From: Azolla caroliniana
Lineage: Eukaryota > Plantae > Polypodiophyta
Direction of reading: 5' to 3'
Assembly: GCA_043228905.1 (NCBI GenBank)
Contig: JBHGNT010000001.1
Location: 6,138,001-6,202,000 of the forward strand
DNA: 64,000 nt
Shown here: in pieces, positions 1 through 64,000 of the stretch
Position numbering within the stretch: the first letter of the stretch is position 1
How the letters are laid out: the number at the start of each line of letters is the position of its first letter
The notes under the pieces: model-generated
Database searches by the model: none
Seen by the model: only the letters and a program-made list of their open reading frames with translations
Told to the model about the DNA's origin: nothing
Made by a program: the position numbers and the translations under genes

Positions 1-227
1 GGTTCCATGAATTTATATCTTAATGCTGCAACATTTTACAGAAGAAGAAAATAGATGGGAAACATCATTTTGAACCAATGAAAGCGTAGAAGAAAACAAA
101 GATTTTCATAAAACAAATCTGTGCTGCACATTATTCGACCAATCTCTCAGCAAACTGTTCCATTGGTTCTAAGTACATTATTTGACCATGTATGCACAAC
201 CAGCTGACAGGAGTAATTGAAGGTCAC

Positions 228-3200
228 CTGATCTTTACGGATCTTTTCAAGCTTCTGGAAAGCTGAATCTTCTTGAGCTTTCTTTTGTTGCTCAATACGT
301 TGACTTTCTACCTTACTAAAAAATTCATCCATTGCAGCATCAAAAGTTTTGAAAGTAATGAAATTTCTATTCGTGTGTTGATTGAGAATCAATGGTGAGA
401 ACTCCTCATAGAACTGCAAAGTAATTTTAAAAAGAAAGAAAAAGAGATCTGTTACTGATGCATAAATGATGGATAGCCATGTGCTAATGTCAACAAAGAC
501 TTTGCAAGTTAGTGTACCTTTGATGATGACTCTTCGTTAAAAGATGAAACCTTTTCTCCACTGTTCTGAAGTAATATATACCCTTCAGGAAGCCGCTCAC
601 CAAAAATTATATCTTCTAACCAATCCTCAAACTTTGAAATAGCTGAATAAATCTGCTCAATCATATCTTGTTTGATATTTGGAATAAGATCTCCATTCTC
701 ATTCTTCATAAACATTTTCATATTCTTTGGAAATCCTGTGTCTAAAACTATATGCTCAGAGAGAGCAGGGCCATACCCTAAATTCTCTGCAAGAACATCC
801 TTCAACGTTTCTTTGTCTTTCTGGGCAGAAGCATTCTTCCAAGACTTTTTCCCCTTCACTCTCACTCCATCTGCTAAGTTGATATCTGAGTTGGTATGAT
901 TTTCATCACTTTCCTTGACATTAGATTCAGATATGTTTGAGAACAGAATCTGTTCAAGTTTCTTGACAGACGTTCTCTCCCACTGCCGACATGAATCAAC
1001 AGGATACTGATGGTGAGTCATCATGGACAACCCCTTGTCCTCATCCCTAGAGTCCCACAACGTAATTTTGGTAAATAAACATACAGGAAAAGATGCAATA
1101 TATTATTGTCTCTAGCAGTGCCATCTGAGCAATTATAGTCAACTCAACCCTTTTTCTCCCTTTACGGTGTTGATCAAAGAAAAATAGGGAAATAAGAAAA
1201 ATTCAAATATTTCAATGATTTTCACTAGGAGTTATGAAAATTTGTTCCATTAAATACAACTTTATGAAGAAGAATATGGTAAACTTGGAACAAAAGTCAA
1301 CTTATATAGGTCATCACAGAACTTGAATGCATGCCATAAATAAAAGCTCTTCGTAACAACCTGTGTGTACGTAACAATGTCAAAACCGTATAATTATTGT
1401 CCGTAAGCAAAAGGTTTCCTTGTGCATAAAGTTCAAGGATGATATGGAAAGCTCGCTCACCCATGCCAAATTGGAAGTCAACAACCTGGATATATAAGAA
1501 AATCCAAAATAAAACTGAATTATATGAACCCAACATATGTAGTAATATCATTCCTACCACTATGACAAACAATCAGTCACCCACCTCTCTATGAACATGA
1601 AAAATCTAAGTCTGCATTCACATGGAAATGAAAATTTTGGCAATCAATAAAGACACCAAACAAATTCAAAAAATTGTCATTTGATTTGAAACTCTTCAAA
1701 TCTATCCATAATTTAAATACGGGATAGATTATATAACGATTGTCATAGGTTCAGATATTTGGCCATTAATCTTATCAAGAGTAGAGTTTTTATTGTTACT
1801 CTAACTTATCAAAGAAAGCGTTAAACACTGTGAAGTAAACTCTAAGGGATTTGAGGGAAGATTTAATTTGGTCACTGTTTGATTAAATTTCTCTGTCTGC
1901 CAAAACTTCATGTCCTGTAATACAAAATAAATGCACAATTCAAGGTTTACCGTAATATAGATGTGAAAGATAACATACCCGATCCATTCCCAACTGCCTA
2001 ACCTCTTCCAGCCTTTTTGTTCGTATGTGCTTTCTAAGCTTCAATGTAAAACCTGACGGGGTAGTGCTTTTGTCTCTGATAAAAATGAATATATATGCTT
2101 TTAAGACTGATGCCAAAAAAATGACCCATTAAATGACCAACTGTAGCCACCAACAATGAAACATCGTAACAGATACACCTAAGCCACCATTTAGTACAGA
2201 ATTCACTGTTTAAATGTGCAGGATCAGTAGCACATCTGCATCTACTGTAGCATACAATTGTTTAAATATGCAAATACAAATTTGAAATATATCAGCTTAC
2301 GACTTAATGAGCTGTTAGCATAGAATGGACATAATAAAGGGGATGATAAGAAAGATTGTGATAAAGAATCACAAGAAAGATATTCAACCCAGTATAAGTG
2401 TATCATGCTAGCTCATCGAGTTTGATATTTTACTACAGATGCTACTTCATTGTGCCTGAATGTTCCAAAATGTTTTCTTTGGTGTTATGATGACTTGGAG
2501 AAATTGCAGTTTGAATTTTTTATTGCACGTGGTATAAATGAAATTTGGTAGCAACTCAGGGTGAAATTCACGCAGTTTCAAATATATAGGCCTCCAAAAT
2601 GTTAGCTTTACTAATCCTAAAGGGTTCAGATACTTGGAGCTACGAGTGTTCCTATTTGTTACAGATATCATTATGAGGTGGCACATGTCCCACGGATAGA
2701 GAAAATGCATGACGAGCTGAAAATAGACAAAAAAGCACCAAATTTGGATTGATATTATCATCTCGAGAAATAATCACAAAATTCATACTATGATTCTATA
2801 GAGAGAGAAGCAAGAAAATCGTTAAAGGTGGAGAACTCAAAACTCAAGATCAAGACTGATATTCTGAACATGAGCGGGAGTGAGAATGAGCACAAGATTA
2901 TTACATACATCTAAGCATAAGGGTAGTTGGAAGGACAGAACCCCACACGAAGTGTTCTTGTAATATTAAATTCAGAATTCTCTTCAATGTTATTCTCTTT
3001 CTCTTCGATAAATTTCAACTACCTCTTGAGCATGAGAGATTGAGTGAAGGGGCACACATAATGGATTGTGTTATTATATAGAAGAGATTCATATGATCCA
3101 ACTTCAATCAACCTTATTTATGCATAAATAGTAATGTAAATATAGAATTGTCCACGCAAAGAAGTTGTACTTGTATAATGACTTTGTGACTGTTTGATTG

Positions 3201-4901
3201 GCCATTGGAGAAATAAAGAGATAAGATCATTGGATTTATAAACATTAACTCTCCGTTTCTTCAGGAAATTGTTCTATAGCTAAAGTTATTGTCTCACTCC
3301 ATCAAGTTTGGCAGGCACTCTGTATATGCATGTAATCATATTGACTCTGAAGAGAAATGTCTGGATGTCAATTTCTACATTCAGAAATTAATTTGGAAGA
3401 TTATTTTAGCATTGTGGTTGGCATTATTTCATGTTTTTCGTTTTATGGTTAGTGTGGTCCCCAACCCTTGGGTTGCAGAAAGTATTTTGTTAAGCCATAA
3501 CATTGAACCAAACTATTAGCATACGCAAGCTCAAACTAACAATCTGAAGAGCTTTTATAATGGGAACCTATTCCTGGAAATTTGAACCCACTGCTTTAAA
3601 GTTATAAATTACAAGTTTTATTACTACATCATCATGTTGATGAAATTTGATAAGGTAAGTTTGTAAATCTATAGGCAACAAAGTGTTTCTTGCCTAGGAT
3701 GTTAATTATGCATTACATTATGTTGCATAAAGGGGATGTTTTCACATTGTGCTTTAGAATCTAATCTCTTGTTTATTGTTCTAGCTAGCGCAAATAGTGG
3801 TCACTCTGCTTCAAGGTAAATCACTCACTAACTAGAAAGAATGTGCCCAGCAATAATTTTTGCCATTCTTTGAGAACGAGAAATGCATACTGAATAACTG
3901 ATGACATGCTGAAAAAATTGTAGAAGCAAATCTCACTCAGAGTGATAAAGACAAACCTTGAAAATTCTGTTTTATGCAATCTTATCCCGCTCTCAATCAA
4001 CAATAGAACTTTTTCACTCTCTCCTGATTCCGTAACCCCACTGCTCTTTGCCAGCTTGAAGACATATGTCTGTATCAAATGCACAATACCAGGAAAACAA
4101 ATGTGAAAAGCACGCTACAGTTACAAAAATCTCTGTGTTCACTTGCACAGTCTCAAGCTGAATGATTCAGAAATTCTGAACATGCATGCTATTGCTCTAT
4201 CAAAACAACACAATCTCCGATTGAAGTTCATGTATATATAAATTAGTATTGAATCTTTCTAATTCTATAGTTAGAAGCAAGCTACACTTTTTTGAAATCA
4301 CAAATGTATATATTCCCTTGTTCTTTTGCACAATTTCTAATTCTAGAGAATCCCGTTGAAAATCAGAAATTGTTGAAGGAATGTGTACAAAACTAGTACG
4401 TACCATAGAACTGAGTGGAGTGAAGAGGGTTTATCAGATAGAAAATGAAGGATATCCACACAGATAATTAAAAACTGTTGAATAAACTATTTACAAATTC
4501 GTATACGCAATAGAACAGTAACATACCGAAAGGAGAAAATGATTAATTTTGCGGACAGGAAAAAACAAATGAAATAAATTTTAAAAGCCAAATTTTGTTT
4601 AATGAAGTAAGTTTCAAACTGGTAAATAGCATCGTCATGAAACGACGAGAAAGCCAGAGGGAGAAAGGAATGAGGGGGAGGGGGGGGGAAGGGAAATTAA
4701 GGGAAATTAAGGTTTAGCAAAAAGAGGGAAAAGAATCATGATTAGATTTTTCTTTTCCCCATGATGAGTCGCAACTTAAACAGAATATATAAAAACCTTG
4801 GGGGAGAGATCGTAGATATTCGAGCAGTGCATTCCGATGAGCGACCTCAGGCATTTCACTTCTGCTGCGACATCTGCGGTGTTCATACGAAGCTTCACCA
4901 T
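228..4901 (-). CDS. NEMF: Nuclear export mediator factor / ribosome quality-control RQC2 homolog, 5' part. Coding exons 4797-4901, 3957-4069, 1979-2075, 1361-1485, 518-1046, 228-413; gene continues past the window start
   Basis: All six exons have GT-AG boundaries with consistent phases. Spliced reading: MVKLRMNTADVAAEVKCLRSLIGMHCSNIYDLSPK-TYVFKLAKSSG...ESGIRLH...PSGFTLKLRKHIRTKRLEEVRQLGMDR-VVDFQFG...ILELYAQGNLLLTD...YGPALSEH...FDAAMDEFFSKVESQR, the recognisable NEMF/NFACT-N motifs. Confidence 0.95.
2750..3229. mobile_element. Probable solo LTR in NEMF intron 2
   Basis: Begins TGATATTA and ends TAAGATCA (7/8 inverted match). TTGGAT flanks both sides (2744-2749 and 3230-3235). Confidence 0.55.
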
Positions 4902-5189
4902 CGTCGCTCTTTCGTCTCCTCGCTCCTTTCTTCCTTTCCTCCTCCTTCTTAGTGTTGTTATTTCTTCTTCTTCGTCTTCTTCTTCTTCTTCTTAATCTTC
5001 TTAATCTTATATTGTTATTATTATTTCACGCTACCATTAGTAGTAGCATTTCTTCTATAGCTTTCGTTTGTATAGCTCTCGAGATGAGATGAGAGACCCT
5101 CTCCTCCAATATGATGCACCGCGGGATGGACTGTTATGTCCTTTCCTTTGCATCTTCCCCGAATTTATTTCACGCACACAATCTGTTGC

Positions 5190-6130
5190 ATATCATGAAA
5201 TTGGTGGCCCGTCAAATGATCCTCCCATATGAATCAGATCGTCTAGATGTTCTATATATTTGAGTTGCGACTTTTTCCCCATATTCAACGATACAATACA
5301 TGCTTTCTTGTACCACTCTTTCAAAGTCTCTTCCCAATACTTGATCTTGCGATCATTATACTCACTAGACTTCCCATCACTATGATCGTGTGACAACCAT
5401 TGAACATTTTGACTTTTACAATGCTCCTCGAGGATCCAAATATGTTTATTACAGAGCTCCATACAATAAATGTGTCCTAGTAGAGTTGCTTGTCCATGAA
5501 AAGACTCTACTTGCAATTTTTTCAACATGCATGCTTGACTTTTACAATGCTCCTCGAGGATCCAAATATGTTTATTACAGAGCTCCATACAATAAATGTG
5601 TCCTAGTAGAGTTGCTTGTCCATGAAAAGACTCTACTTGCAATTTTTTCAACATGCATGTGTTCCAAGATATGTTTAGACAAACAGGCAAAAACCAATGC
5701 CTCTTCAATGAGAGATGCAATGGACACCTATCCAATTTGGAATAACATGCTTCATCAACATTAGGGTTCCATATATCATTGGCAAGCATTGATGATACAC
5801 CATTAGTAGTTAATCCAATGAATTTGCTTAGGCTGAGGTATCATTAACTTATTAGATGTTTGACATGTTCGTGTATAGTTTGCTCATCTACATTTGTAAC
5901 AAACCCGTATACTCGATTTGGCCTCTACATCACAAGTACATATGTAACATATACAACAATGGTCTATTGTTCGTGATTTCATCTAGCATCATATGGTAAC
6001 ATGGAGAACTTATCAGATTTGAAGTTTGCATTTCTACATGTTTCCCAATGGCATACAACAAGTAATATCCTTGCATCCGCAATGCATAATTAATTTGGTT
6101 CAAAATGTTGGACACCTTGAATACTACGGC
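5190..6130 (-). mobile_element. Degraded hAT-family transposase relic
   Basis: Minus-strand fragments YHMMLDEITN (LDE-T motif), TTNGVSSML (TDGASSM motif) and GVHCISH (HCxxH motif) occur in hAT order, with stops and frameshifts. Confidence 0.6.
5409..5660. repeat. Near-perfect 126-bp tandem duplication
   Basis: ttgacttttacaatgctcctcgagg...ttcaacatgcatg occurs at 5409 and 5535; the duplicated peptide is visible in the ORF track. Confidence 0.9.
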
Positions 6131-8273
6131 CTCATCTCATGGGTGACAGTTTTTTTTCATATATCTATCTTATAGATGAGATATTAATGCTACCTCTTCT
6201 AATGAAAATATTGTATCCCTGCATTAATTAGCTTGCAACAACTTATGATAAAAATATTCATATTCATGTATTAATAAGTGTACAATTTTGGAACTCTAGT
6301 GTGCAAGATAGGTATGATGCCCTTCAACAGAAAAACAAAAATGTTGATGATTTACATAGTGCTCATCCTCTAAGACGGGCATGACTCCATTATCCTCAAT
6401 ATGACAAACACAATGCCTTAAATGGAAAAAGCAACTTCTTACAATTTTATTATTAACAAGAGTTGCATAAAAAAAATTTGTGAATCCTTTCAGCTAAATC
6501 TTCTCACTTTGTAAAGATCATGTGTTGACACTGCAATTTTAGAGGCCCTATGAAGTGTTGAAAATTTTCAAATAGACTTTTCCAATATCTCTAAATGAGG
6601 GATATTTCTATTACTTCAATAATTCTCATAACCACAAAAGGGTACACAAAAGGAGTGTAAAAAAGTGCCCACATTGGACGCCTTGCATGAAAAGTCATTG
6701 ATGAATTTTTACTTATGAAACAAGCGTCCAGCAAACCACTAATACAAGTTTGATGAATATATTTGCCTTCAAATAAACATCAATATCCTCTCTAATCATT
6801 CTCTAACCTATGCTTTGATAACTTTTGTAATTTTCTATAAGATATCAATGCATTATGTGCATCCTATGACATTACTACAAAGGCTTCCAAATTAAATGCT
6901 ATGGTTGAGTAGGCTGCTTGATTAATTTTATCTTTTCCAATTCATTACAGGACTTTGATATGCGAAAGCAATGAAGCACTTTCACCTTAACATTGCATGA
7001 ATGCCATATTTTGATATACAAATAGGGTCATGGAAAAGAAACTCGTAAAAAGAACTATAGACCGAGGTCCAATCATCACCTGGACACTCATCACAGATAA
7101 CCAATTTCAGAGCAAAACAGCTTTGAGATTACACAAAACGGCATACTTGAGCTTCCTTCAAAAACTGTACTTAATGAAGAAGACTCTACTTATCCCTGTA
7201 TTGAAAGTTGAAACTGGTACGGTGTATAACTTGAGTCAATTAAGTTCCCTTGGTACAAAGAAGTTAGATCATATGCTCAAGTTGATGGTCTTACATAATC
7301 AATCTTATAAAGAAAAAAAGAAAAAATTGTCAGCATTGTATTGTAATTTTTATTCACTTAAAATTAAATGTTATTGCTAGATAAGAGTCTCTCTTACCTA
7401 ACAAAGGTTGTGGTTGTGTGCCATTAAGAAGGTCAAAAACATCTCCCAGTTCCGAACCCTTCCGCACCTATCCATAACAAGAAAGCCCAGTCAATGAAAT
7501 ATATCATTAGTCCAATAAACCCCTAGTAAATAGTGATGTTCAATTTTCTCAACAATTTATAAGCGTAGTTTGTAACTGTAGCCCATACTTTATGTGAACT
7601 GTGTCTCCTTCCAAAATCCCAATTTGTCAAGTGTGATTAATGTTTCAATGGACTATACAATCCGTAATCCAAAGCAATGTATTACAGCATGGAGAATTAA
7701 CCTTAAAAAAATATTAGAGAACGAAACCTTCATAATAAACTTACAAAGATAATGTAACCTTCTATAGATAGAGATTGATTAGAAAAAGAAGTGAAACATA
7801 CATGAAATAACTTAATTTTTTCGATGTTTTGAGTTTAAACATTTATATTCTTCTTTTCTACTCAAGATTCCAAAAAAACAATAGTAAGTGACAGCATAGC
7901 ACGTGAAATATGAATTCCACCCTAGGATTTCAAAAATAATAGCAAGAGATAATGCTAGTAACAAAAAAAATAATGAAAACAAACTATGAATTACCCCAAG
8001 CATTTATTTTCCACCAAAATACCCGAGTTTCTGTTATTTTGCCAAACTACAAAGCGAAAGAGGTGATGAATCCCCATACCACTCACTACTCAAATAGCAT
8101 ATATGGTTTCTCTTTCGGAAGTTGAGCAAAGGAATGGGGAAATAACGAAAACCCAGTGGCATTTGAGGAGATAAGAAAAACCTCAGAGGCAGAAATAAGA
8201 GAAAACTTTAAGAAGAAATCAGTGACATCAGTAAAGAAATTACAAATTTTTCACAGAATTAATAATTACTAAC

Positions 8274-8889
8274 CATATTAATAGCTGTCTGCACCAGATA
8301 GATGAGCCGCTTTGCTCCAAAATCTTGGGTTCCTTGCATGATGTGAAGTGCCGTACCCAGGTTGCTCTCAACCGAGAACCTACAGTTCGTGTAGCGCAAT
8401 GTGTCAAGCAACCGAACAACATGTTCTCTAAGGTCAGTCTTTTGGTCACACCTCCTACAGATATATTCCATGTCTAAACCGAGTGGTTTCACAACTCCAG
8501 CCAAACGACACTCCAACGCGCACATCAGATGAGCTGCATGTCCACAGAACTCAGCCCCAGACAGCCTAGCAAAGCATCGAACCGATGTATAGGCACTGAA
8601 TCCACACTTCATCATCTTTCCGCACAATATGCACACACATTCTCGGCAAAACTCAGGTTCGCTACAACAAATATCGCATGGCATTATGCCAATGGGGCCC
8701 AAAGCTAAGCTTTCACCTATTATTAGACCACAATTGGGATTGCCGGCTTTGCAAACACGTTCTGATTTCAAGAGTTCCTTTGAATTTTCAGGCTCTAGTG
8801 TGTCTGTATTTTCCACATTTTTGGATTTACGTGATCTCCCTGGTTGCTTTGGATCCACTACCGATACCAATCGAAAAAAAATACAACAA
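8274..8889 (-). CDS. OBERON-like PHD-finger domain protein, main coding exon (other exons not resolved)
   Basis: CDICCSEPEFCRECVCILCGK...VRC...FCGHAAHLMCALECRLAGVV..LGLDMEYICRRCDQKTDL is the PHD_Oberon cysteine pattern. CAG acceptor at 8890-8892, GT donor at 8272-8273. A probable upstream exon ends at a GTAAGT donor at 9953-9958. Confidence 0.85.
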
Positions 8890-9320
8890 CTGAAATAAGT
8901 AAGGCATAAAACTGTGGTTCTCTTTGAGAGAAATATTGTGGAAAAAATATATAAATGATATATGAAAAGACAAAACCAAATATGAAGGGAATTGTAATAA
9001 TGCAAACTTTATCTATCACTTGGAAATAGATTTTATCATCATGGTATTTTTCAAGGGAGATGGTTCTATTGGTAGATGAAAACCAAAACCAGTATGACAG
9101 AAATTACTAATTAATGTATCAAACACTTGAAAAGATAAATAAAAAGATTAAATTAATCATGGTTCATGCAGCCAAAGACCCTAACATGCAAAAAAAAAAA
9201 TCTTCTGTTTTCCCATGTATCGAAAAAGAAGAAACAATAAACCCAAATACTATCAACTCTTTCTATTAGTTGAACAAAGTCTCACTTTTCTTGACAGAAT
9301 TAAATATGTGATCAAGAGAC

Positions 9321-9322
<2 letters not shown>

Positions 9323-9352
<30 letters not shown>
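9323..9352. repeat. (GT)n microsatellite
   Basis: Direct reading. Confidence 0.95.
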
Positions 9353-9355
<3 letters not shown>

Positions 9356-10146
9356 GATTGACCATACCATTTCCCCTCACAGGCATATAATATATATGCA
9401 TTATGCTTCAAATCATAGAAAATTCAAGGCTCGGAAACAAAACAAGAATTTACAATTTATAAATTTGCCAGCACATTATCTAAATTCCATAAATCACTTA
9501 CCTATAAGTAATTACCCGTAAAGATTGACAATAGCATTTCAAACCATGAATGTATATTCATACGCATATGTGTGGGTCATGCTTGATCACATTAGATGAG
9601 CAAAATAAACCACAAATTTTCAACATGCAATGAAATATTGCTGATAAAAAACACTTTTTCCTTCTTTTTTGCATACACACAGGTACATTTTTGAGTTTTT
9701 TTTTAGATTTAGGAAATCATGTTCTTCTGCGTTTTCTTACCACATTAGATATGAATGACGAAAAGCTGAATTTACATCAAAACGAAAAATACTTGACCGC
9801 CTCAAACGCATGAAAACCAGGGTTAGGGTTAAGGGGGAAGTGAAAAGAGTTAGTGTTAAGAGTTGAGAGAAATTAACGCAATATTTCGAATATGTATGGG
9901 TACATCACATATAGACAACACCAACAGAATAAATAGGCAGGATATAACTTGGACTTACTTTCAGATCGTAACGGTTAACCGCACTAAGCTCGGAGTGAGC
10001 ACGAACGCAGAGAAGAGAGACGTACTACAAAGTTCTAACAATAGAACATTGCCGCGATACAGACAGATATGGATGGGGGTTCAAATCTGCTTGCGGTTCT
10101 TGGATGGGGAATAGGATCCGGATATGGACAGGTTCCGATCTTCTCT

Positions 10147-10485
10147 TGGTTTGGTGAAAGAATGCCAATATGGACAGGCAGGCAGGCCATAGGTTCGAAT
10201 CTCACCTTGCGCCTAGTGAAACAAGCATATGCTACATGGATCGTTTTGGTTACCTCGACATCCTTTCACAACAATGATAGATTGTATGTTTGGTATTGGA
10301 TTCTTGTTGGTTTGGTGAAAGAATGCCTCTGGGGAACCACACGATTGCTAGGCATGCCATAGGTTCGAATCTTGTTCGCCTCGGGTGAAACAAGCATATG
10401 CTTACATGGATTGTTTTGGATACCTCGAGATCCTTTCAAAACAATGAGAAAATATATGATTTGGTGTTTGGTATTGGATTCTTTG
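10147..10485. repeat. Diverged tandem duplication, unit about 160-175 bp, upstream of the OBERON-like gene
   Basis: ttggtttggtgaaagaatgcc...gccataggttcgaatct...gtgaaacaagcatatgct...tacctcga.atcctttca.aacaatga...gtttggtattggattctt is present twice. Confidence 0.8.
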
Positions 10486-10814
10486 GTACAATAATACATG
10501 GGCCTCGATTGGATGTAAGAATATGCTCTGGTGGCCTATCCTTCTCACTCTATATATATTGAGGTTAAAAGCCTTTGTGTGTGAGACCACCATCGACACG
10601 CAAGGCCACGAGCAATGTGGAATATGGCAAGTATTGAAGCACCTCAGAAACGTTTCGAGGATCATTCAAGGGAAACATGAGATATTGGATCTACAAAGAC
10701 ATCTACAATGGAACACCAACCAAAAAAAAATCTAGATTACCCAAGGCAAGTCATACAAGTTCCATATAAATATGAGCATCTAAGTGGTTGGTGTTCCTTG
10801 TAGGTGGCAACAAT

Positions 10815-11330
10815 TGGTGTATCGTGCAGGAGCACAACATCTTGTCTATGTCAAACAACATGCCATGAAGACAATTATTATAGATCTTGGTACTAACGTA
10901 AGCTTAAAATAAGGATAATGAAAAGATAGATAGAAAGGAGAAAGAGAAAGAAGGGTGCCGATCCACCCGACCACCCCCGAGCGAAGGGATCGAGACGGAC
11001 TCGAGCCTCGATCGACGTCCCATACCACCGTCGTGGCGTCGAGTCGTACCTGGTGCTGGCGCGCTCGCTACAAGAGTTGACCCACCACACGAGCAGAGTC
11101 TCGATGTAGTCCAAAGATGATCAAATGAGGGTAGCTAGGCCTCTTATTTATAGCGATACCCAAGGCCCCCAGGCAAGTTCACACTTGACCTAATGGGTTG
11201 TCTCAATCCCGAGGATTAAAAGTAATCCTCCCCTTCTTTACACTCTCGTTTAACCCTCACACTTATCCACGTGTATAGAATACTACGGTAAATTCTTACC
11301 ACGGGATATTATATGGTCATGCCCGTAACA
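10815..11330 (-). mobile_element. Solo LTR (516 bp)
   Basis: TG...CA termini flanked by a 5-bp TSD ACAAT (10810-10814 and 11331-11335); TATAAATA on the minus strand near 11145-11152. Confidence 0.7.
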
Positions 11331-12309
11331 ACAATGGATCGAAAAATATAATACCATGTACCAAACGTACTCCCTATATTAGCAAACATTTGGTAGAGTG
11401 CATAGAGATCAAAGTTGCCCACTCTAATGGTGTCCTCATATCAAAACATCTTCCAAGTTCCCACCAAAGGTAAGACTTGACTTAATTAGTGGTTAAGCCT
11501 TGCAAACTAAAACTGTGTTTTTTGCCTTCTAAGCCGAAAAATTTACAACCAATGTGACACTCACATTTAACTATATATAGGAACATGATTTCATGCCCAC
11601 GAAAATGACATCAAATATATTCTTCCCCACCATCATTGTTGGACTCTCTCTCTTTCTCCCGCCATCAAGATCATCACTATCCCCCACATTATCTCCCTCT
11701 TTGCCATCATTAGAAGCCATCTCTTTCCTTCCTCACAAACATTTTCACAAACACGATCCCTATCCCCCAACAATCTTGATAATGCACCACCCACGCATCC
11801 ATCATCCATTTTCTCCCATACCAACAACTCTTAAAAAGGTCATCGGTTTTCTAAAGAGCAACACATTTCAAAACCCGCTCAAGAGTTGCACAAACACAAG
11901 TATATATTCGTAAATAAACTATCCTATTTGTAGTTGCCATGATAAGGTGGGGAATACATCATTTTCTTTGGTAACAATGGTTTGTTTATGGCCAAAAACT
12001 AGTTGTTTTTCCATCTCAAATATGTCATCTTCAACAAAACATGTAGATCTAATTTAGAACACACCATCGAAAGCATCATTGCATTATGCCTTTGCAAAAT
12101 GATGAGCTTTGCATTGTCTCATCACAAAACTAATTTCTCGAGGCATGTGTTGGTAGTTGACAAAAGCCTTATGTTGCTCCTAGATCATTCCAAACACCAC
12201 ATGTTTACGAGTTAGTCTTCGTTTAGCTTGAACATCGAAATATTTCATTGCTCTAATTGCCGATGCAACATGTAGTCAAAGGATCACTGCCTAAAACTTG
12301 ATTAGCATT

Positions 12310-12745
12310 ATGACCTCTAAACCAGGTCACAATCATGACACAATTGCATGGATGTTGGTTTTGAAGCTTATTCACTATGAGTGCAATGCAAAATGAAGCT
12401 TCCAATCCCATCAATTTTGATGTGCATTGGCAATCTTCTACAATAGCATCAAAAGTGTATTGTTTGTAATTATGGCGAGCCATTGGCATCGAGATAGTAA
12501 GTTGTGCTTTCCTTTTGTGTGATGGCATTATGATATCTAAACCAGGGCACAATCATGACATGGTAGCATGTATGTTGGTTCTGAAGCTTATTCACTATGA
12601 GTGCAATGCAAAATGAAGCTTCCACTCCCATCGAGTTTGATGTGCATTGGCAACCTTCTACAATATCATCAAAAGTGCATTGTTTGTAATTATGGCGAGC
12701 CATTGGCTTCGAGATAGTAAGTTGTGATTTCCTTTTATGTGATTG
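12310..12745. repeat. Diverged 220-bp tandem duplication inside a probable DNA-transposon relic
   Basis: tctaaaccagg.cacaatcatgaca...tggcgagccattggc.tcgagatagtaagttgtg is present twice; paralogous peptides appear in ORFs 12253-12552 and 12470-12769. Confidence 0.8.
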
Positions 12746-14413
12746 CATATTGCACAATGAAGGCCTCAACTATCTAGGTTATTGGTGTCCATCTTAATTG
12801 ACGATGAAACAATTGCTTGAATATTTCTTAGAGGCAAAGATTAATACCATTGAGGCATAAGTTTGCAAAAGGCATGACATTTTTTGACAATCAAAAGCAT
12901 TGCTTTGATAATTAGTTACTCTACCATGCTACAAGATTTTTTTAAAAACTTTGAGTGATCCGGGATTTTCTTGAAAGGTGAGAAGCATCATTTACCTTAT
13001 TGAGGAGTTCATATTGGAATTGATGATTCGATTAATTCTTCTTCTTCTTTCGGAATCTCACATGCAAAAGAAAGAAAGGTGATCATATATGTGAAGGCTA
13101 GACAAACTCCCACAAACTTCAAATCTCATTACTTGTCATTCTCACACTTTTTGCATCTTGAATTTATTAGAATTTTTTAACAATGCTACCCAATTCTTTA
13201 GCAAGGGCGAAAATATATCGATCTCGTGTTTTTCAACAATATGATTAGCTTGAATAGAGCCATCCATATTGGCAAAACATCATGTCCTTGAATCTAAGTT
13301 TGAATACCATAAACCTTGAGTAATAGAATAATTTTTAGTTTATTTAAATAGCTTTGTGCTCTCATATCTCAGTGCCACAAAAGATAAAAATGTTGCTTAT
13401 AGTTAGTATATTCATTAAGATAATTCCTTCTATTGTTGTGATTTCTTCACATTCACATAATGTAAATCTCCAAGTAAATTCTAGTTCTTTCACTCAAGTG
13501 CCAAAAACTTAGTTGTGGGACACTCTTGGTCTAATACAACACATATGCATCATTGTTGGCTCAAGTTGTCGTAGTTACAACAATACTTGGTAAATTTCCC
13601 CCAAGAGAATAAGAATGTACTCCTATTAACACTATAATGTCGGAACCAAAACAATATTGTTTTGGAAAAGAAGAGAAATGAGAAATTTGTTCACAATAAA
13701 ATCCCTCCTTAGTGGATGAAGTACATGGTAGTTGAGGCTCGTGATATCAAAAGAGATGAATGGTTGTATGCATCACATGATGGAAATGTCTCATGGTAGT
13801 TGAAAACACACAATGTCTGAAATATGTGGGGTGATGAGGGATTGCGACTGTGTTATCGCACCATGTGACGAAAAAGGCTCTTATGTACGAGCATGCTCTT
13901 AAGTATGTATAAGCGCATACTTTATGTTTTGTGTGTGCCCCATTCTAGTTTAAAAGGTCTAGAACGAATACTTTGATCATATGATGATAATAGCTTATTT
14001 GAAATAGGTAGATTTTATACTCATGACCGATGAAAACTTCAAAAAAAGATAATTATTTGATTTGATTTGTCGATAAAATACTTGCCAAAAAGGAGGATGA
14101 GGTTTTTGCATTGTAATTATACCATGAAATACAAACATACAAAAGAACAGGACTATGCCTCAAGATAATGCATTCTAACAATGCCTAAACATACTCTATG
14201 GTTTCATTTTCAACCCTTGGATTATGAAGAAAATGAGCAAATGCTCATCGTGGATAATTGAAATAAGGAGCGCAATAAAGTTTTTATCATGAAGACTCAT
14301 TGCTCACGACTTTTCCCATGACCTCGAGGTTGAGAACTATTAACTTTACCACTACGGCATCACTTCTAAATATTCAAATCAGAAATTTGTTAAGCTTAGC
14401 TCATGACCTGATC

Positions 14414-14418
<5 letters not shown>

Positions 14419-14467
<49 letters not shown>
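14419..14467. repeat. (AT)n microsatellite
   Basis: Direct reading. Confidence 0.95.
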
Positions 14468-14471
<4 letters not shown>

Positions 14472-14917
14472 AGGAATCACTTAAATAGTCTAACTTATTG
14501 TAAAATATAAGGAATGTGTGATCTTATTTCAAGTATACATGGATCATGCCTATATATATAATACTCCATGTTCGTATTATAAGCGTCTCTTATAATTAAT
14601 CGACTATCTATAGGAATATTTTTATCATGATTATGTAAGTATTAAAAAAGTGTAGTCCAGAGTACATAACTTCACCTATTTGCATTTCTTATCACGATTA
14701 AATGTCACGAGATATGCAATAAGTGATAATCGACTATGTAAAAAAACGATTGTTTTAAGAGAAAAATGCTTTGTTTTGTCTTGGTTGCTAGATGAACTGG
14801 CATAGAAGATTGTTTTCACGAACAAAAAAAAATGTTCATTGTTCCTCTATGTGGATGGTAGCTAACTATGTGTGTAATTATATGATAGATATGGACTCAT
14901 GTGGACAAGGTCATTCT

Positions 14918-15061
14918 ATGTAAAAAATAAATGTGGAAGCTCATTCCATGTAAAAAATAAATGTAGAAACTCATTCCATGTAAAAAATAAACATGGAAGC
15001 TCATTCCATGTAAAAAATAAATGTAGAAACTCATTCCATGTAAAAAAATAAATGTAGAAAC
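14918..15061. repeat. 30-bp minisatellite, about 4.7 copies (alternating variants)
   Basis: atgtaaaaaataaatgt(g/a)gaa(g/a)ctcattcc in tandem. Confidence 0.9.
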
Positions 15062-16299
15062 TTTGTTGAAACTTGAAAGGAATATAGAGCCTTTCGTATG
15101 TTGGTGTAGTTTGTGTCCAACTCATACACATGTATAATGTGTTGAATTGTTTTTGCACTTTGCTTAATACCTACGACTATTACCACTTAACTCAAAGAAT
15201 GTGCAACGGAATGTGTCGGACACCATTCTTAACAAAAACCAACAATGGATTTTACATTATTCAATATTTGTGAGTACATTTCGAGAACCATTGCAATGGG
15301 ATAATGGCTAGGAGATTCGAGAAACACTATGACATCGAAATTTCCAAAATTCAGACAAGGTTTGACTCGAGACCCATTAACAAATTGGTAGTTAGCAAAA
15401 AAATAAATATATGAATACTCTCACAAACCTTCAAATAAGAAATATCAACCCAATGAGGGGATTCTATATGTACTATATCAAACAGGCATTTAGCTATCTA
15501 CTTGATGCAAGTACGGAGCTACCCACCCTTAATTTGTTCTTCTACATTTGTTGAGAATAATTTAAGCGTGAGTAGTTACAACTTACCCATACTATATAAA
15601 ATAACGTGACTACACTAAAGAGGCTATCTTTGTCAAGGCATCAATAATTAGACATCGAGAAGCATAAAAGACAAATATTTATGAAGATCATGATATAGTT
15701 GTTTTGTTTTGTGGGTCACAAAAACTTTCAAAAAAATTCATTGGGACATATGTAGTGAAACTTAGCTTAATTATAAATAATAGAGAATCACATAGGACCA
15801 AGACATTGAAAGGTTTTTCACATTGTGAAGATTAGAGTAATAACGTGGGCTCTCGTTTCTGGTGAAATGTACTATTTGTTCAAGTGATTGTGAAAAAAAA
15901 AACATTGATTCTTGTAACATGTTAATCATACTCAATATCATATTATATTATTTTCTACCTCAGATTTGAATATGATAGTATACTTAAAATTTATTTGTTT
16001 GATGCACTCCTACTAATAAAGTGAGTGCTTGCATATACATACTTGCTATCGCCTTCATCTTTTACATTGATTTGAAAAGCAAAGAAAACTTGAGTCTGAA
16101 GCGATGCCCTTTAGTAAAGTTAAAGGGATTTGGCTCTATCTAAACATATTCAAAGTAAGTGCAAGTATGAGATTGACATAAATAACATTTTATACAAGAA
16201 GATCACATTGTACGTCATGTGATCTTTTAAGAACAGGTTTTGTTTTTTGGCTACTCCTAGTGTGCCTTAAGTTAAGTTGGGAATACTATTGTAAATCTA

Positions 16300-17960
16300 T
16301 GAAAATGGTTTTTTGTCTCATGAGGAGTGGACGAAAATAGACTCATTTGTTTTTGTATGTACATGATTTTGGTGGTAACCAGCGAGATGGTTTATGTGGA
16401 AAATGAAGCATACTTTTTGATCTCTTGATAAATATGAATGTTTATGGTGTGGAGGTGAGAAGCGTATTCTTGAGGGTCGAGGAGGTGTGTTGTAGTTGAT
16501 CTAATTATGGATAGATCTTCCTTTGAATGGATAGTCATTATTCCTTTTCAGATGAAGAGCATGAGAGGATTAGATTCGTGTAGATGTCCCGACATGAGGG
16601 TATGGGATAGTTTGTGGGCTAACCATGGTGTCCCACCACATTCCGCATCAACATGGTTCATCATAGTTCATGTGATATTACTAGGGTTGCGAATTGGAGA
16701 TAGGCGAAAGGAAACGATGGATAATTGTTATCATTATGGAGTCAGAGGAGATGGTCATATTCGAATGTATGACAACATAAGAGGAAGTGGTGTGGAATGA
16801 CCATTATGGCTCAATACGTTCTCCATTCAATACATATAGGATGTCCAATGTCATTCTTTTTCGTCTTTCATTCTCCTTTGTGGTTTTCATATGTCATCAT
16901 GGCTAGAACCATTGTAATGTTTTCGTCTTTCATTCTATGTTGTAAGCCTTTGGGCAGATAACTTCAAGTTGTAGCCTTCGGGGGGTTTTAATACTACTAA
17001 AGAAAATCTTTCAAGGAAAAAATAAAGTTTTTTGTCATTGCCTAATAAAGGCAATGGTCTTGCAAACATGGGTTGAGAGAAAATGAATGTTAACTATAGA
17101 TTAATGTATTACATGATCACATCTATTCTTTATAAACGTGATAGATATATGAAGGCAATGTTTCCCATTGTGTTTCATCATGCGAGCTCTTATAGTTTGT
17201 TTGGATCATGTTATCATGAGTTGACATCTCGTATGGAAATGTGAAAAGGGAGTTCCAATTCCTATGAAATACACTACTATTGTGTTTTGGTAGTCTTTGG
17301 CCCTTGGGTTGTGGTTATCTCTAAAGTTTTCTATTCTTCCTATCAACATACTCTAAGTTAAGTTAAGGGGGGTGATATTGGATATCAGTTATAGTCTTAG
17401 TTTATGTCTCATGTGAAATCTACGAGTTGCCATGGATGCAACAATTAAATAAATAAGTTGTCCACGTTCTTATGTTGTTACTTCCTCATTTTTATATGGA
17501 GGATAACACACATGCATTATTAAATATATTTAAGCATTTATCTTCACCTTGTACCTTGAGTTATGGGTGGCTTCCAATTCAATGGTTACAATCAAGCAAA
17601 TCTATGGATCAACATGTCCAATCAAATGGTTACAATGAAGCAAATCTATGGAGATTGAAATTAGGACCTATACTAAGGCCTACTTTAGATCTAAAATCTC
17701 CTGCCCTTATCATTATAGAACAAGTATCTCAGGAGATGACAAATGTTTGATGCCAATATAGAACTACACATATTACAATTTTGATGAATCAATCATTCAA
17801 CCATAGTAGTCATTGTGGGGTTTGCACAAGCAAGTTCATATGTGTCAGTGAAAATGTATACAATGTGTAGGTTCAATCACCATGAAAAGCTTCTGGTCAA
17901 CATCACTGTCACTTCACATGCAAAGGTTTAGTTCAAGTGGAGGTTTTGGCCAAGGAGGGA
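16300..17960 (+). mobile_element. Heavily degraded LTR-retrotransposon remnants
   Basis: GNGLA integrase-like trace near 17050; purine run aagggggg followed by TGATATTG (LTR-like start) near 17365-17380. Confidence 0.3.
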
Positions 17961-19020
17961 ATGTTTAGGTTTGTGTGTATAAATCTACCACAATGTGGTC
18001 ACATGTGGGGGGTTTAAAAGGCCATACAACTACATATGAACAAAGACTTTTCTTTTTTGAGGAGAGGTACTTTAACATTCAAGATATGGAATGAGATGTG
18101 GTGTGGGTTTTAAAAGGCGATAAAAGTCCAACCATGTCTTTTTTTGGCAATAAATACGGTAACATGTTCACCTTCCTTCGTCTTTTCCTTATGTTATGAT
18201 GTTCGGTAAAAGAGGATCCACTTACCTATCCATTCATGGTGAGGAGAAAAGGGCTCCCTAATAATATTGATTCCACCTTCCGCCATAGGAAAGAGTCGAC
18301 GTCCTCTCGTGTTTTGTTGTCGTGTTTCAACATTTTGAGCTTATGTAGGCAAGGTTTCACATATGTAACCAGGATATTTTTTTTTAGGGGGGAGAGCGAG
18401 AACTCCTATCCTTTGAATGTGGGAAAGCACATGCTTTCTTTTAAATTTCATGCAAGTTTCAACAATAGGAGCTTACATAGACAAGGTAGAGAACATCCCT
18501 AGCTAATGGTAGTGGGAGGACATTGGGTGGGCCAGGATGTGGTACCAAGTTCCATCCTCACCTTCCTTTTGATGTTTGACATTATGTTCTTGCTATGGAC
18601 TAGGAAGAGCATATGCCTAGCCTAAGTGCAACGTTTGAGGCGACCTGGTTCCTATGTATCGCAAAAGACATTGCGCATGAATCATGGGGCAATCTAGTCC
18701 CACACGCAGAAGCGTTGGACATGTTACTGAGCCCTCTCTTGTTTGAAGACTCTGTTTTTCTTTTCTTTTACGGTGCCCTCGTAGGGCATTGCGATGGTGG
18801 AGCCACAAGTTACAACATGACCGCATAAATGCGAGTTGAGTCGGGGACCCGCACGGAGCGAGAGCCCCCCCCCTCCCCTAGCAAATGTGTGTCAAATGTC
18901 TCCACCTACTACTGAGTAAGACTTTTGTACTACCTCAAGCCCCAAATAGCATCGCCCATCATCCATCGCTCGAGGAATTAATCACAGTCCCGTTCACTCT
19001 CTACCGTCACATTCCTTCGC

Positions 19021-19062
19021 CCCTAACCCTAACCCTAACCCTAACCTTAACCCTAACCCTAA
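19021..19062. repeat. Interstitial telomere-like (CCCTAA)x7 array upstream of the kinase gene
   Basis: ccctaaccctaaccctaaccctaaccttaaccctaaccctaa. Confidence 0.9.
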
Positions 19063-19800
19063 CTGCCTGTGCTTTAACCTCTGTCTTTTCCTTTTCCCCC
19101 CTTTTTATACCCCCCCCACCCCCCATTCACAGCTGGAGCTAAGAAAGTAAAACAAAGCAAAAATAAACAAAGCAAACGAAAGAATCGAAGATGTTCATCC
19201 AGAGACTGAGCTGACAAGATATACATTAACAATTTTGTAGGTTATTCTTTCTCTATCTCCACCTCATGTCTTTCTTTTTCGCTTTGATCTGTAAAGATTT
19301 ACCCTAATTCTGGTAAACCAATTCATTGCTCGCTTGTTTACTTTTATTGATGACAATGTGACTTGTCGTTTTGTTTTAAAACGATTAATTTCTGGGTTTG
19401 TGACTGGAATTTCAAATAAACTGTTTTTCTCGATCTAATTTCCTTGTTGATCAGAAGTACTTCGTTTTTCTGACAAGGTTCTGAAGCATATATGTCATTT
19501 CTGTTCTCATAAAAAATCTCTATTTTGCTGAAAGGAATTTGAAATTTTCTTTCTCTCTCTCATTTCTCTTTCATCACAGTTATTTTTCTGAATTTCTGAC
19601 ACGAAATTGAAGCTATTCTTCTCCCTCTTTCTATCTCTTATTTCTGTTCCGATTGGAGTACAGTCATCTCTAATATTCTGGTTTTCTATTCGGAATTTTC
19701 ACGTTCTCTTAAATTTAAAATTATTATTATATTATTCCTGATTACAGTTATTTTCCGTTTTTGTAGCAGGAAATTCCAGCTTTTTTTCTCTCTGTCTGAA

Positions 19801-22800
19801 ATGGCCTGCTTTGGTTGTTACCCTAGCAGGAAAGTCAGGTTTGTTAATATTTATTATTTCAACTATGTAAGAACGTATCATGACAGTTTATTTAAGGCTT
19901 TCTACCTTAGATCTGCACAATATTAATTTTGAAGCTGGAGGTGAGGTTTCAGGTTAAACTTTGCATTCCATGGTGAAGTTTCAATTCAAATTGAGTATAA
20001 ATCCTTAATTTTGTATCGTTATTCTAAATTATGTAATACGCACATGTGCACATTGATATATGCAAATCAATATATACAGTTTTGCATCTTTGGCATTTCT
20101 TGAGTTCACTTCTGCAACATTGGAAAATTTCAGGCTTCATTTGAAGCTCAAAATGATTTCAAATTTAAGTATTGACATTAGATTCATGTGTACATTCAAG
20201 GCATAAATTGGAAAATGCATATTTTGAAGTGTTTAAGCCTACTAGATGGTGTTGGAATATCAACAAGCTTTCAGATCTTCAATAGAACGAGTATACACCA
20301 ACCACGGTACAAATGATGTCAACCATCTTTAAAAACTCAAATGAGCCTACAGACAGATCCAATCTTTCATAGAGATAATATACAGCCCAAACTTTCATAG
20401 ACATCATATACTTTTACGAACATGCACATCACATTGAACTAATGATGTGACTAGGAACCAAATTGGACTAGGAATGGGACCAATCTTTCATAGAGATCAT
20501 GGTCTTCAATCATAAATCTACATTGTGCCAATGCCATGACTATGAGTAAAATGATGATAGGAATTGATCAGATCTTGTCTAGATCTTTTTGATTTACGAG
20601 CATACTAGTTACTAATGCTTATGGTGGACCATGAGCCAAATGGAGCAAGGACTATGACTGCTATTTTATGGAGATAATATAGTTATGGAAGTGTATGCAT
20701 GATATCATAGCAATGAATTGATCAGGAGCCAAATGAGGCTAGGAAATAGGCCTGATCTTACATTGACATCATGATATTTTTGTAACATTGTTCTGATAAC
20801 GTGATTAGGAACCAAATGGGGCTAGGGTTAAGCCTATCTTCAAATAGAAATCGGAGTTTTACAAGCGTATATAATATTGCAATAATGATGCGATCGGTAG
20901 CCAAAGAGGGCTAGGCCTTAATAATGTTAATGATGTCTACTAATAGGTCTCATCATCATTAATAAAATTGATTTAGTTGAAAATATGTCTAACATTGTGC
21001 TAAGGACATTAGATTTATCTGCAAAGAAAAGAACTCCTCTTTTTGACAATAATTTTGCTACTCCAGTCATGGGCAGCATTATTACATGCATAGGGTGGAT
21101 CCGAGTTCTTCTATATCATCTAGTCACATATAAAACATCATTCTTGAGGTGTTAGATTCACACACAAGAGGTACTTCCCATAAGAGATTTCTATCATTAA
21201 CAAGATTTTTAGTGGAGATAATAGGCATATATATATACTGGATATACTTAAATTGAGATCATTGGTACATATGAGGCGTTTCAAGGGTTTTGTGTCCCAC
21301 ATGCCAAAGTACATCATAGGTCTTATCTAGGATATACTCTAATTGAAATCATTGGTACATATGAGGCGCTTCAAGGGTTTTGTGTCCCACATGCCAAAGT
21401 ACATCATAGGTCTTATCTAGTCAAAAAATTTATCTTAAGAAAGATAATTGCACTGGTTCTGGAGGCGTACGAAAGTGTCAGTTGATGAGAAGGCATATCA
21501 CACAAAACAGATTTAATCGAGAAGACAAGATAATTTCTCTGGTCCTGAAGGCTTATGAAAGTATCTGTTGATGAGAAGGCAAGATAATCACACAACAGAA
21601 TTAATAGAGAAGACAAGATATGAGAGTGCAAGACTGATACAGCTGGAGAGACAGCTCTCAACTGCAGATGACTGACAAGAAACGATAGAGGATTGAAAAT
21701 GAATAGTGGCTGAAGGGGAATAGAGTCTACAGATACAAACAGAGTATCAACTTGGGGAAATATTTTTCTGATTTCACTGAGAAGGATCAAAGATTTACAG
21801 TTAAAGATAGGGGAGGATTTATAGAAAAAGGCAGGGGGTGATTTGTCGGTCAAAATTTATAGAAAACTTACACATATGCTACAATAATAGTTTAGCTATT
21901 CTAGTCAAAATTTGTAATGCAAATAAAATAGTTATAGGGATTACTCTGTCCTTCCATATAATTCTATTTTGCATATTCTACCTTATACAAACAGAAAAAT
22001 ACCAATTTGATTATTTGTTTACAGAACTTCGAGTACGAAAGGAAATCATTGGAGAATCTTTGCACTCAAGGAGCTACTAGCTGCCACAAATAACTTCAAT
22101 TATGATAACAAGCTTGGAGAAGGAGGCTTTGGGAGTGTATATTGGGGGCAATTATGGGACGGTTCTCAGGTTCAAGATCATTTAATTGAAACCATTTAAT
22201 TTCCTAAATTCTGTATTGTATTGTACTGAAACATGATAAAGATAGAAGATGGTAGGAACTAGGAAAAATGCCAGAATAACCATAACATTTTGGACATTTA
22301 TCCACAGTACCTGAAGTTCTTGAAAATTAGCAGCAGACCTTTCTTCATATTCGGGTTCAAAACATTTGAGTGTATTTTCGTGTTTTCCCCTATTTACCAT
22401 GCTATTATTGTGAGTAACCTAAATTATTTCACTTACCAAAATGCTGCTTAATGGCTTCAATCACTTTCTTAGATTGCGGTGAAAAGGTTGAAGGTATGGA
22501 GCACGAAAGCTGAAATGGAGTTCGCTGTGGAGATTGAGATTCTTGGGCGGGTTCGCCATAAGAATCTCTTGAACATGCGTGGTTATTGTGCAGATGGTCA
22601 GGAACGCTTGATTGTGTATGACTATATGCCAAATCTGAACTTGTTTTCGCATTTACATGGACAATATGCATCAGAAAATCTTCTACATTGGAACAAAAGA
22701 ATGAATATTGCAATAGGATCAGCTGAAGCCCTCGCGTGAGTACCCTTGATTTTCTTACCCCAAATAGTACTTTTGTAGAGTGATATTCTGGCAAAGACGG

Positions 22801-23497
22801 CTTTACAAAGTGAACTCCTGTTTTTCACAGCCTAAATATTATTATATCTTAGTACTTTGCAAAGCCGTATTTTAACCAATAGTTTAGGATTACTCAAAGG
22901 CTACATTTTGTGACTTTCATCTTCTTTTGTTATTGTTTGGGCAGATATTTACATCACCTTGCAACCCCACATGTTGTTCATGGGGATGTAAAAGCCAGTA
23001 ATGTCTTGCTTGATTCCGAATTTTGTGCCCAAGTAGCTGACTTTGGGTTTACAAAGCTCATCCCTGAAGGTGCTTCACATGCAAAAGGTAGCCTTGGTTA
23101 TCTCGCTCCAGAGTACGATGCAATGTCGGAAAAAGCATCAGAGGGTTGTGATGTGTATAGCTTCGGCATATTATTATTGGAGCTCATAAGTGGGAGGAAG
23201 CCCATTGAAAACATTGGGCACGGCGTGAAGTGTAACATCATTGATTGGGCAACACCATTGTTGGAAGATGGAAAGGTTGAAGAGTTTGTAGATCCGAGAC
23301 TTGAAGGGAAGTATGATGAAGAGGAGGTGATACGTGTAGTCAAAGTGGCGACTATGTGTTTACAAAATTCCCCTGGAAAAAGACCAACAATGATTGAAGT
23401 GGTTAATCATTTGAAAAGAAAGACCAAAGATGGTGATACTAGACTTGCTGAGTATGGTACTCAAATTGGAGTTGATATGCATGATAATGTGAAGTAG
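19801..23497 (+). CDS. PTI1-like receptor-like cytoplasmic protein kinase (At3g15890 type). Exons 19801-19838, 22025-22169, 22473-22735, 22945-23497
   Basis: GT-AG exons splice in frame: [94 protein letters not shown]...[19 protein letters not shown]...DFG...GYLAPEY...DVYSFG. Confidence 0.92.
20350..20920. repeat. Old diverged tandem array, unit about 85-95 bp, in kinase intron
   Basis: The core ga(c/t)(c/t)agga(a/g)ccaaat.g.gctagg...atct(t)ca.tagaga recurs near 20450, 20627, 20720, 20803 and 20892. Confidence 0.6.
21240..21420. repeat. 90-bp near-perfect tandem duplication
   Basis: ggatatact..aattga.atcattggtacatatgaggcg.ttcaagggttttgtgtcccacatgccaaagtacatcataggtcttatctag is present twice. 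Confidence 0.9.
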
Positions 23498-24886
23498 CCA
23501 TGGAGGGAAATGGAGTTGCCATACACTTGATAAGTGTGGAGCAGATTTGGGAGGAAATGGAATTGATATGATAGTGTGAAGTAGATGTGGGGGAAAATGC
23601 AGCTGATCTATGGAGTAGATATGGGAGCAAATGGATTTGATTTGCTTGATAATTTGGACTAGATATGGGAGAAAATAGAGTTGCTGTATACATAATGTGG
23701 AGTAAAACGTCAGAGAAAATGGTGTTGACACATGGACGACAGTATGGGAAAGATAATATCGGAGAAAATATGTACGATTATATTTTACCACTAGATCCAG
23801 GGATGATGTTTTGCTGGGGGGGAGGAGCACTTTCTATGAAGTGGTGCTCTAATGTGAATGAATGGAAAGAGTTAACCATTCTTTTTATAAGTACAAAATA
23901 TTTGTCATACAACTTCAATCAATTGTGGGTTTTACTTGTTCTAGAAAAATGTCCTATCTCCATCCTACTACATTGCTCTTTTTATGGCCTCATTATTCTT
24001 TGAATCATCATCTTTGTTTGTCTTGTATATTTACCATTTTTTAAGAACATCTTACTCGGTTGAATCACAGCCTTTGTCATCATCATATTGAAAGTATAAG
24101 GCAACATGAAATAATGGTTTTTGCTTTTGTTGTTTTTCTTATCAATGTAAAAGATGATCTTGCAATAGAACTTTTTTGTTGGCATGATTAATGCAAAACC
24201 AGTAGGAAAAATGGATTGAGCAATAAATCGTGTATGCAAATTACTGAAGAAAATGCACGCAGGCACAATTCCATGTGCATGAGTTTGGACCATTCCTTAG
24301 TTGTCCTTGCCAATATACCTTAGAAAGTTCTCCTTGGCAATATATTGACTGAAATATCCTAGTATATTTTGTATTAAGGAAGATTGTGTGCTACATCATG
24401 TGTTTTTGTGACCACAATCAATGACATTCCCACAAAAGTGCCCCCTTGTAAAAACGGTTGTTATGGTTAAAGAATGTGATGTTATCTTGAATATTGAGGT
24501 TATTTGTTAATTAATTAAGTTATTGGGGATTATGCTAAACACTTATCGATATTCACATCCATTGGATGTGGAAGGAACTTGTGAATTAATTAATTGGTTA
24601 TACCGTAGATAATTAATTGGTACTCATAACATTATGCATTATAATTTATAATTGTGGTTGTGAATACCAACTGCTCTTTTTTGTACACCATTTTCTTGGT
24701 TGTGATACACAAGGCAATCGATACTAGGTGTTTTTATAAAGGTACACACTCATAATTTCTAAATGGGTTCATACGATACCGAGAAGAATCGATGATGGGA
24801 TGGCATCCTGAACCCCCTCCCTCCATACTTAGTAGTGCTAGTTAACATACACTCGTACATGGGTGCACAAAGAAATAACAAATGAA

Positions 24887-24887
24887 A

Positions 24888-24926
<39 letters not shown>

Positions 24927-25101
24927 GAGTGGACTGCAAATCAAAACTTAAAGAAAAGACAATTCAAAAGGACGCGCGGCCATAACTGGCGCGCCTTCGC
25001 ATCACACCCAAAAAGCAAAACGCAGGAAAATCATAACTCAAGCGCACAAATAAGTGGCCTGCAAATTTGGTCGAATTTAGATCTATCGATCGATCAATCT
25101 A

Positions 25102-25132
<31 letters not shown>
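24887..25132. repeat. (GT)n and (AG)n microsatellites in the upstream region of the SHIPPO gene
   Basis: Direct reading at about 24887-24927 and 25107-25132. Confidence 0.85.
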
Positions 25133-25133
<1 letters not shown>

Positions 25134-25288
25134 TGGTCTCGTGACCACCCCAATCACCTTACTCAAAAACAGACAGAAACTCACACACACATAGACGGGC
25201 ATATTAACAAAGAAGCAGATGAAGCATTAAAGAAGGAGAAGATGATAACGAAGAGGAAGAGGTACTGAAGAAGAAAGAAGAAAAAGGC

Positions 25289-27217
25289 ATGGCATCTCAA
25301 AATGCTGGAGGAAAGTCGCTGCCACCCATATCGGGGCGGGGTACGCCGGCCCTGGATACTTGCACGCCAGTGACGGCGGAAGCCAGACCGCCGGCCATTA
25401 CCATAGGCAAAAGATCCCCGGCAACAACCGAAGATTTATCGCCGGCTCGGCCAAAATTAGGAGTTGAATCCCCTGGACCCAAGACCCACATTGTTGGCAC
25501 CGGCACCGGCACCAATGCTGGACGCCTTCCAGGGCCTGATTTTAATACAATGCACAAACCACCTGGTGATAAGATCAGAGGCGGCCCAGGAGATCAACCT
25601 GGGCCTGGCTCTTACGATCCCAAAGACGTGATTCGGAGCGGATGGCCCGCCGGCATCACGATGGGGGCCCCGAGGCACGGCGACAAACCTCCGGCAACAC
25701 CTGGGCCTGGGAATTACGATGTCCCCGATACTAGAAGCGAATCCCCGGCATTCTCCATGGGGAGGAAGAGCAGCGTTAGCCACCGGCGAAGCAGAGACAT
25801 CCCGGGCCCGGGCTCGTACTTCGTCACTCGGCATGGCAGCGGTACCGCCACGGATTCGATGCTTACGTTCAGCCAAGGATCGCCCATCGATACTGAGAAC
25901 CTGTCCGGGGTGTCTTCTTCATCGGTGAGCAGCCGTTTGCGGGAGTTGCCGGAGCATCGCCGCCGTCCCCGCTGGGACACCTCGCCCGGCCCGGCCTCTT
26001 ACAATGTGAATTCGCGCTTCACGTCTTCCACACCGCCGGCATTCACGTTCGGCTCGCACTTGCCTCACTCGATATTCGACGGTAAAGCCGCCTCGCTCAC
26101 CCCTGGCCCCGGCACCTACTCCCTCGACAGCTCGTTGGCTCCGTCCATGGCCGGCCGGTCCAGCCCGTCCTTCACGATCCAGGGACGCGATTCCACATGC
26201 GACACGATGATGTTACGGCAGAGTGCAGCCACTCCGGGGCCCGGCACATACGAGCAACGGAGCTACGCAGTCGAAGGCCCCGCATTGTCGCTAGGGAAGC
26301 GGTTACCGATGCCGCGCCAACCCTATATCCCCGGGCCCGGGGCCTACCACCAAGAAGGCAAACCGGCGGGCCCGTCGTTTAGCCTCTTCCGACGGAACAC
26401 GTTCTTCTCCCGCCCCGACCGCGGCACGCCTGGGCCCGGAAGCTACTACAATGCCGCCCTCTCCCGCCCGTCTTCTCCGGCATTTTCGATGAGCACTAAA
26501 TCGGCCCCTCCTGTCGCCGGGGCCAGGCGACAAGATATCGCGCCGGGGCCGGGGACTTACAACCTCCGGACTACCTTCGAAGGCCCCTATTACAGCCTCT
26601 TGTCCAGGACGGCGCCACCTAGCCGGAAATCGTTCGAAACACCTGGTCCCGGCCGCTACAACCTCGGCTCGACTGGACGGCCCGACTCTCCGGCTTTCAG
26701 CTTTGGTTGCAAAACACCCTCGGAAGTGAATGCGTCCCCTGGTCCAGGCCAATACGATACACAAAAGTTGATTGGGAGACCCTTAAGCTTCACCTTTGGC
26801 ATGAGGCCCCCTCAGTCTAAACGAATCATGGGGCCCGGGCCCGGCACTTACGAACCCATAAGCACCGTCTCCGGCCCCTCTCATTCGCTCCATGGGCGCT
26901 TTCGCACTAGCTACACGGCTACCGCGCCTTCCAAATATTTCCCCGGCCCCGGCACTTATAATATCAAGACGCGATTGCAAGGCCCCGCTTTCACACTGCC
27001 TTGTCGTTTGGACGGCCGTCGTGATGCTTGGCGATCCCAAACACCCGGGCCTGGTGCGTACGAGCTCCGTTCGGGTTGTGTTTCACACTCGCCGCCCAGA
27101 TTCAGCCTCGGACAACGCCTCGATCCCAAAGACCGGGAACGTCGTCCTGGCCCAGGGAGTTATAATTTACCCCTTCACTCTAGTGCGCCTGCTTTTTCCA
27201 TGCTCTCTCGTTTCTGA
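25289..27217 (+). CDS. Intronless SHIPPO-repeat (ODF3/STPG-like) PGPGxY protein, 642 aa; probable axonemal/sperm-flagellum microtubule-binding protein
   Basis: GC-rich uninterrupted ORF with 15 PGP(G/A)xY motifs, most followed by a PAFS/PSFT(M/F)G motif. Confidence 0.88.
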   Translation: MASQNAGGKSLPPISGRGTPALDTCTPVTAEARPPAITIGKRSPATTEDLSPARPKLGVESPGPKTHIVGTGTGTNAGRLPGPDFNTMHKPPGDKIRGGPGDQPGPGSYDPKDVIRSGWPAGITMGAPRHGDKPPATPGPGNYDVPDTRSESPAFSMGRKSSVSHRRSRDIPGPGSYFVTRHGSGTATDSMLTFSQGSPIDTENLSGVSSSSVSSRLRELPEHRRRPRWDTSPGPASYNVNSRFTSSTPPAFTFGSHLPHSIFDGKAASLTPGPGTYSLDSSLAPSMAGRSSPSFTIQGRDSTCDTMMLRQSAATPGPGTYEQRSYAVEGPALSLGKRLPMPRQPYIPGPGAYHQEGKPAGPSFSLFRRNTFFSRPDRGTPGPGSYYNAALSRPSSPAFSMSTKSAPPVAGARRQDIAPGPGTYNLRTTFEGPYYSLLSRTAPPSRKSFETPGPGRYNLGSTGRPDSPAFSFGCKTPSEVNASPGPGQYDTQKLIGRPLSFTFGMRPPQSKRIMGPGPGTYEPISTVSGPSHSLHGRFRTSYTATAPSKYFPGPGTYNIKTRLQGPAFTLPCRLDGRRDAWRSQTPGPGAYELRSGCVSHSPPRFSLGQRLDPKDRERRPGPGSYNLPLHSSAPAFSMLSRF

Positions 27218-27799
27218 TTTCACACAAATGAACAATGTTTGTTCTCGCTTGTATTCAATCCTTACTCCTTGTACATAATACTCCGAGCCCTTGAGAGAAA
27301 ACAATTTATAATTATAAATAAATAAAATTGCTTTGTAGTCATTAGTCGCTATATTGCTACTTTTGTTACCATTTTCACATGCGGTTTTATGATTCTCTTG
27401 CTTTGGTATATAAAAACTTGATTTAAAAAAATGAATTTGCTTAGCTATCATTGGGCACTTTATTGTTTCTTGTGTAACGTGTTATCACTTTCACATACAT
27501 CTTTATGGGTTCCTTGGTTCAGTATAAAAAGGTTCCTTGGTTTAGTATAAAAACTTGTAGCAACAATGCAATATAAGTGAATGCCCCTTGAAGTACTCAA
27601 GGAACACGCAAACGTTTGGTGAGAGGAATCATAGACATGCTTAAAAATTCAAGATTATGCAAAGCCACCGGCCTTTTGATCACACACACACATGGTATAA
27701 TATTTCCACCCATTTCAAATATTGGTGCGTATAGGAGGTGGTGTAGTTGCATGAAGACTACACTTGTATCTCAAAACCATATTGCAGACAAATTAGAAG

Positions 27800-29400
27800 T
27801 TTATATCTTTAGGTCACCAAAGAAGGTTGACCCCCGAACATCGTGGATGCATGTGAATTAGTGCATGTACAATAGGACTTATGAAGAGAGCGACTAAAGC
27901 AAATGGAGCACACATGAACAGATAGTTCCTACCATAATAGAAGCCACACATTGACATGAGGTGCCATGCTCTCCTTACCATCACCTCACCATGAGAAACC
28001 CAAAGTTTGAAGACTCTATAAGAAAGGAAGGAGACTAAAGGCATGTTGGAACTCAATGATAGAAGTATTAAGGCTAACGTGATCCCTATATAATGCATTG
28101 TAAGACTTTATGTAATAAAGTATGTTATTGATTACCTATTTTATGTCCATTAAGTTTGTATGAGAGTGATTAATCTATGTATGAGTCATTAATATGGGAG
28201 TTTTGCATGTGTTTTGATAAGGATTGAGGTATAATATATGAATATTGATATCATTGTGTATAGAGTGGATGTAAATAATTATGTTAAGCGGAATAAGAAT
28301 AACCGACTACTACAAAGGAGGGAGGAGGGTGCTTTATATACATATAGTCACCCTCTCTCTACATTCTCGCTAGAATCTTGGGGAGTGGCGAAACCCATTA
28401 ACTATGTGTCATAGAATATAACTCCATGACACTTCAGTTATGTTACAAGGTGGTGACCTTTGAGTGTCTATGTGTGCATTCACATGCATTACATATTCTC
28501 AAAGGTGTGTTCACACACTAGACTAAGTTGAGTTTGATTCTGAACGATGGATTAATCAACTTTTTGGCATGCTTTTCATTATAATTTTTTGTGGATTAAT
28601 TAATCACATCATGTCTTTACTTTCTTGGTATATTCTTAGGTCGTGCCTACAATTCTTCCTTCTCCCATTACATACACAAATACTAGCCACCAATTCACTC
28701 ATTAGATTACTCAAAGAACATCTTGCTTATGATGTGACCAAGAGGACTTTGTAAGAGCCGCATGAGTGTTATTTTGCTTAATAGCGCAATCAAAACTTTA
28801 ATTTGGTACCTCTTTTTGTGCTTCTCGGCCCTCACCAAATTGATCTCCTTGACGGTGTTACTTTACTTCAATTTGGTTGTGCTTTGCTCTATACAATAGG
28901 GGAGTGCTTGCTAGTACACGAACTATCCCTTCTTAATACTCACGATGCTCCATACCAAGGGGTTATGCACACACTAATTTCAACACGTGCACAACATAAT
29001 TAATTTAACGTAATGTTTGTGAATGCTCTATGTAAGAATCTCATGATCGTTAAGCAAATAAATATAAGGAAGAAATAAGGAATAGAGGGCGCTAGACCAC
29101 CCCCTAATGAAGGTGAGAGGTGGCTCAGAGTACCACATTGTTGTCCCATACCACTGAGTATAAACATGGATTGTACCTTGGGTTTGAGGAAGGAGGAACA
29201 CACACTTGTAGCTAGAGAGTTGCAATTTTGGCAGAGTCCCCACGTATTAACTCTTGTGCACTTCATGGATGTAGTTAGCCTTCTTTTATAGGCTCAAACC
29301 TATGTCCTTGACTATTCACACTTGACTGCTTCATTAGAAGTGGTCCAATGATGAAATATTCAAAAGTTATATCCATTATAGGTTTGAGAATAACTCAATC
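27800..29400. mobile_element. Degraded LTR fragments
   Basis: TGTAA...TTACA-bounded block at 28099-28447 with a TATA-like core; further LTR-like sequence with ttttatagg near 29285. No TSD found. Confidence 0.3.
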
Positions 29401-29796
29401 CTCTCTTTTCATTCATTATGAACTAGTCGCACGTACAAACCTTAACGCCAAAGAACTATGGCTCATTTTACCATGAGGCTAGTTGTGGCTACGCTCATGA
29501 CACTCTCACTCTCAATTGATTGGAAAATACTTTGTAAAATAGTTTAGACAACTGTGTCAATGTTGAGGCATTTGCGCTTGTTTGTAAAATAGTTTATTTG
29601 CCCAAAATTTTAATGTGGATCAAATACCTACAACATGTAGATAAACTTCTGGAAATGTATAAAAGCGTTGTTGTTGACCAATAAGATATGGATAGTCCAT
29701 TAAGATGAGTTAAGGCATTTTAAGTAGAAAAAGAGTGATGAGAGTGTCTTTGGGTAGGTTGAGTTTTAGCCTCTGGATTGGGGGTTGTATTCAAAT

Positions 29797-30293
29797 TTGC
29801 AGATTTTGTTTGATCATGTTGAATAGTGATAGTTCATTTTATCTATTCAAATTTATATAGAAATCTTGCAACTTTTTCCAATTGAAGATCAATTAAAATG
29901 GATGAGATTTCCAAATATTAGTATAACTTTATTACCTTCATGAATTTGAGACATTTTTCTTAAATTTCTCCAACATATCTAAAATTGAGCATAATGTTTA
30001 CTCAAATAATCTTATGTATAATAAACAACTTGCAGATTTTGTTTGATCATGTTCAATAGTGAGAGTTTGTTTGATCATGTTGAATAGTATAGTTCATTTT
30101 ATCTATTCAAATTTATATAGAAATCTTCCAACTTTTTCCAATTGAAGATCAATTAAAATGGACGATATTTCCAAATATTAGTATAACTTTATTCCCTTCA
30201 TGAATTTGAGACATTTTCTTAAATTTCTCCAACATATGTAAAGTTGTGCACAATGTTTACTCAAATAATCTTATGTATAGTAAACAACTTGCC
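29797..30293. repeat. Tandem duplication, unit about 235-260 bp
   Basis: ttgcagattttgtttgatcatgtt...ctcaaataatcttatgtata.taaacaacttgc is present twice; the second copy has a small internal re-duplication. Confidence 0.9.
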
Positions 30294-30329
30294 CATATGT
30301 GACATGATTTGTATTGTATGTATAGGAAT

Positions 30330-33300
30330 TTGGAGGTAACGGTGAGATGGTTGATGTGGAAAGATGAAGCATACTTCTTGAGTTTTTGATAAGGGTGCGC
30401 GTTGCCTGCTCAAAGATGGGTAATTGGGACGAAGGTCAAGGAGATTGCTAAAGATGGGTACGAAAGAGATCAATCTCTTGGTAATGCTTTGAGAGACATG
30501 TACACAAAATGTGCCTCACTTATGCTATCACGGGTTGTATTGAGGATCTACCAAGTCAAGATGGAATATTTATGTATCCGTCCTTCAAAAGCAAGATGTA
30601 GTGGCATGCAATATTGTTGAGCGGCAAGTTCAACCGGATCTGGATTGGTATCCAAAAGGATGAGTCGGATCGGTGAGCTAGTGAGCTGGGGAGCCGGTTA
30701 GCTGGATCAAGCAGTAACCGGAAGCCAAGTAGCAGCTAGTCTACTAGGGATTTAATATCTTGTAGTTAGTGTCAGACGCTCGTGTGAGCATTGAAGTACA
30801 CCGTACTTCTGTCAGTCCAGATGGACTTGTATAAAAGTGTTCACTGAACACATACGATGTACAGATTGAGCAGTATTTTTTGAATTGTTTTTCTGTGTGC
30901 TCTCTCTCTGTTTCTGTCTCTCCCGCGTACTGTTAAGCTCTCCATTAAACTTGTTTTCTGCTTTCTGTTTTTCTATTGCTTCCACACGCTATTTGTTTCT
31001 ACATGGTATCAGAGCATGACGGTTGAAGACCTCTGCAACCGACATTCGCTTTCGCAAGACAAACCCTACAGGTTGTGAGAACAGAACAGTAGACAAAAAA
31101 AAATGGACAGAGGAATGGCAAGCTCGCTCTCGGTGGAGAAGCTCGACAGAACCAACTACGCATCTTGGTCTTACAAGATGCACCAGTACTTGCTTGGGCA
31201 TGGGTACTGGAGCTATGTCGACGGAGCTAACAACACAACACCTAATGCGACACACAAGGACTTCCTAGTGTGGGAACAAGCGACAAGCAGAGTGATGTAC
31301 TGCTTCGCGTCCAGTGTCGAAGACCAGCTGCCAAGCCATATCCGAGATGCCAAGATGCCAAAGGAAGCTTGGGGAAACCTGAAGAAGGTTTTCGCCGCAA
31401 GCACAACAGCCAGGAAGCTGCAACTCAGACAGGAGCTCAGCAATATCCGACAGAAAAATTTGTCTATGGCTGATTACATGACCCGAATCAAGGAAATTTG
31501 TGACTCACTCGCCTCCGTCAATGTAAATGTCGAGGAGGATGAGATGGTGCAAGTGTGCCTTGGTGGGCTAGCGTCCAGGTTCGGAGCTTTCCGAACGGCG
31601 GTCTGTACGAGGGAGAATATGCCGTCATTTTTCGACTTACAGTCGATGCTCCTTGTAGAGGAGAACCACGCTGGTGCGTCAACAAGTGCACCCACCGACA
31701 ACCGGATGCTGTACACAGAGGCGGATCGGCCCTGTGGGCGTGGTGGACGAAGCGGGTCGGCTCGCAATGGTAGCGGCCGGCAAGAGCAAGACCGACAACA
31801 CAGAGACCGTGCCAACAACAGTTCCTGAACCTCCACAACTAGGGGGAGTCAAGGTGGCGCCGGAGGCTGGCAAGACAAATCCGCCACGGAATGCTGGTAT
31901 CGGACAGATCGTCGACCAGGGAATGCAGGTGTGGTTTACACACCTTGGGTGCTTCATTGAAGAGGAGGGCCAGATTATTGCGCAAGGGCGTAGAGACGGG
32001 AGTACGTTCATCCTCGACACCAATGACGTCGGCACCGCTTTGTTCGCCAAAGGATAGAAGATTGAATCAGACATCGATCTCTAGCACAAGTGGATTGGCC
32101 ACATCAATTACTGGAGGCTTCAAGACCTACAAACAAAACAAGTTGTTTTTGGTTTGCCGAAGTTTAGTGGCCGGAAGGCCCAAGTATGTGAAGCCTGCTG
32201 ACTCGGGAAGCAACACCGGCTTCCATTCCCCACCGAATGAAACCGTAGCCATAACAAGCTCGACCTTATTCATTTGGATGTATGGGAACTGGCATAGAAC
32301 GTGAGTCTTGGCGGGAGTTGATACTTCGTCTCCTTCATCGACGACTATAGCCGGCACACATGGATCTACCTCATTGAGTGGAAGAGCGAAGTCTTCGATT
32401 GTTTCCGGAACCTCCAAAGCATGGTGGAACGGGAATCAGAGAGGAAGATCAAGTGCCTACGGTCAGATGGCGGAAAAGAATATTTTTCCGGCCAATTCAA
32501 CAGTTATCTGCAGTAAATAGGAATTCAGAGAGAGTTCAGCTGCAGATACACACCGGAGCAAAACGGTGAATGCTGGAAGAGAAGAGCATGCCCCATTTCT
32601 ACTGGGCGAAGGCGGTTCGGACAACCGTCTACATCCAAAACCAGATCGGTGACAAGGTGTCCGCGCATGAGCTGTATTTCGGGCTCAAGCCGAATTTGAG
32701 ACACCTTCGGATTTTTGGCAGCATAACATATGTGCATGTGCCGGATGAGAAGTGGAGGAAGCAGGATGCAAAATCGGAGAAGTGCATCCTCGTTGGCTAC
32801 TCACATGAGCAAAAGTGGTATAAGTGTTATAACCCCCGGACGAAGCAGGTCCGAGTTAGCCATGATGTTGAGTTTGATGAGACGACATCATGGTATGCCT
32901 TACCGGCTCCGACTTTCGACCCTGACCCGATATCGGAGGATGAGGCTAATGAGCCGGAACCGGTCTAGATAGAAGATGATGAATCCGGGACTCTAGAGGA
33001 GAGTCCGGAATCCTTTCGGTTGAGTGGGCCGAACGAGAGATTGGGTCAATCCGACCAGTCAGAAGAGGAACCAACGAGTAGTGAAGACTCTGCCGTGCTC
33101 TCCCCGCGCACGGAACCGAGGAGACAATTCACGCGCAAAGAGAAGGGGAAGAAGAAGATGCCGGATTATGAAACCGGTAATGATGAGTCGGATCAGAGCA
33201 GATGCGACTCTGTCAAGGAAAATGACGGCTCTTCGGCACCGAAGACCGAACAGGCCAAGAAGGGCATCAAACCGGGTTACGCCGGTCAACCTGCCAGAAG

Positions 33301-36110
33301 GAACCTGTTAAGCGGTACGGGTACAATGAGTACATGGCGCATCATTATGCGTACATGACCAAGGTGGCGGAAGTGCGTGAGCCGGAGAGCTACGCAGAAG
33401 CGGCAAGGGATGCAAATTGGCGTGCCGCTATGGAGGAAGAGATGCGGGCACTTGATGCCAACGATACATGAGACCTGGTTGACCCTCCCCGTCATTATAA
33501 ACCGATCGGATGCAAGTGGGTGTACAAGGTAAAGTACAACACTGACGGTTCAGTTAACCGGTACAAGGCCTGATTAGTGGCAAAGGGATACGCGTAGACC
33601 CACAGAATTGATTACGACGAGACCTTCGCTCCGGTAGAGAAGATGACGATGGTTCGTGTGGTGATGGCGGTTGTTGCGGCAAGGGAGTGGCATCTTCACT
33701 AGATGGACGTGAAGAATGCATTTCTTCAAGGCGATCTAGAAGAAGAGGTCTTTATGACCCAACCTCTCGGTTTTCAGTTAGGAGTGAACAAGTCGGCTGT
33801 ATGCCGGGTGAAGAAATCCCTGTATGGCTTGAAACAAGCCCCCGAGCTTGGAATGCGAAGATCATGCACCGGTTGCGTAAGATGGGGTTTGTGGCCTCCA
33901 AATCCGACTCTTCATTGTTCATCCGGCAAGGTCCGGATGGTCCAGTTTGCATCTTGTTGTATGTTGATGATCTGGTCATCACCAGACTCGGACTCGATGA
34001 AATCAACCAAGTCAAGTCCCAACTGTCGGACGCATTTGAGATGAAGGACCTGGGGGACCTTCACTATTTCCTTGGGATCGAGGTGATCCGAACCCCCGAC
34101 GGCATATTGCTCTCACAAGGACACTATGTGTTGAATATGCTGTACAAGTTCGGCATGACGGAATGCCGCTCTATTTCTACACCCTTGGACCGGAAACAGA
34201 AGCTCCGTCGCAACTCCGGACTGGCCTGCGATGAGAAACGGTTCCGACAAATTGTCGCAAGCCTTATATATTTGACCATCACCCGACCCGACATCAACTA
34301 TCCGGTCGTTGTGATTAGTCAATTCATGCATAAGCCGACCGTCGAGCATCTTCAATGCGCGCACCGAATACTGCGGTATGTGAATGACACGAAGGACCGA
34401 GGACTGTTATACCGGCGAGGTATGACCGAAGAGCTAGTCGGCTACACGAATGCCGATTGGGCCGGCGATGCATCAGATCATCGTTCCACTTCCGGCTATA
34501 TGTTTTCCCTTGGTAGTGCGGCTGTTACGTGGAGCAACAAAAAGCAGCCAACAGTGGCTCTGTTGAGCACTGAGGTTGAATACCGGGGCGCTACCATTGC
34601 CACCTGTGAAGCCATTTGGCTTCGGCGATTGCTGCAAGACCTGCAGATCGAGGCGTCGACCCCGATCCTGATCTACTGCAACAACATAAGCAGCATGCAA
34701 CTCGCCAAGAACCCCGTATTCCATGCTCACACAAAGCACATCGAAGTGCAGTACCACTTCGTGCATGTGAGCGTGTCCTGAGCGGTGAAGTCAAACTTCG
34801 GTATGTTCATACGGATCGGCAAATTGCCGACATCTTCACCAAACCGCTCGGATTGGACAAGTTGCAGCACTTCACCGAAATGCTTGGTGTTTAGCATCTC
34901 GACGTGCCACACTTGAGGGGGAGAATGGGCAAAGACACCACCGGAACGGGCAAAGGCAAAGAGACTGCCGATTGCGCCGGTGGGGGAAGAACCGACAAGG
35001 GGAGAGAAAAGAAGAAGAAAGGAGCCGAGTTGACAAAGGAAGTTGACACATCCAAACAAGTCGAAGCAAGCGGCAGCGGAGGCAGAGTCAAGAAGGATAG
35101 AGCCGACCGGAAGAAGAAGGCCAAGACCCGGACATGGTCCGATGTGGTGAAGGGCCTGGAACCAGAAGACGAATCGGGAGCAACCGATTCAGACAAGAGT
35201 TGGAACGAATCGGAGACAGTTGATTCGGTTCTATAGAAGGATTTGGAAGAACCGGATCAATTCAAGGCCAAGAGGACAAGAAGGCAGCAAAAGTCGACGC
35301 CAACACGAAGGAATCGGCGAATCGACAAGAGCCGAAGTCACAACAACGAGGCAGCTGAATTGGGCATGTTGAGCAGACAAGCCGACCAAGGGAGTCGAGA
35401 TGCACAGGAACAGAAGGGTCGCGGAAAACGGGACCGGACCAGACGAGGAGTGCGAGCGAGGCGGAGTGACGCCAGAAGGAGCCAAGTGAAAGGACCGGCT
35501 GCCATAGAGACTGACACTACGATCCGACCTTAGATTGAGCTTGAGAGGGAGTGTTGAGTGACAAGCTCAACCGGATCCGGATTGGCATCCAGAAGGATGA
35601 GCCGGATCGGTGAGCCGGTGGCCGGTGAGTTGGGGAGCCGGTTAGCTGGATCAAGCAGTAACCGGAAGCCAAGTAGCAGATAGTCTACTAGGGATTTAAT
35701 ATCTCGCAGTTAGTGTTAGACGCTCGTGTGAGCATTGAAGTATACCGTACTTCTGTCAGTCCGGATGGACTTGTATAAAAGTGTTCACTGAACACATACG
35801 ATGTACAGACTGAGCAATATTTTTTGAATTGTTTTTCTGTCCCTCCCACGTACTGTTAAGCTCTCCATTAAACCTATTTTCTGCTTTTTGTTTTTCTATT
35901 GTTTCCGCACGCTATTTGTTTATACAAATATACTTACAACAGGGTATATGGAACATGGACCTACTTTGTGGATATGTTAGTATGGTATGTTGGTATGGTT
36001 ATGTTGAAGATCTTCAGTACATTTTGAACCAGATGCAAACCGAGGGTGTATCCCCAAGTTCAGCCATCTTTGTCTGTAGCATGAAGAAGAGGGGTCCCAA
36101 AGGCCCCTAA
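30330..36110 (+). pseudogene. PLS-type PPR gene relic split by the Copia insertion (pieces about 30330-30614 and 35927-36110)
   Basis: EIAKDGYERDQSLGNALRDMYTKCASL on the left and W..GY..DLQYILNQMQTEGVSPSSAIFVCSMK on the right are PPR motif consensus fragments, with stops and frameshifts. Confidence 0.7.
30615..35926 (+). mobile_element. Ty1/Copia LTR retrotransposon, structurally complete but decayed
   Basis: LTRs 30615-31003 and 35552-35926 (TGTTGAG...TACA, moderately diverged), TSD AATAT, PBS TGGTATCAGAGC (31004-31015, tRNA-iMet), PPT ttgagagggag before the 3' LTR. Gag (31103-31828), integrase, RT (LYVDD) and RNase H fragments carry stops and frameshifts; the protease region appears deleted. 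Confidence 0.95.
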
Positions 36111-36119
36111 CTATAGAAA

Positions 36120-37078
36120 CATTGATGTTTTGATGAAACACTAATAGTTTTTAGATGATGGAGCTTCATGGAATCCATGAATTTGCAACTATTGTTGGTT
36201 ATCTAAACCAAATTTTTGCAGAGGGAGAGCGATTGCATTTCATTCATTGGGACTTCCAAAAGTTTGCAAAAAGAAAGTCACAAAGTTTTAAGAATGATTG
36301 GGAGAGTTGCTAGTCAAGCACTCAATCTAACTGGGTATTAGTATACCGGTAGACCTTCAGTTGTGAAGACTAGCACTCATCATTCTAGTGTGCATTTAAA
36401 CTCAAATGTTCTTACAAACAAAGATGTTTGGATGCCAAAAGATTTGATGCCCGTGAAAGATTTGAGAGAATCTTTGACTGACTTAAGTGAATTGGCAAAG
36501 TTAACAAAGATTGAACCAAAGAGCACTAAACAGATTGAATTTGTACAAAAGGAGGATCAAAATTTATGGCAAGGATAGAAAGGAACCAAGATATCACAAT
36601 GGGTTTTTGAGAAAAAACTGTATTGACAGCTTGGATTGGAAAAATGTTGCTCAATATGCTTATGGCTTGGCTACCTTAGGTCATCAGTTATTCTCCTTGG
36701 GCCTGTCAGATATTCCCAAGGTTGATCCACACAACATTATAGCAGATGCTCTAATGGATATGTATCAAAATATGGGAGATGCATCGGCATTACAATATGG
36801 TGGATCTTCTGCTCATAATATTGTTTTTCTTGAGAGGTATAGAAGGGAAACCCTCACTTTGGGGGTTGGATTCTAATGATTCATTACACATTGGGAGTAA
36901 TGGTGATGATTCACATGCATATGATGCTTTGTATAAGAAGTTTCTTTCAAGTGTGGACTTAACTAAGGACTTCTTTTTAGCTGCACATACCCAATTATGC
37001 AAAGCTTACAAAGGAATATGTTTGTTGATGAGGCCGAGAGGATGCCATATGAAAACATGTTTGTTTGGAATTATTTTG
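36120..37078 (+). pseudogene. Intronless, rearranged SAC-domain phosphoinositide phosphatase (SAC1/FIG4-like) pseudogene
   Basis: LHFIHWDFQKFAK; GFLRKNCIDSLDWKNVAQYAYGLATLG (degenerate RxNCxDCLDRTN catalytic motif); MYQNMGDASALQYGGSSAHN; EGKPSLWGLDS; then YKKFLSSVDLTKDFF.S.TYPIMQSLQRN...PYENMFVWN. Confidence 0.9.
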
Positions 37079-37943
37079 TATGTTGTAGTTGATATGCCTT
37101 TTTATAAAACTAATGGAAGGATATTTTGTTTCGAAAAAAAATAAAACTTACCCATATGTGTGTTGACTTTAAAGACAATATTGGCATCAAGTGTTCACAT
37201 ACCATGAGAGTCAAGACACGTACAATTAAGTAATAAATACGCTAATACTAATTGTAAATGCATGCATGAAGGATATGCAAATAATTCATTCACATTTTGA
37301 AGCCCTCATTTTGTGCATTAGATCTATATAAAAATGTGACGGATTATTACTACATACATGGTATATACTTATTTTACATAAATAAATGATCGATTTGATG
37401 GCATGCATCCCAACGTAAAAAAAATCATCAAGGTAATGCTTTCATTACCACCTCAGGGATTAAAAGTTTTATTTGCACTAATAATTCTTGCTCTTGATGT
37501 GCATGCACCCATATTGAAAAGATATTAGTTCTACTTTTTTCTGGAAATTAGGTTGTGTCTGGAAAAAATGGAAAAAATGGAAAAAAAATAAAATAAATAT
37601 GAGCACACCAAGGCCCTTGATTGCGCAAAATTAAGTTAAAATAAGAAAAATGGCATCGGCCTTAGTTAAGTCTTTATGCATATACAAGGATTTGGTCTAA
37701 TTTTCGACCAAGTAAGAAACAAAGGTATTATCTTGGTAATTACAAATTGTTATTCCAATTACAGTACAAGCCATTATAAATATGCTAGGAAGATAAACTA
37801 GCATAATGCAACATGGCTCTCACTCTGAAACAATATGTGTGTGCTAATATTAGCTTGTAGTTAAAAAGAGAGAGATTGTTTTGCATGTGAACAAAGGAAT
37901 AAGCCTAACATGTCTAATTTATGCCATACGATGGGAACTACCT

Positions 37944-38216
37944 TTACATTGAGGATGCCACGATCTTTGTGTCATCAGTAGGTGACCAAATGAGCTTGAT
38001 GAATCCCTTATTAAGTTGATGTTTCTCAATGAAAGAATAAATATTGATTCCATTTGCATCACGAATAGCAATACGACTATTACTCCCGAGTCTCTTAAGG
38101 CAACAACGTTTTGTGCTATCAGACGGCACTGGAAACCTCGACTCCTTCCACACGCTACCGGTCTTTAGTTGGAGGATAACATCCACATCTGTGGAGTTTT
38201 CTACCAAAATGTCCAT
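37944..38216 (-). CDS. Hypothetical 90-aa protein
   Basis: ATG-initiated, stop-free ORF with protein-like composition in an AT-rich background; no family recognised. Confidence 0.35.
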   Translation of the reverse strand: MDILVENSTDVDVILQLKTGSVWKESRFPVPSDSTKRCCLKRLGSNSRIAIRDANGINIYSFIEKHQLNKGFIKLIWSPTDDTKIVASSM

Positions 38217-38264
38217 AATTCAAGATGATGATTTTATATATTGAATTGAAAAGAAAGAAAGAAG

Positions 38265-38368
38265 GATAGATAGATAATTGGATGGATTGATAGATGTATG
38301 AATAGATAGATAGTTGGATGGATAGATAGATAGACAGTTGGATAGATGGATCGATAGATAGATAGATA
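38265..38368. repeat. (GATA/GGAT)n compound microsatellite
   Basis: Direct reading. Confidence 0.85.
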
Positions 38369-39570
38369 AAAGCAAAGACACCATTGCTATTTAACTATTT
38401 ACATGCTACCCCAAGGTGGGGATGTGGTGGTTATTTATTTACATTAAACATATAAGAGTGCTTTCAATGTCCGTATGCAGTGATTGAACCTTTGAATATG
38501 GACTCCCTTGACTGAAATATAGAGGCCCTTTCATCAACGTTTGATACAACACTAGCAATCCTTTCCCTTGAAAACATTAAAAAACACGCTTAAATAATAT
38601 ATTAACAAGTTTCGCCTCAATTTCCCATTAATGGTTTCGAAGGAGAGCGTTGAATTGTGAAAATGTCAATGTATTAAATATTGGAGCTTCGACCATATTC
38701 AACATTTAATGTGTTTATACCTTCGTTCTTGACCCAAAGAATAATATTATACTAGTGTAGAGTAGTAATAAAATTGTGTATTAGATGTGAAACTGAGAAT
38801 CACATGCAAAGTATATGAATTTAGCATCATTCAATTAATCAATCCCATTTCAGAAGAAAATGTTCTAAATGATTCATTAAATTATAAAAGACTTGTCAAA
38901 ACTTGCGTCCCATTAAAATTAACCGTTGGGAGAACTCTAAAATACCATTGAGTTCTCCTTTATATTTCCTAAATGCTCCTTGTACTGTAGACCTATTTTT
39001 CTTCCCTTCTATCCACCATGATCTCGAAGTCGCACATGGAAGATCAAGGAAAGAAAAAACATACAAAACACAAAAGGGAAGGCAACCTTCATGCCTTTTA
39101 CATGATCTTTTTTTCCCTTACTTACATTTCCTTACTTTGTTATTCCTTGGGTTTGCATGTAGGTCCCATCCCTACTTTAGGTTGTCTCCCTTCGTCCATC
39201 ATAGTTCATTGCACTTTGACCTTAAGGCATTCACCTCTTATTTAGACCCATCATTTGGTCTTACTATTCTACTTTTATGCGGAACATCACATGACTTTTT
39301 GAGACAACTTTCATTGAATGCACATTGAAGTGTCCCACTAGTAATTTCAACTATTGTCGAAACAAAGGAACATTCCATGGGAACTCCTTTGGCACAAATG
39401 CTAAGACTTTGGTCCTCTTTGGAAATGGATTCACAAATATGGAGGTTGATTGATTATTTGAAAAAAGAGAAGTTTTTGCTTCATTAAATAAATATTATAT
39501 TATTATTATTATTATTATTATTCCAAAAAAAACTCCTTCCATTAGTTATAAAATTTTACAAATGAGACGA

Positions 39571-42500
39571 TTATGTACAAATCCCTAAAGGGACACGATA
39601 GTTCCATCTTATGTGGATGCCCACTGACTCAAGAAAGGGAGAGGATGACCATTGTTGGATGAAGGCTATGCGTTGTCTTTCAACTCCCTCGGAGCCGCCC
39701 TTAAGGCCATCATATTGGCTCTTCAGAGTGGCTACAATTTCACTCCATATCTCTTGCAGTAACCTTGTTAGATGGGCGGTTTGGTTGGAGAAGACTCGCC
39801 TACATCGTTGTTTCCATAGAATCCAAAGGGTGGGGCTGACCAATTCCAACACCTCTTGAGATTTGTCATTAAGAGGAATAGAGTGGACATTGCCGATGGA
39901 GGAGAAAAGGACCTCTTGTGCTTTTATCACCAAAGTCATCCCCTCCTCTTAATGCTCGTATCGGCCAATTGCAGCTTGCCATGATAGCCAACATATTTCC
40001 CCACTTGATTGAACCTTGCACCTGGCATAATTGCAACAAGCGGCCAACCCCCCGCCATATTTGATGGGACGTTGGGCAGTCCCACAGAGCGTGTCGTATG
40101 GATTCTACGGCATGTGGGCACTCTACACAATTAGGAGAGCTAAGGTTCCCACATTGCCATGCTCCCACCGGTAGGGACTTATGTATTAACAGCCATTGGA
40201 AAGTGGTAATTCGCCTCACGTGTTGTTGCTTCCAGATTTTCTGCCAAAACTTGGTGATTATTGCGGAGGGAACTTGAAATGTGTGCCAGACCTTCGCAAC
40301 ACCCGGTTCTTGGGCGGCTTGAGCAGTTAGAATGTGGCGACCCAATCTAGTTGTGAATTGGAAGAAAGGGATGGGTTTGCTTCCTTGCCCCACGTAGGGA
40401 TCACGCCATGTCCATTGCAAAGGGTCCCAACTGACCTTACGTAGCCATGTGTTTTCATGAGTACATATATGCCAATCGGGTTGTACTTTGATCGGATTAG
40501 GATCTACAATCCATTTATGACTAGTGTGCGCAAGTACTCAAATGGCGTTATTCTGTGTTGGTGTCTCAGTGTCTCGCAATTCAGGGCCTTCGAGTCTGTT
40601 TGGTGGTCCTCTACCTCTCGGAATCAGAGAACCCTCCTCCTCATGGCCTATCCATTTCTCCATTGTCATCCTTTGAGTAGTAGATTCCCTAATCAGTAGA
40701 GCGTTAATGATTTCCGATCTCATAGTCCATCCACCCCTGATTCCATGGAGTATGTTCGCCTGATCTTGTAGTGGCATTGACATAAACCGTCGCCAACATT
40801 CTATACTTTTTCCTGGACCTTCTGCAATGTATCCCCATGACAACCCCTTACGTGATCCCAGTAGTTGATTAGATTCATCCTTGAGACATGGGTTCCATAG
40901 GATACGTTGACTGAGCCAGGCAGGTTCGGATCTCGGTTGATCACACTTGAGCCCTCGACGAATGTCACACCATGCCTTCCACATGGATGCACTGAATCTA
41001 TCCTCCAAATGGCGGGAGAAACTAGGTTTGAGATCCATGTTTAGAATCCATCCCGTTTGGGGGGCCCAATTGACCCCTTTTCGTGGCCTAAAGTAAGCGA
41101 AACGTAACCTCAGTGGCATTTTCCAACAATCATTTCCTGGTTGGAGTCCTCGCACCACAAATTTGGCAAGTAAGGCTTTCGATTGTGAAAGGGGATCAAT
41201 AAGATCCAATCCCCCTCTCGATTTAGGCACTGTGAGTATAGGCCACGCCACCTTGGCGCGAGCTACATGGTCTTCCTTACCAAACCAAATGTAGTTGGGG
41301 ACCAGTCGTTGAATCTGATAGACTGTACCATGTTGTTGCGAGGAGTACCTGATTTGCCACTATGATGCGACCCGCTAGCGACAATTTTTTCGAGCTCCAA
41401 TGTATCAACTTTTGTCGAATGGAAAGGATAATGGGTGCAATCATAGTCTCCGGCGGTATGTTGAAACCAATTTGGAAGCCCAAATATTTGGTGCTCTCAC
41501 CTTGATTGATCCATTTGAAAGCAGGGTGTGGGTGCCACGCCGTATGTGTTTCCTGAGAGAGCCATATTGCACAGGATTTGTGCCAATTGATCATGGCGTT
41601 GGATCTCTTGCAAAATAAAGCTAGCCCACTTTCTAGCTTTTGGAGGTTTTCCAGGTTGCCTTGCAGGTAGACTGTTGTGTCATCTGCAAATTCTATATCC
41701 AGGATGCTTTGGTAAGAATGAGGTATGGGAAGACCACGTAGGTTGAGATGTTGCGAGTTGAGAAAGCAAGAGAGTGCTTTGGCGTATAATAGAAATAAGG
41801 ATGGAGCTAGTGGGCATCCCTGCCGTACAAAGCGAGATATTCGGAAAAAGGGGCCCCTTTCACCTACCAGTGAAACGCAACTACTGCCATTCCTATAAAA
41901 TCCTACAATGCCTTTGATCCATGTCTCTTGAAAGCTAAGTTTCCTCATCACACTTTCTAGAAAGTTCCAGCATACCCTGTCATATGCTTTCTCAAAATCT
42001 AGTAGCACCACTGCTACCTTCTTGTTGGTCTACTTGGCAAGGGTTATTGCTTCCCAAAATGAGAAGAGGTTGTCTAGGATGCTCTGATTTCTAACGAAAC
42101 CTGTCTGGGACGGATGAATGAGTTGAGGGAGAAGTGGAGTTAAACGGTGTGCCACGATTTTTGCAAGCAACTTATAGACAATATTGAGAAGAGTAATGGG
42201 CCGCCACTTGTGAATGTCGTTGGCATTCCCACCACTTTTAGGAATGAGATGTATCATCCCTTGTCCAAATTCCTCCGGCATGCTTCTAGAGGTGATGATC
42301 TCCTCATATGCCTGGATGAGGTCTTCTTTAATAGTGCCCCAAAGGCATGTGAAAAAATGCGGGGTGAGTCCGTCGATTCCGGGGCAACTCTCGGCATCTA
42401 AATCAGTGAGGGCCTCCCATATCTCAATGATTGATAGGGGACGCACAATCCAGGTATTCATTTCCGGTGTGACTTTCTCAGGTATGCTTTGGAGGATAAT

Positions 42501-43817
42501 ATCATCGCTTATGTCTTCCCCTGTAGCTATAATGTCTTCGGTAAGTAGGCGGCTATAATACCTTGTGGCAATATTCCTCATTTCGTCGCCATCCTCAGTG
42601 GTCGTTCCATCCTCTCGGTTGAGGTTGCGCATCACAGTTCTAGCGTGCGTCGGGCCTTTGGAGCGGAAGAATTCCTTTGTGGTTTTGTCCCCTACTCGAA
42701 TCCATTGCGCCATGCTGCCATGAAACTCCATGTCATATATTTCCTTTTCTGCCATGCTAAGTTCCTGTTTGGTTGTGGCAACTTGTCCTGCGATCCAAAT
42801 ACAGGACGGGTATCTCTGTTGGAGTCGTTGTAAGGCTATTAGTCCCCGTTTTGTCCTCTATCGCTTCTCCTGAGCATCCGTGCATCTGGTCTTGACAATC
42901 TCATGTAGGAGAGTAGAGGCTCTTGTTAATTTAGCTAAAAGTTTGTCTGATGCTGATGAGCCATTGACGGGTAATGAAAATTGGTTGGATAGTTGGTCCT
43001 TCACATCTATAAGTGTGTAAATAGTGTGTGGGATGCGAGTCTGGAATGGGCCCCATTTTTGGTGCAATTGAAAATGACCAGCTACCGGGTAATGGTCAGA
43101 GAAAGTCGTGCATGGAATTATGCGACACCACACTCCCTTCGCTTCTAGAGCCTCCCCCACATAAATGCGGTCAATGCGAGATAGGGTGGGTCCACTATTC
43201 TGCTCGTCTGATCAGGAGAATAGGAGAGAATCCCTTTTCCGTTGGAAGTTGGCAAAATGCCAGATGTCTCGCAGGTTAAGGTGGACACATAGCTTCTCCC
43301 ATTGTTTACGTTCCCTTCCTTGTAGAACTGTGGGGTTGTTGTTGGAGCTATCGTGAATGGATTCAATCATATTAAAATCCCCTCCAATGCACCACTCTTC
43401 CGCACCCACTACTTGTAGGCGGATGCGGTCCCAGAATGTTGCTCTTTTTGTTCTGTTATTTGGAGCATAAACATTCATGAAGTTCCATCGTTGCCCTCGG
43501 ATGGCCAACGTGCAAAAATGTGCCCTACTAGGTATAAGTGATTCTTGGTGTATTAAGCCTTGGGCTAGATGTTCTCGAATCAAAGTGCAAATACCACCAT
43601 GATTTCCATCCTCCCAAATTGTTCGCCATGATCCTGGTAGAAGGTCTCCAACTTCCTTTAACTGTGTGCTATCGAGGTGGTGTTCCTACAACATGATGAT
43701 GCTAGCACCACTCCCTAGTAAATATTCTTCAAGATCCCTTCTCAGTTTCCATCTATTTTGTTGGTCTAGTCTACATCTAAGTCCTTGCACGTTCCATGTT
43801 ATAATCTTCATACTCAT
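39571..43817 (-). pseudogene. LINE ORF2 (endonuclease-RT-zf-RVT), broken by stops and frameshifts
   Basis: Collinear ORF fragments 43686-43817, 43212-43583, 42858-43160, 42030-42755, 41277-42011, 40538-41251, 39869-40420, 39571-39939. Confidence 0.9.
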
Positions 43818-46123
43818 GGAATGGGGTGGGAGGTTGCCAGTTGTGCCTGGTGGTTTGTATAGCAGGTCGTGAGTGGGGAGCACTCACCATTTAGACATCC
43901 AATCATTTCCAGGGATGAAATAGTGGTCCACATCCATGAGTGGAGTTTGTGGGCTATCCTGTGAGCTTCAATCGCCCCTTCATGCTTCTCATAGAAATAG
44001 ACAAAGCTTGGAGTTAGTTGGGTGTCTATGATAGTCCACAGGTGGATGTGGCAAAGATGGGGGTCCTCTTCATCCATGGTGCACCAGAATTCAATGTTAT
44101 GCCAATGTTGCTTTAGTTCATTCATGAGCTCTTCATCTCTTATTTGTGCTACAAAGCACGCTGCTTGGCTACATAACATATATTTAATCTTGGATTTCAA
44201 CCAATCTTCCTAAGTTGGAAGCAAGAGTGGAAAGGAGATTGAGGTCGTCGGAACTCCGTTCTTGTGCACCGCTGATACATGTACCCTTATTTTTTCCACT
44301 GTCTTGAGCCCTATACCTAGCCATTTCAAGGCGTTTTGTGGGTGTGGTTCAAGGTCTTGGCTAGAGGAAGCACACTCATTTGTGTCTGGGGCGACTATGA
44401 TTTGAGGTGTGACATTCACACTTCTGCCTTGGTTTGTTGCTTCTGCATTGGGTGTCGTTCCACTCAAGCTCCTTATTAGGGTCTTTACATGACTTATTCG
44501 TCTGTGTTTCCCTGTTTTGTAAGCTTTAACGAGAACTTTCTCTTGTGTGCTTGGTGTCACCTTAGGTCGTTCCTTGGGGCTTAAGAAAGAACTAGGGGAA
44601 TGCTCATCTGTGGGGGGGAGCTCTTGTAGTAGATCAAAGCAATTGGGATAGGCGATGGAGGATTTTTTGCCGATGATGTTTTTCGAAGGACATGGGTTTT
44701 TTCCACCACTCGCCATTCCATCACAGCCTTGTCGGTTGTGGTGGGGGAGGCTTATGATGTCTTATGGTAGCCTAACCTTCCAGAGTCTCCTTTGTAGGAT
44801 CTTTAATACGTCTTGTGGGGCAATTCTTTTTTAAATGACCAAGTTTTTTGCATGCAAAACATTGCCCCGGTGCGCCAATCACTTCTATGCGTTCTTCAAT
44901 TCACATTCCGTTTTTCCAGGGAATGAGGATCTTGGAGGGAAGTTTATTGATGTCCTGCACCATGAGGCGGATAGAGGGAGGGCCTAGGTGCTTCTTTAGT
45001 CTGTCTGCTAGCGTTACTTCCTCATCCAACATCATCCCAAAGGAGTTGCCATTAGTAAGAAGTAACATGTTGTATTCTAAGGATTGTCCAGGAAACAACA
45101 TTGTTACCTTTTTCATGGAGTCATCCTGTTGTGCGGCTTTCTCTGGGTTAAAACCATGTGTCCATTTACGCATGAACAACCATGTATTTCGGAACTGGCA
45201 GGGGAAAGTGCTATGAGGTTCGTTGCAAACTCCTTGTCTTCTAGTATGATTTGATAGAAGCCTTTACCAAGCGGTTGGACTTCTTTTATACCACGTAGTT
45301 GTGAATGAAATTGAGCTTGCAACATATCCCACAACAACCCTCTGTTTGGTCGTGATCCCATCACTCGGCATATGACCACTATTCGCTCAAGGCACTCTAT
45401 CTCTTTCTCAAGTAGAAGCATCTCTTCGTTGTTGAAAATAATCTCAACAAGACCCCCGCTATCAGAGATGTTTTTTTCGTTATCGATCGAGGGGCCTGTT
45501 GGTGCAATGTGTTCGACAGTGGCGATGTTCGAAGGTGCCATTAGTGATAAAATCAGACTGCGTCTCTTTCTCTCTTATCCTTTTTTTTTGGGGGGGGGAG
45601 GTTTACGGGAGTGTGTCCCACTCCTTGAAGTGTGTGTGTGGGGGGGGTGTCTGTTACTCTCTTAGCCGGACAAGGCCTAACACAAGGTGTCACGGAGACA
45701 CTTCACCAAAGGGTGATTACGGCATAGGATTAAGATTCAACGATTACACCGACTTACGTAGGTTACACTATTAGATTGCTTTGGTTAATTACACGCGTAA
45801 GATATAACAGTGATTACAGAACGGAAATCAAGACAGAAGTATAAACAACATAAGCTCTACTAATTATCCGCTGTCATTACAATAGGGTCCGGGCCTTTAA
45901 ATAGGTTTCCGGCCCGTAGTACAAAACGGTGCCTCTCGCACCTATTCGGGATCCGTCCGGATCTGGAACGGCATACCGTTTCCAGTCCGTCCGTCCACAC
46001 TATGCTTATCTACAACCATATCTAATTAATTCCTTCACTCCGTAATTTGGACTCCTTGCCGGCCGGTAACACATGGCACGCCCGTGGGACAGTACCTTGT
46101 ACGTCGAACCCTTCTCGGCCCCT

Positions 46124-49036
46124 TCATTGTTCACCCAAATTGTCCAAATTACTTTGTTCAAGAATTTCCACTTGTTCTTCCGGTTGTGGTTGTTGCGGCT
46201 GTGCTTGCTGCTGCTGCTGTGGTTGCGGTTGGGACTGAGGTTGCGCCGGCTGCTCTGCTTGCTGCTGCTGCTCCGTTTGCTTCGCTGACTCCGGCTGCTC
46301 CGTTTGTCTCTCTGGCTCCGGCATCTCCGTTTGACTGCTTCCGGTTCGGTCTCCTTCCAGTAACGGTTCCTCATCACTGAGGTTGACCGTAACTGGTTCT
46401 CGTTCTTTCTCTCCCCGGAGCCGGGACCTCTCGTAGCTTTCAAACTGGATCTGCGCCTCCAGCCTGTCGTCGTCCAGCTGAGCTACAAGTTGCCGGACTT
46501 GCTCTAGTTGGTCCTCTGCCAAGGCTTGAAAGTCTTCGGCAAGCTCATCCCTTATGCCGGTGAAGTCTTCGGAAGTCAGCATATAGCAATCATCTCCCTC
46601 CTTCCGCCGGTTCTCTACGTCAGCCCGGAGCAATTGGAGTTCCGCCGCGTTCGTGGCCCACTTGGTCCACCATTTGACGGAACCGTTGTCAATCAAGCTC
46701 TTGGTCTGGTTCAACCAGGCCCGCATTATATCTTGGATGCGACTTGCTCCCATTTGAGCTCTGCTTTCCACCACTTGTCGCTCCTCCTTCAACTGCTTGA
46801 TGAGGTTTGCCGTATCCTCCGCCTGCTCTCTGTAGCGCGTCAGCTGCCCTTGATATGTCGTTTGCAGCCTCTGCAGTACCTCTGCCGCTCTTTCTTTTTC
46901 CGCCTGCTGTTGCCTGAGGAGATCTGTCCGAACCTTCTCCGCCTCTTCCAACCGTCTTCTGTTTTCCGCTTGTTCCTTAGCGAATGCGGTTGCGGTCCGA
47001 TCAACTGCTTGCCGGAGCTCATCCGTCCGTTCCTTGTGCTCCGTTTGCAACCGTTTATACTCCCGGTGCAATTGCTCAAATTCCTCCGTTTTTTGTTTGA
47101 GCTTGCCGTTGATCTGGCGATGGTTCCGGTCCTCCCGGTCCTTTACCTGCCGGAGTTCCTCTTTCAGGCTCTCTACTTCTGTTTCGGCGTTCCTCCGGAG
47201 CCTCTCCTTCTCTTGCAGCATTTTCTCCTTCTCCTCCTTGAGCCGGTCGTATGCTTGGTGGCCTTTCCGTAAGCTCTCCTCGGCCCGGCGTAGATTCTCA
47301 GCAGTCTTTTTGAGTTCTGCCTCCGCTGCCGTCTTCAATTCTCTTTCGCGGCTCCTCAGCGCTTCTTGGGCAGCTAGCTCATCCTTTAAATCCGCAAGCT
47401 CTTGGGCTTGTGCCGCATTTCTCTCCGGAACGGTTTCCGTTGCCGGGGTCTGATTGCTATGTACAGGGTGATTTGACACTTTATTCTGTACATTGCCCGG
47501 AGTCACCGGTGCTTGGACTTGTGTTTCCCTTGTGACCCTGTCCAAGTCTTGTTCAAGGCTCCGGATTCTGGACCGGGCCGTCTCTAGATCTACGGTTGTG
47601 ACGAGCAACCGTTCCTGGTGCGCTCTCTCTTCCGCCTCTATATACTCGACCACTCCGGCGATTTGCTCGCCTACCCACCGTAGCCACATGCTACTGGTGC
47701 CCTGTTGCTGTACTGGTCGGGTCGGCTCATTCACCGTGGAATTGTCTGGCCTGATTGCCTGCATATGCCGTTCTGGTTCTACTCCTTGGCCGCCGTGTGC
47801 TCTGGCTGGGCTCGCCGGCTGTTGAGTTCCGGTTCTCGCCGTTTCCGGAGCCGTTGGACTGACTTCTTCTATAGAAGTCGACAAGACCGGTTCCCTACGC
47901 ACCGGTTCCGGTTCTTCCCTTGTGGTTTGCTCAGGTTGAGTTGGGGGCGTTTCTGCCTCTCGCGGGTACGACCGCTCCCCTCCTGTCTCGGCGGTCCTAC
48001 TTCTCGACCGTCGTTGGAGGTGCTCTTCTGGCTCCTCCATTTCCTCTTCCTGTGTCACGACATGTTTCTGTGCCGTCAAGGGTTCCGGTTCCTTCTGTCC
48101 TGGTCTCCGTAAGGTTATCTTGACGGGTCGGACCGGTGACACCTCCTCCGGTTCTGGGACCCGTTTCTTCCCTTTCGTCGCCTTCGACGCCAGCAGCTGC
48201 TGTCGTTTGGACGCCGGCTTCGAGGTGCTTCCTTTCGATACTCTTGGCCGCTTCTTTGGCTGGACGGTCTCGACCGGCGGCACGAGCAATGTTATCCATT
48301 GAGCTACGGCGTGCCACAGCTTCCGGCCCTCCTTGCCGTCCTTCCCTCGTACCATGTCGATTGCCATGCACAACCCGTCTGCAATCAACACCGGCCAGTC
48401 CACCTTGACCCCTTCATAGGTGGCTATGATCATCCCTGCCCGATTTTTTGGCATGACAGGGGGTCGGGGGTACACGTGACCGTACTCATGGAGCACTCGA
48501 GCTATCTCCCTGAATAGCGGATCTTCGCCGCCCTGCGTCCGATAGCCTTTGCCGGCAACAGAGTACTCACCGAAATATCGGGTGAGTTGCTCCGAGGTTG
48601 GGTTATCGATCTGAAAGATTCCTCCCTCCGGAAGGCCTGTTAGCGCGCGGATCGCTTCCTTGGTGATGACCTCTGTGGCGAGCTCCTTGATGACCCGGTC
48701 GGCTTCTCTGTGCGGCGGTGCCTCCATGATGGCCAAGAACCCCTCCAGTCCGTTTTGCCTGAACCATTTCCTGGCCGCTTCCGACAGTGTTTGTGGTTCC
48801 ATGTCTGCTTCAAGGTCGAGAGACGATGGCGAGGTAGAGTGGTGATGAGAGTGAGAGCGAGAGAGAGAGCGTTCTGAGCGCGGGGGTTCTCTGCGTGCAG
48901 GTTCGCGTTTGCTCAGCTTCCACTGTCTTGGTGCTTCTGTGCTTCTTGGCTCGCGAAATGAAAAGGTCTCCATGCGTTCTGTTTCTTCTTTGTGCGTTTT
49001 GGCGCCTTTTTCGAGCATGCACACGTCGTGTACCAA
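46124..49036 (-). CDS. Additional sense ORF of the Gypsy element (970 codons; first ATG at 49018): globular N-domain, basic NLS-like segment, long coiled coil, Q/E-rich tail
   Basis: Uninterrupted 2.9-kb ORF between the pol stop and the 3' LTR; KKRPR/KGKKR motifs; E/R/K/Q-rich helical region; no transmembrane stretch seen. Confidence 0.9.
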   Translation of the reverse strand: MVHDVCMLEKGAKTHKEETERMETFSFREPRSTEAPRQWKLSKREPARREPPRSERSLSRSHSHHHSTSPSSLDLEADMEPQTLSEAARKWFRQNGLEGFLAIMEAPPHREADRVIKELATEVITKEAIRALTGLPEGGIFQIDNPTSEQLTRYFGEYSVAGKGYRTQGGEDPLFREIARVLHEYGHVYPRPPVMPKNRAGMIIATYEGVKVDWPVLIADGLCMAIDMVRGKDGKEGRKLWHAVAQWITLLVPPVETVQPKKRPRVSKGSTSKPASKRQQLLASKATKGKKRVPEPEEVSPVRPVKITLRRPGQKEPEPLTAQKHVVTQEEEMEEPEEHLQRRSRSRTAETGGERSYPREAETPPTQPEQTTREEPEPVRREPVLSTSIEEVSPTAPETARTGTQQPASPARAHGGQGVEPERHMQAIRPDNSTVNEPTRPVQQQGTSSMWLRWVGEQIAGVVEYIEAEERAHQERLLVTTVDLETARSRIRSLEQDLDRVTRETQVQAPVTPGNVQNKVSNHPVHSNQTPATETVPERNAAQAQELADLKDELAAQEALRSRERELKTAAEAELKKTAENLRRAEESLRKGHQAYDRLKEEKEKMLQEKERLRRNAETEVESLKEELRQVKDREDRNHRQINGKLKQKTEEFEQLHREYKRLQTEHKERTDELRQAVDRTATAFAKEQAENRRRLEEAEKVRTDLLRQQQAEKERAAEVLQRLQTTYQGQLTRYREQAEDTANLIKQLKEERQVVESRAQMGASRIQDIMRAWLNQTKSLIDNGSVKWWTKWATNAAELQLLRADVENRRKEGDDCYMLTSEDFTGIRDELAEDFQALAEDQLEQVRQLVAQLDDDRLEAQIQFESYERSRLRGEKEREPVTVNLSDEEPLLEGDRTGSSQTEMPEPERQTEQPESAKQTEQQQQAEQPAQPQSQPQPQQQQQAQPQQPQPEEQVEILEQSNLDNLGEQ

Positions 49037-49100
49037 TTTAGTATTAAGTAGCGTGGCGTCTCTTAAATGCCCACTACGTACCTTTTCGCGGTGTGTGACC

Positions 49101-52100
49101 TTACATATCCGTAGGTCCCTTCGGACCCTGACCGTTTTCCTTACGGGTTGCCGTGTCTTCCTTCGTCTCTACTACGGGTTCCCCGTCGTCTTTTTCTTCC
49201 GGATCGATCCGTACCGATCCCGGGCAGGTTCCTGGTGTAGTGCCGGTGAGCTGCATAAACGGGTTCTTTGGCATCGGTCCATTATAGGGCTTTAGTCGAA
49301 ATCCATTCACCCACTTGCCTACTACTTCCCCGGCAAGTGTCCCTATCTGATAGGACCCGTTGTATTCCCGTGTCAGCCAATACGGGCCTGTCCATCTGAA
49401 CCGGAGTTTACCCGGCATCTTGCCCATCCTCGTTTGGAATACTAGCACCGGCTTTCCGATTTCGAACATTTTCTCATTACCTTTCCGGTGCCGGTCAACG
49501 AACGCTTTCCGTCGTCGTTGCTCCAGTTCCATGTGTAGGATGCTGGCCAGCCGTTGCTCCTCCAGTTCGCATAGTGCTGCTAGCCGTATTTCCTCCGACT
49601 TCTTTTCATTCAGCCGTTCCCGTAGTTGGATCCGTAAGCTTGGTACCTGAAACTCGACCAGCATGACCGCTTCTAAGCCGAATGCTAGCCGGAACGGCGT
49701 TGTCCGGATACTTGTTTTGTATGCCGTTCGGTACGCCCATAGCGCACTATGGAGCTTTGTGTCCCAGTCCGTCCGGTTTTCGTTGACGATTTTGCGTAGA
49801 ATGTTCTGCAGCGTTTTGTTGGTGGACTCCGCTAACCCGTTCGCCTGTGGGTAGTACGGTGTGCTCCGTTTATGAACCACGGCATAGAACGTTGTTAAGC
49901 TTTCCACTACCTGGCCGAGGAAATGCCCTCCTTGGTCGCTGATCAGTTCAATCGGACATCCATATCGGCACCAAATGTTCTCGTACAGGAATTTTGCTGT
50001 GGATGACGCGGTGTTGTCTCTCAGGGCCTTAGCTTCCACCCATTTCGTGCAATAATCCGTTGCCACGATGACATAACGATTACCCGTTCTCATTGCCGGT
50101 GGCTTGAACGGTCCGACAAAATCCAATCCCCACTTCTGGAATGGCTCTAGTGGAAGTACCGGTTGGTGTGGCATCCGTGCTTGCTCCGTAGGCTGGCCCA
50201 TTCGTTGGCATAGGTCACATTCCTTAGCATACTTGACGGCATCTTTTAGCGTCGTGGGCCACCATAAGCCGCTCTGCCATACCTTTCTTGCCGTCGCTTC
50301 CCCGGCATAGTGTCCTCCGGCAACCCCACAGTGTGCTTCCCGTAAGATTACTTCTTTCTCGTCACTACGGACTGCCCGTCTCCATATTCCATCTGCTCCT
50401 TTGTGGTAGAGAGTGTCCCGTAACAGACAGAAATTGCGGCTCTGCACCGCCAGTCGTTTCCTCTCGTCCCGGTTCATTTCCTCCGGTGGCAGGCCCGTGC
50501 TTAGGAACTGGTGCATGTTTGTCAGCCATTTATCTTCTGATGCCACCGTGTCGTCCGCTGCCGTTTCCGGGGTGATACGGAATAACTCCGCGTCCGGAAA
50601 TTCATCCGCTACTCCGTTGCCTGGTTCTCCGGACTCTAACCGGCTCAGGTAGTCTGCTACGGCATGCTGGATACCGGGCCGGTGAAAAATCTCGAATTCG
50701 AACTCCTGCAACAGTAAGGTCCAACGGGCCAACTTACCGGTCAGGGACGCCTTGGAAACTAAGTAGAGGAGCGCCGAGTGATCCACATGGAAGGAGAACT
50801 TCCTTCCCAATAGGTAGTGACGAAACTTTGTTACACTGTAGATCATGCCCAGAGCCTCCCGTTCCGTCGTTGAATAGTTCTTCTCCGCTTGGGACAGCTT
50901 CCGGCTGGCGTAATATACCGGCCGGTACCATTTGGGCTCCGTAAGCTGCATTAAGGCGCTGCCAATAGCGATGTCAGACGCGTCCACGAACACGTGAAAT
51001 TCCTTGCTCCAATCCGGAGGCTGCACGACGGGTGCTTGCGATAAAAGAACCTTCAGGGCATTGTATGCCTTATCCTCCGTATCCGTCCATTGGAACGGTG
51101 TCCGATGTACCGCGGTGTGTAATGGTGTCGCCAAGTCCGCCAAGTGACGGAGCATCCGGCTGTGCCACCGGATTTGTCCTAGGAATCGGCTTAATGCTTT
51201 GGCCGTTTTCGGCGCCGGTGCCCCTAGTATGGCGTTTACTTTGTCCGGGTCGACCGCAATGCCCTCCTTACTTACGATGTGTCCCAGCAATATTCCACTT
51301 GAAACCCCAAAGATGCATTTTGCTGGGTTTAAGCTTAGCCGGTATAACCTACACTTTTCAAGGCATAACCGTAGGTGCTGCAAATGGTCTTTTCCCCGGC
51401 TATAGACTGCAAAATCATCCAGGAAAACTTGCATGAAGGCAGGGATGTATTCGCCGAAGATCTCCATGATAATTCGCTGGAAAGTTGCTGGTGCCGTTTT
51501 TAGGCCGAACATCATGACTTCTGCCACGAACACCCCCCATTCGGTGACGAACGCTGTCTTTTCCTGGTCGTCCGGGTGCATCCGGATTTGATTGTACCCG
51601 CTGAACCCGTCTAAAAAGCTATAAACTTCATGACCGGCGACGGCATCCAGTACTCCGTCCGTGAACGGAAGCGGGAATGCATCCGTAATTGTGGCGGCAT
51701 TTAGTTTCCGGTAATCTACACACACACGGATTTTACCGTTCTTCTTTGGGACGACGACGATGGGGCTCAGCCACGTCGCTTTCTTTACCGGCCGGATAAA
51801 GCCCACTCTTAGGAGTTTGTCGATTTCCTCTTTTACTTTGGCGGCGTAGTTGGGGTTCATTCGATATCTTCGTTGCGCCACTGGTTTCGCGTCCTTGCCT
51901 AAGTGGATCTGATGCTGATATAATTGAGGGTCCAGCCCTCGCATGTCTTCGTATGACCAGGCGAATACGTCGCGAAACTCCGTGAGAAGTTTGATCATCG
52001 CCGCTTTATCTTCCGGCTTCATTTCTTTGGTGATGTGTACCGGCTTTGATTCGTCTTTGCTTCCTAGGTTCACTTCGTCGAGCTGGGATGCTTTTACCCG

Positions 52101-54869
52101 TTGGGAAACGGCCATTTCCCGTTCCAACGCTTCCTGTGCTTGCCGTAATTCCCGAATCGCATCTTTGTCTGGTTCGGCTTCGGTGTCGTCCCGCTGCGGC
52201 AAGTATGCGGCTACGGCTTCAGCTACGTCAATCTCGAAGAGTGGTACGATCTTCGGATGTTCCTCCAAGTACTGGGCTTCTTCGTCGTCCGCCAATCCTT
52301 CAAGCATGTTCACACATTCCGCATACAGCGGTGTGCATTCCTTACCGTTGCTCGTCCGTGGTTGTGTCGGTACCCGGACCTTGGCTTTTCCGCGCCGGAA
52401 GGTAATCATATTTTTTCGCCAATTTTGCTTGATGTGTGCTGTTTTCAACCATGGTCTGCCCAGCAGCAGTGGGTACGCGCCTTGCGCCTGTAGCTGCAGC
52501 ACTACAGCCGAGATGTGAAATGTGTGGCCTCCTATGGTGACTTCCAATTTCCGTATTAAGCCCGTCGGCCGTACAGAGCTCGTATCCGCCATCCGTAGCC
52601 AGAACGGACATGGCTCCCATTCATGTATACCCAAGGCATCACACGTGCGAAGGCTTATTACGTTCACTCCGGAACCTCCATCGATTACTGTGCCGGGAAG
52701 TTCGTGTCCTTTGACAATAGCTGTGATCACCGGACTACTAGTGTCCACCACCGTCGGTCCCTCCTCTGGATTCGAGAAAAGGACTGGTGCCGGTGGAGCT
52801 ATACCGTCTGTCATGACCGTTTTTAGTCCTTCTGTGAATCGCGGCACGAGCTGCAAGAGTCTTCCTAGTGGTAACGTGATCTGACATTCTTGTAGTGCTT
52901 GCCATGTCTCGTTTTCTGGGTGGCTACCGTCGGTACTCCCTATGGTCTTCGCCTTTTGCCGTTCCGCGTCCGCGACGTTTCTTGCATTGGCTTCCTTCAC
53001 CCATTCTGTCGCCTGTTTTCGTATGGCCTCTTGTGTTTCCCATTCTTTGGCCATGCCTTTCGACCGTGTGGTTACTTGCTGTAAATCCGCCACCACCATA
53101 TTAACTGCTGGTCGTTTCTCGTAGCTCTTTACCGGGCACTGGTTACTGTAGTGGCCTTCCTGCCTGCAGTAGTAGCAGTACTCTTTACGGGTATTGCTGG
53201 ATTCAGCATTGCTGGTAGCCGGAGTCGGTCCCGTAGCGAGTGGTGCGTTCTGTGCCGGTTGGCTCCTTGGGGTTCCATGTTCCGGGTCCCTAGGGTGACC
53301 ACCTTTCTTGAAATTACGTTTCTTATTATTCTTATGTTTATTTCGGTAGTCCGGTCGTGGTGGATCGTAAAATCGGCCGTAGTCCTCCTGGTGCCTTCGG
53401 TAACCAGGGGAATGGTCTCTGTCGTATTGCTCGTGTCGCCTGTTGGGCTCTCGATAACGGTCCGATCGCTCATACCGGTCGTAGTTATCACGCCGATTCC
53501 CGTACCGGCCATCATTCTCTTGCCTGTCTCCGTACCGGACATCCTGTGCCGGTCGGTACCGGTTCATTTTTTGCCAACGATCTTCCTCTTCGTCTTGGCT
53601 GTTTCTTGGCTCGATCCGTCGGATGGGTGGTGCTTGTCGGTTTAACAGGTTATACTCGCACCGGTCCGTTGTATGACTCTTGGATTGACAAATCACACAC
53701 TGAGTGCGCATGGTGCACTCTACTGCCGAGTGTCCGGCATTCAAGCAGATTGTGCATTGAATTGCCTGCCGGAACCGGAGATCTTCCTCGGTGGGTAACG
53801 CCCGTTGCAGTGTTCCCAGCGTAAGCCATGAGCTTGTCTTTTCCATTTCTCTGACCCGGTCAATGACCTGATCGATGGTGCATCCTCGAAAGTCGATCAC
53901 CGTACACACCGTGCGTAACGGTTCCCGGAGTGCGTTTAAAAATATCGTCCGTAATTCCTCCTCCGGGGGTGCACGGGCAAGCTGGCTATGCATTCGTTGG
54001 AAACGGATGACGAATTGGGGTATGCTTTCCCCTGCCTCCTGCCGGATCGTATAAAACAAGCCCACCATTGTCGTCTGGTCGACCTCCTTGTGGAAAAAAT
54101 GCAAGAATTTTGCTTTTAATTCTGCAAATGTTGTGATGGTCGCCGGGTCCTGCGACCGCCGCCATCGTGTCGCTGGTCCCTCCAACGTGACTCCGAATTC
54201 CGCTATCTTCGAGCGTTCTTCTTCCTCCGGTGTCATTCGCTGGGACGTGTGATTTGCTTCCCATGTCTGCTCGAAGTCATCCACATGCGCTTCCGCATCC
54301 GGATCATCGCGGTACTTTGAGTATTGGAACGGCATGTCGTCGTCCAGTATTAAGCCGCGGTTTAGTGGCGTTTGTTGATATTTTTCCGGTTCTTTCTCCG
54401 GTTCCACTTCCGGTTCTTCTGCCGGTCCTTTTTCCGGTTCTTTTTCCGGCTCTTCTTCCGGTACCTTTGCCGGCTCTTTCGTTGGTGTTAGTGGCTTTGC
54501 TTCTTCCACTTCCGGTGTTGGTGGGTTGACGGCTTCCGTTTGCAATTCCGGATAGCCCTGGTTGAGCGGTTCCGGTTCTGGAGTCGGCACGGTATCCGAC
54601 CCGTCGTCTTCCGGGCCGCCGGGGGTATCGTTGCTGCTCCGGTAGTTCGTGTGCACGTTGTATCCCCCTTCGGAATCCGATTCGTAGGCTGAAAAGGCTT
54701 CTGCCTCGTTTTCTCCGCTTGCCAGCGCCTCCAGGAGTCGTTCGGTTTCCCGGAGACTACTTAGACTGCTTCCGTCGTCCTGGTCGCGAGTTTGCCGTAA
54801 CCGGAGAGATCTCGTTGGAGAACGAACGATCCGAGCGAATTTCCTGCGCTGCTTGCTGGAAAGTCTCAC
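49101..54869 (-). CDS. Gypsy gag-pol polyprotein (Gag with three CCHC knuckles, protease, RT, RNase H, integrase)
   Basis: CTICLNAGHSAVEC, CVICQSKSHTTDRC, CYYCRQEGHYSNQC; IDGGSGVN protease; LDGFSGYNQI and FLDD RT; VDASDIAIG...EREAL RNase H; HHCC and GLDFVGP/SDQG/NGLAE integrase; GPY motif. No chromodomain and no second RNase H. Confidence 0.96.
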   Translation of the reverse strand: MRLSSKQRRKFARIVRSPTRSLRLRQTRDQDDGSSLSSLRETERLLEALASGENEAEAFSAYESDSEGGYNVHTNYRSSNDTPGGPEDDGSDTVPTPEPEPLNQGYPELQTEAVNPPTPEVEEAKPLTPTKEPAKVPEEEPEKEPEKGPAEEPEVEPEKEPEKYQQTPLNRGLILDDDMPFQYSKYRDDPDAEAHVDDFEQTWEANHTSQRMTPEEEERSKIAEFGVTLEGPATRWRRSQDPATITTFAELKAKFLHFFHKEVDQTTMVGLFYTIRQEAGESIPQFVIRFQRMHSQLARAPPEEELRTIFLNALREPLRTVCTVIDFRGCTIDQVIDRVREMEKTSSWLTLGTLQRALPTEEDLRFRQAIQCTICLNAGHSAVECTMRTQCVICQSKSHTTDRCEYNLLNRQAPPIRRIEPRNSQDEEEDRWQKMNRYRPAQDVRYGDRQENDGRYGNRRDNYDRYERSDRYREPNRRHEQYDRDHSPGYRRHQEDYGRFYDPPRPDYRNKHKNNKKRNFKKGGHPRDPEHGTPRSQPAQNAPLATGPTPATSNAESSNTRKEYCYYCRQEGHYSNQCPVKSYEKRPAVNMVVADLQQVTTRSKGMAKEWETQEAIRKQATEWVKEANARNVADAERQKAKTIGSTDGSHPENETWQALQECQITLPLGRLLQLVPRFTEGLKTVMTDGIAPPAPVLFSNPEEGPTVVDTSSPVITAIVKGHELPGTVIDGGSGVNVISLRTCDALGIHEWEPCPFWLRMADTSSVRPTGLIRKLEVTIGGHTFHISAVVLQLQAQGAYPLLLGRPWLKTAHIKQNWRKNMITFRRGKAKVRVPTQPRTSNGKECTPLYAECVNMLEGLADDEEAQYLEEHPKIVPLFEIDVAEAVAAYLPQRDDTEAEPDKDAIRELRQAQEALEREMAVSQRVKASQLDEVNLGSKDESKPVHITKEMKPEDKAAMIKLLTEFRDVFAWSYEDMRGLDPQLYQHQIHLGKDAKPVAQRRYRMNPNYAAKVKEEIDKLLRVGFIRPVKKATWLSPIVVVPKKNGKIRVCVDYRKLNAATITDAFPLPFTDGVLDAVAGHEVYSFLDGFSGYNQIRMHPDDQEKTAFVTEWGVFVAEVMMFGLKTAPATFQRIIMEIFGEYIPAFMQVFLDDFAVYSRGKDHLQHLRLCLEKCRLYRLSLNPAKCIFGVSSGILLGHIVSKEGIAVDPDKVNAILGAPAPKTAKALSRFLGQIRWHSRMLRHLADLATPLHTAVHRTPFQWTDTEDKAYNALKVLLSQAPVVQPPDWSKEFHVFVDASDIAIGSALMQLTEPKWYRPVYYASRKLSQAEKNYSTTEREALGMIYSVTKFRHYLLGRKFSFHVDHSALLYLVSKASLTGKLARWTLLLQEFEFEIFHRPGIQHAVADYLSRLESGEPGNGVADEFPDAELFRITPETAADDTVASEDKWLTNMHQFLSTGLPPEEMNRDERKRLAVQSRNFCLLRDTLYHKGADGIWRRAVRSDEKEVILREAHCGVAGGHYAGEATARKVWQSGLWWPTTLKDAVKYAKECDLCQRMGQPTEQARMPHQPVLPLEPFQKWGLDFVGPFKPPAMRTGNRYVIVATDYCTKWVEAKALRDNTASSTAKFLYENIWCRYGCPIELISDQGGHFLGQVVESLTTFYAVVHKRSTPYYPQANGLAESTNKTLQNILRKIVNENRTDWDTKLHSALWAYRTAYKTSIRTTPFRLAFGLEAVMLVEFQVPSLRIQLRERLNEKKSEEIRLAALCELEEQRLASILHMELEQRRRKAFVDRHRKGNEKMFEIGKPVLVFQTRMGKMPGKLRFRWTGPYWLTREYNGSYQIGTLAGEVVGKWVNGFRLKPYNGPMPKNPFMQLTGTTPGTCPGSVRIDPEEKDDGEPVVETKEDTATRKENGQGPKGPTDM

Positions 54870-54969
54870 GCCGTCTTTGCCGTTCAGCGATGCGTCGAGC
54901 TCGGTCTGTAACCAAGTCGTGCGTTGGTCTAGTCATCCATTACCGTCGTTCGCTGCGAGAAAGCAGGAA

Positions 54970-54981
54970 TCGTGGTCGCCA
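54970..54981 (-). promoter_or_regulatory. Primer-binding site of the Gypsy element, probably tRNA-Arg
   Basis: Minus strand reads TGGCGACCACGA 6 nt after the 5' LTR. This would pair with a tRNA 3' end ...UCGUGGUCG-CCA, recalled as tRNA-Arg(UCG)-like. Confidence 0.65.
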
Positions 54982-57349
54982 AAACTGTGTTACTCTCTTA
55001 GCCGGACAAGGCCTAACACAAGGTGTCACGGAGACACTTCACCAAAGGGTGATTACGGCATAGGATTAAGATTCAACGATTACACCGACTTACGTAGGTT
55101 ACACTATTAGATTGCTTTGGTTAATTACACGCGTAAGATATAACAGTGATTACAGAACGGAAATCAAGACAGAAGTATAAACAACATAAGCTCTACTAAT
55201 TATCCGCTGTCATTACAATAGGGTCCGGGCCTTTAAATAGGTTTCCGGCCCGTAGTACAAAACGGTGCCTCTCGCACCTATTCGGGATCCGTCCGGATCT
55301 GGAACGGCATACCGTTTCCAGTCCGTCCGTCCACACTATGCTTATCTACAACCATATCTAATTAATTCCTTCACTCCGTAATTTGGACTCCTTGCCGGCC
55401 GGTAACAGTGTCACTTGTCGAAACTATTGAATGGGTGTAGGAACAATTGCTAGTATTGTGTGCAATGGGGGGGGGTTGTCACTCCTCAAACAGTGGGGGA
55501 GTGGGGGGGGTTCACTCCTCGAACAGTGGAGGAGGTGTGAGAGGAAACCCTAAATGATGGCCTCCTCACGAAACTGAGGAGGGTGATGCAACAGCGGCGG
55601 GGAGGAGAGGCATCTGTGTCAATGAGCAGTGGGAGGCTTCTGGACCGTCACGTTTCCGCTGCTTCGGCTCCTGCTCCTGCTCTGTTTCCCCTGCCTACTG
55701 GCACGAGTCAACTCTCCTGCGCCACTGCTCTGCTGTGCCGGGTGGGTCTCCTGGTGAGACGCCCACACCGCAAACCTCCGTCGGGGACTGGTGCACCGCT
55801 CTGCTGCTCTCTCCGTTCCCGCTCAAAAATTCTAAATAAATTTTATAACAAAGAGAAGTAAGAAACAAAGACAAATTTTATAACAACGGTAAGGTTTTAG
55901 ATTGCTAGTGCTAAGAGAATATCGCAAATTTCATTACTCAAGGAAATTGTCATATATCATTCATCCAATATTTAATATGGATTTCATAAATAATTAAAAT
56001 TAACACAATAAATTATATAAAAAGAGGACACCACACAATGTAATGGCAATAAAACAAGATTAAGGCCCAAATTCACACTCAAAATCGTTAACTTGTGGAA
56101 AGTTAATAAACACTTGCTTTGAATTTGATATCCTTACACATTGCTAACACGAGCATTCTAACTAAAAGGTAACATATCTATGTTTGTCTTAGTTTTCAAT
56201 ACAACACCTAGTGGAAGTTGACAAGGAAAATATTCATACTATTATTTTTAGGGAATCCTATTTCCTCATTGAATTTGTGAAATACCCCTCTTAAAACACT
56301 TCACTGAATTCTTAAAAATACTTTTCTCTCCCTCTTTCGTGTGCATTCAAATCATTATCATTTATATTTAGCAATGCTAAATATTTCACTAGCATGTCTA
56401 AAATATGAGGCAATGTTCATCTACTTAAGACACACCCTTGATGCCAAGGTCAATTGATCCCAAACATCACCCCCCTTCTAAAAATTGTCTTGTGAGGACT
56501 ATAAAAACATGAAAGAATCATTTGCCAAAAGCTTGAGTCGCAAGTCAACATTTTAATGGGAAGTGTAAATCCACAATATCTTTGTTATTTGCAAGCTTTG
56601 ACACATCACCTAACTAGGATAGATAACTAACAAAAAATAACAATAAACTAAGTGGCCATCCTCGACAAACTTATCTTGCGAGGGCAATTTCTGAAGTGAC
56701 TCCACTATTAGGCATTATCCGAGACACAACTTGTTGGACTAGTCAAAATATAAAATGAGACATGGGTGGGGAAGGTCTTGCTCGCATCTCATTTGAGTAT
56801 ATGACATCTGCCAACTTAGGCCCCTTCCCTTTTGTTGATTCAAGTGGTAATTCTCAGTTGGTTGTTTTTGCCAATTGACACCATTAGTATGCATCAACTT
56901 TGAAATAAAGAGACAATTGACCCAACAATCGAACCATGATCAATTATTGACATGTAGCTCGTAGTGAACATTAAGCACATCATGTATGTAGCATCTCTTT
57001 ATCACTGTTTTCGTGGCCGAAGGTTTGGTAAACACTTTTGGATATTTGGACATATTCCATGCGCCCTATCCAACAATGCCTATTTTCTCCAATGGACACG
57101 ATTTTGGCAATCTGGACCATTTGGATAGCCCGCAATAATAAGGTCTTTGATCGAAACCAATTGCATGAAGTTAGCTTCTTTAAGTAATCGCTCATGCAAT
57201 CTCTATTTGATTGTCTACAACTTAGAGACATCACGCTGCAAATTTACAATCTTTACTTTGAGTGCTTTTAAGCTCTTTAGTGTCTAATCGACACTTGTAT
57301 ATTTTTCTTTATTCTTTGTGAGTTTTCACCTCACTTTCAGGTTTCCCAC

Positions 57350-58400
57350 TAGTAATAAAAGTGTTATTTAAACAAAAAACATATTCCTATCCATGATGAA
57401 ACCATATTGAGTTGGTTGTCGTACTTGAGGCATATACTTCTTTCCTTAATGGGTAAGGACCTTTGTAAACCCCTTCTTATTGTATCATCCCATCAAAGAA
57501 ATAGGGCACAATTACTATAATTTCACTGAATAATAATGAGAAAGATATCTAGCATAAAATGAATAATACATGTGTAAATGGAGTATGGATATTGCCATGT
57601 CATGACGATTATGCCAATAACAAATAACATATCCTATCCTCTACTCATCAAAGTTTGTCATAATTTATCATTGATACCAATTTCATGTGATTAGCCTTAT
57701 TTGAGTGTTTGCTATTTAGGAGTAATTACTTGCATAAAATTACTTGATGCTTTTTCCAAGGCTCCATGAGAATTTGCATGTACCACCTCCCCAAGGCCTT
57801 CCATGAAGACATTTTTTTTAGGCTCTCTACGGTGAGATTGTCAAGCATTGGGCGGAAAAACAACACAATCTCAAGAATAAAGTTGCACATTGAAGGGACA
57901 ACCCTCGATCGTTGCCAAGGATCCTTCTTAGGATCCACTTTTAGTCTATCCCGCCCTTGAATAAACAATGATGAAAAACACCTAATTCCTTTCTTTGCTT
58001 AGTAAGTCCTTTCTATTTCATCTTTCCTATTTCACATTATAGTCCATTGTTTGTCATTATTAGGAACATGACTTTGAACTTCATCGGTAACCGTATCAAT
58101 AACTAATAATCCAATATCTCTAATATTGTCTTCCTTCCTAGCCTCTTCAATAGGGATCTCCATTTATATGGTGATATCTGTACCATGGATATTTGCCCCC
58201 CAAGTTTGCTTTCACTTCTCCTTCATAGTTTCAAAACTATTGTTTTCTCCTTCACAGTTCGATAATTTCATTGTTTTCTCCTATAATTTTACTCTATATA
58301 TAAAAAAATTGCTCTACCTGTGTACATCGACTTTTAACTTCATAGCATATTAGAATTGTTCCACTTTTAATATCCATACACTCTCAAAGTCGATTTGATA
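57350..58400 (-). mobile_element. Degraded LINE RT remnant
   Basis: MSSWKALG (KAPGPDG-like) followed downstream by QPTQYGFIMDRNM (Q-GF-GR-I motif). Confidence 0.45.
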
Positions 58401-59794
58401 AAGCATCCCATTGATCAAATTCAAAACAATAAGATGCAAATGTATTTCACTTCAATTTAGTATAAACTTACTTCATTCCAAGCATATCCATATTGTATAC
58501 ATGCTATGTATGCATAATGTATGTGATGGTAGGCTGAATATTTACAAAACACAAGTGAAGGGATGCTCACTAATGTTAGAAAGGGAATAATGTATTTGGA
58601 TAGAGGAAGTTATAGGTGCATGCACTATCATGGTCTTTGCAAACAATGGATGGAGAGGAGAGTCTTCTATAAAAAGAATATATATTCAAGGGACTTCAGA
58701 AGATATATAAATATGAGGCCTAGGTATCCTCATAAGACACATTATGTTGGATGGTTGAAGACTTCAAACACTAATAGTACGTGCTAGGCTTTCACGAAGA
58801 CGATTGTGTTACCTCTTCCAAGGTACTAGTCATCCTAACATATGCCGATATGGGATATTAGTGATAAGTTGACTATGTCTTGATCATAGCTTGGGGACGG
58901 TTAGGAGGATCATGTTCTTCTGTCCAATCTATTCAACATTTTTTTAGTTTAATTTGGTCTATTGATTCGTAGGAGATTCTTAACAATACACAACCATTCT
59001 AATTGTGCATGACTTTTCTCCATGCAAAAACTACATTTATCACAATAATTAACCTTATATAAAAACCAAGATTTTATCAATTCGAATGGTAAGGTTCAAT
59101 AAACAAAACTGAGTTGTTGTAATCCAATGTCACTCAAATTGTGCATTCTCGTTTTAACAATAATTGATAATAAACCACAAATCACCATTTGTCACATGAA
59201 CCACCAATCTTATTTATAAAAAATATATAACATTAGCATCATACTTCCACGTAATGAAACTCAACATAATAAAAGCCCCCATGGACCGACATAGATTTGC
59301 TTCACACAATCAGACATTATGATTGTATTCAACCATTGATCGATCCAAATCATTAAGAGAAATGTTCTATGTAAAAAGATAAGATCACAACATGATCATG
59401 AAACACATCAAATGACTGCAAAATTGACTAAGCATCCACTTCAACGTATTGAATATCTACACTCAAATATTTTTTTTGCATGTCAAAGTATTGTCTATCC
59501 CACAAGGTGATTGCAATTACAATCATCGACATATGGCTTCTACTCACTCAGGACCTCAACATATGGAATCTTCTTTTCCTCTATTGTTTTACTAAACTTT
59601 GATATTTTGGAACTTCCATGCTCATCACCAAACTTCATTACATTCTATCCTAGTTAAATTACCTCCATTCTCAACACATGTAAAAATATCAACCTCCCTA
59701 GCACATGTTGCGGATTCATAAAATGCATTAGCTAATTCATAAAATGAACTCGAGCATTAACCTAATAATGTTAGTTGTATTAATCATAATAACC

Positions 59795-60079
59795 ATTTTT
59801 TAAGACTTGGTAGTCGCCTCCCGTGGATGATTGCAACCTTGATATGTGGGTGGACTAAAAGAAGACAAAAGATCTCTCTTTCATCGTAATTAGCTTACCC
59901 TAGTCGTAAGTCATTTACACTACTAACACTAGTTTCTTGGGTTCGAAACCCAATTTCCTCACTTTTCTATTATGCCATAGCTATCTCTTATTTCATTAGA
60001 TGCCACCATGGAATGTAGGGGTTGAACTCATGATCACCCGATCTCTATTGGGCAACCTTACCAACTGAGCTACATCATC
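59795..60079 (-). mobile_element. tRNA-derived SINE
   Basis: Minus strand begins gatgatgTAGCTCAGTTGGtaagg...catGAGTTCAACCCct (pol III A and B boxes), has a body of about 210 bp unrelated to tRNA, and ends in a short A run. Confidence 0.6.
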
Positions 60080-60429
60080 TCTATCTCTCTTTCTCTTTGT
60101 TTCTCTTTGTGTGTAAACGCATGTTTATTATTAAAACAAGATGATAATACAACCCTTGCTATCTCCACTACTTCATTAGTAGCGATATGACAAGGTAAAC
60201 CCTCTCAAGTGTTGTAATACTATGTAGTATGACATAAATCTACATCGTCTTGGGACAATGTCCCCATGCAACATAGTTGCAAAAATTGCCAAATCAACTT
60301 CCCTTTCATCCTACAGAGTATTTGAAGAATATGCATAGAATATGTCGAGAAAGAGAGATTTTGAAGAATATTTTGAGAAATTAAAAAATATGAGAACTTC
60401 ATTCATAGTATTTTGATTTGGAATTTTTA

Positions 60430-61776
60430 TTTTTTTTATGAGAGGGGTGTATTGCTTGGCAGTAGACCGCGATTACAATGGGCTAAGTTGGACAATGGTA
60501 TAACTACCACAATAGCTTCTTGGGGAAATTATGTTTGTCACCTTAATAATTCATAGTTAGATGCTACCATGTGTAGGGGTTTTAGACTTATGTTTGATGA
60601 AATTAAGTTATCTTTAGGGAATTTTCTCCCTAATTGGTCACCTTCTTTTGAGCATGTTTGGTTTGGATATTTTACTCCGGTTGGTGTTATGATAGGAGCA
60701 AAAGGAACAACGTCTCAAGGAGACTGCTACTATTTTGATGTATCTGAGGAAGGAAGATTATGGCAAACTGATGTAATTTGGCAAACGACATTGCATCATC
60801 CGGTGAGAGTGATTGGAAAATCTAATAAAAGATGGAATTTAGATCCTTCTCCTTCTGATAATATGTTGTTTTGCCAACTATGGGTTTTTGAAAAAAAGTC
60901 ATTGTTGGACTTGCATTGGGATCCATAATATTATCTTTGGAAACATACAAATCCTTCATCTCATGCTAATTTTTTTCAATATTCTGTGAAGTTGGGATGA
61001 AGTTACTCTTAAGCAGGAAATTGCATCCGCCATCCGCTATGAAAGTGTGGTTGGTGAATGGGGGGCCTCTTTAATGGATGCATCTAAATATTGGAAGTGG
61101 TTATGGAGTATGCAGATTCCCAGGAAGATTGTCCTTTTTCGATGGTTATTGATCCATTATGCACTACCGGTTCGGGCTTGGTTCCGACAACTAAATAGTA
61201 AGTCATATGGTTTTGGTTGTGGATGTGTGATGGAATCAATTAAGCATGTATTGTGGTCTTTGTCCTAAAATTGTGCAAGTATGGCAGAGAGTATTAAGGT
61301 TATTGATATTGATACATGCTAATTGTGTGATCACTTGTGGTGCGGTTAGGTGGGGCATTCTAGAGGGACAACTCTTGTTATATGAAAAGGATGATATACT
61401 AGAAGCCTTTCACATAGTTCATCCTCATATACAAATGGTTCAACCTTTTATAAGTGATTGTTTGCAATTTAGGGATGATATTATTTGGAAGACAATTTCA
61501 TCTATTCTGATGTGGGTAATTTGGAAGGCGCAATGCACATCAATATTTGACAATGCCACTTAGGATGGTTCTATTATGATTGCTGAATTTTGGTTGTTAC
61601 TTGTTCATACTTTACGTGGTCAGTATGAAAGTTTCACAAGCAATGTTGATGTCATTTTTAGGAAGCAAATGCATTTTAAATGGTTATGGGACTCTATGCT
61701 CATTTTTAGGGAAGATGGAGATCACATAATTTGGATGTATACTGTTCCCGTCATTTTGGGAAAAAATGTCTACTAA
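60430..61776 (+). mobile_element. 5'-truncated LINE, 3' end of ORF2 (zf-RVT)
   Basis: YWKWLWSMQIPRKIVLFRWLLIHYALPVRAW...C.C.MESIKHVLW.CP...WVIWKAQC...LRGQY, homologous in layout to the 3' end of the LINE at 39571-40420. Confidence 0.8.
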
Positions 61777-62257
61777 TTTGTTTATGAACACTGTTACAGA
61801 TTTTGGTGGTATAGGTTATATTGCACACTCAATTGCAGTTTGCGAGGAGTAGACAATAAAAATCTTGGAATATAGTGTACAAATATGTGTAGTTCTTGTA
61901 TATACACATCAAATTGGTTAGGAGGAGACATATGTGGTAGGGAAAGACATTGAATGTCATCCTAAATATGGGAAATTTAAGAGAAAACAGGGGAAGAAGA
62001 ACATTATGGTATCATCAATTAAAAGAGAATGCCAAAAGAAGATTTCAATGTTGTGTCATTTCTCAAAGCTTGTGCTTAGTGGAAGGATCTTTGTGAAGGT
62101 TCTAGAATACATGCATATATTGTGAGAAAAAGGGTTGCTTGAAAAATGCTCGTATGTAGCAACATTTTTTTATCAGCATGTATGCTAATGTGGTGCTCTT
62201 TTGAAAGCACAAAAACTGCTCAGAAAGTTGCCAAGCTAAAATGTTATATTGTGGAAT

Positions 62258-62469
62258 GGAGTGAGAACCATAGGTGTAGAGCGATTCCTATGTCCAAAAG
62301 TTTTATTACAGCCATTTGTCATCGGCATAGAGGCTGCAAATATCCATGAAGTGTGATGTGGATATCCGGAAATACCTCTATGGTAATGTTGTGCTTAGTG
62401 GAGGATCCACTATGTTTCCTAGCATTTCTGCTAGGATGAGCAAGGAGATAACGACACTTGCACCTAGTT
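62258..62469 (+). pseudogene. Actin gene fragment
   Basis: [41 protein letters not shown] matches the actin C-terminal consensus; truncated and mutated. Confidence 0.88.
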
Positions 62470-62524
62470 GTATGTGTCTGGATTTGAAGCTCTATCTTTG
62501 CATCGCTCTTAGCATCAGAATCGG

Positions 62525-62748
62525 AAATGTTTTTAGGTCCTTCTCTCATGAATGGATGGATGGATTTATGGTTGGCATTAGCTTTGTTTTGGTGGTGGTG
62601 TTGTTCTGACCGAACCAACCATCATGTTTGAAGCAAAACCAGAATTGAAAATGTTTTTAGGTCCTCTCCTCATGAATGGATGGATGGATTTATGGTTGGC
62701 ATTAGCTTTGTTTTGGTGGTGGTGTTGTTCTCACCGAACCAGCCATCA
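62525..62748. repeat. About 100-bp direct duplication (period about 123 bp)
   Basis: aaatgtttttaggtcct...catgaatggatggatggatttatggttggcattagctttgttttggtggtggtgttgttct.accgaacca.ccatca is present twice. Confidence 0.9.
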
Positions 62749-63149
62749 ACTTTTGTATTGCTAATGATTTTATAATACCAAGGTGTATCTTTTCTTTGGA
62801 AGTTTCATAGTATTGTGACAAGGCAAGGAGTTTCACTACACTTTGTACTCTGGAGATGCGACAATGTCAATGCTGTAAAATCCTTTTTTTAACATTAAAA
62901 TTGGTGGTGTATATGTCATGAACCTAAGTTCGAATAAATACAATATCAAACAATTGGTTGAGACTTGGAACCCACAACTTTCAATCGTGAAGACACAAGC
63001 GCGATGATGTATTTTAGTTCGAGAATGGTAATAAACAAACGAGGGTAGTCTTCAAGCATTTGTTTTGAAAGCAAACAACTTGTGGAAGGGGGGGACATAT
63101 GTTATGGAGGGAATGGTCATGTTTCTTTTTTCTTGATGGAAGCGGTTGC

Positions 63150-63418
63150 CATGGGTTGGCAACGGTTCGGTTTTACCTTAACTGATTTGGAAGTTCTCAA
63201 ACTTGAACCAAACTGGTTAAGCCTAAACTGGTTTGGACAAGCCCTTTAGCCTTAACCGATTCGTAAACCGGTTTGAACATATCCAATTCAGTTCGGCTTG
63301 AGCGTTGCCAAATCGAGCTCAAACTGGTTTACAAAGCGAGCTGAGCCGAGCTGCAAAACCTTTTAAAAACAATATAACGGCTTGGTTTAGGCGTCAACCG
63401 AGCCATTGCCGACTCCTA
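63150..63418. mobile_element. hAT-like MITE in the SYF1 promoter
   Basis: Imperfect TIRs gttggcaacggttcggtt / aaccgagccattgccgac; internal AACCG/GAGC/GGTT subterminal motifs. Confidence 0.65.
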
Positions 63419-63752
63419 CATGGGTAGCAGAGCGATATGTGTTTTTAGGTAGTGTGTAGCCGAGAGGTGCCACCATGAGAAGGTTATGGGGTCCAAAATC
63501 ATATTTTCCATAAAAGATAAACCTTGTTTTCTAATATGGGGATATACATACATACATTATACATATACACATGTATGTATGTATGTGTGTATATACATAT
63601 AATATATATATATATTAAGATTTATTGCTCTGTTTTGCTTCTCTGCTTCAGACTGAAGGAGGAAGAAGGAAAAAACCGGAGGAAGGAGGCGAAGAAGGGA
63701 CAGACGGAAACAGAAAAATTGACAGAAAGACATACTGTAGCGGAGGGAGGAT

Positions 63753-64000
63753 ATGGCATCTTCCATCATACCTCAAGATCTTTACCCTTCAGAAGAAGAC
63801 CTAATCTTTGAAGAAGAGATTCTTCGGAATCCGTTCACTCTGAAGCTATGGTGGCGTTACCTAGCCGCGCGCAGAGATTCACCTTTCAAGAAGAGGAAAA
63901 TACTCTACGAAAGAGCATTAAAAGCTCTACCTGGAAGCTATAAACTATGGCATGCATACCTTCGTGAAAGAACAGAACTGGTGAGAGATCTTCCTATTAA
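63753..64000 (+). CDS. SYF1: Pre-mRNA-splicing factor SYF1/XAB2, N-terminus (runs off the window end)
   Basis: MASSIIPQDLYPSEEDLIFEEEILRNPFTLKLWWRYLAARRDSPFKKRKILYERALKALPGSYKLWHAYLRER. Probable 5'UTR intron acceptor cttcag at about 63651. Confidence 0.95.
   Translation, partial: MASSIIPQDLYPSEEDLIFEEEILRNPFTLKLWWRYLAARRDSPFKKRKILYERALKALPGSYKLWHAYLRERTELVRDLPI

Follow-up and report, generated by a model that had tools for sequence, protein, structure and literature searches.

A PPR-derived, non-coding and non-autonomous retroelement, present as a decayed copy in the window (i.e. the whole stretch of 64,000 nucleotides of Azolla caroliniana DNA analysed here), carries as its cargo spliced exons 8-12 of a SAC/FIG4-type phosphoinositide phosphatase gene joined to exon 4 of the same gene, and this cargo was probably copied once from a circular RNA formed by back-splicing of exons 4-12. 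Copying of a circular RNA is made likely by exons that lack introns and depart from their normal order precisely at splice sites, an arrangement repeated in dozens of copies of the element. The window copy of the carrier spans 30302-37146, is flanked by a 16-nt target-site duplication (TSD) and was later split by a copia element; its parts, and those of its surroundings, are arranged as follows:

30286-30301, plus strand: left TSD of the carrier, 16 nt, seen in the sequence and identical to the right copy at 15 of 16 positions
30302-30614, plus strand: 5′ part of the carrier, with a remnant of the ~155-nt tandem monomer and PPR-like sequence (PPR likeness judged by eye)
30615-35926, plus strand: later Ty1/copia LTR retrotransposon inserted in the carrier (copia gag, RVT_2), with LTRs at 30615-31003 and 35552-35926 and TSD AATAT
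35932-36174, plus strand: PPR-derived segment of the carrier, matching the PPR gene L069
36175-36273, plus strand: last 99 nt of SAC exon 8, with the 5′ switch point in mid-exon; 89/99 identical to the parent
36274-36406, plus strand: SAC exon 9, intron 8 being precisely absent; 121/133 identical to the parent
36407-36822, plus strand: SAC exon 10 (catalytic motif region), intron 9 being precisely absent; 381/415 identical
36823-36841, plus strand: first 19 nt of SAC exon 11, an internal GT donor being joined to an internal AG acceptor of exon 12
36842-36930, plus strand: SAC exon 12, starting at nt 25 and complete to the last base; 78/89 identical to the parent
36930-36931, plus strand: non-colinear junction of back-splice type, exon 12 donor to exon 4 acceptor, phase-matched
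36931-37072, plus strand: SAC exon 4, starting precisely at its first base and broken off in mid-exon at the tail, over a short partial homology; 138/142 identical
37073-37133, plus strand: 3′ tail of the family, with a 14-nt core (37108-37121) that recurs unchanged at the 3′ end of an L1-type LINE of the same genome
37134-37146, plus strand: A-rich end of the carrier, seen in the sequence
37145-37160, plus strand: right TSD of the carrier, seen in the sequence
39500-45600 (5′ limit approximate), minus strand: broken LINE next to the element but outside it, with RT and zf-RVT matches and, as judged by eye, endonuclease-like motifs

The parent gene (G000:C5:7193127-~7209740, 16 exons annotated) is the only intron-bearing match of more than 90% identity, besides a collinear copy with 99.3-99.8% identity on the small contig C346, which is likely a haplotig of the parent locus. 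Its exons 1-12 translate without a stop and are matched by RNA contigs with GT..AG joints, i.e. by linear splicing, while exons 13-16, which tblastx with paralogues had missed, were located via fern homologues; for exon 10, the top-ranking named homologues with full coverage belong to Adiantum and Ceratopteris. Three fern homologue proteins (P0002, P0005 and P0017) have exon 12 joined straight to exon 15, with exons 13-14 skipped, which suggests that this form is a conserved alternative isoform of the SAC gene in ferns.

The cargo had been recognized in the initial annotation as a permuted, intronless SAC pseudogene starting at 36120; its actual start is at 36175, 36120-36174 being PPR-derived. 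The peptides then named (FIHWDF, NCID, QYGGSSAHN, EGKPSLWGLDS) are all present in the translation of the window, and YKKFLSSVDLTKDFF does follow in frame past the junction, but FVWN, which had been read as its continuation, lies in another frame after a 1-nt deletion; the decayed peptides are not recognized by Pfam. Comparison with the exons of the parent bears out both the permuted order and the position of the junction at 36930/36931, the 36930 side coinciding with a downstream donor (exon 12) and the 36931 side with an upstream acceptor (exon 4). Parent exon 12 ends with GATGCTTG/gtaaga (the slash marks the boundary) and exon 4 opens with tttacag/GTATAAG, so the downstream piece, starting G-TAT-AAG, does begin at an exon start, and the junction is phase-matched. 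The window has a private G>T change at the last base of exon 12; the unmutated GATGCTTG/GTATAAG is found at 10 of the 12 sister loci examined, the other two giving no match. The absence of introns also holds, parental intron sequence being kept in none of the SAC joins of the window. A mid-exon junction, microhomology or retained introns had been named as observations that would speak against a circular RNA; what is found is a microhomology of 3-4 nt at a junction that lies at exon boundaries, with the introns gone. As to the picture of a lone pseudogene with no convincing poly(A) tail, the SAC retrocopy is real, but it is the cargo of a multi-copy LINE-type retroelement with a TSD and an A-rich tail, the latter being found at 37134-37146 as part of the carrier. 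The proposal of back-splicing itself is likely to be correct, being supported by the exact donor/acceptor junction, the absence of introns and the long, inverted-repeat introns that flank the exons concerned.

Introns 8, 9 and 10 are missing between boundaries which, according to RNA contigs, are GT..AG joints in the expressed parent, and no pieces of parental introns are present inside the copies at 35 copy loci; the only two matches lie outside the elements, and both are to a dispersed repeat. In exons 11-12, the gap spans from an internal G/GTAAGT to an internal CAG/G and, owing to these ends, is likely a splice itself. Extra pieces of ~200 nt in L020, L021 and L123 and in L027 were considered as introns or as exon 11 and rejected as later insertions; in the former three (G000:C17:6.40-6.55 Mb) the exon 11/12 join is occupied by such an element of ~200 nt, bounded by terminal inverted repeats, and the local cluster was duplicated at the DNA level after its insertion. 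Similarly, an exon 8-to-exon 10 shortcut in one subfamily was rejected as a case of re-splicing, as it sits in an A-rich short homology and not at GT-AG.

Exons 4-12 are flanked by the two longest introns of the parent, namely intron 3 (3,240 nt) and intron 12 (6,509 nt), which form the only matching pair at E<1e-3 in an all-versus-all comparison of 12 introns and 5-kb flanks. They share an inverted match with 502/744 identical positions (67%, 243 bits), along with two shorter inverted matches; among 58 placements of the same geometry over 130 kb, one reaches 243 bits and three reach 60 bits, all three overlapping the intron 3/12 pair. Base-pairing between flanking introns is described as an established cis driver of back-splicing, uncommon or rare in plants, in the accessible part of a 2022 review (PMC9860190), and the layout of introns 3 and 12, both long and bearing an inverted repeat, would favour back-splicing, although the inverted repeats (67% alike) may postdate the capture. 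The exon 4-12 circle (parent G000:C5:7197360-7201935) is a prediction from genomic sequence. Its exons add up to 1,506 nt, are phase-symmetric and show no stop when read round twice; being a multiple of three with no in-frame stop going round, the circle might in principle support rolling-circle translation. Skipping from exon 3 to exon 13 of the parent would likewise be in frame. The exon 12-to-4 joint is absent among the matches listed for six runs on the parent (X1, X2, X8, X14, X15 and X16, one of which is recorded as rRNA-depleted), all consisting of assembled contigs, which drop rare forms.

When 36100-37090 was used as a query against the 523-Mb assembly, at least 62 matches were obtained, mostly ~90% identical (40 of 60 candidates were scored), so the window piece belongs to a dispersed family. 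For the junction 18-mer, 40 matches (28 exact) were counted versus 3 for the control, and the seven that were fetched later comprise five family members and two chance matches; the junction is carried at about 38 loci, with five of the 40 matches lying on small contigs, possibly haplotigs. In a set of 34 copies, identity has a median of 90.4% with respect to the parent and of 90.5% for pairs of copies, 36/890 columns are fixed against the parent, and common internal deletions define subfamilies (one copy of less than 250 nt was omitted from the tree). From these patterns we infer that all junction copies stem from one capture and that secondary master copies then gave rise to the amplified family. 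Private changes are spread evenly over codon positions (340/346/308), with G>A and C>T being the commonest, and such decay without codon bias gives no indication of a protein function; the copies look functionless. All dispersed SAC pieces found fall within exons 4-12, only exons 4, 5 and 8-12 being seen (for exons 1 and 16, presence was checked in the fetched loci). SAC exons were found at none of 40 further tail-bearing loci, and no linear retrocopy with exons 2-3 or 13-15 was found genome-wide.

States of the carrier before and after the capture appear to survive. The PPR piece that adjoins the SAC cargo derives from L069 (G000:C17:13482037), which holds an intact PPR/E-motif reading frame of 965 residues; 35986-36086 and 36112-36174 of the window match its positions 1501-1602 and 1797-1859 with 89% identity. 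L144 and L143, the latter with an internal duplication, run through positions 1455-2309 of this PPR donor without SAC, and L145 spans positions 2087-2309; all three end in a related LINE-like tail and would represent the pre-capture state of the carrier. The SAC-bearing copies, instead, leave the PPR donor at 1859 and enter exon 8 in mid-exon, while the 5′-truncated L093 and L149 contain the 3′ part of exon 4, 20 nt of exon 5, PPR donor sequence that resumes at 2127, and a tail identical in kind to that of the window copy. The simplest account would be the replacement of donor positions 1860-2126 (~270 nt) by one SAC arc of 1,128 nt, running through exons 8-12 and 4 into exon 5 and making up 75% of the circle, with the window subfamily later losing everything from mid-exon 4 to the tail. 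As no single copy spans both the exon 12-to-4 junction and the exon 5/PPR join, it is only inferred that they result from one event. L066, L067 and L070-L072 were considered as the empty ancestor and rejected, since 8 nt of exon 4 are kept in them and they are, therefore, deletion derivatives. With regard to age, run X8 (organism E, probably DNA), in which intron 4 differs at 94/1,234 letters, contains single contigs that show both sides of the permuted junction as loose ends of 16 and 10 letters, and three contigs with the exon 4/tail join; on these grounds the family likely predates the split from organism E. The same run, compared with L109:8513-8824, also has exon 10 joined to the whole of exon 11, with indels, and exon 11 to exon 12; these contigs could stem from a copy older than the internal splice of exons 11/12, from a retrocopy of separate origin or from RNA.

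In the carrier family, tandem monomers of ~155 nt and pieces of PPR genes make up a mosaic body, and the copies have a common 3′ tail, an A-rich end and variable 5′ truncation; the 5′ part seen at 30302-30614 of the window recurs in the sister copies L015, L021, L027, L066, L067 and L070-L072. TSDs of variable length, those of the window and of L093 having been seen by eye, are present at 13 of 36 loci versus 1 of 166 shifted controls, with A as the first base in 12 of these 13; the search was anchored at the boundaries (38 loci were given, two of them without the tail) and copies interrupted by insertions are missed by it. The tail motif has 83 matches versus none for the control. Over the ~37 nt that precede the A-run, the tail resembles the 3′ terminus of a LINE family with scores of 40-49, as compared with shuffle maxima of 30-33, and the broken LINE at ~39500-45600 (minus strand) of the window is a member of this candidate partner family with the same 3′ end as the carrier. 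With these ~37 shared terminal bases, the LINE family is a candidate partner, whose reverse transcriptase would have mobilized the carrier in trans. The shared end is visible in the window at 37073-37146 and at 39500-39560. No tRNA was detected in eight loci with long copies or in the window, and no Rfam match (ribozymes included) was obtained in five loci, a decayed head being easily missed by such searches; inspection of the ends of the copies revealed no terminal inverted repeats. This PPR-mosaic non-coding family, with at least 83 tail matches, tandem 5′ monomers and an end of ~37 nt shared with a LINE, may represent a SINE-like family of mRNA origin, so far undescribed, that picks up pieces of cellular transcripts. 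The two LTRs of the copia element that interrupts the window copy differ at 26 of 368 columns.

The events that led to the cargo can be pictured as follows. Introns 3 and 12 would pair via their inverted repeat, and exons 4-12 would be back-spliced into a circle of 1,506 nt. The carrier would be mobilized by the LINE family through target-primed reverse transcription, as its A-rich end, TSDs, 5′ truncations and LINE-shared 3′ end suggest, and, in one such reverse transcription, the enzyme would jump onto the circle in exon 5, copy exon 4 in the backward direction, cross the junction, continue as far as exon 8 (1,128/1,506 nt) and then jump back to the PPR donor. The sister elements in which SAC replaces ~270 nt of the PPR segment fit such a double template switch. 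The chimera would then be re-copied to dozens of sites, with secondary master copies as the source. That a LINE-tailed mRNA-mosaic element trapped a poly(A)-less circle in this way and amplified it, leaving a dated fossil of the back-splicing of fern SAC exons 4-12 before the sister-species split, is proposed with moderate confidence.

Among the observations that speak against the circular RNA are the 3-4-nt microhomology at the junction, in a family that often switches templates, and the direct repeats of introns 3 and 12. The latter (direct matches of 51 nt, 86%, and of 25 nt) would be usable for recombination leading to a partial tandem duplication of exons 4-12, now lost, and forward splicing or trans-splicing of its linear transcript would give the identical exact junction in an mRNA then captured by the carrier. 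The parent locus may well have changed, the capture being old (copies ~90% identical to the parent). However, such an origin requires an extra, vanished allele and is unlikely: the present assembly holds no tandem duplicate of exons 4-12, none of exons 1-12 occurs twice in the 130 kb that surround the parent, and the genome-wide search for exons 2-3, 4 (3′ part), 5-8, 11 and 13-15 yielded no further copy with introns beyond C346 and distant paralogues (exons 2-3, 11 and 13-15 match only the parent on C5 and the 99%-identical C346; exons 5-8 match only these two and distant paralogues). Furthermore, the inverted matches of introns 3 and 12 are far stronger than the direct ones.

Microhomology, on the other hand, would be used if the reverse transcriptase made a third template switch, by chance, on a linear or partly spliced SAC RNA, leaving it where exon 4 starts and resuming where exon 12 ends, with no circle. 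It is present in every linear template, G/GTA being shared with intron 12 and with exon 15 and G/GT with exon 13; many switches and deletions of the family are at short homologies; and the isoform of the fern homologues brings exon 12 next to exon 15, whose start shares GTA. Since intron 12 and exon 15 begin with GTA and exon 13 with GT, like exon 4, the expectation restricted to microhomology is the one that matters: exact donor-to-acceptor joins are 105 of the 2,808,352 backward joins in the spliced mRNA (null ~4e-5), but still only 28 of the 52,507 with at least 3 nt of microhomology (null ~5e-4), the positions of exons 14-16 being approximate in both figures. The remaining family joins examined (PPR/exon 8, exon 5/PPR, exon 4/tail and several internal deletions) are, moreover, all mid-exon, and a chance switch leaves the choice of the long inverted-repeat intron pair unexplained, unless nascent RNA held by that very pairing was the template; it is considered quite improbable. 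Scrambling at the DNA level, by a Pack-MULE, a Helitron or rearrangement of an ordinary linear retrocopy, is the least credible origin, with hardly any probability left to it. Many DNA elements capture gene pieces in plants, but the precise absence of the introns, the A-rich ends, the TSDs of variable length, the common 3′ end with variable 5′ ends, and the lack of visible terminal inverted repeats and of any linear retrocopy with exons 2-3 or 13-15 have already largely refuted such a process.

Copying from a back-spliced circle, as favoured here, has its closest parallel in the circRNA-derived pseudogenes of mouse and human, most notably the 33 circRFWD2 copies (Dong et al. 2016, PMC4897178). 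According to the accessible part of that paper, these also have a non-colinear splice-site junction, no introns, only the exons of the circle and tens of copies that go back to one circle; of the features of its high-confidence class, the exact junction, the absence of introns, the confinement to the exons of the circle and the lack of a rearrangement of the parent in the present assembly are found here at the level of sequence. A matching circRNA in RNA data is a further feature of that class, and the exon 12-to-4 joint is absent among the contig matches listed for the six runs. The cases of Dong et al. started from circles detected by RNA-seq, with LTR-rich flanks reported and the mechanism called unknown in the text available, unlike the present one, which is known from genomic copies, in a plant host, with a non-LTR, LINE-tailed and TSD-flanked carrier and with a single capture and its pre-capture sisters visible. 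The full-text literature search, the coverage of which is without most subscription journals, yielded no circRNA-derived pseudogene of plants, in agreement with the initial annotation, according to which such copies are described for mammals and are not known to be reported in plants; the word ‘pseudogene’ does not occur in the accessible text of the plant circRNA review (PMC9860190).

As for the carrier, tripartite chimeric retropseudogenes produced by double template jumps during LINE reverse transcription are reported in the accessible text on Magnaporthe (PMC2104539), as are LINE-1/RNA chimeras in that of a preprint (bioRxiv 10.1101/2025.02.02.635956). Pieces of different transcripts are fused there, too, in the same orientation within one TSD-flanked insertion; unlike in those cases, as far as described, the captured RNA is likely a circle here, the enzyme likely returned to its first template and the chimera founded a subfamily. 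‘Circular’ and ‘circRNA’ have no occurrences in the accessible text of the LINE-1/RNA chimera study. Like Sadhu elements (PMC2848041) and SINEs with a LINE 3′ end (PMC3747384), as they are portrayed in the parts of these papers that are available, the carrier is non-coding, with an A-rich end, TSDs and truncated derivatives, and it has its 3′ terminus in common with a LINE, as do the stringent-type SINEs of the latter source. It differs from both in its mosaic of PPR mRNA pieces, its tandem 5′ monomers, the lack of a tRNA or Rfam match and the spliced host exons that it carries, and no tRNA-, 5S- or 7SL-derived Pol III head, the classical criterion of tRNA-derived SINEs, was recognized in it. 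Plant retrozymes, in the accessible account (PMC11722881), also leave genomic copies of a reverse-transcribed circular RNA by means of a borrowed enzyme. They are, however, LTR elements self-circularized by hammerhead ribozymes, unlike the carrier, which has no LTRs of its own (those within its window copy belong to the later copia insertion) and no ribozyme match, and the circle would here be a spliceosomal product of a host gene.

How poly(A)-less circles enter the genome was left open by Dong et al. in the accessible part of their text (PMC4897178). The surviving states of the carrier before and after the capture point to template switching in the course of LINE-type reverse transcription, with the carrier giving the primer end and the tail. 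If the circle is real, circRNA-derived pseudogenes are extended to plants, together with a plant case of back-splicing driven by inverted repeats in long introns, rare in plants in the words available from the review (PMC9860190). The prediction is that of an exon 4-12 circle of 1,506 nt, in frame and with no stop going round. The number of copies is uninformative on the abundance of the circle, since many copies derive from one capture, and the ~38 genomic copies of the junction could mimic circRNA calls in this species.

Beyond the carrier, the window includes, at 45652-55407, a young gypsy-type LTR element with identical LTRs of 420 nt and a gag-pol frame of 1,943 codons, along with a further frame of 1,014 codons (46124-49168, minus strand) that has no Pfam match. 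An Oberon-type PHD finger exon lies at 8259-9008 (minus strand) and a protein kinase exon at 22883-23497 (plus strand). Short tandem duplications of 110-260 nt, 92-100% identical, are seen at 29801-30292, 12305-12748, 5409-5659 and 62516-62748. Finally, a frame of 664 codons at 25223-27217 contains numerous sperm-tail PG-rich (SHIPPO) repeats, in keeping with a plant whose sperm are flagellated.

Follow-up and report, generated by a model that had tools for sequence, protein, structure and literature searches.

ORF2, an open reading frame between pol and the 3′ LTR of a Ty3/Gypsy retrotransposon, is a genuine accessory gene, old and under selection, whose product is predicted to combine a VANC21-like core with a long coiled coil. 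It was studied in the window, a stretch of 64,000 nucleotides, and in related loci of the same genome; it has been inherited with its element in five families under purifying selection. The element lineage is non-chromovirus Ty3/Gypsy and is young, high-copy and very abundant. Non-chromovirus Gypsy elements often carry extra ORFs between pol and the 3′ LTR; the function of these ORFs is called unknown in the accessible portions of the literature (PMC7264820 among others), and the anti-silencing proteins of transposable elements demonstrated there come from DNA transposons (VANC, TnpA and Mu transposase). A VANC-fold protein that selection has maintained in so abundant a retrotransposon lineage offers a concrete testable function for the extra-ORF slot, and at least five natural variants are at hand for mapping protein-to-motif specificity.

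The element spans 9,756 bp on the minus strand (45652–55407; Table 1). Its LTRs, 420 bp each, show 0 mismatches and are flanked on both sides by the target-site duplication (TSD) GACAC, in agreement with the sequence-only reading, which had taken it for a young Gypsy insertion. A Pfam scan recovered the Ty3/Gypsy domain order (gag, zinc knuckle, RT, one RNase H and integrase) with neither a chromodomain nor a second RNase H in gag-pol, and a protease-like DGGSG motif was recognized by eye. The primer-binding site is of a type that we take to be tRNA-Arg. Families A, B, D and E have no polypurine tract (PPT); a tRNA-3′-end-like CCA sequence lies 1–2 nt before the 3′ LTR (including L065, L082 and L092). 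Read from the family's usual ATG, the gag frame of the window copy ends after 59 codons (54760–54936, minus strand); the gag-pol frame runs for 1,934–1,954 codons from the same ATG in six of 20 siblings. The window copy is thus probably non-autonomous, despite its identical LTRs. At the gag start, an overlapping ATGGATG (about 54929–54940, minus strand) forms an upstream ORF of 3–4 codons directly before the gag ATG, which is present in families A, B, D and E (loci L042–L060, L065, L067, L082, L086 and L092) and possibly exerts translational control of gag-pol. An Rfam search returned nothing relevant.

Table 1. Features of the element and of ORF2, in the order of transcription (positions in the window).
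Feature	Position	Strand	Remarks
5′ LTR	54988..55407	-	420 bp, TG...CA, TATA-like box; CGGA words enriched
Primer-binding site TGGCGACCACG	54971..54981	-	6-nt spacer after 5′ LTR
gag-pol frame	49101..54932	-	gag, CCHC, RT, single RNase H, integrase
pol-ORF2 spacer	49019..49100	-	~93 nt shorter than in most siblings; TATA-like word
ORF2 accessory gene	46124..48973	-	probable start Met16 (949 aa); first ATG at 49018
Ser/His/Arg-rich leader, aa 16-72	48803..48973	-	probably translated; shared pN/pS 0.16
Globular all-helical domain, aa 73-250	48269..48802	-	predicted VANC21/PMD-like fold
Basic NLS-like stretch, aa 251-300	48119..48268	-	15 K/R vs 3 D/E; putative nuclear targeting
Pro/Glu-rich variable linker, aa 301-440	47699..48118	-	
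Helical/coiled-coil region, aa 441-740	46799..47698	-	heptad signal from ~535 on
Conserved C-terminal helical block, aa 741-870	46409..46798	-	W..W..AAELQ.LR.D motif; most constrained part
Gln/Glu-rich tail	46124..46408	-	short acidic-hydrophobic terminal motif
tRNA-3′-end-like sequence ending CCA	46074..46113	-	2 nt before 3′ LTR; no polypurine tract
3′ LTR	45652..46071	-	identical to 5′ LTR; TSD GACAC

From its first ATG, ORF2 is a single open frame of 964 codons (46124–49018, minus strand), sense to gag-pol (49101–54335) and behind pol, with its stop about 53 bp from the 3′ LTR. The sequence-only reading had correctly recognized an open sense frame but had counted 970 codons from 49036, which lies 18 bp upstream of the first ATG. 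All 39 aligned copies have an ATG at Met16 (48973), but at Met1 only 36 of 39 do and five of 39 are out of frame, so that the protein probably comprises 949 residues. The frame had also been said to fill nearly all of the space between pol and the 3′ LTR; this holds here, but the short gap behind pol is peculiar to the window copy, in which about 93 nt with a poly(A) run, present in most of 20 siblings, are missing at 49089. Between pol and ORF2, most of the siblings L041–L060 have a TATA-like word together with a long stretch that is A-rich or poly(A). In families B, D and E, too, a TATA-like word follows an A-rich run; this arrangement, common to the spacers of A, B, D and E, suggests a possible internal promoter. 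U-rich...AG acceptor-like words occur within the ORF2 leader of the same four families. Contigs from three runs, none recorded as RNA, have uneven depth along the element and cannot rank the genes; one low-depth candidate splice joint among them lacked GT–AG ends and was rejected.

All of the motifs quoted in the earlier reading are present (WFRQNGLEGFL, ITKEAIRALTGLPEGG, KVDWPVLI, AQWITLL, KWWTKW, the basic KKRPR/KGKKR and the Gln-rich tail), and its proposed coiled coil is supported by significant hydrophobic heptad periodicity over residues 535–760 (p = 0.0015 and p < 0.0005). No transmembrane stretch was found in ORF2, the best 19-residue Kyte–Doolittle means being 1.15, 1.29 and 0.87 in families A, B and D, each inside the globular domain, in line with the view that the protein is not a classical env. 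The C-terminal block (residues 741–870) matched no known family (best ESM Atlas score 0.78, uninformative). The terminal acidic-hydrophobic motif (46124–46165, minus strand), of the S-I/V/N-L/F-D-I/N-L type in families A, B, C and D and NIRAIL in E, recurs in all five families, the rest of the tail being variable, and is a candidate protein-interaction or activation motif.

A genome search with the globular domain yielded 4,547 candidate places, a figure that is not a copy number, and all 150 that were scored were 94–100% identical. Samples picked through domain similarity or long open frames are biased; the copies for the selection test were a separate set of 39 other places chosen by an integrase DNA fragment and not by ORF2. 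ORF2 lies directly after pol in 38 of these 39, and in 21 of the 39 it stays open for at least 930 codons up to its natural stop. Frequent disruption or neutral evolution in sibling copies had been named at the outset as grounds against an accessory gene. Across the integrase-selected places, ORF2 is disabled at about 6.5 × 10−4 per codon, the same rate as gag-pol (6.2 × 10−4; about 1,945 codons, intact in six of 20 copies of a different sample). The selection alignment comprised 38 siblings and the window copy, and variants common to at least two copies were used; L105, in which ORF2 is not adjacent, was left out of it and of later analyses, and L106 was also left out of the LTR analyses. Shared-variant pN/pS was 0.06 in the C-terminal block and 0.07 in the pol control, 0.13 in the domain, 0.16 in the leader (5 nonsynonymous and 13 synonymous), 0.37 in the coiled coil, 0.44 in the linker and 0.56 in the tail, indicating purifying selection; the leader value favours coding, and the view of the leader as merely an untranslated pyrimidine tract is disfavoured, despite the acceptor-like words in it. 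In the 39 aligned copies, nine premature stops before residue 871 are all private and six shared indels all keep the frame. L116 and L132 carry large in-frame internal deletions of ORF2 (294 and 1,863 nt), each private. That ORF2 is a real gene under selection is nearly certain.

Through distant homologues found in protein searches, at least four families (B, C, D and E) beside A were traced in this genome. In the domain, family C is 77% identical to family A, B 52%, D 40% and E 37%, with RT identity of 80–90%. Within families the domain has a dN/dS of 0.10–0.15, in similarity-chosen samples that are biased towards conservation, and the RT and domain trees, built within the genome from such samples, are broadly congruent. 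Families A, B and D, and E as far as compared, have a common layout of variable leader, globular domain, basic stretch, linker, coiled coil, W..W..AAELQ.LR.D block and acidic tail with an acidic-hydrophobic end motif. It is very improbable, and already largely refuted, that ORF2 is a recently captured host coiled-coil gene, an origin that the sequence-only reading had allowed for, a neutral passenger or an env-like membrane protein: retrotransposons are reported to capture genes (PMC7264820) and a genic copy may sit among the approximately 4,500 candidate places, but purifying selection is strong, five families with saturated synonymous sites retain the gene, same-strand gag/pol sequence lies upstream in 58 of 60 domain-anchored 10-kb loci, and no transmembrane segment occurs in A, B or D. 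Ten homologue clusters that were looked up bore no informative name, a weak search of 4,856 candidates gave no longer fused homologues, and the most distant homologue (P0161) had no locus in metagenome contigs. One short LTR-bounded derivative of family D (L089, G000:C21:7568716-7578715), with LTRs 99.6% alike and without RT and integrase, joins gag and the ORF2 domain in one 974-codon frame.

A structure search placed the predicted globular domain in the VANC21-like (DUF1985) fold. The sole structural match is VANC21 itself (PDB 9LNK), a dsDNA-binding protein, at 9% identity, and homology of the predicted domain to the VANC/PMD fold is quite probable. The structural comparison proposed with the original reading thus gave a fold in this search, but Foldseek against PDB and viral structures found no match at E ≤ 0.001, and neither did a second look with VIA at Foldseek's 107 chains. 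Pfam scans of ORF2 and its relatives gave nothing significant: the DUF1985 model matched neither the window protein nor 28 + 67 aligned members, PF10536 (PMD) matched no member scanned, and ORF2 matched none of ATHILA (PF03078), Transposase_32 (PF20167) and TRP28 (PF04195). Genome searches with PF10536 and PF20167 were blank, but so were their controls, and these blanks carry no weight. An ESM Atlas feature score of 0.84 to clusters holding ATHILA and Transposase_32 lies below the 0.9 mark and is a lead only. A PDB sequence profile gave nothing beyond chance rows, the best of which (ribosomal S15, E 0.011) was rejected. As ORF2 fails the sequence tests for VANC, PMD, ATHILA and Transposase_32, it is filed as a member of none; the claim is that it likely works like VANC, not that it belongs there. 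Likeness to PMD itself we infer through VANC21 from published comparisons.

VANC21 and VANC6 are DUF1985 anti-silencing proteins of VANDAL Mutator-like DNA transposons (PMC5735166, PMC10398659). According to the accessible text, the nine-base motif to which VANC21 binds lies in non-coding sequence of its own transposon family; VANC21 causes methylation to be lost, and different families are the targets of related VANCs (PMC5735166). VANC21 is also predicted to oligomerise via coiled coils and resembles the host MAIN/PMD proteins (PMC13547354). By analogy, there is roughly an even chance that the ORF2 product, with its predicted VANC21/PMD-like domain, binds the DNA of its own element and counters host silencing; given the VANC/PMD fold, self-directed anti-silencing or activation is fairly probable. 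The protein would be made from a separate transcript, either spliced or from an internal promoter, enter the nucleus via the basic stretch, oligomerise through the coiled coil and dock on short words in its own LTR or spacer, with CGGA-type words a weak candidate in families A–C. At the docking site it would locally relieve CG/CHG methylation or recruit an activator, and it would act in trans on sibling copies. The fast divergence of ORF2 between families fits a changing specificity.

The cis side is the weak link of this proposal. CGGA is enriched in the family A LTR (12 versus 3.4 expected, family-wise p = 0.007) and CGGATC in that of family B (7 versus 0.4 expected), with no such enrichment in the LTRs of C, D, E and a Copia control (two of five families only). 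These words are no more conserved than the remaining LTR, in a comparison for which L105, L106 and L113 yielded no LTR; tandem motif arrays were absent outside the coding frames, and whole-element k-mers set against codon-preserving shuffles gave borderline words only. The LTR mutation spectrum was compared pairwise. Private transitions in the 39 aligned copies reach 0.138 per site at CG and 0.156 at CHG versus 0.042 at A/T, which indicates that the inserted copies are methylated; CpG observed/expected is near 1.0 in these elements versus about 0.5 in flanking DNA. CG/CHG transitions are rarer in the spacer and leader (3/57 sites) than in coding DNA (129/827; p = 0.03), a weak hint from one of two comparisons of this kind, in which selection is a confounder. 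That sibling bodies mutate like methylated DNA and show no motif arrays would also suit a protein of the same fold but opposite sign, binding and restraining its element (through control of copy number or compaction of the MAIN type), or an ordinary transcription regulator that is specific to its family and has no effect on methylation; MAIN/MAIL1 (PMD), which share the VANC fold, are reported to be required for silencing (PMC13547354, PMC5418596). We consider this unlikely, as MAIN/MAIL1 are also reported to counteract Polycomb silencing, the acidic/Gln tail may resemble an activation region, and selfish retention in five families better fits a benefit to the element.

Two further roles were weighed against self-directed anti-silencing. 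The domain may read host DNA or chromatin while the coiled coil bridges to the pre-integration complex, tethering it in place of the missing chromodomain; the integrase lacks a chromodomain, a DNA-binding-like fold with a long coiled coil is suitable, and a C-terminal block constrained as strongly as pol suggests a fixed partner. The TSDs of the copies are varied, however, and we know of no VANC-fold protein that targets integration, so that this role is quite unlikely. Distinctly improbable is a helper at the RNA or particle level, acting as scaffold, in nuclear import or as a cofactor of plus-strand priming without a PPT. The long coiled coil would suit it, Athila-domain proteins being predicted to form oligomers (PMC13547354), and ORF2 co-occurs in families A, B, D and E with the tRNA-like site that replaces the PPT; but this co-occurrence is explained by shared ancestry, and the only structural match binds dsDNA.

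Compared with VANC21/VANC6, ORF2 shares the predicted fold but is carried by a Ty3/Gypsy LTR element and not by a VANDAL/MuDR DNA transposon, is 9% identical with no Pfam match, and lacks clear tandem target arrays; its domain is more compact and its coiled coil much longer, and it has an extra conserved C-terminal block. In angiosperms, Gypsy elements encode the PMD-A clades (PMC5418596), and PMD-C (PF10536; host MAIN/MAIL) is reported to resemble the DUF1985 of VANC (PMC5418596, PMC6317226, 10.1101/2024.09.27.615353); a VANC/PMD-type fold in Gypsy is therefore not a new category. The sequence-only reading, which had proposed a nuclear factor encoded by the element (for anti-silencing, chromatin tethering or targeting, or particle scaffolding) in an uncharacterised two-gene retroelement system, is partly supported. 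Like PMD-A of angiosperm Gypsy elements (Ogre), ORF2 is a Gypsy-encoded extra ORF, probably of the same fold class; its domain of about 180 residues, set against a 347-position model, has no PF10536 match, its element lacks the additional RNase H of Ogre/Tat, and its host is probably not an angiosperm. With the Athila extra ORFs (PMC11728184, PMC6317226) it shares a sense position between pol and the 3′ LTR, a non-chromovirus element without additional RNase H, NLS-like motifs and coiled coils, but it is nearly 950 residues long with no HMM match, and its element has short LTRs, almost no non-coding 3′ region and no PPT. The Retand/Grande ORFs (TRP28 PF04195 with an Smc-like coiled coil; PMC11963269, PMC7264820) likewise combine a small putative DNA-binding domain and a coiled coil between pol and the 3′ LTR, with a nuclear role proposed, but are antisense and lie in angiosperm Tat elements bearing an additional RNase H. 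In the accessible full text that was searched, there is no description of the ORF2 family and no test of a retrotransposon-encoded VANC-fold protein (see also 10.64898/2026.08.24.746577, 10.1101/2024.04.02.587720, PMC12859917 and PMC7156037).

Whether the PMD fold originated in Gypsy elements or in host genes is called a fully open question in the available text of PMC5418596, and ORF2 bears on it, since its host, to judge by a sperm-tail SHIPPO-repeat gene in the window, probably lies outside the angiosperms, in which PMD and VANC have been described. It is conceivable, though doubtful, that a whole LTR-retrotransposon lineage in a seed-free plant runs VANC-type family-specific anti-silencing, and that the VANC/PMD fold is an ancient retrotransposon-borne module ancestral to the Athila/Ogre extra ORFs, the host MAIN/MAIL genes and the VANDAL VANC proteins. 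If so, a counter-defence factor would occupy the 'env-like' slot of plant Gypsy elements, which has long lacked an explanation.

The Gypsy insertion sits just upstream of LINE-like RT frames, directly adjoining a decayed LINE-like region (RVT_1; 39571–45541, minus strand), and beside a Copia-type element (gag and RVT_2 by Pfam; about 30680–35900, plus strand). The window also holds a host gene (25223–27214, plus strand), a GC-rich stop-to-stop frame of 664 codons with ten SHIPPO (sperm-tail PG-rich) repeats (E = 1 × 10−53); such repeats go with flagellated sperm.
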